This document shows positions 1 through 37,639 of a stretch of 37,639 bases of DNA, piece after piece. Numbering within the stretch: the stretch's first letter is position 1; every line of letters starts with the position of its first letter. The notes beneath the pieces were generated by a model. That model searched no databases, was not told where the DNA came from, and was given only the letters and a program-made list of their open reading frames with translations. The position numbers were made by a program, and so were the translations under genes. Source of the DNA: a virus (Duplodnaviria > Caudoviricetes). The DNA lies in the IMG/VR virus record IMGVR_UViG_3300044759_000067, positions 1 through 37,639 of that record; one strand, given 5' to 3'.

Positions 1-142
1 CATTCGTCCAACAGGAGCGCGACGACGTCGTCAGGGCAGGACTCGTACTCGTCCCAGGACCAGCCTAGGAAGCGACAGATGGCGAGACCAGTGAGAGTTT
101 CGGCTCGCCACTCGGGTCGTTTTTTTCCTGCTCCATCGCCGC
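1..142. repeat. Terminal direct repeat, copy 1 (circular assembly overlap)
   Basis: Bases 1-142 match 37498-37639 except C127 vs A37624. Reading frames run continuously across the junction. Confidence 0.95.
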
Positions 143-481
143 GACGTGCGCGTCGAGCGCCCGCTCGATTTCGTCCAGCGTTTCCTGGTCGAGCGCTTCA
201 ATCGCCGCGCGCGAACATTTCACGGGCTTGTCGGCCTCGTCCCGAAACGACCAGTCCTTCAGGTACGTGAGCGTCCGCGACAACGACAGCAACCCGAAAT
301 CGACGCCGAAGCGCTGCTCGCCCTCCTTGCCGTCCTTGGCGCCCTGGCGGAAATCAGTGAACGCCGCCGCGGCCATGAGTTTCTTCTCGGCGCCCGACAG
401 GCGGCGGCGGACCTCAATCCAGTCGCCATCGCTCAACGGCAACCGAACGACGTCCGTTTTCTGAAACCGGTTCTTCGCCAT
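65..481 (-). CDS. Tail assembly chaperone (lambda gpG-like)
   Basis: 138 aa, located between the tail tube and (across the junction) the tape measure; ends in a slippery GAA AAA AAC. Confidence 0.8.
   Translation of the reverse strand: MAKNRFQKTDVVRLPLSDGDWIEVRRRLSGAEKKLMAAAAFTDFRQGAKDGKEGEQRFGVDFGLLSLSRTLTYLKDWSFRDEADKPVKCSRAAIEALDQETLDEIERALDAHVAAMEQEKNDPSGEPKLSLVSPSVAS
80..125 (-). other. Programmed -1 frameshift signal of the tail chaperone
   Basis: In-frame heptamer A AAA AAC at 125-119, followed 8 nt later by a TGGCGAG/CTCGCCA stem (110-104 with 86-80). Confidence 0.85.
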
Positions 482-763
482 TCACTTCTCCTTCACGTGC
501 GGGTCGCCGACGATCGTCAGCACCAACGGATCGCGCGACTGGCAGATGGTCTCGGACCAGATCCACCAGGCGCGCCCGAAATCGAGGGCCACCGTCCACG
601 GCCCCTGCGTGGACCAGAAGGGATCGGCGAAGGCGACGTCGGCCCGCACCGTCGACCGGTTCACGCCCAGGATCGGATCGCGCGCGAGCGACCACTGCCC
701 CAGGACCAGCGCCCGCGAGGTATGCACCCACACCTCGCCCCGGACGCCCCGCGCCGTGAACAC
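482..763 (-). CDS. Hypothetical protein in tail operon
   Basis: 93 aa, packed tightly between the tail tube and chaperone genes. Confidence 0.6.
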   Translation of the reverse strand: MFTARGVRGEVWVHTSRALVLGQWSLARDPILGVNRSTVRADVAFADPFWSTQGPWTVALDFGRAWWIWSETICQSRDPLVLTIVGDPHVKEK

Positions 764-764
764 C

Positions 765-1163
765 TCAGACGCGCCCGAGCTCGCCGTTGCCCGTGAACGA
801 GACGCCGGCCGTCGCCTTGCTCGACACCGACCCGGACAGCGCGTTGTCCAGCTTCACGTAGCAGAGCCCGTAGTAGTAGCTGCCCGGCACGGTGCGCTGC
901 GGATACACGTAGAGCCGCTGCGGCGTCTCGGACGTGCCGGCGCGCCACAGCGTGTCGGACGTCGTATCGAAGTTGCCCGAGAGCGTGCCGGTCCACTTGT
1001 TCTGGCCGCGCACGCCGGAGCCCCAGCTCGACCCCAGGGACGTCGTGTCCTGGATGTCGGCGTCGAGCTCGATGGAGTAATCGGTCTGTTCGGCCACCGG
1101 GACCGCGACGCCCGTCCCCGGGCTGAGGTAGATGATCGCGCCGGCGCCATGAATCGCTGCCAT
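765..1163 (-). CDS. Major tail tube protein
   Basis: 132 aa, beta-rich, with the DTTSLG...GQNKWTGTLSGNFD...FTGNGEL pattern; strong AAGGAG RBS; upstream of the chaperone. Confidence 0.8.
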   Translation of the reverse strand: MAAIHGAGAIIYLSPGTGVAVPVAEQTDYSIELDADIQDTTSLGSSWGSGVRGQNKWTGTLSGNFDTTSDTLWRAGTSETPQRLYVYPQRTVPGSYYYGLCYVKLDNALSGSVSSKATAGVSFTGNGELGRV

Positions 1164-1175
1164 GTGGGAACTCCT

Positions 1176-2168
1176 TTACGATGCGGCCACGGCCGCGGGT
1201 TTCTGCATCGCGGCCAGCAACGCCGCCGCCCTCGCCTCGAACGTCTCGCCCTGGACCCGCCGGTGCGCCTCGGCTGCGCAGACCTCGCGGAAGTCGGCAT
1301 CCGCCAGCGCTTCCCGCAGCACGTGCGCGAGCTGCGCGGCGCTCGTGAACATCGGTTGCGACCAACCGAAGAGGGCCTCGCCCTCGGCCCGCCGGTCGGT
1401 CACCGTGAACGCGCCGCACGCCGCGAGCTCATACGCGCGCGGATTCAAGCTTTCCGCGTCTGGATGCGCGCGGTGCAGGTTCAGACAGATGCGCGCGCTC
1501 GCATAGATCCCCGGCGCGTCGGCGTTGTCCAGACAGCCGGCCTCGTAATGCCGCCAGAGCGGCGAGGCCTCGGTCAGCACCGGCCACAGGCCCAGCAGGC
1601 GCAGGTCGATGCCGTGCCAGTCGACGGCCTCGAGCAGCGCGATGCGTTCGGCCCAGCCGGTGCCGAGCAGCAACACATCGCACGGCGGCCGCGTCGGCGC
1701 CACGGGCCGATGAATCGCCGGGTCGTACGCGTGCGGCAGATACAGCCACCCATAGCGGGCGGCGCTCACGCGCTCGTGCGTGCAGATCGTGGCCTCGGGA
1801 TACGCCGCGGCCCAGTCGGCCTGTTCGACATCGTCGTACGGCGACTCGGTCAAGATGACCGCCGTCGGGATACCCGCCTGGCGCAACAGCACGAGGCCGA
1901 GCGGATGGAACACAAGCGCCGAGACGATGACGACGAGATCCGCGCGATGCTTCATCGCTTCCACGACGACCATCTCGGTCGCCTGCTGCGAGACGGCATC
2001 CGTCTGCCCGCGCCAGGCCTCGCCCATCGCGCGCATGTGGTAGATCATGCGTTTCGACAAGTCGAACAGGCGGACGTCATGCCCGGCCGCCGCGAACGCG
2101 CCGTGAAAGCCCCGGGCCACGTCCGAGACGCTGAACTCCGCCGCCGGCTTGACCAGGACAATCCGCAT
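1176..2168 (-). CDS. Glycosyltransferase, GT-B fold (CgeB / Glyco_trans_1_2-like)
   Basis: 330 aa; TESPY, LPHAYDP..H.P and YASARICLNLHR...LNPRAYELAACGAF motifs typical of CgeB-like GTs. Confidence 0.85.
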   Translation of the reverse strand: MRIVLVKPAAEFSVSDVARGFHGAFAAAGHDVRLFDLSKRMIYHMRAMGEAWRGQTDAVSQQATEMVVVEAMKHRADLVVIVSALVFHPLGLVLLRQAGIPTAVILTESPYDDVEQADWAAAYPEATICTHERVSAARYGWLYLPHAYDPAIHRPVAPTRPPCDVLLLGTGWAERIALLEAVDWHGIDLRLLGLWPVLTEASPLWRHYEAGCLDNADAPGIYASARICLNLHRAHPDAESLNPRAYELAACGAFTVTDRRAEGEALFGWSQPMFTSAAQLAHVLREALADADFREVCAAEAHRRVQGETFEARAAALLAAMQKPAAVAAS

Positions 2169-2657
2169 TTACGTTCGCGCCCACGCGTAGACGTCGCACG
2201 CCTCCACGTTTTGCTCGATGTAGGACACCGCCGCCGGCCGCAACCACGCGCGCAACACGTCCGGGTCGACGTTCGCGTAATACTCGTCCGCGCCCACCGG
2301 CCCGCCGTCCATCGCACTATGCGGCGCGCGCCCCGGGCCCGCGGCCGTCAGAATCACGAGCCCGCCCGGCCGGACGATGCGCAGTGCGTTGGTGACGATG
2401 GCCTCGGCCGCCGGCGTATGCTCGAGCACTTCGCAGCAGACGACCCGATCGGGCGCGACGCCGGGCTCGTAGGTCGCGCCGTCGGCCACCAGGTCCACGC
2501 CCGGCCCGGCGGCAATATCGGTGGTCAGATACCGCGCGTTGCCGAACAGCCCGCGCACGCTGCCATTGATGTCCCGCGCGCCGAACTCCACCACGAACTC
2601 GCCGGGCCCGAACTGCGTCACGGTGCGCTCCACGAACGCGTAGGCGGCCGGATGCAC
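2169..2657 (-). CDS. Class I SAM-dependent methyltransferase
   Basis: 162 aa; VVEFGARDINGS, GPGVDLVAD, CCEVLEH and RPGGLVILT motifs. Confidence 0.85.
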   Translation of the reverse strand: MHPAAYAFVERTVTQFGPGEFVVEFGARDINGSVRGLFGNARYLTTDIAAGPGVDLVADGATYEPGVAPDRVVCCEVLEHTPAAEAIVTNALRIVRPGGLVILTAAGPGRAPHSAMDGGPVGADEYYANVDPDVLRAWLRPAAVSYIEQNVEACDVYAWART

Positions 2658-2658
2658 G

Positions 2659-2982
2659 TCACTGGCCCGCGCCTTCGACCGCGCGCCGCAGATCCCGCTC
2701 GAGCCCTTGCCCCAGTAGCTGCGCCGCCTCGGTCATGATCTGCGTGATGTAGGTGCCTTCGCCGCCCTCGTGCGGATACGGCCACGCGACCCGCGTCTCG
2801 AGGACGTCCGCCCGGCCGATGTCCAGCGGCAGCCGCGAGCTGCTCACCTTCTCGCGCGATCGGATTTCGGTTTCGGTGCGCGCTTCGAGGGCGTCGCCGC
2901 AGACTTCCGGCGTCTCGGCCGCCATCCGCCGCATCCGCCCGACGAGTGCCGACGCGCCCTTGATGGTGACGTCCAGACTCAT
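2659..2982 (-). CDS. Putative neck/tail-completion protein (HK97 gp10-like position)
   Basis: 107 aa; N-terminal 'VTIKGASALVGRM' pattern and synteny. Confidence 0.5.
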   Translation of the reverse strand: MSLDVTIKGASALVGRMRRMAAETPEVCGDALEARTETEIRSREKVSSSRLPLDIGRADVLETRVAWPYPHEGGEGTYITQIMTEAAQLLGQGLERDLRRAVEGAGQ

Positions 2983-3482
2983 GGCCGCAACTCCCCGCGC
3001 ACGAACCGCGCATAGACGGCCGCCTGCTGCATCAGCAGATCCGACGTTTCGGTGAGGTAGAAAAAAATCGACCGCACCAGTTCCTTCACCTGCACGCCTT
3101 GCATGACGACCTGTTGCAACGGCGTCGTGCGCGCATCCGGCTGGAACCGATCGACGAGGTAGCCCTCGACGACGAGCGGCGCCGCCTCGAGCAGCGCGAT
3201 GCAGAGCGCCATCACGGCGTGATTGGCCGCCCAGGTGATCGTCTGGTCCGATCGGCTGAACACATGCAGCCGGAGGTCAATCTCGCAGGTCCGGCCCTCG
3301 CCCGGCGCCGTGCCCAGGCCGCCGATGTTCGGGCCCTCGCGCACTTCGAGGAGCACGAACGGGAAGTCGATGCCCTGCTGCGGATCGTCGGTGACGCCGC
3401 CGGGCGCCAGTGCGAGCAGCGAGGGCACATTGAGCCGCGTCAGCAGCGCGTCCGTGAGCGGAGACAGCGACAGGTACGGCAT
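2979..3482 (-). CDS. Tail terminator / tail completion protein (DUF3168-like)
   Basis: 167 aa; 'GGVTDDPQQGIDFPFVLL' and 'LRLHVFS'; follows head closure gene. Confidence 0.6.
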   Translation of the reverse strand: MPYLSLSPLTDALLTRLNVPSLLALAPGGVTDDPQQGIDFPFVLLEVREGPNIGGLGTAPGEGRTCEIDLRLHVFSRSDQTITWAANHAVMALCIALLEAAPLVVEGYLVDRFQPDARTTPLQQVVMQGVQVKELVRSIFFYLTETSDLLMQQAAVYARFVRGELRP

Positions 3483-3483
3483 G

Positions 3484-3828
3484 TCAGCTCACTTGCTCCT
3501 GCACCGTGAGTTCCAGCTGCCGGTTCTGTTCGAGCACATTCACCACGCTGTCGACCTCGAAGATCCGCGCGCCGCATTTCAGCCGATCGGATTCGACGAT
3601 CGCCGCCGTCATCGGGTCCCACGCCAGCGTGATGCGCCCCGGCTTGCCGGCCACGAGCTGCGACGCCTCGATCTGTTCCTGCCCGACGAGCATCTCGATC
3701 TGGGCCCACCGCGTGGCCCGCGTCGTCCACGTGACCGCGCCGCCGGGCCCCGTGGTCCGCGTCTGGATCTCGACGCGCCGGTGACGGTTGCCGGCACTGA
3801 TCCACCGCGACGGGGTCGTCGACGCCAT
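3484..3828 (-). CDS. Head closure / head-tail adaptor (SPP1 gp16-like)
   Basis: 114 aa; AGNRHRRVEIQ, WAQIE, RIFEVDSVVN motifs. Confidence 0.85.
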   Translation of the reverse strand: MASTTPSRWISAGNRHRRVEIQTRTTGPGGAVTWTTRATRWAQIEMLVGQEQIEASQLVAGKPGRITLAWDPMTAAIVESDRLKCGARIFEVDSVVNVLEQNRQLELTVQEQVS

Positions 3829-3834
3829 CTCGGG

Positions 3835-4176
3835 TTACGCCAGCGCCGGGTCGCGATACCGGCGCAACAGGTTCACGACATACAGGGACAACTGGCCCGG
3901 CAGGTGCGTCACCTGCGTGATGCCCGCGTACTGGTCGTCGTCGCCCCGGAACCGCCACAACTCGGCCACCTGCACCAGCAGCGCGGCCTGCACGACCGGC
4001 GGGACGGTCGTCTCGTCGGTCCACGCCGCGTCGCCGCCCTCGAGGTAATCCAGGATGAGGGCCTCGGCCTGGCCCATTTTCAAGGTCAGGTCCTCGTCCT
4101 CCTCGCTCAACGGATCGGTGGTCTCGGTCTCGATCCGCAGGTGCCGTTTCGTCTGCGCGAGGGTCACGAGCGCCAT
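3835..4176 (-). CDS. Head-tail connector (HK97 gp6-like)
   Basis: 113 aa; LVTLAQTKRHLRI, VQAALLVQVAELWRFR, LLRRYRDPALA. Confidence 0.88.
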   Translation of the reverse strand: MALVTLAQTKRHLRIETETTDPLSEEDEDLTLKMGQAEALILDYLEGGDAAWTDETTVPPVVQAALLVQVAELWRFRGDDDQYAGITQVTHLPGQLSLYVVNLLRRYRDPALA

Positions 4177-4781
4177 CAGCGGTACACCCGTCCATCCGGT
4201 CCAGGGTCACCCTTCAACCCCTTCTCGCCGGTCTCGCCTCGCGGCCCTGGCTTGCCTTCGCTGCCGCGCTTCACCGCCAGGCGCCAGCCCGTGTCGCCGT
4301 CGCCGGGCTTCTCACTGGTCGCCCGCTGCGCAATCCAGAACGAGCCGGCCCAGGAGGCGCCGTCGCCGGGCTCGTAGGCCTGGCCGGCCTGGTAGACGCC
4401 GCGGTCGAGGACCACGGGCATCCGGCAGACCAGCAGCGGATCGGGACTGCCCTCGCGGCGGAACGTGACGGTGCGTTCCCCGTCGTACTCGGGCCGCAGT
4501 TGCTCGAGCGTGCCGTCGCGCCCAGGCGCGCCATCGACGCCATCCCGGCCAGGCGTCCCGTCGACGCCGTCGCGGCCCTCGCGGCCCTGGGCCCCGTCGA
4601 GGCCCTTCTCGCCGGGCATGCCGGCCGGCCCTGGGGCGCCTGGTAGGCCGTCGCGGCCGTCCCGCGGTCCCTGCGCGACCTGCGCTTCGAGCACGGCCAG
4701 TCGCGCGAGCATCGGAGCCAACGCGAGCTTGATCGTCGCCGTCACGGCGTCCGCTAACGCTACCGGGTCCACGTTTCCCAT
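4176..4781 (-). CDS. Collagen-like (Gly-X-Y) virion protein
   Basis: Start re-assigned to ATG 4781; two Gly-X-Y tracts flank a 'DRGVYQAGQAYEPGDGASWAGSFWIA...WRLAVKRG' domain; follows portal. Confidence 0.8.
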   Translation of the reverse strand: MGNVDPVALADAVTATIKLALAPMLARLAVLEAQVAQGPRDGRDGLPGAPGPAGMPGEKGLDGAQGREGRDGVDGTPGRDGVDGAPGRDGTLEQLRPEYDGERTVTFRREGSPDPLLVCRMPVVLDRGVYQAGQAYEPGDGASWAGSFWIAQRATSEKPGDGDTGWRLAVKRGSEGKPGPRGETGEKGLKGDPGPDGRVYR

Positions 4782-4788
4782 GTCGGTC

Positions 4789-6177
4789 TTACCCGAGCCA
4801 CGGCGCCTGTACAGATCGCATGAACGTGGGCCAGGAAAACGCTTTGTCCTCGTCCTCGTCCTCATCCTCATCCTCGTCCACGGGCGCCGGTTGCGCGACG
4901 ACCGCCGGGGACGCGGGCGGCAGTTGGGCGGAATCACGTTTATCCAGCGCCGACAGCGAGTAGTTCTGGACCTGCAGGTACGGCGTCTCACCGCCGTCGA
5001 CCGGCGGGAGGTTCACGCGGCGCCGCGCTTCGTTCGGCGCATAGATAGCGGCGCCGACGCCGGCCGCGAGCGTCGTGATGAGCGTCGCGCTGTCCATGCG
5101 CAGCAGGTCGTCGAGGTCGAACTCGGTGCCCAGCGTGCGGCCCTCGATCTTCCCCTCCGCCAGGCCGAGCCCTTCATCGAGCAGCAGCTCGATGGACTCG
5201 ATGGGCTCCTGCAGGCACTGCGAGTAGTACGCCTGGGTGAGACTTTGGATGTTGTTGTACGCGGGCGGCTCGGCCGCGCCGACCAGGTAGGCCGGCACGT
5301 GATAGGCGGCCGCGACGGCCTTCGCCGTGTCCTGCCATTGTTCGGTGCTCTGCGTGTTCTGCGAGTTGAACTCGACCGGCTCGTACTTCAGGCCATCGCC
5401 GAGCACCGCGACCTTGCCGTAGTTGCTGCCGCCGTAGTTGGTCTCCCACGTCGTCTTTAGGGTCTCGGCCTGCGCCTGGCTGATGGCGCCGGGCGCAATC
5501 AAGATGCCGGACGGCACGCCGCCATTCGCAAAGTAGTTCGCCGAGTTGGTTTGAATCTTGAGCCCGAGTGTCGCGGCCAGGCCGCAGGCGTGAATCGGCG
5601 AGACGCCGCAGAGCGGGTGATACAGCGCGTGCATCACGTCGTGGATGATCTCGCTCGCCGGCACCGTCACCTCGGGCTGCGGCTGACTGGAGAGATGGTC
5701 TTCCTTGAGCGAGTAGTAGACGCCGCCATCGGGGGCGACGAGCGGCGTCACACGGTTCGGATCGAGCACGTAGAGCGCGGTGACGACGCGCCGCGCATCG
5801 CGCTGCTTCAGGATGTAGGCGTTGCCGTACGCGAGTTTCGAGGTCAGCCACGACTTGAAGAACTGGATGCGCGTCTGATACCGGTTCGGCTTCCGCAGCA
5901 CCGGCGAGAAGGCCGGCGACTCGGTCTCGCTCCAGATGCCATCGCCGGTGAGGGCCACGAGCCGCGGGCGCATTTTCGCGATGTCGCTGGCAATGAGCGA
6001 CACGCACGCGAACACCGTCGGGTGCGTCAGGACATCGACGAGCCGGACCTCAACATCCCGCTGCCACGCCCCGGTGAAGGGCTCGCGGATGATGGAGTAC
6101 CAGCCGCCCCTCGTGCTCACAGGCTGTAGCGTGCCTGCGGCTTTCGTCCTAGTAATGCTCAACCCTAGGAACTCCAC
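4789..6177 (-). CDS. Portal protein (HK97 family)
   Basis: 462 aa; VFACVSLIASDIAK, KPNRYQT, GNAY, YFANGGVPSG and NEARRRVNLPP motifs; acidic (DE)n C-terminal tail. Confidence 0.93.
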   Translation of the reverse strand: MEFLGLSITRTKAAGTLQPVSTRGGWYSIIREPFTGAWQRDVEVRLVDVLTHPTVFACVSLIASDIAKMRPRLVALTGDGIWSETESPAFSPVLRKPNRYQTRIQFFKSWLTSKLAYGNAYILKQRDARRVVTALYVLDPNRVTPLVAPDGGVYYSLKEDHLSSQPQPEVTVPASEIIHDVMHALYHPLCGVSPIHACGLAATLGLKIQTNSANYFANGGVPSGILIAPGAISQAQAETLKTTWETNYGGSNYGKVAVLGDGLKYEPVEFNSQNTQSTEQWQDTAKAVAAAYHVPAYLVGAAEPPAYNNIQSLTQAYYSQCLQEPIESIELLLDEGLGLAEGKIEGRTLGTEFDLDDLLRMDSATLITTLAAGVGAAIYAPNEARRRVNLPPVDGGETPYLQVQNYSLSALDKRDSAQLPPASPAVVAQPAPVDEDEDEDEDEDKAFSWPTFMRSVQAPWLG

Positions 6178-6209
6178 GCAGACGCCTCGCGATATGATGT
6201 CGATGACGA

Positions 6210-6836
6210 ATGACGAACGAAGAACGCAAGGAACGAAAACGAGCCAAGGACCGAGCCCGGCACGCGGCGAATAAAGAGAAACTCAACGCGAAGAACCGCG
6301 CCTATCATGCGGCCAAGCGCGAGGAGATTCTCGCAAGATCCAGAGCCCGATACGCCGAGAAGAAAGCGCACGACCTTGATCGGAACAGACTTCGGAGACG
6401 TGCCAATCCTGAAGTCGGTCGCGCTTACGGCATCGCGTACCGAGCCGCCAACCCTGAGAAGTGCAAGCAAAGCGCGCGAGCTTCCCGCCTGAAGCATTGG
6501 GATAAATTCCAGCAGTGGGTTGAGCAGAACCGCGAGAAATTGGTCAGACAAGCGGCAGCACGCGCTCGTGCGAATCCTGCCAGTAAACGTCGGGCCAATG
6601 CGAAGCGTCGAGCCCTGAAGACCAGAGCGATGCCGTGCTGGGTCGACCACGACGCGATCGACGCTCTTTACCGGCTGGCCGATGCCCTGACGCGAGACAC
6701 AGGAATCAAGCATGAAGTGGATCACATCGTGCCGCTCAGCAACCCTCTCGTGTGTGGCCTTCATGTCGCCTGCAATCTTCGAGTCGTGACACAGCGCGAA
6801 AACCGAAGCAAAAACAACAAGCTCATCGCTGCCTAG
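6210..6836 (+). CDS. Free-standing HNH endonuclease (antisense to the late operon)
   Basis: 208 aa; HEVDHIVPL...VCGLHVACNLRVVTQRENRSKNN; lower GC than neighbours. Confidence 0.88.
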   Translation: MTNEERKERKRAKDRARHAANKEKLNAKNRAYHAAKREEILARSRARYAEKKAHDLDRNRLRRRANPEVGRAYGIAYRAANPEKCKQSARASRLKHWDKFQQWVEQNREKLVRQAAARARANPASKRRANAKRRALKTRAMPCWVDHDAIDALYRLADALTRDTGIKHEVDHIVPLSNPLVCGLHVACNLRVVTQRENRSKNNKLIAA

Positions 6837-6853
6837 GTCTCGCCATCTCGCGC

Positions 6854-7159
6854 TTACTTCCTGGCCTTCCTGGCCGGCGTCCTGGCCTTCGTGACTTTCG
6901 TGGCTTTCGTGACCTTCGTGGGCTTCGTGGCCGTCCTGGCCTTCGTGGGCACGCGCGGGGTGGCGGTGGTCCTCGGCGGCACGGGGGCCGACGCCTTGAC
7001 GGGGGCCGGCGGCGGGGTCGCCGTGCGGTGCACGAACCGGATGGCGACGAGGTTGTCGGCCGCGTCGGGGGACACCTCGTAGGTGTCGCCCTCGTGATAC
7101 TCCTGGCCGGCGTGCGTGTGGTACTTCAGCGCCGTCACCGTCACCGTGTCCTTCGCCAT
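6854..7159 (-). CDS. Small basic head-associated protein with histone H1-like Thr/Lys/Ala/Pro tail
   Basis: 101 aa; GGGAGG RBS; C-terminal TKPTKVTKATKVTKARTPARKARK encoded by 9-bp tandem repeats (about 6888-6932). Confidence 0.7.
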   Translation of the reverse strand: MAKDTVTVTALKYHTHAGQEYHEGDTYEVSPDAADNLVAIRFVHRTATPPPAPVKASAPVPPRTTATPRVPTKARTATKPTKVTKATKVTKARTPARKARK

Positions 7160-7177
7160 GCGCGGGGCCTCCCGGCG

Positions 7178-7756
7178 TTACGGCAGCACGCCGTAGATCA
7201 GCTGAATCCCGTGCGGGTCCGGCGCGTCGCCCTGATACCGCGTCAGGGTCAGATCGTGCGCCCGCTCGAACTCGTCCCACGCCTGCTGCACGCCCGGATA
7301 CATCGCGTTGCCGTAGTCATCGCCGAGCAGGAGCCCGCCCGGTTTGACGAACGGCGCCCAGAGCGCCAGGTCCGCGCGCACGCCCTCGTAGGAATGGTCC
7401 GCATCGATGTAGAGGTAATCCAGCGGGCGGTCCCACCACGGCGCGGCGTCAGTGGTGGTGCTGGCAATCAAACGCACGTTCGCGTTGACGCCGGCCTGAA
7501 TCAGATGACGCGCACACGCGAGCATCATCCAGGGCGACGGATTGGCGGCCGTGGCCTCGGCGGCCCAGTGATCGACACAGGTCAGCGTGCCACCCCAGCG
7601 ACGAATCGCCAGGGCGACCGGAATCGCCGACGCGCCCTGGAACGATCCCAGTTCCACGCAGACCACGGGCCGCACCTGCTCGACGAGCGCCAGGATTTTA
7701 TCGCCGTGATTGAACCAGCCCGGCGCGGCGGCGCGCGTGGGGTCAACCGCGAACAC
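7178..7756 (-). CDS. Class I SAM-dependent methyltransferase (Methyltransf_24-like)
   Basis: 192 aa; VELGSFQGAS, CVDHW, YIDADHSYEGV, KPGGLLLGDDY. Confidence 0.88.
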   Translation of the reverse strand: MFAVDPTRAAAPGWFNHGDKILALVEQVRPVVCVELGSFQGASAIPVALAIRRWGGTLTCVDHWAAEATAANPSPWMMLACARHLIQAGVNANVRLIASTTTDAAPWWDRPLDYLYIDADHSYEGVRADLALWAPFVKPGGLLLGDDYGNAMYPGVQQAWDEFERAHDLTLTRYQGDAPDPHGIQLIYGVLP

Positions 7757-7934
7757 GCCCCACCTCGGTATACCCGCGCGCCTTCAGCTCCTGAATCAGC
7801 GCGGCCTGCGCCACGGCGAACAGCAGCGCCGTGCCACTGAACCCCGCCTCCGGCGGCGGCAGGAGCTCCACGATCTGCTCCGCGTCAGGCGCAGACGGCG
7901 TCGACGGCGACGGCTCGATACGTGGTTTGGCCAA
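7743..7934 (-). CDS. Hypothetical small protein
   Basis: 63 aa; AAGGAG-like RBS inside the upstream GT gene; overlaps both neighbours. Confidence 0.5.
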   Translation of the reverse strand: MAKPRIEPSPSTPSAPDAEQIVELLPPPEAGFSGTALLFAVAQAALIQELKARGYTEVGRVRG

Positions 7935-8499
7935 TGTGCCCGATCTCCTTGGACAGGTCGTGGTCGATCCAGATGGTGTAGCCGGCGGCGCCGAGGCCGC
8001 GACAGAACATCACGTCTTCGCCGACGTCGCCGCCGAGCTCGTTGAGCCCGTGCCGAAACCACGGCCGGCCCAGGCCCTGCACGACGTCGGTGCGCATGAG
8101 CATCGCGCCCATGCCGACATAGTCGACGGCCTCCAACCCCGTCGAGGCCGCCGTCGTGGCAATGCGCTCACCATCCCGCGCCGCGGTAAACAGCCCGGAC
8201 GGTTGCCGCACCACGTAATTGCACGCGACGATCGGCTGCTCGTGCCAGGCCAGCCGAATCGCGGTCTCGGGCGGGACGCTCATGTCGGTGTCCAGCCAGA
8301 GCACATGCGTCGCGCCTTGCTTGATCGACGCCTCGAGGAACCACTCGCGGCCGACGTGGATGTAGGTCGAGGCCACGAACCCGAGCGTCACCGTCGCCCA
8401 GGGCCCGCGCTCGCGCGTCTTCGCATAGAGCTGCGCGACATCCACCGCGAAGGCGGCCGGCACGGTGTCCCGGGTCGGCCCGCCAATCGCCAGCCTCAC
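7885..8499 (-). CDS. Glycosyltransferase, GT-A fold (GT2-like)
   Basis: 204 aa; THVLWLDTDM (DxD), GMGAMLMR, GEDVMFC, IGHIG. Confidence 0.85.
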   Translation of the reverse strand: MRLAIGGPTRDTVPAAFAVDVAQLYAKTRERGPWATVTLGFVASTYIHVGREWFLEASIKQGATHVLWLDTDMSVPPETAIRLAWHEQPIVACNYVVRQPSGLFTAARDGERIATTAASTGLEAVDYVGMGAMLMRTDVVQGLGRPWFRHGLNELGGDVGEDVMFCRGLGAAGYTIWIDHDLSKEIGHIGQTTYRAVAVDAVCA

Positions 8500-8508
8500 G
8501 ATCCGCCT

Positions 8509-8697
8509 TCAGGCATCGGCCGTCACCGTCACCAGCGTGAGGGTCCGCGTGGCGCCGACCGCGGTCGGATACCGCAGCGTGGCGGCCTCGACCTCGGCCA
8601 GGGCCGTCGCCTCGTCCACCGCGTCGACACAGACGGGCTCGTACGCCACCGACGCGTCGCGATGGGTGTACGCCGCCTGGAACAGATACCGCGGCAT
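8509..8697 (-). CDS. Hypothetical protein
   Basis: 62 aa; start overlaps the stop of the upstream HNH gene. Confidence 0.55.
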   Translation of the reverse strand: MPRYLFQAAYTHRDASVAYEPVCVDAVDEATALAEVEAATLRYPTAVGATRTLTLVTVTADA

Positions 8698-9263
8698 CAG
8701 CTCGCCACCTTCGCACCTTTGGCCCGATTGCAGCGCCCGTGCGCGAGTTGCACGTTCGCGTACGCATGCACGCCGCCCTCAGCGATCGGCACGATGTGGT
8801 CGACTTCCCACCGGCTCGTCACATCGACCTCACGCTGGCAAATGCCACAGATGCCCTTGGCGCGATCGAAGACGACGCGGGGATCGACGGCTTCAACGAA
8901 CACCGCCCGGAGCATCGCCTGTCGTTTGTTCTCGCGCTCCGTGCATCTGGCACGATTCACTTTCTTCCATTCGCGATTCCGGAGCCGTTGCTTTTCGACT
9001 TCCTCCGGCCGCTGTTTATGGTGCCGTTGTCGCTGGCGGAACTCAGGGTCTTGCCACCGGCGCCGCTCATACTCGCGCCTCGCCTCTCGTTTCTCGCCAG
9101 TCAGCCGTCGAAAGTGTTCGAGTGCTTTCTCTCGTCCGCATGTTACGCACATGAATGACGAGACCCACCGCTGGTCAATGTGCCCGCCGCGTTTGCACGG
9201 CTTGCCGGTGAAGTAATGCGTGAGCCCGGCAGCCTTCGCGGCTTTCCTGCTGATGACGACCAT
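8697..9263 (-). CDS. Free-standing HNH endonuclease
   Basis: 188 aa; N-terminal YFTGKPCKRGGH...CVTC and C-terminal CGIC...VDHIVP..GG.H...NVQLAHGRCN; AGGAGG RBS. Confidence 0.9.
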   Translation of the reverse strand: MVVISRKAAKAAGLTHYFTGKPCKRGGHIDQRWVSSFMCVTCGREKALEHFRRLTGEKREARREYERRRWQDPEFRQRQRHHKQRPEEVEKQRLRNREWKKVNRARCTERENKRQAMLRAVFVEAVDPRVVFDRAKGICGICQREVDVTSRWEVDHIVPIAEGGVHAYANVQLAHGRCNRAKGAKVAS

Positions 9264-9359
9264 TGCTTCCTCCTACAGAAGCTCCTAGTCGAATTGTGCG
9301 CGCCAACCTGCTAGGAAACAGGGATTCGGGAATGACCCTAGGCGCGCACGTTGAAGCGC

Positions 9360-11285
9360 TTACGCTCCGGTGTAGGCACATGCCGTGATATAGCGGACAG
9401 CAGCAGTCCTCGCACGAATCCACGTGATCATGCGTTCGGCTCTCAAACCGACAAGATTTCGCTGCCACAGCGAGACGTAGACGGTCGTCGCGTCCACGGT
9501 GTCGGTCGGGGCGCTGTCCATCTGGACCGTCGCTTCCCGGCTGACATCGATCCGCACGCCGCCTTCGTCGGCGACCAGAATCGACGGCGCATGCACGAGA
9601 ATCACGCGCGTCGACACGTTGTTGCTGACGACGACCGGCATCCCGAAGAGCGTCCCACCTTGCGCCGTCATGCCCGGGAAGAGCGGCTGCCCCAGCGCGT
9701 TCAGCGACACGGCCAGCCCGAAGGCATTCGAATCACTCATCAGCCAGACCGAGCCCTCGAGCGGAATGCCGGCCGCCGTGAACACCGCGATCGACGCGGC
9801 CAGGTCAGCCTTCGCCGCCGCGGCCGTGGTGCCACTGGCCGCCGCCGTCGACGCGCCGTTGGTGATCGACGCCGGCGACACGTTGGCCGCGACCGCGACC
9901 GCCGGGTCGTTGAACTGCACGTCGAGGAACTGGCCCATGCCCGCGATCATTTCCTCGCGCACCAGCGCTTCGGCCGAGGGCGAGGAGAGTTTCACGAGCT
10001 CTTCGGAGAGCACGATGATGCCGGCCGCCTTCGCAAACGGCACACTCACCGTGGCGAAGTCGGCTTTCGTCACGGGTTTCGGTTTGTTCTGCCCGACCCA
10101 GCCGTAGGTGCCGCCGGTCGTCTGCGCGGGCACCGACACGTTGAAGGGCACCTGGCGCAGGCCAGGAATCCGCCCGAGCAGCGTGCGCGGCCGCAGCATC
10201 TCGAGGAACTCGTTCAGCGGCTGGGTCACGACGAGCGGGCCGGCCCACGTCGAATCGGTCGTGGTGCCCGCGGCCACGGCGGCCTTCGTGCGCCACATGT
10301 GCTCGACCATCTGCTCGACTTCCGGCGTCGAGTCCTTCCACTGCTTGGCGTACTGCAGCGTCTGGTAGGAGTCGCCGTGGCCGGCGGCCAACGCCATGCA
10401 CATCCGGGCGAACGCGGTGCCCTTCGGCACGGTCGGCGTCACGCGAATCACCGGCACGCCCGCGCGCTGCTCGGCGGCCAGGACCGGATCGGTGGTCATC
10501 GTGATCGGCGTCGCCTTGACGAGCGTGAGCTTCTCCTGCTCGTGGAGGCGCACCAGGTGCGCATCGAGGCTCTTCACCTCGGTCGCGGTCGTGTCGTAGT
10601 CGTCCGTCTCTGACGCATCGAGCGTCCGCCCCTCGTCGGCCGCTTTCGTCATGATGGCGGTCAGCCGGGCGGCCTGTGCCGCGCGCGTGTTCTGAAACTG
10701 CGTGATCTGTTCCTGAATGGTCATCGCACGTCCTGTCCGTGCTGCACCCGTGGCGCCGGGCCTGGTGAGGGATGCGACCCTGGCCTCGGTGCCTGGCGCG
10801 GCGGAGGACGCGGTGTCGCAGGACTTGATGGCGGCGATCGTGGCGCCGGCGTTGGCCGGCACGACCACGAGCGACAACTCGAGCACTTCGGTCTTCGTGA
10901 ACCGCAGGCCGCCGGTGTCTTTGTTCCGGGCCGGCGGTTCGAGCGCGCGGAAGCCGATGGACACGCCGGTAATCAGCGGCGGCTCGGCGCTCAGCGAATC
11001 CCACGCTTCGTCGATGCGGGCCTTCACGACGCCGGCGCGGTCCACCGTGGACAGCACGGCTTCGAACGGGACGCCGGCGGGGGTCGGCGTGCCGAAGGAC
11101 GCGCGGCCGATCGGTTGGCGCGTGTCGTGAAAAAGCAGCAGCGGGAGCGGGTTCTTGAACGTGACGCCGAGCGGCTCGATGACGTCGCCGACGCGGTCGG
11201 TCTCGGGCGTGGTCGCCAGGCCGACCAGGCGGCGCTGGGGCGCATCGACGGATTTGATGTGGAGAAACGCGTAGGCGCGCTGCAC
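9360..11285 (-). CDS. Prohead protease - major capsid protein fusion (HK97 fold)
   Basis: 641 aa; N-terminal protease motifs (DRVGDVI, LLFHD, VSIGF, ELSLVVVPAN); capsid domain with WVGQ.KPKP, LSEEL, LFGMPVVVS, GLRAER. Confidence 0.92.
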   Translation of the reverse strand: MQRAYAFLHIKSVDAPQRRLVGLATTPETDRVGDVIEPLGVTFKNPLPLLLFHDTRQPIGRASFGTPTPAGVPFEAVLSTVDRAGVVKARIDEAWDSLSAEPPLITGVSIGFRALEPPARNKDTGGLRFTKTEVLELSLVVVPANAGATIAAIKSCDTASSAAPGTEARVASLTRPGATGAARTGRAMTIQEQITQFQNTRAAQAARLTAIMTKAADEGRTLDASETDDYDTTATEVKSLDAHLVRLHEQEKLTLVKATPITMTTDPVLAAEQRAGVPVIRVTPTVPKGTAFARMCMALAAGHGDSYQTLQYAKQWKDSTPEVEQMVEHMWRTKAAVAAGTTTDSTWAGPLVVTQPLNEFLEMLRPRTLLGRIPGLRQVPFNVSVPAQTTGGTYGWVGQNKPKPVTKADFATVSVPFAKAAGIIVLSEELVKLSSPSAEALVREEMIAGMGQFLDVQFNDPAVAVAANVSPASITNGASTAAASGTTAAAAKADLAASIAVFTAAGIPLEGSVWLMSDSNAFGLAVSLNALGQPLFPGMTAQGGTLFGMPVVVSNNVSTRVILVHAPSILVADEGGVRIDVSREATVQMDSAPTDTVDATTVYVSLWQRNLVGLRAERMITWIRARTAAVRYITACAYTGA

Positions 11286-11341
11286 AGCCTCTGAGGGTAG
11301 AGCCGGTGCCGCTCAGCCGGGGTTGATTAGGAGGGAAACCC
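11286..11341 (-). promoter_or_regulatory. Putative late promoter for a leaderless/short-leader capsid transcript
   Basis: Minus strand: TACCCT (-10-like) 8 nt before the GTG start, with TTTCCCTCCTAATCAA upstream, right after the RHH gene. Confidence 0.35.
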
Positions 11342-11536
11342 CTACCGCGGCAATTGCAGCCGCAGGAGCGATCGCACGAGCGACGAGACGGATTGATCCC
11401 GCCGTTTCGCCAACTGCACCAAGCGATCGTAATCCCGCTCCGGCAACCACGTACTGACCCGGGTATGCGGGTCCGGCGCGCGAGGCCGGCCGCCACGACC
11501 GCGATCCGGCGCCACGGGTCCCAGCGGTTTCGTCAT
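11342..11536 (-). CDS. Ribbon-helix-helix (CopG/Arc-like) DNA-binding protein
   Basis: 64 aa from ATG 11536 (ATGA overlap with TerL stop); RVSTWLPERDYDRLVQLAKRRDQSVSSLVRSLL. Confidence 0.75.
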   Translation of the reverse strand: MTKPLGPVAPDRGRGGRPRAPDPHTRVSTWLPERDYDRLVQLAKRRDQSVSSLVRSLLRLQLPR

Positions 11537-13215
11537 CGCGGGCCTCCCAGCACGACCATGGTGTACGTCGGCGCCAGCGTCGCCACCACGCGCGACTCGA
11601 CGTCGAGCATCATCACCAGCGACACCATCCCGTCGACCTTCTTCGACGAGGCGCCGCGCGGCTTGACGATCTTCTCGTTCCCCGCCGCATCGGTCGCCGT
11701 CTCGGTGTTGTCCGCACAGAACCGCAGGATCGGGTGCCCGCCGTGATGCAGCGTGCGGTTCAACAGCCGCCGGTGAAACACTTTCATCGCGGGCCCTTGC
11801 GACAGAAACCCCTGGCCCATCGGCGTCACCGGCAGCCCGGCATCGACCAGGTGGTTCTGCACCGACTGCCCCTGGAAGAGGCGGTCGAGGTTCACGCCGC
11901 GCAAGTCGAAGCGTGTCGCATCGGCGATCAGCGCGTCCTCGATCGCGTCGTAGTCGATCGCGTTGCCCGGCGTGGTCGTGAGCCAGCCCTGGCGCGCCCA
12001 CTGCTGATAGAGCTCGCGGTTCGGGTTGCGCTCGTTCGACAACTGCCACTCCGGGACCCAGAACCGCGCGGCCACGTCGAGCGCCGCGGGATCCTCCGCG
12101 CACGCGGCGCCGTAGACGACGCACGACAGGTCGCTGACCGACGAGAGGTCGAGGCCGCCGTACACCACGCGCCCCGCGAAGGCCTCCGGCGTCCACGGGG
12201 TGGCGTGCCCGCGCTGCTCGTCCCACACCGCGAGGTCGATCGCCCGCGTCACCTGGCGCACCCACTGGTTCAGCCGGTACCGGCGGAACGCGTTCTGCTT
12301 CGCCGGCGACTGCTGCGCCTCGCGGCACTCCTGCGCGAACGTGTCCGGGTCGATCGTCACGCCGAAGGACGGGTTGGCTTTCTGCCAGATCGCCGGGTCC
12401 GTCCAGTCGTCGTCGACCGCCGCCTCGAAGATCAGCGCGAAGAACGCCCAGTCCTGAATCTGGTCGGTGAGGACCTTGCGCGCGTAGTCGTACTGCTCCC
12501 AGCCGATCGCCGTCTCGTCGTAGACGCCGGCCGTCGACACGGACAAATCCATCGGCTGCCGACGCGAGGATCCCGCGTACGCGAGCACGTCCCACATCTG
12601 CCGGTTCTTCCAGGCGTGGAGCTCGTCCTTGATGACGCCGTGGGCGTTGATGCCCTCGCGGTTCTCGACATCCGCCGACAACGCGACGAGCTTGGCGGCC
12701 ATGCCGGGGTACGCGATCGTCTTGCGCGAATCGACGACCTGCAGCCGCTTGCGCAGATCGGGCGACTGCCGCACCATGCTCGCCACTTCGGCGTAAATGA
12801 TCCCGGCCTGGCCGCGGTCCACCGCCGCCGTGTAGACCTCGGCGCCGGGTTCGTCATCGGCGACGAGCAGATACAGTTCGAGGCCGGCGGCCATCGTCGA
12901 CTTGCCCTGTTTCTTCGGCACCCAGATCCCCCCGCGGCGGAACCGACGCGTCCCATCGACCCGTTTCCACCCAAAGAGCCGGCGCAGCGCGTGCGCCTGC
13001 CAGTCCAGCAACGCAAACGGCTGCCCGGCCCACTGCCCCTTCGAGTGCCGCAGGAACCGGACGAAGAACTCGACGATGCGATCGGCGGCGGCGGAATCGA
13101 ACCAACAGCCATCGATCACCGCGCGCACGTCCTGCGCGTTTTCGATCAGCGACGGATCGTACCCGCGGGATCGCGCACGCCGCCGGGCCGTCGCCCAGTC
13201 ACACGCGCGGACCAT
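11533..13215 (-). CDS. terL: Terminase large subunit
   Basis: 560 aa; VPKKQGKST (Walker A), IKDELH (Walker B), GGLDLSSVSD and KVDGMVS nuclease motifs. Confidence 0.95.
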   Translation of the reverse strand: MVRACDWATARRRARSRGYDPSLIENAQDVRAVIDGCWFDSAAADRIVEFFVRFLRHSKGQWAGQPFALLDWQAHALRRLFGWKRVDGTRRFRRGGIWVPKKQGKSTMAAGLELYLLVADDEPGAEVYTAAVDRGQAGIIYAEVASMVRQSPDLRKRLQVVDSRKTIAYPGMAAKLVALSADVENREGINAHGVIKDELHAWKNRQMWDVLAYAGSSRRQPMDLSVSTAGVYDETAIGWEQYDYARKVLTDQIQDWAFFALIFEAAVDDDWTDPAIWQKANPSFGVTIDPDTFAQECREAQQSPAKQNAFRRYRLNQWVRQVTRAIDLAVWDEQRGHATPWTPEAFAGRVVYGGLDLSSVSDLSCVVYGAACAEDPAALDVAARFWVPEWQLSNERNPNRELYQQWARQGWLTTTPGNAIDYDAIEDALIADATRFDLRGVNLDRLFQGQSVQNHLVDAGLPVTPMGQGFLSQGPAMKVFHRRLLNRTLHHGGHPILRFCADNTETATDAAGNEKIVKPRGASSKKVDGMVSLVMMLDVESRVVATLAPTYTMVVLGGPR

Positions 13216-13756
13216 CGGCCGCCGTCCGCTCCCGGCTCAGGAACGCCGTGAACGCATCGGCCCGCGGCGGGGCCGTCGAGGGCTTGTCGCTGGCCTTGGG
13301 CGGCGGCGCCGTCGGGTCGAGCGGCAGACTCAGGCTCGCCCGATCCGCCGGCGACAGGCCGAACAGCGCCGCGAACCGCCGCATCTGGTCCGCCGCATCC
13401 CGCGCCATCTTCACGAGCGCGTGCGCCTGCTGGAACCCGTTCGGGGTTTCGATGAGTTCCCCGTCGCGCGTGCGCATCAGCCCCTCGAGCCGCTTCTCGA
13501 ACCGCATCCAGCGCGCCGCGGCCTGGCAGTACGCCGCAAACTGCAAGACGTCGAGGTCGGTGAGCAGTCCCAGCCGGGTGAGCTCGGGTGCGCGGCGCTT
13601 CCATTCCGTCTTGGCCATCGGTGACAGCCAGGACGGGCACGCGACGAGCGTCGTCGTGTGCGGCCGCGGCTCGACATGGCGCGTCCGCCGCTGCCCCGGG
13701 TTGCCCCGGAGCTCATTCAACGCGGTTGGGGTCCGTTTCGGTCCTCGTCGTCCCAT
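13199..13756 (-). CDS. terS: Terminase small subunit (P27 family)
   Basis: MGRRGPKRTPT..LRGNPG, PSWLS..AKTEW, YCQA, FGLSPADR. Confidence 0.92.
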   Translation of the reverse strand: MGRRGPKRTPTALNELRGNPGQRRTRHVEPRPHTTTLVACPSWLSPMAKTEWKRRAPELTRLGLLTDLDVLQFAAYCQAAARWMRFEKRLEGLMRTRDGELIETPNGFQQAHALVKMARDAADQMRRFAALFGLSPADRASLSLPLDPTAPPPKASDKPSTAPPRADAFTAFLSRERTAADGPRV

Positions 13757-14315
13757 GAACAATCCCCCTCACTTGCCCGAAACCTGCAGACACGCGCGAG
13801 CGGCCGCCCCGCGGTCCCTCGACCTCGGTGCCGTGAACTTTCATCCGCCCCCCCCGGTCGCCGGCGCCGGGGAAATTATTTTCTTGACTCGCGGAATATT
13901 TTTTATCACCGCCGCGCTGCTGCCGACGCGTGACCGCGCTGTGACACGAGGCACAGAGGAACCGGACGCGGTTCGGATCGCAGACGAGGTGGTGGTGCGC
14001 CCGCTCGGCCACGGTGAGCGGCGGGTCGTGGTGCAGCTGCAGGTCCTCGGTGGTCCAGACGCCGGCGGCCCGGCACTGGCTGTCGGTGGTCGAGGGCCCG
14101 GTGGGCAGCGCCGCACCGCACACCGGCGGAATGCCCTGCGCCAGGAGCAGGGTGGTGAACTGCGCGCGGAAGCGCACCCAGCGGGACGTGTAGCCGCGCT
14201 GGTGGCGCGAGCCGCGCGCCTGCTCGCGGTGCGCCTGGTGCGCCGCACAGTGGCCGAAGGGCACACGCTGGGCACAGCCAGGGGTGGCGCAGTAGGCGAG
14301 CGGGGTCGTCGGCAC
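13713..14315 (-). CDS. Terminase-associated HNH endonuclease (HK97 gp74-like)
   Basis: Start re-assigned to GTG 14315; CATPGC..HC..H, RGYTSRW, LHHDPPL, FLCASCHS; upstream of terS. Confidence 0.78.
   Translation of the reverse strand: MPTTPLAYCATPGCAQRVPFGHCAAHQAHREQARGSRHQRGYTSRWVRFRAQFTTLLLAQGIPPVCGAALPTGPSTTDSQCRAAGVWTTEDLQLHHDPPLTVAERAHHHLVCDPNRVRFLCASCHSAVTRRQQRGGDKKYSASQENNFPGAGDRGGRMKVHGTEVEGPRGGRSRVSAGFGQVRGIVHGTTRTETDPNRVE
13770..13910 (-). other. Probable cos/packaging-initiation region
   Basis: Lies between the HNH core and terS; AT-rich tracts followed by a G8 run (GACCGGGGGGGGCGGATGAAAG) and GACCGCGGGGCGGCC. Position is typical for HNH-TerS cos phages; cut site not determinable. 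Confidence 0.5.
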
Positions 14316-14319
14316 CTGG

Positions 14320-14805
14320 TCACCACTCCTGGAACAGCAGCCCTTGCGGCAGCGTGGCGCCCTGCAGCGCGGGCTGGTCGTACAGCTGCTCTTCGATCTC
14401 GACGTGCACACCAGGGGGGGCACCGAGGGGCGCGTAGACCTTGCGCGCAAGAATCTGCACGACCTGACTGTCGTCTCGGTACACCACACCGGACAGCGAG
14501 TCCCCGACACTTCGGACCAACTTATCGAGGTCCGGCTTCGTCACGTGCGTGGTCACGCGCTTCGGGAGCGACGCCGGGCGCGCGAGCTGGAAGACGACCC
14601 GTAGCGTGACCGCGCCGGACAGTTGACCACCACGCACGTGTTGCTGGGCGGTGTAGGCGACCAGGTCGCGCCATTCCTTGAGCCGTGGGTTATCCGACGT
14701 CACCCGAGGGAACCGCGCCCCTGGTGGCATGAAGGCGCGGGAACTCCCTTGTGGCCGCGGTAGGCCGATGACGTCGAAGGCGATGAGGCGCCCGTGCTCG
14801 GTCAG
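14320..14805 (-). CDS. rusA: RusA-family Holliday junction resolvase
   Basis: KPDLDKLVRSVGDSL...DDSQVV motif; the N-terminal FDVIGLPRPQGS lies upstream of ATG 14730, implying a CTG start at 14805. Confidence 0.85.
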   Translation of the reverse strand: MTEHGRLIAFDVIGLPRPQGSSRAFMPPGARFPRVTSDNPRLKEWRDLVAYTAQQHVRGGQLSGAVTLRVVFQLARPASLPKRVTTHVTKPDLDKLVRSVGDSLSGVVYRDDSQVVQILARKVYAPLGAPPGVHVEIEEQLYDQPALQGATLPQGLLFQEW

Positions 14806-15632
14806 TGGACCGGCTCCTCGAGCGCCGCGGCGTCGGTTTCGGGGTCGTCGCCCTGCGAAATTTCGCTTATAGCATTAGCGGTATTTTCGCGCTCGTCGGC
14901 CACATCGACGCCAGGGCAATCCTGGCCGACACGCAGACCCGGATCCCAGAACTCGGCTGGATGCGCCTGGAGCATCATCCCGCACAGGGTGCAGTGCTGG
15001 CGTTGCTCTCCTGGTGCGGGGTCGTTGGCGACGTGCATCGACGCCAGGAGCGCCGGCACTGCGACGCCGTTCAGCACGCTGCCGTCGAGGATCGCGGCCT
15101 CGCACTTCTTGACGAATTCCGCGACCTGATGCCGCGCCGTGTGGTCGAGCGCGTCGAGCTGCTCGCGCGTAACGAGATAGCGCGCGCGCGTCAGGCGTTC
15201 GATGAGGGCGGGCGTGTTGGCCTCGCGATCGGCCTGGAGCATGGCGTCGCGGTCGCGCTGCGCGGCCGCCTGGTCGAACGGCAGCGACGGTTGACTCGTG
15301 CCGTTGGCGAGCTCGATCGCGAGCTTGTGCAGGACCACGTTGGCCTTGTCGAACGCGGCGCGCGCTTCGGTCAGGCGCTTCTTCGCGCGGGCGAGATCGA
15401 GCTCGGTCGCTTCGATGGCGGCGTTGGCGGCGCGCAGCTTGTCGCGGTCGTCATCGCTCAGGCCCCGGATGACGACGGGCTCGGCGCGCTGTTCCTCCTC
15501 GAGCACCTTCGCGGCGCGCGCGACCGGGTTCTCAGGTTCCGAGGTTCCTGGTTCCGAGGCCTCGGACGGTGCGGCGGCCTCTTTCGGGTGCCGCACGCGG
15601 TGCGATCGCGGCTTCGACTTCCCACGCGTCAT
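14802..15632 (-). CDS. Hypothetical protein (coiled coil, CxxC)
   Basis: 276 aa; ATGA overlap with replication gene; AAGGA RBS. Confidence 0.65.
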   Translation of the reverse strand: MTRGKSKPRSHRVRHPKEAAAPSEASEPGTSEPENPVARAAKVLEEEQRAEPVVIRGLSDDDRDKLRAANAAIEATELDLARAKKRLTEARAAFDKANVVLHKLAIELANGTSQPSLPFDQAAAQRDRDAMLQADREANTPALIERLTRARYLVTREQLDALDHTARHQVAEFVKKCEAAILDGSVLNGVAVPALLASMHVANDPAPGEQRQHCTLCGMMLQAHPAEFWDPGLRVGQDCPGVDVADERENTANAISEISQGDDPETDAAALEEPVH

Positions 15633-16609
15633 GTCTCGGTCCTTTCGGCTTCAAAGACCACCTTCGCGCCAGGCTGCACCGCCGTCACCGCGGCGGCGAG
15701 CGCGTCAGCATAGTGGCGCTGAATCCAATCCACTTTCGCTTGGTTCTCAATAGCGACGACCAGGCGGCGACTCGATGCTTTCCGCAGGCGGGTACCGGCG
15801 AACCACGTCGACAGTTCGTAGCGCGTGAGGCGCGCCGCTAAGACGGCCAGGACGTCGCTCCAGACGTCCGACGGCGGCGGGCCCGGGTCGACGGACGTCC
15901 GAGCCACCGGACCGACGCGTCGGATGAGGCCGGCGATCTGCGTCGCGAGATAGCCTTTCGGCGATCGCACCGGTTCATCGCCGAGCTCGCGGTCCCAGGT
16001 CCTGTAGTGCGCCGGGAGGTCCACGGACGTCGCAAGATGGCCGAGCTGCTGACGGTGCTCCTCGGCGAGAAACTGCGGCACGCAAAACCGCGCGCCGCAG
16101 AACACGTGCTGCCGGTGGCCGTTCTTCGCCTCCCGTCCACCGCGCGCGCGCGCCGAAGGCGCGGGTACGGAGGGGATGGGTACGGAGGGGATGGGATGGG
16201 ACGCGCGCGCGTCGCCCGCGCGCGAGGCTTCGGATTCCGTTCGGATTCCATCTGGAAGGGGGGAGAGGCTTCCGGTTGGAATCCGCGCGGAAGGCCCGCT
16301 CCCCTTCCGCGCGGAATCCTGGGCGCGGCGCGTGAGGATCTCGGTCCGACTGCTGTTGTGGTCCAGATAGTCATGCACCTGGTAGCCGCCGGCCACCGCG
16401 TGCACGAGGTTCGCCTCGATGAGGCGTTTGATCTCGCGCTTCCACTCGGGGACACCGAGCAGGTGGCACACCTCCGTCGGGATGAACCCGTCGGTCAATT
16501 GCCGCTGGCAATGCGCGAGGCAGCACACCCACAGCCAGGACGCGGCCGGCCCGACGCGTAGGAACTTCACATGATGCGTAATCTGGTCATCGAGCTTGAG
16601 CCAGGCCAT
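15629..16609 (-). CDS. Replication initiator with C-terminal DnaA N-terminal-like domain
   Basis: MAWLKLDD...TDGFIP...YQVHDYLDHN N-terminus; C-terminal WSDVLAVL...LSTWF...KVDWIQRHY resembles DnaA domain I. Confidence 0.75.
   Translation of the reverse strand: MAWLKLDDQITHHVKFLRVGPAASWLWVCCLAHCQRQLTDGFIPTEVCHLLGVPEWKREIKRLIEANLVHAVAGGYQVHDYLDHNSSRTEILTRRAQDSARKGSGPSARIPTGSLSPLPDGIRTESEASRAGDARASHPIPSVPIPSVPAPSARARGGREAKNGHRQHVFCGARFCVPQFLAEEHRQQLGHLATSVDLPAHYRTWDRELGDEPVRSPKGYLATQIAGLIRRVGPVARTSVDPGPPPSDVWSDVLAVLAARLTRYELSTWFAGTRLRKASSRRLVVAIENQAKVDWIQRHYADALAAAVTAVQPGAKVVFEAERTET
16140..16320. repeat. Iteron-like repeats, putative replication origin inside the initiator gene
   Basis: TTCGGATTCC twice (16229-16238, 16240-16249), GGAATCC at 16278 and 16313, palindrome TTCCGCGCGGAA (16305-16316), and a duplicated GGGTACGGAGGGGAT. 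Confidence 0.55.
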
Positions 16610-16617
16610 TGGGTCCC

Positions 16618-17289
16618 CTACGTCCGCCGCACGCTCTCGTCCATCTCCGCGTAGATTTCGATCCCCGGGATCGCCCCGGTGCTCTTCATGGCCCGCACGT
16701 AGGCGCCGATCTTCGTGTCGTCGAGGCGCAGGTACTCGCGCGGCACGAGGGTCTCGTCGACGACGCGCCACTTCCAGACCTGGCGCGCGAAGATGCCCGC
16801 CACCTTCGGGGTCTCGTCGGGGAGGACGACGGCGGGCGCCGGCGCGACAATGGCGCGCTGGAGGACAGCCTCGGCGAGCTGGGACTTCCCTTGGGCCTCG
16901 AGGGCCGCGGCCTGGCGCGTGGCCTGTTCCTGCTGGCGGCGGCGCAGGTCCTCGGCGAGGCGCTGCTCCTCGAGGCGGCGGCGGCGATTGTCCTCGGCCT
17001 TCCAAAGCACGCGTTCGCGCTTGACGCGGGTGATCTCGCGCTGTAGGGGCGTGAGGACCTCGCGCTCGCGGTCGCAGAGGACCTTCCAGGCGTGGTGTGC
17101 CGCTTTCTTGAGCGGCTCGAACCAGAGGGTGATCTTGCGTTCGGCCTGGGCGAGCGTCAGGAGCTCGCGGCCGGCGAGCTCGTAGGAGGGCGCATCGGTG
17201 ACGGCGAGGCCCTGGGCCGTGACGAGGGCCAGCTGTGTCTCGGACTCGATCGGGCGCGTGTCGATCGTAGGGGCGGCAGCTGGTGACAT
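16618..17289 (-). CDS. Coiled-coil protein, possibly Gam/Gp157-like recombination accessory
   Basis: 223 aa; long helical region then WKWRVVDETLVPREYL...IPGIEIY. Confidence 0.55.
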   Translation of the reverse strand: MSPAAAPTIDTRPIESETQLALVTAQGLAVTDAPSYELAGRELLTLAQAERKITLWFEPLKKAAHHAWKVLCDREREVLTPLQREITRVKRERVLWKAEDNRRRRLEEQRLAEDLRRRQQEQATRQAAALEAQGKSQLAEAVLQRAIVAPAPAVVLPDETPKVAGIFARQVWKWRVVDETLVPREYLRLDDTKIGAYVRAMKSTGAIPGIEIYAEMDESVRRT

Positions 17290-17290
17290 C

Positions 17291-17473
17291 TCAGTCCTCC
17301 CACGGCTTGAGCAGCGCGGCCTTCCGCCCGTATTCGTCGCGCCATCCCGTGAGCCGCAACCAGAGCCACGGAATCAGCCCGTAATAGAACGGGAGCGGGA
17401 TCGCCTCTTCCCATTCCCCGGTGACTGGGTTCTGCTGCGTCACCTTCGGCGGCGCGTTTACGTCGTCGTTCAC
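17291..17473 (-). CDS. Hypothetical small protein
   Basis: 60 aa; GTGA overlap with upstream nuclease stop; GGAGG RBS. Confidence 0.55.
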   Translation of the reverse strand: MNDDVNAPPKVTQQNPVTGEWEEAIPLPFYYGLIPWLWLRLTGWRDEYGRKAALLKPWED

Positions 17474-18108
17474 TCCCACCTCCGATGCTTGCGGCGCCGG
17501 ACCTCGGTGACGGTGGTCAGCGCGGCGAGGAAGATCGACCAGTCGGTGGACGGATCGTCGTCGTAGGGTTCCACGTGAAACGCGCCGTCCTTCGTCAGGC
17601 GGACCGACACGCGTCGGATCGGTTCCCCCGCCAGCTCCGGAGACATCTCGCGCAGGAGCTCCGCGTAGGCCGCCAGCTGCAGGTCCGCGGCGACGTCGGC
17701 CGGTGAGCCCGTCTTGTAGTCGGCGATCGTCAGGACGTCGTCGTCCCAGCGGCCGAGGAGGTCGAGCGTGCCGGCGACGCGCCAGGTGGGCGAGTAGACG
17801 CGGAGCTCGCAGCTGTAGACCGTGAAGCCGGAGAGGCGCCGGAAGTCGATGCCCGCCTGGACGTAGCCGCGCAGATCGTCGCGGACGGAGTCGAGGTTGA
17901 GGTCGTCGTCGTTGAGGTAGTGGAGGGCCTCGTGGACGAGGGAGCCGCGCTCGCGGGCGGCTTCCAGGATGCCCTCCGGGACACGGCTGAAGTCGATATA
18001 GCCCGACTCTTTGAGCACCGTGGTCACGGACGGGATGACGACGCCGTCGAGCGCATACGTGTGCGTCGGTCCGTCGAACGTCAGCAGAGGCGCCGCGGCG
18101 GTCGTCAT
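17470..18108 (-). CDS. PD-(D/E)XK family exonuclease
   Basis: HTY..DG..IPSVTTVL, RGSLVH, AGTLDLL, IADYKTG, LQLAAY. Confidence 0.85.
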   Translation of the reverse strand: MTTAAAPLLTFDGPTHTYALDGVVIPSVTTVLKESGYIDFSRVPEGILEAARERGSLVHEALHYLNDDDLNLDSVRDDLRGYVQAGIDFRRLSGFTVYSCELRVYSPTWRVAGTLDLLGRWDDDVLTIADYKTGSPADVAADLQLAAYAELLREMSPELAGEPIRRVSVRLTKDGAFHVEPYDDDPSTDWSIFLAALTTVTEVRRRKHRRWE

Positions 18109-18299
18109 GTGCACCGCTCCAGCGAGCGCGCGGCGAGCTCCTGAGCGATGGCCGCGTACTTCGCCCAGACTTCCGGGAACGCGGCCTCGAGGCGGGCGCG
18201 GTTCTCGTCATCAGCCATCCGCCAGGCTTCAGCCAGGGCCTTCACAAACGACCCGCCGCGGCGGGCCATCGTCGTAATCGTGAGGTGGTCGGGCATCAC
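18105..18299 (-). CDS. Hypothetical protein
   Basis: 64 aa; GGSFVKALAEAWRMADDENRARLEAAFPE; overlapping start/stop coupling on both sides. Confidence 0.65.
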   Translation of the reverse strand: MMPDHLTITTMARRGGSFVKALAEAWRMADDENRARLEAAFPEVWAKYAAIAQELAARSLERCT

Positions 18300-20056
18300 G
18301 CGGTGGCCTCTAGGAACGCGGATACGTTCGCGCCGATAAGCGCCGCGGCCACGTCCGGTGCGACGGAGTTACCGACGAGCCGCGTCTGGGCTTTCTTGGT
18401 GAACCGGACCGGCTTCCGGGTCGTTGGATGGATGCCGCTGTCGATCTGGTAGTCGGCCGGAAATCCCTGCGCGCGAAACAGCTCCCTCGGTGTCAGCATC
18501 CGCATGCCGATGTCGACGATGACGTATTCCTCGCCCGCGATCGTGACGGTCACCAAGCCGAACCTGTCCACCGTCGTCACGGTGTCGAGCGGCAACTGCA
18601 GCGGGCGTCCGTCCTTCTTCGTCCCGTAGAACTTCACGAGGAACGCGCGGACCTCTGCGAGGTGCGTCCCGCCGGCTGTCAACGCCGGAATCGGCTCTCG
18701 GATGTCCTGCGCCGTCATCAGGTGGTCGTCGAGCCCGCCGCGGAGCTTGACCAGGTGCGACGTCACGAGCGCCTTGTTGTCGCGCGTGGTGATCGTGTCC
18801 ATCGCGAGCTGAACGGGCTGCCCGGTCGCCTCGTGCCCGCCGTTGTGCTTCGCGAGGAACGCCGCGACAAGGGCGCCCTGGCTGCCGTGTGCGGTAATCG
18901 TGTTGAGCGGGCGCTGAATGTCGAGGACGCGAGGCGCCTGCTCACCGTGCCGCCCGTGGCGTTCGCCGTTCCGCGTGTTGATCAGCGTCGGTGCAACGAG
19001 GGCGAAGCGGTTGGACGTGTCGAGGGTTGCGATCGGGTCGGACAGCTCATGAACGCGCTCGTCGCCCTTCCGCTTCGGCCCGTGGTACTTCGTGATGAAC
19101 GGCGTCACGAGCGCGAACTCACGGTCCGCGGCGGTGATGGTCCGGAGCGGCTCGAACAGCGAGTGCACGCGACTGTCGCCCTGGTGCGTGATCGGAATGA
19201 TGAATGGCTCCGCGGCGTCCAGGACAAACCGTTGAATCCCGCGCGCAATACGCCGCTGCGTCGCCGCGGCCAGCGGGCGGATCGGTGAGGCCACTCCGTG
19301 CCGCTTCCCCCACGCCTTTGCCTCGGCCCGCGTCAGGAAGATCGACGGGACCGGCAGGCTCCAGTCGATGCACTCGGCCGCTGTGCGGTACGGCAGCGGC
19401 CGCGCCGGGCCGTGCGTCGGCTTCGGCCAGCAGATCGGCTGCCCATCACAGCGCGCGATGACGAACAGTCGCTTCCGGGACGTAGGGGCGCCGAAGTCGC
19501 AGGCGCGGAGCTCACGCCATTCGACGACGTACCCGAGATTGCGGAGACGGGAGACCCATCGGCGGAAGCTGGCGCCACGCTTCTCCGGATCTGGGCGGCC
19601 ATCGGCGCCGATCGGTCCCCATTCCTTCCACTCCTCGACGTTCTCGAGGAACAGCAGCCTCGGACGGATGGCCTCCGCGCAGCGGACCGCTTCCCAGGCG
19701 AGCCCACGGATGCGGCGCGTCCGGTTGCGATCGCGGAACGGCTTCCCGCCGCGGGCCTTCGAGTGATAGGTGCAGTCCGGCGAGAACCAGGCGAACCCGC
19801 AGCGCTGCCCCGGCAGCAGCGTCTGGTAGCGCACGGCCCGGATGTTCGAGTGAACGTGCCGAGTAGCTGGGTGATTGGTCTCGTGCATCGACAGCGCTTC
19901 GGCGTCATGGTTTATTGCGACGTCTGGTGACCGGCCCAGAATCATCTCGATGCCGGTCGATACGCCCCCGCCACCAGCGAAGCCGTCGATGCAGCCTTCG
20001 TCGTCGAAGAGCCGAATCATCGGCGGGCGATGTTCGACTACTCCAGCGGGAGACAT
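18296..20056 (-). CDS. DNA (cytosine-5) methyltransferase with expanded repeat region
   Basis: Motifs I (FAGGGG), IV (SPDC), VI (ENV), VIII (TSRKR) and X (GNSV); start re-assigned to ATG 20056 after GAAGGAG. Confidence 0.9.
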   Translation of the reverse strand: MSPAGVVEHRPPMIRLFDDEGCIDGFAGGGGVSTGIEMILGRSPDVAINHDAEALSMHETNHPATRHVHSNIRAVRYQTLLPGQRCGFAWFSPDCTYHSKARGGKPFRDRNRTRRIRGLAWEAVRCAEAIRPRLLFLENVEEWKEWGPIGADGRPDPEKRGASFRRWVSRLRNLGYVVEWRELRACDFGAPTSRKRLFVIARCDGQPICWPKPTHGPARPLPYRTAAECIDWSLPVPSIFLTRAEAKAWGKRHGVASPIRPLAAATQRRIARGIQRFVLDAAEPFIIPITHQGDSRVHSLFEPLRTITAADREFALVTPFITKYHGPKRKGDERVHELSDPIATLDTSNRFALVAPTLINTRNGERHGRHGEQAPRVLDIQRPLNTITAHGSQGALVAAFLAKHNGGHEATGQPVQLAMDTITTRDNKALVTSHLVKLRGGLDDHLMTAQDIREPIPALTAGGTHLAEVRAFLVKFYGTKKDGRPLQLPLDTVTTVDRFGLVTVTIAGEEYVIVDIGMRMLTPRELFRAQGFPADYQIDSGIHPTTRKPVRFTKKAQTRLVGNSVAPDVAAALIGANVSAFLEATA

Positions 20057-20334
20057 GGGGCGGACTCCTTCTTCGGTGCCGCGGCGCGCCGGTCGGCCTG
20101 GCGGAACAGGTCGACGTCGGGGCACGTGCGGTGGTGCAGGTCCTCGATCGAGACGATCTCGATCAGGCGGCCGCTGCTTGACGTGCGGCGCTCGATGACG
20201 TCGGGGTCGGTCGTGAACGGGTATTTGCGGCCGTCGGTGCCCTCGCGCCAGATGATCGGGGCGTGACACGTCGCGCCGCGACAGGTGCCGCGATCGCGCG
20301 GACGAAACCACAGTTCGATGATGCCGGCGGCCAT
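20038..20334 (-). CDS. Hypothetical protein (Cys/His, possible Zn-binding)
   Basis: 98 aa; CRGATCHAPIIW...HHRTCPD. Confidence 0.65.
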   Translation of the reverse strand: MAAGIIELWFRPRDRGTCRGATCHAPIIWREGTDGRKYPFTTDPDVIERRTSSSGRLIEIVSIEDLHHRTCPDVDLFRQADRRAAAPKKESAPCLPLE

Positions 20335-20342
20335 GATGGGTC

Positions 20343-21449
20343 TCAGAAGTTCAGCGCCGACGAGTCGGGCGTGTTGTCGGCCGGACCGTCGTCCTCGCCG
20401 GGTTCGCGCTCATGATTCGGCGGCATCACCGCGATCGCACCGAGACGACGGCCGAGCGGTTCTTGCAGCGTCCAGTGCAACACGACCGCGTCCTTCGACT
20501 TCGCACACGTCGTGGCCAGGTCGACGAGCGCCTGGTCGCTCGTGTGGTAGTTGATTCCCTCCGCGGTGACCTCGAAGCGCTTTTCCTTGCTCTTCGCCGG
20601 CGTCCGGTCCTTCACGGCGGTGATGACGACGGGCGCCGTGACGCCGGAGGTTGGCTTCTCCGGCGCTGGCGATGATGCCCGCTCCGGCGTCGGCCCGGCG
20701 GCTCCCTCGGGCGGGAACGCCTGGTCGACGGTCGTGTCGCCCTCCTTGATCGCGGTAGCGATCCCCTTGAGCGTGGCGAGCTGGTCGAGCGTGATGTCCT
20801 GCTCGCCCTGCACACCGAGCGCGGCAAACACGCGGGCCGGCGCGGCGCCCATCTTCTGGAAGTAGCCGAGCATCGCGGCACGGCGGTCCGCGAGCGTCTG
20901 CGCGTTGCCCACTGCGACCAGGCGGGCGGCCAGATAGGCCGGTTCCCAGAACGGTTTGGGAATGTTCTTCAGGATGGCGTTACGCAGCGCGATCGAGGCC
21001 GCGGCGTTGCCCGTCACCGTGATCATGTCGTCCTTGTATTTCCGGCCGTTGCGGTCGGTGATGCGGCGGCGGACCTCGTAGGCGATCGCGACGTTGCGCT
21101 GCATGTCCCACGACACGCCGCGGCCGGTGACGAAGCGATCGTCCTCGTTGACGATCCGGCCTTCGATGCGCATGTGCCCCCACGCCGACGCCGCGAGCTC
21201 CGCGAAGCGCGCCGATGGGCCTTCGATGGTCTTGCCGTCGCGGGGCACGGCGTAGAAGCACTGGGCCGCGATGTTCTCGTCGAGCGTGGCCATCTCGAGC
21301 AGCTCCTGGTTGAACTGCCGGATGGACCGAGGAAAGCGTTTCGCGGTCGAGACCTGCACGTCGATCTCGCCGCGCGTCTGCGCTTCGAGCATCGCGCCGA
21401 GCGGCGCGGAGATTTCCATGACTTCGGCTTCGGCCTGGTCGGTGGCCAT
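20343..21449 (-). CDS. Putative recombination / single-strand-annealing-type protein
   Basis: 368 aa; EIDVQVSTAKRFPR, CFYAVPRDGKTIEGPSARFAE; sits between two PD-(D/E)XK nucleases. Function inferred from context only. Confidence 0.5.
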   Translation of the reverse strand: MATDQAEAEVMEISAPLGAMLEAQTRGEIDVQVSTAKRFPRSIRQFNQELLEMATLDENIAAQCFYAVPRDGKTIEGPSARFAELAASAWGHMRIEGRIVNEDDRFVTGRGVSWDMQRNVAIAYEVRRRITDRNGRKYKDDMITVTGNAAASIALRNAILKNIPKPFWEPAYLAARLVAVGNAQTLADRRAAMLGYFQKMGAAPARVFAALGVQGEQDITLDQLATLKGIATAIKEGDTTVDQAFPPEGAAGPTPERASSPAPEKPTSGVTAPVVITAVKDRTPAKSKEKRFEVTAEGINYHTSDQALVDLATTCAKSKDAVVLHWTLQEPLGRRLGAIAVMPPNHEREPGEDDGPADNTPDSSALNF

Positions 21450-21493
21450 GGGTCGGACCTGCCCTTCCGTGAATCGAAATTGAATAATTCTGA

Positions 21494-22015
21494 TTACCGG
21501 GATTCGATGCGGACGTCGTCGATGCAGAGGCCGCGGTCGTCCAAGTGCCGCAGGAACCGCGCCCGGCGCTCCGCAATCACCTGGTCGACGCCGATGACCG
21601 GATCGCGACGCGGATGCCCGGCGTCTCGCGTCGGCACCGCTGACACTTCAGCCACCAGCGGCCGCTCGCCCGCTGCTCCATGTCCTGATGCCCGCGCACG
21701 AAGCAGATCAGCCAGCTCGGCACGAACTGCGCGACGACGGAGGCGACGGCGGATCTCATGGGTCAGCTCCTGTGCCCCGCGCAGCAGCGCGTACGCGACC
21801 ACCAGGGCGATGAGGATGACGGCGACGTCGTAGGTGCTCATCGGTGACACTCCGCTCCGTGGCCACACGTGACACAGAACTTGCGGCCAGTCGACTTCGG
21901 CTTCTGATAGGTGGCGCAGACCGCAGGGATGTGATTCCGGGCGGGCCACGTGTCCTGATTGCAGGCGGCAGCCAGGCGGGCGACGGTCGGGCGTGATCTC
22001 GTGCTGGCCGCTCAT
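21494..22015 (-). CDS. Hypothetical protein with a hydrophobic helix (start 22015 or 21841)
   Basis: VAVILIALVVAYALL segment; a second ATG at 21841 has a GGAG RBS. Confidence 0.5.
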   Translation of the reverse strand: MSGQHEITPDRRPPGCRLQSGHVARPESHPCGLRHLSEAEVDWPQVLCHVWPRSGVSPMSTYDVAVILIALVVAYALLRGAQELTHEIRRRLRRRAVRAELADLLRARASGHGAAGERPLVAEVSAVPTRDAGHPRRDPVIGVDQVIAERRARFLRHLDDRGLCIDDVRIESR

Positions 22016-22016
22016 A

Positions 22017-22658
22017 TCAGAACGCCTCCGTCATCACGGCCGCGGCCGCGGTGTGCACGCGCGCGTCGCAGTCCAGGTCGCTGATGTCGCAGAATTCGCA
22101 TTCGCGCGGGCTCGGCGCCTTCTCCAGCGGCGGGCCCGAGAGGTCGCGGAGCAGCGTGATGATCTGATCCCGCCGGGCGCCTGAGAGCTCCTCGTGCGCG
22201 ACGGCGATCGCGTGGGTCTTGTAGACGACCTCGCCGCGGAGCCGCGCCGGCACGCTCTGCACCAGTGGCAGCGCGAACAGGTAGACGAGGATTTGCCACC
22301 AGTCCGAATCGCGCGGCTTGCCCGTCTTCACGTCCACGACGAGCAGATCGTCGCCTCGCGTGGCCACGATGTCGGGCTTGCCGGCGAGGACGCAGCCCTT
22401 GCCCTGCAGGCGGAAGGCGTTCTCGTCCTCGATCGCGACCGTCCATCCGTCAGCGCGCAACTGCCTGGCGCGCGCGGTGACGAGCAGGTTGTGCTCGGTA
22501 GACCAGGCCGCCAGGTCGAAGGACTCATCGACCTTCTTGTCGTACTTGAACGACGCCTTGAACCAGGCCGCCCAGGCGCAGCGGTCGCCGCCGGCGAGCA
22601 GCTTCGTGAGCCAGGTGACGTAGACGTAGGGACCGCCGCGTCGGCGCGTCGTCGCCAT
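22017..22658 (-). CDS. Cas4-like / RecB-like PD-(D/E)XK nuclease
   Basis: 213 aa from ATG 22658; GKPDIV, VDVKTG, QILVY, plus one N-terminal Cys and a C-terminal CEFCDISDLDC (possible Fe-S ligands). Confidence 0.8.
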   Translation of the reverse strand: MATTRRRGGPYVYVTWLTKLLAGGDRCAWAAWFKASFKYDKKVDESFDLAAWSTEHNLLVTARARQLRADGWTVAIEDENAFRLQGKGCVLAGKPDIVATRGDDLLVVDVKTGKPRDSDWWQILVYLFALPLVQSVPARLRGEVVYKTHAIAVAHEELSGARRDQIITLLRDLSGPPLEKAPSPRECEFCDISDLDCDARVHTAAAAVMTEAF

Positions 22659-22792
22659 CACCAGCTCCCTCGCGAGAAGCGGCCCGTGAGGATGGCCACC
22701 GGCGCGAGCACGATCAGCGCGAGCAGGATGCCGAGCGCGAACAGCAGCAGGACCGGCGCGTAGAGGACGGGCAGCGGCTCGTGCGTCGTCAC
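22658..22792 (-). CDS. Small membrane protein
   Basis: 44 aa from GTG 22792 (GTGA overlap); one long hydrophobic stretch. Confidence 0.55.
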   Translation of the reverse strand: MTTHEPLPVLYAPVLLLFALGILLALIVLAPVAILTGRFSRGSW

Positions 22793-23154
22793 TTGACACC
22801 CGCCTTCGCCATCCGGATCGGCACGTCGAGGAGCAGCAGCGCCGCGATGCCCTCGATCGAGCGCGCGGCCGCGGCCCGGCTGCCGACCAGGCGCCCGCGC
22901 TGTTCCGCCCACGCATCGACCATCGCGTCTTGCAGTTCGTCCGGGAGCTGCGCGATCTTCACGTCGGTGAGGACCTTCTCGCCGGCCAGGACGCGGCTGA
23001 CGTAGGAGTGGTCGCAGCCCCACACGTAGGCGACTTCCTTGACCTCAATGCCGAGCCGCTGCATCGCCAGCTTCAGGCAATCGCTCAGGTCACCGCGCGT
23101 GCCCACAGGCTCGACCGGCCGGACACAACTCGTGACTTTCGCAGCGAGCGCCAT
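22789..23154 (-). CDS. HTH regulator, CII-like position
   Basis: 121 aa; KEVAYVWGCDHSYVSRVLAGE helix-turn-helix pattern. Confidence 0.65.
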   Translation of the reverse strand: MALAAKVTSCVRPVEPVGTRGDLSDCLKLAMQRLGIEVKEVAYVWGCDHSYVSRVLAGEKVLTDVKIAQLPDELQDAMVDAWAEQRGRLVGSRAAAARSIEGIAALLLLDVPIRMAKAGVK

Positions 23155-23158
23155 CGGT

Positions 23159-23362
23159 CTAGATTCCTTCCTGATGAAACGCGACCGAGCACCCGAGGAA
23201 CACGGCGACCTGGACGGCTGGCGCGATCGGCATCGCGTCGGCGACGTAGCAGGTCGAGAGGTTCTGGAGCGCCAGATGGGTCCGCGCGCCCAGCGGGCGC
23301 AGGGACGTCACCAGGACGGGCCCGCCTTCGCTGTCGCGCACCGCGAGCACCAAGGCAGCCAT
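23159..23362 (-). CDS. Hypothetical protein
   Basis: 67 aa; GGAGG RBS; abuts neighbours. Confidence 0.5.
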   Translation of the reverse strand: MAALVLAVRDSEGGPVLVTSLRPLGARTHLALQNLSTCYVADAMPIAPAVQVAVFLGCSVAFHQEGI

Positions 23363-23722
23363 CTACGCCCGCCTCCGATGCGCCCCGAACAACGAGCGCG
23401 ACGCCGCCGGCTGGCCCCACTGCCCGGACAGCCACGCGAGCACGTCACTGGCGCGGTAGTGCGGCCGGGCGCGGTTCGGGATGCGCGCCGGGAACTTGCC
23501 GAGTTGCTCCCATCGCGTGATGGAGTAGCGGTGGACGCCGGCGACGGTGGCGACGTAGGTCAGGCTGACCGCGAAGTCGCCCAGGGCGCGGAGCTCCACG
23601 ATCTGCGCCGCCACGCGCACGTCACCGGCGCCCGGCACGCCAACAGGAGATCCAGCCGTCCTCACGATCGGCGTCTCCTCGTCGGTCGGTCGAGCGCCGG
23701 TGACGTCCGCCCGCCGCGCCAT
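23363..23722 (-). CDS. AlpA/Xis-like winged-helix protein (candidate excisionase)
   Basis: YVATVAGVHRYSITRWEQLGKFPARI...YRASDVLAWL. Confidence 0.72.
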   Translation of the reverse strand: MARRADVTGARPTDEETPIVRTAGSPVGVPGAGDVRVAAQIVELRALGDFAVSLTYVATVAGVHRYSITRWEQLGKFPARIPNRARPHYRASDVLAWLSGQWGQPAASRSLFGAHRRRA

Positions 23723-23988
23723 TACGCGTTAGCCTCAGCCATCAGGCGCGCGTATTCAGCGCTGATCGCTTGCTCTTGGAACGCGATGGCGGCGTCGGCG
23801 TTCTCTGCGGTCAGCACCGGAAACGCTCGCTCACGCGCCGCACGACCAACCTCGCCGGCCTTCATGCGCGCCAGGCGATCGCGGATGTCCTGGGCGGTGT
23901 CGCGCGGCGGGCAGACCGAGCGACCGATTCGCCGGTCAGGATTGCGACGCGGGCCGAAATGGGCGCGGAGCTCGCGAGCGGTGATCAC
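23722..23988 (-). CDS. Hypothetical protein
   Basis: 88 aa; translationally coupled to cro and to the next gene. Confidence 0.6.
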   Translation of the reverse strand: MITARELRAHFGPRRNPDRRIGRSVCPPRDTAQDIRDRLARMKAGEVGRAARERAFPVLTAENADAAIAFQEQAISAEYARLMAEANA

Positions 23989-24200
23989 GCGACGGCTCCC
24001 TTCTCGATGTAACGGTCAACCGGCCGGTCGAGCGCCATCGCGATACGCTTCAGGCTTTTAGGCGTCCGGTAGCCGCCGTTCAGGAAGCGTGTAATGGTGG
24101 ATTCACCGAGGCCAGCCGCGCGCGCCAGATCGCGCCGGTTCCAGCCGCGCCTGAGCATGTCGCGCTCGATTTCTGCGACCTTGATATTTGGGCTTGCCAT
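23985..24200 (-). CDS. Cro-like XRE HTH protein
   Basis: 71 aa from ATG 24200; RRDLARAAGLGESTITRFLNG; divergent from the repressor. Confidence 0.85.
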   Translation of the reverse strand: MASPNIKVAEIERDMLRRGWNRRDLARAAGLGESTITRFLNGGYRTPKSLKRIAMALDRPVDRYIEKGAVA

Positions 24201-24271
24201 ATGTCCAGACGAACATACGCCCGTCGATTCCATATGTCAAGCCACTATTTTACAGAACATGCCACATGGCA
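24194..24271. promoter_or_regulatory. Three operator-like quasi-palindromes
   Basis: TTGCCATATGTCCA (24194-24207), TTCCATATGTCAA (24228-24240) and TGCCACATGGCA (24260-24271); they overlap the cro start, the -35 box and the presumed repressor promoter. Confidence 0.7.
24212..24240 (-). promoter_or_regulatory. Sigma70-type early lytic promoter
   Basis: Minus strand TTGACA (24240-24235), 17 bp spacer, TATGTT (24217-24212); ATG 11 nt downstream. Confidence 0.8.
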
Positions 24272-24295
24272 GAAGACGCGCGATAGGCTGGACCT

Positions 24296-24817
24296 GTGAA
24301 GAAGGCGGCGCCGATCAGGGCGTTCGGCGAGTACCTGAGGAAACTGCGGGAATCTCAGCGAAACCCACGTCTGCGGTCACAGGGCGGTGTGGCACAGTGG
24401 CTCCGTGAGCACGGCGTCAGTGTGGACGCCTCGACGTTGTCAAAGTACGAAAAGGGCCGGCCGCAGATCGACACGGCCACGCTCTGGATGCTGGGCGAGG
24501 CGTTTGACGGCGTGACGCCAGAAGATTTGATGCGGCGGTACACCGCTGAACGGCTCAACCGGCCCGTCGAGTCAGTGCCGGCGGCCGCCGACGAACCTCT
24601 GACGGCCAGCACGATCCGCGAGACGGCGCTGCTGACGGCGTTCCGGGACTTGGAGCACAACGCCGAGATTCAGGACCACATCGTCGCGCAGACCGTCTAT
24701 TTTGCGGCAGCCTACCGCAAGAAACCGCGCGTCAGCCGCCGTCAGCTTTCCGTAGTTGACGGACATGCGCGCACGCCAGCACCTGGGCCTCGGGGGAAAG
24801 GGCGTCGAAATCGCTGA
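24296..24817 (+). CDS. Immunity repressor (XRE HTH, no S24 peptidase domain seen)
   Basis: 173 aa; FGEYLRKLRE...SQGGVAQWL...VDASTLSKYEKG; TAGGCT (-10-like) 6 nt before the GTG suggests a leaderless mRNA. Confidence 0.8.
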   Translation: MKKAAPIRAFGEYLRKLRESQRNPRLRSQGGVAQWLREHGVSVDASTLSKYEKGRPQIDTATLWMLGEAFDGVTPEDLMRRYTAERLNRPVESVPAAADEPLTASTIRETALLTAFRDLEHNAEIQDHIVAQTVYFAAAYRKKPRVSRRQLSVVDGHARTPAPGPRGKGRRNR

Positions 24818-24938
24818 GCAACTGGAACCGGCTGGGCACCTGCGCGGCCTCCAACCGTTTCCGCTTCTCGCAGAGCTCCGGCTGCTGGCACGTCGGGCAG
24901 GATAGGCGGGCGCAGAGCACGAGAGCGGAAACAGGCAC
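24732..24938 (-). CDS. Small Cys-rich protein antisense to the repressor 3' end
   Basis: 68 aa; GGGAGG RBS 8 nt before GTG; CPTC...C then LLSDFDALSPEAQ. Confidence 0.6.
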   Translation of the reverse strand: MPVSALVLCARLSCPTCQQPELCEKRKRLEAAQVPSRFQLLSDFDALSPEAQVLACAHVRQLRKADGG

Positions 24939-25082
24939 AGGCGATGCCTCCCACGGTTCAGGAACAACAAGCCAGACTAGCTGGCAAAGATAACAGGTGG
25001 TTTGGGACGGGAAGTTTTACCATAGCCGCAAGTGATTTCAAACCCCGCAAAACCATGCGGGGAGAAACCTACCGGACGATAT

Positions 25083-25520
25083 ATGCCCAAGGATAGATGC
25101 GCGCTCCTGCTCGTGCTGCTCCTCAGTTCGGCGTGCGGCGGCGATAGCCCCACCGCGCCGACCTCCACCGCGCCACCTGAGCAAGTCACGTCCCGCCTGA
25201 GCAACACGATCAGCGGCGGCGACCCCGTCTGCACCGTCGGCCCGCTCCAATTCGCCTGCAAGGTGTTCGGGCCAATCACCGCTCGCGAAGGGCGGCTGGA
25301 CGTCAAGCTGACGTGGCAGGAGAAGGACACCTGGCTGTCCCTGTGGGTGTATGACGAGAACCGGCAGATCACGGGCGGCGGCGACACCGTGAGCGGGGCG
25401 AACAGCAAGACCATCTCCGCGTCGAGCAACGTGCAGCCGGGCCGCTACTACGTCTACGTGTTCTGGTATTTCGGCTCTCAGATCACGCCGTTCGATCTCG
25501 AAATCACGTACCCGCGCTGA
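25083..25520 (+). CDS. Lipoprotein with a beta-sandwich (PPC-like) domain; moron-type
   Basis: Signal peptide and lipobox LLLVLLLSSA-C-GGDSPTAPT; C-terminal VQPGRYYVYV. Confidence 0.78.
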   Translation: MPKDRCALLLVLLLSSACGGDSPTAPTSTAPPEQVTSRLSNTISGGDPVCTVGPLQFACKVFGPITAREGRLDVKLTWQEKDTWLSLWVYDENRQITGGGDTVSGANSKTISASSNVQPGRYYVYVFWYFGSQITPFDLEITYPR

Positions 25521-25521
25521 C

Positions 25522-26610
25522 GTGGCGCTGCCCGCAGGATCCACTAAACTCGCCACCGGCATCTGGAGGCTGCCACGTCAGGGCGGCTTCGTCGTCCGCG
25601 CCGCCGTTGGCTCGTTGAGCACCGAGACGCGCTTCGACCCTGACGCCGACCTGAAGGCACTGAAGCGGTTCCGCACCGAGGAAACGGTCAGGCTGAGGAA
25701 CCGCGCCGGCCAACGGCCAGGCCGTGGCACGTTCGCCGCCGACGCTGACCGCTACCTCGCCCTGATCACACATCTAGCCTCGCACAGCAGCCAGAGCGCA
25801 GAGCTGCACGCGTGGGGCGCCCGCTTCGGCACGCGCCGCCGGCACCAGATCGCGGCCGCCGACGTGCGCGCCGCGGTCACGGCGTGGCATGCCGCGACGG
25901 TCGCGCCGAAGACGATCGCCAACCGGCTGCACACGCTGCGGCGGCTCTACCGCGTGCTCGACGGTCCGGACGTGCGGACGCCGGCCGACGGCGTGCGCGG
26001 CCCCCAGATTCATCAGGTGCCGCCCGTGCGGATTCCCGACGCGACGATCCAGGCCGTGGCCTTGGAACTCTCAGCCCGTGAGCCGAGGCTCCTGCTGGGA
26101 GCGAAGAACCGCGCCCGCTTCCTCGTGTTTGCCACGACGGGGCGGCGGCCGTCGGAGATCATGCGCGCGCAGCCCGAGGACGTGGACCTCGATCATCGGG
26201 TCTGGCGGCCCCGCGACGGGAAGGGCGGATGGAGCCCCGGCCTGGCCCTGAACGACGACATGATGCTGGCCTGGCGGCTGTTCATCGCGGCGGAGGCGTG
26301 GGGCGCCTATCGAACGGGGAACCTCGCGCGGTTGCTCCGGCGCTGCGGCTGGCCGGCGGGCGTACGCGTCTACAACCTGCGCCACACCGTCGGCATCACG
26401 CTCACCGAGCTCGGCGTGGACCTGCGCGACGTGGCCGAGCACCTGGGGCACAAGCGGCTGGAGACGACGCGGAAGATCTACGCCCCGGTGCAGGCCGGCC
26501 GGCAGGCGCGGGTCAGTGCCCTGCTTGAGGGTCGGCTTTGCCCCGACCCTTGCCCCGAAACATCGGAGCCTGAACGTGGAGATACGCAGAATCGCGTGAA
26601 AAAACGTTGA
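25522..26610 (+). CDS. int: Tyrosine integrase
   Basis: 362 aa; TGRRPSE (R), GKGG (K), YNLRH (H of HxxR replaced by Y), HLGH, TTRKIY (Y). Confidence 0.92.
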   Translation: MALPAGSTKLATGIWRLPRQGGFVVRAAVGSLSTETRFDPDADLKALKRFRTEETVRLRNRAGQRPGRGTFAADADRYLALITHLASHSSQSAELHAWGARFGTRRRHQIAAADVRAAVTAWHAATVAPKTIANRLHTLRRLYRVLDGPDVRTPADGVRGPQIHQVPPVRIPDATIQAVALELSAREPRLLLGAKNRARFLVFATTGRRPSEIMRAQPEDVDLDHRVWRPRDGKGGWSPGLALNDDMMLAWRLFIAAEAWGAYRTGNLARLLRRCGWPAGVRVYNLRHTVGITLTELGVDLRDVAEHLGHKRLETTRKIYAPVQAGRQARVSALLEGRLCPDPCPETSEPERGDTQNRVKKR

Positions 26611-26766
26611 AGGGTTGGCCCCGTCAATCCGGAGTCATTCGAGGGGTTCGGCCTGATTTCTGTAGGGGGAAGTGGCGGAAGCGCCTGGGAGTCGAACCCA
26701 GCCATCGTCACGGTAACTCTCAGAGGTCAGGCGCGTTGCCGTTGTTGCTCCGAGGTGTTGCTCCGA
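26538..26766. repeat. Integrase arm-type sites flanking attP core
   Basis: TTGCCCCGA at 26538 and 26550; TTGCTCCGA at 26745 and 26758; all in direct orientation. Confidence 0.75.
26673..26701 (-). other. attP core: 3' fragment of tRNA-Sec (selC)
   Basis: Minus strand CTGGG-TTCGACT-CCCAG (5-bp T stem), then GCGCTTCC-G-CCA (8-nt acceptor strand), matching the 8/5 fold of bacterial tRNA-Sec; the 5' half and anticodon are absent. Confidence 0.85.
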
Positions 26767-26779
26767 AAACGGCGGCCCC

Positions 26780-26860
26780 GACGCATCGGCGGATGAGGCC
26801 AGCCCCGTCAGCGGGGTCGACCGACGGTCCCTACGACCAGCCCCACCCGCCGAACTCGTC
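26780..26860 (-). ncRNA. Candidate structured RNA at the 3' end of the late operon
   Basis: 19-bp stem (26853-26835 with 26804-26786) whose five non-Watson-Crick positions are all G-U on the minus strand; two small inner hairpins. Confidence 0.45.
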
Positions 26861-27026
26861 AGTCCTCGATGACCGGCTGGCGCGGCGTCGGCCGCGGCGG
26901 ACTGTCCGGCCGGGCCGGCCGCTCGGGCTCCGGGTCCACGATGGGATGGGTCGGCCGCGGCGGCTCGGCGATCGGGGGCGTCGGTTCCGGGCGCTCGCGG
27001 TCGGGCGCCGGTTTCTGTTTGCTCAT
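26859..27026 (-). CDS. Small proline-rich protein (not in ORF track)
   Basis: 55 aa MSKQKPAPDRERPEPTPPIAEPP...VIED; GGAGG RBS and ATGA overlap with the upstream stop. Confidence 0.65.
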   Translation of the reverse strand: MSKQKPAPDRERPEPTPPIAEPPRPTHPIVDPEPERPARPDSPPRPTPRQPVIED

Positions 27027-27298
27027 AGCGAACCTCCGGGGTTGGTGGCAATCATGGCGAGCAGCGCGTCGAGGAACGCGGCGAACTGCGGCTTGACGAC
27101 GGCGCCGACCTCGAGGCTGCGCTCGTCCGACGTCATCGACTGCAGCTCGAGCGTGTGCGTCACGTCGTCGGGCGCGACTTCCCCGTCCTCGAGGTAGTAC
27201 AGCTTCGAGACGTACTTCTGCGCCTCGGGATTGCTGGCGAGCCAGTTGTCGAGCTCCTGCTGGATGTCGATCGGGTCGGCCATTCGGATCTCCTTCAC
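27023..27298 (-). CDS. Hypothetical acidic protein (start 27298 or 27283)
   Basis: About 86-91 aa; GAAGGAG precedes ATG 27283. Confidence 0.65.
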   Translation of the reverse strand: MKEIRMADPIDIQQELDNWLASNPEAQKYVSKLYYLEDGEVAPDDVTHTLELQSMTSDERSLEVGAVVKPQFAAFLDALLAMIATNPGGSL

Positions 27299-28539
27299 CA
27301 GTTCCCGCGCACCAGGTAGACGGGCGGGTCGTCCGTCAGCCGGATCGTCTGGCCGGCCTTCAGGGCGCCAGCCTTCAGCGAGGCGCCGGTCAAGATGTCA
27401 ATCACGTCCACGTCCATCGCGGCCTTGGCCTGCATGGTCACGCCGCCCTTGATGCCCATCGGCAGGCAGATGCTGCGTCCGCCGTCGACCGCCGCATACG
27501 CGCGCGTGACACCTTCGGACGCGCCGTCAACCCACTTGCTGACCTTCTCGAACGGGTGCCCGGCCCAGTGGTCGTTCTGCGGCGCCCAGTTCGGGAGGTC
27601 GCTCGGCAAGGCGTTGCGCGCCGCTAGGAGTCCCGCGGTGATGGCGTCGATGTTCGACACGTCGGACCAGTCTTTGTCGCACCTGACGCCGGCGGTACGG
27701 TCGTGGAGGCAGTACCCCCAGTGCGTCGCAATCCAGCTGACGATCGCCTGGCTGACCTGGCGGTGCGGGTCCGCGTCCGTCGGGTTGTTCCCGCCGGGCG
27801 TGCCGATGCCAATGGGTTCGTTGTTCAACGCTCCCTCCGGCACGCCGCCATACGAGAGCTGCTGCCAGGGCTGCCGAGCCGGCCGCCAGCCATCCTCGCC
27901 CATTGCCCTGTCGTAATGATTCGTCGAGAACGTGGCGACGCTGCCCTCGTACATCGCTTTGGCGTTGGCTTGCTCCGCGGCCTCGCCATCCCCGACCGGA
28001 CAGCTGATCGCGATGGGCACGTCCACCTTCGACCGGATGCGCTCGGCCAGCGCCCGCATCTGCTTGATGCCCTCCGACCCAGAGAAGCCGTTCTGCCACC
28101 ACTCGTTCGCGATTTCGATGCCGATCACCGCCGCGCGCCGGCGGACGGTGGTATCCGCGACGATGTCGCACACCCGCTCTTTCTCCCCGTAGCTCGGCGC
28201 CATGATCTGGGCGTCGCCGAAGCACGTCCAGAGCACGCGGATGCCGTTGGCGTACGCCACCTCGGTCGTGCCGTCGATCACCGCCGCGTAGTCGCCCCAC
28301 TTCGGGTCCACCTCGCGGCCTTCCCAGTACGGCTGCGCTCCGACACAGGCGAGCGCCCGGATGTAGTCCACGCCGTGTTCGGCCAGCCACCGGCAGTTCC
28401 GCTCCAGCGCTGCGCGGTCGAACTTGTACCGGTTCGCCGCGGCGAAGAGAGACGCGCCGACCACGAGCCAGGGCCCGCGGTCGTCCTTCATGACATGCCC
28501 GTCCAGGTGCGCGACGCCTGACGGGCCTACGACGGGGGG
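27295..28539 (-). CDS. Glycoside hydrolase, clan GH-A-like TIM barrel (probably reached by -1 frameshift)
   Basis: GVDYIRAL, GIRVLWT, IEIANE (acid/base-like), NHYDR and LNNEP (nucleophile-like); no convincing RBS/start of its own. Confidence 0.65.
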   Translation of the reverse strand, partial: PPVVGPSGVAHLDGHVMKDDRGPWLVVGASLFAAANRYKFDRAALERNCRWLAEHGVDYIRALACVGAQPYWEGREVDPKWGDYAAVIDGTTEVAYANGIRVLWTCFGDAQIMAPSYGEKERVCDIVADTTVRRRAAVIGIEIANEWWQNGFSGSEGIKQMRALAERIRSKVDVPIAISCPVGDGEAAEQANAKAMYEGSVATFSTNHYDRAMGEDGWRPARQPWQQLSYGGVPEGALNNEPIGIGTPGGNNPTDADPHRQVSQAIVSWIATHWGYCLHDRTAGVRCDKDWSDVSNIDAITAGLLAARNALPSDLPNWAPQNDHWAGHPFEKVSKWVDGASEGVTRAYAAVDGGRSICLPMGIKGGVTMQAKAAMDVDVIDILTGASLKAGALKAGQTIRLTDDPPVYLVRGNW

Positions 28540-29645
28540 AGTGGGTCGACCGGGTTCCCGAGCTCGGCCTGCAGCTCGCGGACGTGCTTGTCCTCGCTGG
28601 CCTGATAGCTCATGCCCGCGCAGTAGTCGTAGATGACGCGGCTCTGCCACTTGAACGTGCCCCAGTCCGGCGGCGGGTCGCCCTGTTTGATGCGGCCGGC
28701 CTTCACATACTCGGCCTGGTAGCGCGCCAGGCTCTGCTGCTGCGTGGTGTTCTCGTCGGGATACGGCTGCACGTCAATCTCCTCTGTCGGTGGTGGTTTG
28801 ATCGGCGGTGGCTTGATCGGTGGTGGTTCGATGACGATCGGCGGCGGCTCGATCGGCACGTCAGGATTCTGCGCCAGGTCGACACGCGGCGCGCGCAAGT
28901 CGAGCACGACGTTCAGCACGTACGTGATGGCATCGCCGACGACGCGCAGGCCGCCCGCCTGGGCGTCCCACATCGCATGCGGTGTCTTCACGTTCGGCAG
29001 CTCGTAGCCGACGGTCTGCAGCCAGGGCCGCACGAGCGTGCGCGTGTCGTCGTGGCTGACGACCCACGGCCCGTCCGGCGTCAGCACGACGACGGGGTCG
29101 ACCTCGTAGTGCTGCCACGTGGCCTGCAGGCGCACGACCAGGCCGTCGGCCCGGCCCGCCACGGGCATCCAGCCGTAGGTCGCCTGCAGCGGCTGGAACT
29201 CCGACCACACGACGAGCGCGCCGGCGAGCGACAGCTTGTCGTCAATGGCGCCTTCGCTGAGGGTCACGCCATCGCGGACGACGCGATGCGTGAGCAACGC
29301 GTTGCCGGTCAGGTGCGCCTGGTGCCGGCCAGTCGGCTCCATCGCCGGGCAATAGGTGTCGGGGAACGACAGGCCGTCGCTCGTGTAGGTGCGCTGCTCA
29401 GACGTGTTGGTGCCGACCCAGCGGCCGCCGCCGAGCGCCACGGTATTGAACGGGACATGAAACAGGCGTGTGCCGGTCTGGTGCCGCAGGTAGCCCTCGG
29501 GGTCGAGGTACGCGACCGTCGCAGTATCGAGCCAGCCGGGATACTGGCCGCGCACGTCGAGCAGGTGCCCGTCGAGATAGAGCTCGCCGAAGCCATGCAC
29601 GACGTGCTGGGCGTCCGGCGACAATTTTGGGTTCGCGGGGTTCAC
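28527..29645 (-). CDS. Beta-rich (propeller-like) protein with Pro-rich linker and small C-terminal domain
   Basis: About 372 aa from GTG 29645; (I[EK]PPP)n linker; internal GAGGAG-N6-GTG at 28772. Confidence 0.65.
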   Translation of the reverse strand: MNPANPKLSPDAQHVVHGFGELYLDGHLLDVRGQYPGWLDTATVAYLDPEGYLRHQTGTRLFHVPFNTVALGGGRWVGTNTSEQRTYTSDGLSFPDTYCPAMEPTGRHQAHLTGNALLTHRVVRDGVTLSEGAIDDKLSLAGALVVWSEFQPLQATYGWMPVAGRADGLVVRLQATWQHYEVDPVVVLTPDGPWVVSHDDTRTLVRPWLQTVGYELPNVKTPHAMWDAQAGGLRVVGDAITYVLNVVLDLRAPRVDLAQNPDVPIEPPPIVIEPPPIKPPPIKPPPTEEIDVQPYPDENTTQQQSLARYQAEYVKAGRIKQGDPPPDWGTFKWQSRVIYDYCAGMSYQASEDKHVRELQAELGNPVDPLPPS

Positions 29646-29656
29646 ATCGCCACCGT

Positions 29657-29857
29657 TTATCGGAGGCGTCCAGGTGCGAACGTCCCATCCCACAAGCCGA
29701 AGGCGCCCAAGAGCCACAGCACGAGCACCAGCACGACGACGACGCGAATCACGGTCTTGATCGTCGCGTCCATCGGCAACGCGTGTTCGATGAGGTAGAG
29801 CACGACGCCGACCACAATCAGCACGACGAGCAGACTAATGAGCCAGGACAGGGTCAT
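29657..29857 (-). CDS. Two-TM small membrane protein, holin candidate
   Basis: 66 aa with two hydrophobic helices separated by 'LPMDATIK'; located after the tail genes. Confidence 0.65.
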   Translation of the reverse strand: MTLSWLISLLVVLIVVGVVLYLIEHALPMDATIKTVIRVVVVLVLVLWLLGAFGLWDGTFAPGRLR

Positions 29858-29964
29858 GTCAGCACCTCTTTTGCGGGTTCGGCGTGGACGTCATCGGCCA
29901 GTTGTTCCAGCTCCTCGACCAGTTGCAACCGGGCTTCGAGCTGGGCGCGCGTGATGGGCGGCAT
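29854..29964 (-). CDS. Very small hypothetical protein
   Basis: 36 aa MPPITRAQLEARLQ...; coupled by TGATG and ATGA overlaps. Confidence 0.45.
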   Translation of the reverse strand: MPPITRAQLEARLQLVEELEQLADDVHAEPAKEVLT

Positions 29965-30254
29965 CAATCCACCGTCCCGGCCGGCAGCTGCCCGTCGAGG
30001 CAGAGCTTGTTGAGAATCTTCTTCTGCATCGAGACCGTCGTGTTGTTCGACGTGTTGAGCGTCTGCATCAGGTCCTTCGCGGCGGTGCCCGTGTAGCCGC
30101 ACTCATAGACCTTGCCGTCTGGCAGCACCGCGCCACCGGCCGCCTCCCGCACCACGATCTGAATGGTTGAGTCGGTGATGTCGAACAGGATGCGCGCGAC
30201 GCGGAAGGTCGTCGGCGGCGGCAACGGGTCGGCCAGGGTCAGCGTATCGGCCAT
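29964..30254 (-). CDS. Hypothetical protein downstream of tail fibre
   Basis: 96 aa from ATG 30254 (MADTLTLADP...). Confidence 0.65.
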   Translation of the reverse strand: MADTLTLADPLPPPTTFRVARILFDITDSTIQIVVREAAGGAVLPDGKVYECGYTGTAAKDLMQTLNTSNNTTVSMQKKILNKLCLDGQLPAGTVD

Positions 30255-33200
30255 CGGCCATGCCTTTCTGCTTCGAGCGCCTCGACGCGCGCGGCGAGCG
30301 TCTGCACCGCCTGCACGACGGCGCCGAGGATGGGCCGGTCGGCCAGGGTGAGATACCCCTGCGCATCCTGCCCGACGGCGTGCGGCATGACCGCCTGGAC
30401 GTCCTGCGCCAGGAACCCGCCGTAGAGATGGTCGCGCTCGAGGCCCGAGTCGTCCGTGTAGCCGAACAGCACGGGGCGCAACTGCTGCACGGCGGCCAGG
30501 CCGTACGGCAGCGGGGCGATGCGGTCTTTCAGCCGCGCATCCGAGACCGACGACAGGTTGCCGCTCGCATCGAAGGTCGCCGTGCCGGCGCCGAAGGCGG
30601 CGTGCCGGACGCTGCCGGTCGTGTGGAGCTGCGCGCTCGGCGCATTGGTGCCGATGCCGACATAGCCGACCGCACCCGTGGCCGTCTTCACGATGAAGTA
30701 ATGCGTCGACTCGGCCAGGTTGCCGCAGTAGAGCACGTAGCGGGCCGCGTCGGTGCCTTCGCTGAGAATCTTGGCGCCGAAGCCGCCGGACGTGTTGGTG
30801 TTCTGGAACCGCAGCGCCGGCAGGGCCAGGGCGCTCGTCACGTCGACGGTCGTCGCGGGGAACATGCCGATGCCGACATTGCCCGACGAGGTATCGACGA
30901 CCAGCTGCGTCGTGTTGACGAGGAAGTCGCCGGCCCCGCCGAGATTGACCGTGAGCGGCGACCCCGTGGCCGCGGTGAGACTCAACGCGCCGCTCGACAG
31001 AATGGCCGGGACCGTCAGCGAGGTACTGAGGACCGGCGCTCCGGTATAGAGCGGGTCGGTGCCGTTCGACCAGAGGACCTGATTCGCGGCGCCGATCGCC
31101 AGCCGCGCCCACTTCGGCGTGCTGTTGCCGATGAGCAGGTCGCCGCGGACCACCGAGGCCGCCAGCGCATCGCCGTGCGAGGCCGAGAGCAGGTTATGCG
31201 CGGCGGCGGTCGCCGTGATGCCCGTCAGGGCGCTGCCATCCGTCGACCAGCTGACATCCGTGCCATCCGACCGCAGCATGGTGCCCGCGGCGCCGCGCGC
31301 GACCCGCGCCCAGGCCGGCGTGCTGTTCGCCACCAGGACATCGCCGCGCACGACGGTGGCGGCGACCACATCGCTGTGCGCCGTTGAGAGCAGCGTGTGC
31401 GCGTTCGCGCTGGTCGCCGGCGAGAGCCCCCCGCTCGTGCTGCCGACGGCGCCACTGCTGCCACTGCTGGCCTGCTCCCCGAAGATGATGCGCTTCCACA
31501 AATCCGTCGCACTGTTGGCCGGCACGTCCTCGGTGCCGCCAATCAGGTCGAGCGTCGTCTCGAGCAGCACCTCGGCCCCGGTCGGGATGACGACCGTCTC
31601 GGTCGCGCGCACAAAACAGGTGAGCGCGTCGATGCCGAGCACCGGAAAGTCGACGACGACGGTGGAGCCCACGGCAATGGTCTCGACGTAGGTCGTCACC
31701 TGCGGCAGTTTCAGCCGCGGCTGGTGCTGGCGGATGAGCGCCTCGGCGTAGGCGGTCGCTTCCTGCCAGTCGAGAATGTGCGGCGCGAAATCCACGCGGG
31801 TCCAGGGCCGCGCCCCGAACTCGTCGCCCTCGACATAGACCCAGGTCGGAAAGAGCGCGTCGTAGTCGGTGCTGATCAGGACGCCGACCCCGACGGCCGT
31901 GCCCGTATGCACCAGCGTCGGCGGATAGACCTCGCTCCAGGTCCACTCGAACGCATCGACGCCATAGATGCCGACCGGATACGTGGTCGCGCCCACCGTG
32001 ACGGTCGCCGGGCGGGTCGGGAAATTTTGATAGTGCTGCGGAAAGACTTGCGTGACGCCGTCGCCGGTCCACGCGTCCGCCACATGCAGCACGCCGTTCG
32101 GCCCGAAGACGACCCATTGCGCGCTGCGGTAGTCGAAGCGCTGCAGGTCGTAGGCGGCCGCGCGCACGTTGGCATTCGCCGCGGACAGCGTGACGCCGCT
32201 CGCGACCGAGCCGACCGCCCACATCTTCAGCTGGCTGTCCTGGTCAACGCGGCGCACCCAGCCGGTCTGCGTCGCCAGGTAGTCGACGAATTGCTCGGTC
32301 GTGAGCCAGGGCGAGGTGATCGTCGTCAGCGTCGGCCCCTCGTCCTGCGTCGGGTCGAGCGTGATGCCCATCGGCACGAGGGTGCCGTCGCAGAGGTACA
32401 CGAGCGTGTCCCGCAGGGATTGCGGCGGGATGATGGTGTTGCTGAGCGCGCGCTGCAGCTGCTGGTTGTAGTCCTGGCAGGTGACCTGGCAGAACGTGCC
32501 CTCGCCGCGGTGCACCAGATGCGAGGTCCCGGCAGGGTTCGCAATCGTGCCGGCCCAGCGGATGGTGCCGGCGACTTCAATCTCGACGACCTGGTCGTCC
32601 TGCGGGATGTAGGCGCCGGTCGGGTCCTTGACCGTGAAGGTGGCCGTCCCGATGCCGTTGATGGTGGACGACCAGCGCAGGGCGCTCACGAGCGACGTGC
32701 GGTCGATGTCGTCGATCCAGACGATGATGGTGTTGCCCGGCGGTTCCACCGGCTCCGACGGATCGGTATCGTGGATCGCCAGCGCGACGAAGGTCTGCAC
32801 GCGCGCGGGTGTGCCGGCCGGCACACTCTGCAGCGCGATCGTGTCGGTCGCCACGAAGCCGACGACATGGGTCGGGTCGGTATCGGACCCCGTCGCCGGA
32901 CTCGTCGCCCCGCTGATGGTGACCGTCGGCGTCGTGGCCGGCGTGGCGCCGTTCTTCCGCAGCGTGAACGTGTAGGACGTGCCTGCGCCCGGCGCATCGG
33001 CGTAGGCGTACAACGCCGACGCCCAGTACGCCCCGTCGAGCGCCAGCTGCGCGGCGGCCTCCGTCGTCGTCCAGTGCGCATACGCGAACGGGGTCCAGTT
33101 CGTCGCGCCGTTCGGAATCACGCTCGAGAGACTGATCCCCGTGAGCTGCGAGGTCCCGTCGACGTCGGCGACGAGCTTGGTCCCGATACTGACGTGCGTC

Positions 33201-33934
33201 GTTGCCGCGCCGCCGGTCTGCGTGCAGACGTATTGCAGCAGGTCGCCGGGAGCGACCGTGAGGTTGAACCCCGAGAGGCTCCCGGTCAGCGTGCTCGCGC
33301 CGGTGAGCGACAGGCGCGTATCGGGCGTGCCGCCCGATCCGTTCTGCGTCACCCCATTCTTGCTGAGGACGACGTCGTGGGTCTTGCCGGCTCCTGGCGC
33401 GACGCGCACCCGGACGTCATAGCGTGTGAGGGTGCCGGCCACGGCAACGAGACTCTTCGGCACAGGGCTCGCGCCGCCGAGCGCCCCGAACGGGGCGAGA
33501 TAGAACGGGCCCCCGCCGGCGAGTTGCCCGCCCCAGACCCCGTACCAGCTCTCTCCCGTCGCGCCTTCGAACTCCAGCGACCAGTGGACCCAGCCGGCCG
33601 CATCGAAGGTCGTATTGACGCGCCGCAGGGCGACATAATCGCCGGCCGCCACGCTGACGTCCGTGCCGGTGTTGCTGCCTTCCGTGTCGGTATTGCTGAT
33701 GGTGACGGTGAGCGCCGACGCCACGCCGTTGACCAGCAGCGCGAAGGCGTGATGGTCCCCAACGCCGGCGGCCGTCGTGACCGTGATCCGCAGGTGGCGG
33801 AGCGTGCCCGCCACCGGCACCGGAATCCGGCATTGATCTTCGTCGGTTATCCAGTCGTTGCCGCCGCCGGTCAGGCCGGTGTAGTACGTGCCGCCCGTCG
33901 GCACGGACCCGTTCCCGACGATGAGCTGCCGCAT
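30239..33934 (-). CDS. Multidomain tail tip/fibre protein with C-terminal intramolecular chaperone (peptidase S74-like)
   Basis: 1231 aa; three N-terminal beta repeats, central hub-like region, GNVGIG/GYVGIG fibre motifs, and SDARLKDRI...GFLAQDVQ...coiled coil. Confidence 0.85.
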   Translation of the reverse strand: MRQLIVGNGSVPTGGTYYTGLTGGGNDWITDEDQCRIPVPVAGTLRHLRITVTTAAGVGDHHAFALLVNGVASALTVTISNTDTEGSNTGTDVSVAAGDYVALRRVNTTFDAAGWVHWSLEFEGATGESWYGVWGGQLAGGGPFYLAPFGALGGASPVPKSLVAVAGTLTRYDVRVRVAPGAGKTHDVVLSKNGVTQNGSGGTPDTRLSLTGASTLTGSLSGFNLTVAPGDLLQYVCTQTGGAATTHVSIGTKLVADVDGTSQLTGISLSSVIPNGATNWTPFAYAHWTTTEAAAQLALDGAYWASALYAYADAPGAGTSYTFTLRKNGATPATTPTVTISGATSPATGSDTDPTHVVGFVATDTIALQSVPAGTPARVQTFVALAIHDTDPSEPVEPPGNTIIVWIDDIDRTSLVSALRWSSTINGIGTATFTVKDPTGAYIPQDDQVVEIEVAGTIRWAGTIANPAGTSHLVHRGEGTFCQVTCQDYNQQLQRALSNTIIPPQSLRDTLVYLCDGTLVPMGITLDPTQDEGPTLTTITSPWLTTEQFVDYLATQTGWVRRVDQDSQLKMWAVGSVASGVTLSAANANVRAAAYDLQRFDYRSAQWVVFGPNGVLHVADAWTGDGVTQVFPQHYQNFPTRPATVTVGATTYPVGIYGVDAFEWTWSEVYPPTLVHTGTAVGVGVLISTDYDALFPTWVYVEGDEFGARPWTRVDFAPHILDWQEATAYAEALIRQHQPRLKLPQVTTYVETIAVGSTVVVDFPVLGIDALTCFVRATETVVIPTGAEVLLETTLDLIGGTEDVPANSATDLWKRIIFGEQASSGSSGAVGSTSGGLSPATSANAHTLLSTAHSDVVAATVVRGDVLVANSTPAWARVARGAAGTMLRSDGTDVSWSTDGSALTGITATAAAHNLLSASHGDALAASVVRGDLLIGNSTPKWARLAIGAANQVLWSNGTDPLYTGAPVLSTSLTVPAILSSGALSLTAATGSPLTVNLGGAGDFLVNTTQLVVDTSSGNVGIGMFPATTVDVTSALALPALRFQNTNTSGGFGAKILSEGTDAARYVLYCGNLAESTHYFIVKTATGAVGYVGIGTNAPSAQLHTTGSVRHAAFGAGTATFDASGNLSSVSDARLKDRIAPLPYGLAAVQQLRPVLFGYTDDSGLERDHLYGGFLAQDVQAVMPHAVGQDAQGYLTLADRPILGAVVQAVQTLAARVEALEAERHGRWPIR

Positions 33935-33936
33935 CG

Positions 33937-36900
33937 CTACAGGACTCCGCGCGCCTGCAGCACGCCCGGCAAATCGGCGTAGACGGCTTCGGCAATCTGC
34001 CGGCCGTCGAGATACACCGGCACGCGCAGGTCGCCCCCGCTCGCCTGCCGCGGCGCCGCGGCCAGCGCCGACGCGGTCACGCCGCCGCCAAAGCTTGACG
34101 CACGCGACGGGGCGCCCGTCGTGGTCGGCGGGGCCGTGGGCATATCGTCATAGATGCGCGACAGGGCGTCGCGGGCCTCTTCCGCATCGCTGGTGATCTT
34201 GCGGATGGATTCGGAGAAGTCGTACCCGTCGAAGGTGGAATAGAGCGTGTCGGTCGCGCCTTTCAGCAGATCGATTTTCGATTCGGCGGTGCCCGCTTCG
34301 GTGCCCACCTTGGCCCACGCTTCGACCCCGATCCGGCCGGCATCGAAGAGCGACTGTTTCACATCGCCGGTCGTGTCATCGAGATCGCCGGCGGCCTCAT
34401 CGCTGTCCTTGAACGCCTGATCGAGCTTGGCCGCTTTGATTTTCTGGCCCGCATCCGTCGCAGACTGGCCGGCTTTGTCAAACGTGTTTTTCACGACATG
34501 GCCGGCATTCTCCGACACCGGGATCAACCGCTGGAAGAACGCCAGCAGTTCCCCCATCTGCTCGACGAGCTTCTCTTGCGCGGCCGTTTGTTTCTCGGCG
34601 TCGCTCAGGCGCTCGGCGCCGACGATGCCGGCGGCTTCGGCCTGGTCGAGCAAGGCCTGTGTCCCTTCGTCGACCTCATACCCGAAGTCCTCCTGCAGCT
34701 TCCACAGCGTCTGCAGCGTGGGTTGCATCATCATCAGCGCCGCGGTGCCATCGCCGCCCTGCGCGACGATGGCGTCATACGCCTGCGTCGCCGACATCGC
34801 GATCCCGCTGAACATTTCCTGGTTGAGCAGCCCGGAGTTGTGCAGGCCGGTCAACGCCTCGCGCGCCCCGCCGATGGCATCGACCGCCGGCCCCATGATG
34901 GCGTCATTGGCGATGCGCGACATCTCGACCAGACTGCCGAAGGCCGCGCCCCCGGTGAAGCCCGTCGCCTCCAGCTGCTGCTGCATCGTGGTGATGGCCG
35001 GCTGCACGGCTTCGAGGGCTTCGCGCAAGGGCACGCCCCGCGCCAGCATTTCCCCGAAACTGCCGACCACGGCCGCGGCCAGGCCGCGCGCCTGTTCCTC
35101 GGTCTGCATGAAGACGCCGATGACGCCGTCGCTTTCCGCTTTGAACGCCGCTAGTTTGGCCGCCAGCGCGTCCTGTTGGTTTTTCACATCCGTTTCGTAG
35201 ATCGCCTTTTTCTCTCCAATGGCCTCGAGCTCCCCCTGTATGGACGCTTGCCGCGCTTTACTGGCGTCCGTTTGCTCACCCTTCCGCAACACTTTGAGCT
35301 CATCCCCCAGGCGCTTTTCGATCTTCACCATCTCATCGACCCGATACTGCGCCGCCGCAATCTCGGCCTCCGCGCCCATCTGGAAGGCCGCCGATCGCTC
35401 GTCAATCGCTTTCCGTTGTTTGGCCGCATCCGACCCGGCCAGGCCGCCAATCAACGCATTCAGCCCCTTGCCCGCCGTTTGCGCATTCTCTCGAATGAAA
35501 TCCGTCACCATGCCCGATGTCGCTTTCACCGCGTCCAATTGCTCAATCACGCCTCGCAGTTCGGCCGACGCCAAGCCGGCGTTATCCTTGACCGCTCCAA
35601 ACATGTGCGCGATCGACGCCTCCATGTCCAAGGCCGCCAACGTAATCCGATCGGCCTCTGTATCCATATCCAGCCGGAGCCGTTGCATCGCCTCCGCCGC
35701 GCCTTTCAACCCCAACGCTTGCGCCACCGCGATCGCTTGCGTCATCGATCCAAAGGTTTTGACCAAATCCTGCTCGAGCTTGACCCCTTCACTGATATCG
35801 GCCATCCGCTCCCGCCAGGCCGCCTCGACTTCCGCCTGTTTTTTTGACGCCCATTGCGCATAGGCGTCATAGATCGCCATCATGCCGCCCACGTAGTTTT
35901 TCGCCGCCACCTGTGCGGCCACCGCCAACCCGGTAGACGCCACCAGGGCCAATTTGCTTTCATTGGCAAACTTGCCAATTACATCCGCGGCAAATTGGAA
36001 CGCCTCCGCAACCGTGGCCCCCGTCTGTTTGGCCTGCTCCCCCAACGGCGCAAATCCCCGCGCCCGGAGCGCCGCTAACGCGTCGGTTGCGCCGTCACTG
36101 GCCACCGTCGCCCGGCGCATGGCGCCGTCCATCTCCGTGCCCAAGGTCGCATTGAGATCCCGGCCACCGAGCACGGCGCCGGCCGTTTCAATCCGGAATT
36201 GCGCCAGCGGCAGCGTGACCGCGCCCAGATTCGGCGCCATCGAGACAAACTCCGCATTCATCAATTGGATGATGCGATGGAGGCCCGACAAGTTATTCAA
36301 CAGCTCGGAATTCGCGCCATCCTGCCGGAGCCGCTTATACGCCTCGACCGTTCGCGCAATGACCTCCGCATTCGCCTGTTGCGCCGGCGTCAAGAGGCGC
36401 CAGGCCGCTTCGAGCTTTTTGAGATCCCCCGCGACCCCTTGCCCGCCGAGCTCCGCCGCCAGCTTGCGGACTTCCTCCGCGTACTGTTTCGCCGCTTTCG
36501 CCGCCTCCTCTTGCGCGTCGGTGAGGCCCTTCATCGGCGGCACGACCGCCTTGGCTTTCTTGCCGGTGTCCTCGATCGCCAGGTTCATCGCCGTGGCCGC
36601 ATCGCGATACCAGACGGCGCTCTGGCGCAACTCGGTGGCTTTATCCCCCAACGCGGCCGCGGCCGTCGCCGCCGCACTACTCACCGGCGCCAGCAACGTC
36701 GCCGCCTTCGAGAGGGTTTCGACCAGGTCCGCCGTCGCCTCACGCATCTTGGCGACCGCTTGAAACACGTACACGATCAACTGGTCAAAGAGTCCCCGCG
36801 CCACGTTGTACGCCTCGGCCGCAAACACCTTTGTCGCCTTCGCGAACGTGCTCCACGCGTCCCCGGCTTCCTCGAGCGCCCGGACGGTGTTCTCGGACAT

Positions 36901-37455
36901 CTTCGGCGCGGCGTTGCCCAACGCTTCGAAATCCGCAATCAGCGTGGGCAGAATCTCCGCGCCCGTTTTGCCAAACGCGGCCACCGCCAGGCGCGACTGG
37001 TCGGCCGGATTCGGCACCTTCGCAATCGCCGCCGCGATCCGTTCGAAGGATTCGTAGGGACTCAGGGTGCGCAGCTCGGTGAAACTCAGGCCCAATTCCT
37101 TGACGGCCCCGACGATGCCTTTGTTACCGCCCGACAAGGCCTGCTGCATGTTGCTCATCGCGCCGGTGACCTGGCCGAGGCTGTTGCCGGACTGGTCGGC
37201 AATGTAGGAGAGCTGTTGGACTTCCTCGATGAGCAGGCCCGTCTTCTCGGAGGTCTTCACGATTTCGTCGGCCATCGCCATGATGTCGCCGACAAAGTTC
37301 TGGATCGCCGCCACCGCGAACGCGCCGCCGATCATCCCCTTGAGATCGGCGTTGGCCTTGGAGACAAACCCCTCGACCTGTTTGGACGCCGCCCCCAACT
37401 GCTTCGACAGCTCGTCCCGCATGCGGACGACGAATTCGATTTCGCCGATCGTCAT
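33937..37455 (-). CDS. Tape measure protein
   Basis: About 1172 aa, Ala-rich and helical; start re-assigned to ATG 37455 (MTIGEIEFVV) coupled to the chaperone extension stop; C-terminal VYLDGRQIAEAV. Confidence 0.92.
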   Translation of the reverse strand: MTIGEIEFVVRMRDELSKQLGAASKQVEGFVSKANADLKGMIGGAFAVAAIQNFVGDIMAMADEIVKTSEKTGLLIEEVQQLSYIADQSGNSLGQVTGAMSNMQQALSGGNKGIVGAVKELGLSFTELRTLSPYESFERIAAAIAKVPNPADQSRLAVAAFGKTGAEILPTLIADFEALGNAAPKMSENTVRALEEAGDAWSTFAKATKVFAAEAYNVARGLFDQLIVYVFQAVAKMREATADLVETLSKAATLLAPVSSAAATAAAALGDKATELRQSAVWYRDAATAMNLAIEDTGKKAKAVVPPMKGLTDAQEEAAKAAKQYAEEVRKLAAELGGQGVAGDLKKLEAAWRLLTPAQQANAEVIARTVEAYKRLRQDGANSELLNNLSGLHRIIQLMNAEFVSMAPNLGAVTLPLAQFRIETAGAVLGGRDLNATLGTEMDGAMRRATVASDGATDALAALRARGFAPLGEQAKQTGATVAEAFQFAADVIGKFANESKLALVASTGLAVAAQVAAKNYVGGMMAIYDAYAQWASKKQAEVEAAWRERMADISEGVKLEQDLVKTFGSMTQAIAVAQALGLKGAAEAMQRLRLDMDTEADRITLAALDMEASIAHMFGAVKDNAGLASAELRGVIEQLDAVKATSGMVTDFIRENAQTAGKGLNALIGGLAGSDAAKQRKAIDERSAAFQMGAEAEIAAAQYRVDEMVKIEKRLGDELKVLRKGEQTDASKARQASIQGELEAIGEKKAIYETDVKNQQDALAAKLAAFKAESDGVIGVFMQTEEQARGLAAAVVGSFGEMLARGVPLREALEAVQPAITTMQQQLEATGFTGGAAFGSLVEMSRIANDAIMGPAVDAIGGAREALTGLHNSGLLNQEMFSGIAMSATQAYDAIVAQGGDGTAALMMMQPTLQTLWKLQEDFGYEVDEGTQALLDQAEAAGIVGAERLSDAEKQTAAQEKLVEQMGELLAFFQRLIPVSENAGHVVKNTFDKAGQSATDAGQKIKAAKLDQAFKDSDEAAGDLDDTTGDVKQSLFDAGRIGVEAWAKVGTEAGTAESKIDLLKGATDTLYSTFDGYDFSESIRKITSDAEEARDALSRIYDDMPTAPPTTTGAPSRASSFGGGVTASALAAAPRQASGGDLRVPVYLDGRQIAEAVYADLPGVLQARGVL

Positions 37456-37622
37456 CAGCGCACTCCCGGTGCGAGATTCTTGCGGATGAGTTCGCCCCAT
37501 TCGTCCAACAGGAGCGCGACGACGTCGTCAGGGCAGGACTCGTACTCGTCCCAGGACCAGCCTAGGAAGCGACAGATGGCGAGACCAGTGAGAGTTTCGG
37601 CTCGCCACTCGGGTCGTTTTTT
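37455..37622 (-). CDS. -1 frame extension of the tail chaperone (gpGT-like C-terminal part)
   Basis: The -1 frame reads KRPEWRAETLTGLAICRFLGWSWDEYESCPDDVVALLLDEWGELIRKNLAPGVR*; its TGA overlaps the tape measure ATG (TGATG). Confidence 0.8.
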   Translation of the reverse strand, partial: KKRPEWRAETLTGLAICRFLGWSWDEYESCPDDVVALLLDEWGELIRKNLAPGVR

Positions 37623-37639
37623 TACTGCTCCATCGCCGC
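37498..37639. repeat. Terminal direct repeat, copy 2
   Basis: Same sequence as 1-142 with one mismatch; implies a 37,497 bp circular unit. Confidence 0.95.

Follow-up and report, generated by a model that had tools for sequence, protein, structure and literature searches.

A candidate -1 frameshift on proline codons joining a predicted glycosidase to a predicted propeller protein in a temperate sediment phage

Here, we report a site at which two overlapping reading frames of a phage, one encoding a predicted propeller protein (ORF-A) and the other a predicted glycosidase (ORF-B), appear to be joined by a low-level programmed -1 frameshift yielding a 783-aa ORF-A/ORF-B fusion. This reading of the sequence, which we regard as probable, is favoured because a C_CCN motif, the TCG TAG that follows it and a stem 6 nt downstream are shared with a related locus (L001), and because it agrees with the behaviour of such motifs in E. 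coli and with the usual range of spacers. Frameshifting of the -1 type is well known in phages, best from capsid and tail genes; the new aspects here are the cargo, the position of the gene and the C-based motif.

The window, that is the whole stretch of DNA analysed, is a 37.6-kb virus record with a GC content of 68% in which terminase, capsid, portal, tape measure, tail fibre and integrase genes were recognised, and the phage is, as its sequence reads, a temperate siphophage. Among the cellular homologs of ORF-B, 13 of 17 loci (taxon as recorded) belong to Vicinamibacterales or other Acidobacteriota, which makes Acidobacteriota the likely host phylum. On the minus strand, the site comes after the tail fibre gene and a small holin-like gene, and it comprises the following features.

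29657..29845, minus strand: 62-aa gene with two hydrophobic segments, directly upstream of ORF-A; holin-like by our own reading of the sequence
28527..29645, minus strand: ORF-A, 372 aa, GTG start; predicted beta-propeller, Pro-rich linker and C-terminal helical domain of ~75 aa (P0108)
28648..28650, minus strand: in-frame GTG inside ORF-A, a rival start for ORF-B; also in L001
28533..28539, minus strand: candidate shift site C CCC CCG (Pro-Pro), of which only the C_CCN tetramer (28536-28533) is common to L001 (C CCT)
28527..28532, minus strand: 6-nt spacer TCG TAG, made up of the final Ser codon of ORF-A and its stop; the same in L001
28497..28526, minus strand: hairpin of -17.7 kcal/mol, starting at the first base past the ORF-A stop, 6 nt 3' of the heptamer
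28492..28527, minus strand: 12 codons of the -1 frame from stop to ATG (GPSGVAHLDGHV), corresponding to strands conserved at the N-terminus of the enzyme
28489..28491, minus strand: internal ATG, Met17 of the -1 frame and the start of ORF-B for gene callers; possible second start
27295..28539, minus strand: ORF-B, -1 frame, 414 aa from the shift site; modelled as a GH-A-type (beta/alpha)8 barrel with a C-terminal beta-sandwich
28102..28104, minus strand: Glu146, predicted acid/base (N145-E146, after strand 4, residues 138-143); invariant in 41/41 rows
27817..27819, minus strand: Glu241, predicted nucleophile (after strand 7, residues 236-239); conserved in at least 90% of rows

The 62-aa gene was without a Pfam match, neither a sigma-70 promoter nor a minus-strand terminator was matched within 26500-30300, and no known endolysin was recognised among the window ORFs scanned. 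In L001 a separate Hydrolase_2 gene sits just upstream of the ORF-A counterpart, and the enzyme therefore need not be the endolysin.

ORF-A ends in the codons CTC (28541-39), CCC (28538-36), CCG (28535-33), TCG (28532-30) and TAG (28529-27), and the -1 frame that overlaps it is open from 28773 to 27295 and reads PPVVGPSGVAHLDGHVMKDDRGPW. The coordinates given for the heptamer, spacer, hairpin and open -1 frame in the initial annotation were all correct on re-reading. In the relative L001/L012, which shares 62–63% amino acid identity in ORF-B and whose upstream protein differs N-terminally and ends in the same helical domain, the junction reads GAC CCT TCG TAG, followed by the enzyme in the -1 frame, and aligns to the window without gaps. 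The poly-C heptamer, initially taken to be the signal, is thus not the shared element, which is reduced to the C_CCN tetramer; GAC, the P-site codon in L001, cannot re-pair in the -1 frame. The label non-canonical was also too strong, as C_CCC_CCG fits the X_XXZ_ZZN definition (PMC4066793). Among 7,475 codons in 15 genes of the phage, 103 in-frame C_CCN tetramers and four heptamers were counted, and a hairpin of -15.4 kcal/mol or stronger at a 6-nt spacer accompanies two of the tetramers and one of the heptamers, the latter being the ORF-A site. The codon CCT constitutes 6% of the proline codons in the phage (22/351) and 5/73 in three L001 frames; given this rarity, its use at the junction in L001 and in a further relative (X10) fits, if weakly, selection for a shiftier codon. 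No upstream SD-like stimulator of the listed types was found in the window locus or in L001.

As far as the available part of a survey in E. coli goes, C_CC.U and C_CC.C are among the six tetramers that, with a pseudoknot, shift at least 4-fold over background, and they stand at the low end of the 0.26–5.6% range of these six; C_CCG alone gives 1.8–3.6-fold over background, and C_CC.C_CC.G is not among the three heptamers given there as failing a 2-fold threshold (PMC4066793). CCN codons are weaker for shifting than UUN or AAN (PMC4066793). Typical spacers measure 5–9 nt (PMC5009743).

An assembly error in the homopolymer is ruled out as the source of the split. The check for an indel that had been proposed at this position came out in favour of the sequence as given: contigs (not raw reads) of three of the four runs, X1, X2 and X4, cross the C6 run with no gap and no other letter, X3 being without a bridging piece. 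X1 and X2 possibly derive from the source sample itself, and X4 belongs to a separate study with a contig depth of 2.6. The JGI contig L033 is 100% identical to the window and possibly from the same sample. Transcriptional slippage on the C6 run is unlikely, L001 being without such a run, and recoding or readthrough of TAG is ruled out, as ordinary genes of the phage also terminate in TAG and identity beyond the stop is only 5/12 in the 0 frame.

Nine proteins match ORF-B, of which five besides its own are close (53–82%) and are all called from the same Met. Full junction letters were read for two loci, the window and L001, with L001/L012 counting as one close relative with DNA. An X9 contig that spans 28192-28811 differs from the window by 59 other letters and 11 gap letters, and since all of the gaps lie away from the junction, X9 keeps the -1 offset. 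Two X10 contigs flank the junction with a gap between them, their ends reading ...CCG GAC CCT C and I-A-R-L-D-R-R-V-M-R. The offset is accordingly seen in L001 and X9 and the tetramer in L001 and X10, while the heptamer is found in neither L001 nor X10. The suggested alignment of homologous loci thus recovers the offset, C_CCN, TCG TAG and the hairpin position in L001, with the heptamer not kept, and the in-frame fusion that was also to be looked for does exist among relatives (P0095 and others).

In 35 distant loci the N-terminal motif of the enzyme follows a signal peptide or some other domain in the same frame. Their alignment leaves out duplicates or partial contigs (L003, L009, L012, L019, L021-L023, L026, L030-L032, L035, L036, L038 and L046), the phage's own L033 and the 866-aa L052. 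A general split after the helical domain was not found: L016-L018, L063 and L069 run on in frame, and L058-L062, L064 and L065 stop after the domain with no enzyme motif in the -1 frame. No close in-frame fusion was found, with none at 946–2700 aa and one distant protein of 748 aa, which is weak evidence. Single-protein scans of viral contigs gave no match, nor did ORF-A or ORF-B match any INPHARED phage, and among 401 genomes of the order of G001 the helical domain was found in six, the propeller in five and a further split locus in none.

The strongest evidence is the coding signal ahead of the ATG, for which two complete sequences and a partial one are available. In the 12 codons concerned, window and L001 differ by nine base changes, seven at third, one at first and one at second positions of the -1 frame (binomial p=0.008), and the peptides before the ATG are identical at 10/12 positions in this frame against 5/12 and 4/11 in the other two. 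X10 reads IARLDRRVM at this stretch. The distant in-frame homologs keep G8 in 33 of 35, G14 in 28 and R/H/K11 in 30, with a G-x-V-R-L-x-G pattern in which position 10 is Val in 30/35, but Ala in the split loci. In the structure model residues 11–20 have a pLDDT of 97, and for 47 of 50 structural matches the alignment begins at residue 10 or earlier, that is before Met17. The third-position bias, together with strands that this stretch has in common with solved enzymes, makes it likely that the codons ahead of the ATG are translated. The earlier proposal of a GH-A-type domain reached in the -1 frame, with the nearby ATG inside its N-terminal motif, is supported by the offset, stop and hairpin of L001, by the substitutions before the ATG and by the model; an additional start at this ATG may nevertheless be used.

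ORF-B is modelled as a TIM barrel with a beta-sandwich (pLDDT 94.6), and Foldseek and VIA matches agree with the barrel. The closest structures are GH140 apiosidase-like, GH5 and GH164 enzymes (8t9w, 5msy, 3kzs, 4qfu, 6t6g and GH5 mannanases), to which identity is 8–14%; against 8t9w the Z score is 29.5 with an rmsd of 3.2 over 368 aligned residues. No Pfam GH family matches at E 0.01 in any of the 41 aligned members of the ORF-B family, and GH140/Apiosidase (PF13204) gives the best fold matches yet an HMM match in 0/41. Clan GH-A enzymes are retaining glycosidases with a (beta/alpha)8 barrel, an Asn-Glu pair after strand 4 and a Glu after strand 7. By its barrel and by catalytic-type residues at Glu146 and Glu241, with strands 4 and 7 taken from our own count on the model, ORF-B is predicted to be a GH-A-type glycosidase. 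It is full length and has these residues in six close proteins of 53–100% identity, and 27 of 48 changes between window and L001 after the ATG fall at third positions.

The ORF-A model is all-beta (pLDDT 96), and the best Foldseek matches are propellers with a TM of about 0.55; no PHROG was matched. The helical domain follows the pattern YPDE...W..R..YD..AG...KH..E, with W48 invariant in alignment A6, and has no convincing Pfam, PDB or Atlas assignment, leads to peptidoglycan binding reaching at most 0.80. It is C-terminal in 22 of the 41 stored proteins that carry it, three of which are the phage's own, and a 0-frame product ending after this domain thus reads as a natural end too. Among 112 stored proteins nine join the helical domain, and four the propeller, to an enzyme-like domain; P0095 unites the helical domain in frame with the same enzyme family as ORF-B (E 6e-43). 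The N-terminus of L005 was ruled out as an ORF-A homolog, with a best BLASTP E of 0.19.

In L001 the hairpin also starts at the first base after UAG (-15.4 kcal/mol), and of ten stem pairs seven are invariant between the two loci, one is changed on both sides, one on one side and one is broken. Among the 30-mers of the gene it ranks within the top 7 of 1,202 (ORF-B) and the top 10 of 1,223 (L001), i.e. the top 1%, and it was the strongest 30-mer after 30/30 stops examined. The z-score is -2.79 for the bare 30 nt and -0.47, -0.35 and +0.31 for three longer stretches. Against a synonymous-codon null the hairpin is not significant, an equal fold being reached in 476 of 5,000 resamplings for the window (p 0.10) and 1,106 of 5,000 for L001 (p 0.22), so that the encoded peptide alone goes far to explain it; nor is the pairing significant in pair shuffles of the two sequences, of which 261 of 500 match the observed value. 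L001 folds differently in a 131-nt context. Of the distant in-frame homologs, 2/35 reach -15.4 kcal/mol at the equivalent 30 nt, or 4/35 with a 3-nt shift allowed. In X10 the 3' arm, GAT AGA, would disrupt two pairs, barring compensating changes in a 5' arm that its contigs do not cover.

The enzyme might also be made by initiation rather than by a shift. Ribosomes ending ORF-A could melt the hairpin, expose GGACGG and reinitiate at ATG 28491, giving a 398-aa enzyme without its first strands. The judgement that this ATG lacks a good RBS stands only in part: an anti-SD pairing of -6.0 exists, on an SD-like stretch within the 3' arm of the hairpin and thus buried in the stem in the window, and it is weaker than the -8.3 to -9.2 of three strong genes, the start of ORF-A itself having -5.1. 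A start-capable codon occupies position 17 in 6/6 close proteins (P0003-P0008), being ATG in the three with visible DNA, against Met in merely 2/35 distant homologs, and in the Atlas model the 398-aa form is still folded (pTM 0.90). This Met conservation is, however, partly built in, because gene callers write M for any start codon; the pairing falls to -2.8 in L001 and none is visible in X10, and the third-position bias, the 10/12 identity before the ATG and the X10 motif are left unexplained, so that we consider reinitiation unlikely. The coding signal before the ATG would be explained by a start at GTG 28650, with a 124-nt overlap and a free enzyme carrying a leader of ~40 unselected residues ahead of intact first strands, and both the GTG and the open -1 frame are present in both loci. 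Yet the GTG is forced by the Lys-Trp codons of ORF-A, where W48 is invariant, its SD is weak (-4.7 in both loci), the overlap is better conserved in the 0 frame (32/40) than in the -1 frame (23/40), and the position of the hairpin finds no explanation; we judge this start very unlikely.

The two frames could also be joined by other means. In a bypass, peptidyl-tRNA-Ser would leave UCG with UAG in the A site and come down in the -1 frame at a serine codon 11 nt further along, UCA in the window and UCG in L001, to give a 779-aa fusion ...LPPS-GVAHLD. The Pro-Ser before the stop is indeed repeated as CCG TCR right after it in both loci, where TCG TAG is identical, but the landing codon of the window is only wobble-matched and inside the stem, the 6-nt spacer suits the geometry of slippage, and hopping is much rarer than slippage (PMC5009743); little credence is given to it here. 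That a once-fused gene was broken by an indel, leaving ORF-B decaying or unused, would accord with the in-frame fusions of relatives. It is hardly credible beside a full-length ORF-B with catalytic-type residues in all six close proteins, a third-position excess after the ATG and an offset common to divergent phages.

Under the -1 frameshift that we prefer, ORF-A and ORF-B would be one gene with two products. Most ribosomes would terminate at UAG and release the 372-aa protein of propeller and helical domain, while a minority, shifted back by one base at the final proline codon or codons, would continue into the predicted enzyme. The hairpin would be met at the mRNA entry of the ribosome while tRNA-Pro on CCN re-pairs with CCC; a tandem slip is conceivable on the C CCC CCG of the window and a single-tRNA slip in L001. 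The efficiency is probably under 1% to a few percent, a low value being expected because C_CCN motifs are weak in E. coli. Some added initiation at ATG 28491 would be compatible with this, as frameshift and restart can coexist. The purpose may be to keep enzyme-bearing copies of a surface-binding protein at a low and constant proportion relative to enzyme-free ones, and the target may be an envelope glycan of the host, probably an Acidobacteriota, at adsorption or release.

The nearest parallels are the C-terminal Ig-like extensions added to virion proteins by frameshifting in T3/T7 gene 10, Lactobacillus A2 and Listeria A118/A500/PSA; in the available part of that review, some phages have Ig-like domains in frame, and others have them out of frame and reach them by frameshifting (PMC5009743). 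As with these, a minority of ribosomes would here append a mobile domain close to the end of the gene, with in-frame joins elsewhere. PSA shifts on a proline codon, as is proposed here, but the PSA type is +1 and the present one -1 (PMC5009743). The carrier is further a propeller and not a major capsid or tail protein, and the cargo a predicted glycosidase of ~410 aa with a TIM barrel. Frameshift signals of the IS3 family (Z_ZZN or X_XXZ_ZZN with 3' structure) belong to the same motif class, in tetramer and heptamer forms, and the spacer within the 4–10 nt rule and a hairpin opening with a G-C pair are likewise shared; in contrast, the frequent IS1/IS3 motifs named in the part of the survey at hand are A- and U-based and not C-based, and the product here is no transposase (PMC4066793). 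Lambda gpG/gpGT is comparable in that low-level -1 shifting towards the 3' end of the gene sets a product ratio (PMC5009743). Such a site sits in the chaperone gene ahead of the tape measure gene; in this phage it is a separate one, A AAA AAC at 125-119, and the ORF-A site lies downstream of the tail fibre. No phage frameshift fusing a glycoside hydrolase or lysin was found in the literature searched, in which subscription journals are thinly covered.

Taken as a whole, the proposal is that in an Acidobacteria-type phage lineage a -1 frameshift on a proline C_CCN with a hairpin grafts a whole, unclassified GH-A enzyme onto a minority of propeller copies, in a gene block at the lysis position; we advance it tentatively, with confidence slightly short of even. 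For all six close relatives, gene callers begin the enzyme at the internal Met, which truncates it, and overlook the putative fusion. The signal spans 60 nt and is hence open to direct reporter testing in E. coli, and if the proposal is true, heptamer and tetramer would make a natural pair for comparing tandem with single-tRNA slippage on proline codons. If real, the site would lengthen the short list of -1 frameshifts that phages utilise in genes other than those for capsid, tail and chaperone proteins, bringing to it a catalytic cargo and a C-based motif that is seldom used, and the rule by which Ig-like domains are in frame in some phages and frameshifted in others would extend to catalytic domains. 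The locus also points to an uncharacterised glycosidase family common to soil and sediment Acidobacteriota and their phages, and the fusion, if made, could be a new kind of envelope-degrading enzyme for lysis or entry.

The first 140 nucleotides of the window are repeated at 37500-37639, with a single letter differing near the edge, and the record is therefore probably, as judged from its sequence, a complete circular or permuted genome. Four features place the remaining observations:

125-119, minus strand, canonical tail-chaperone site A AAA AAC, inside gene 481-65
1176-2657 and 7178-8499, minus strand, two glycosyltransferase-like and two methyltransferase-like genes within the head-tail block
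4789-13762, minus strand, terminase, protease-capsid fusion (641 aa), HNH and modification genes, portal and collagen-repeat gene, in that order
25032-25520, plus strand, lipoprotein-like gene adjoining the integrase and repressor

The tail-chaperone site is followed by a hairpin (-17.6), and the -1 frame after it is open towards the tape measure gene. The order in which HNH and modification genes stand between the protease-capsid fusion and the portal, behind the terminase, is unusual, and the glycosyltransferase-like and methyltransferase-like genes of the block possibly serve virion glycosylation. A methyltransferase-like gene, as read here, also lies 3' of the enzyme gene in the related phage locus L001. 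Among the ORFs scanned in the whole window, which take in all but some short ones, no known endolysin family was found, and the lipoprotein-like gene had no family match.

In two stored proteins, P0081 (111 aa) and P0104 (99 aa), the helical domain that closes ORF-A leads into the beginning of an enzyme-like motif, soon after which the protein stops; on this arrangement the two may represent further split or truncated cases. The GH-A-type enzyme domain of ORF-B recurs in relatives (loci L004, L007, L005, L027 and L008, and protein P0009) behind many different N-terminal modules, including a type read here as lectin-like, PKD, PE repeats and a lipoprotein signal with PF13620. Since so many interchangeable N-terminal modules are found on the same enzyme domain, this domain is a mobile cargo.
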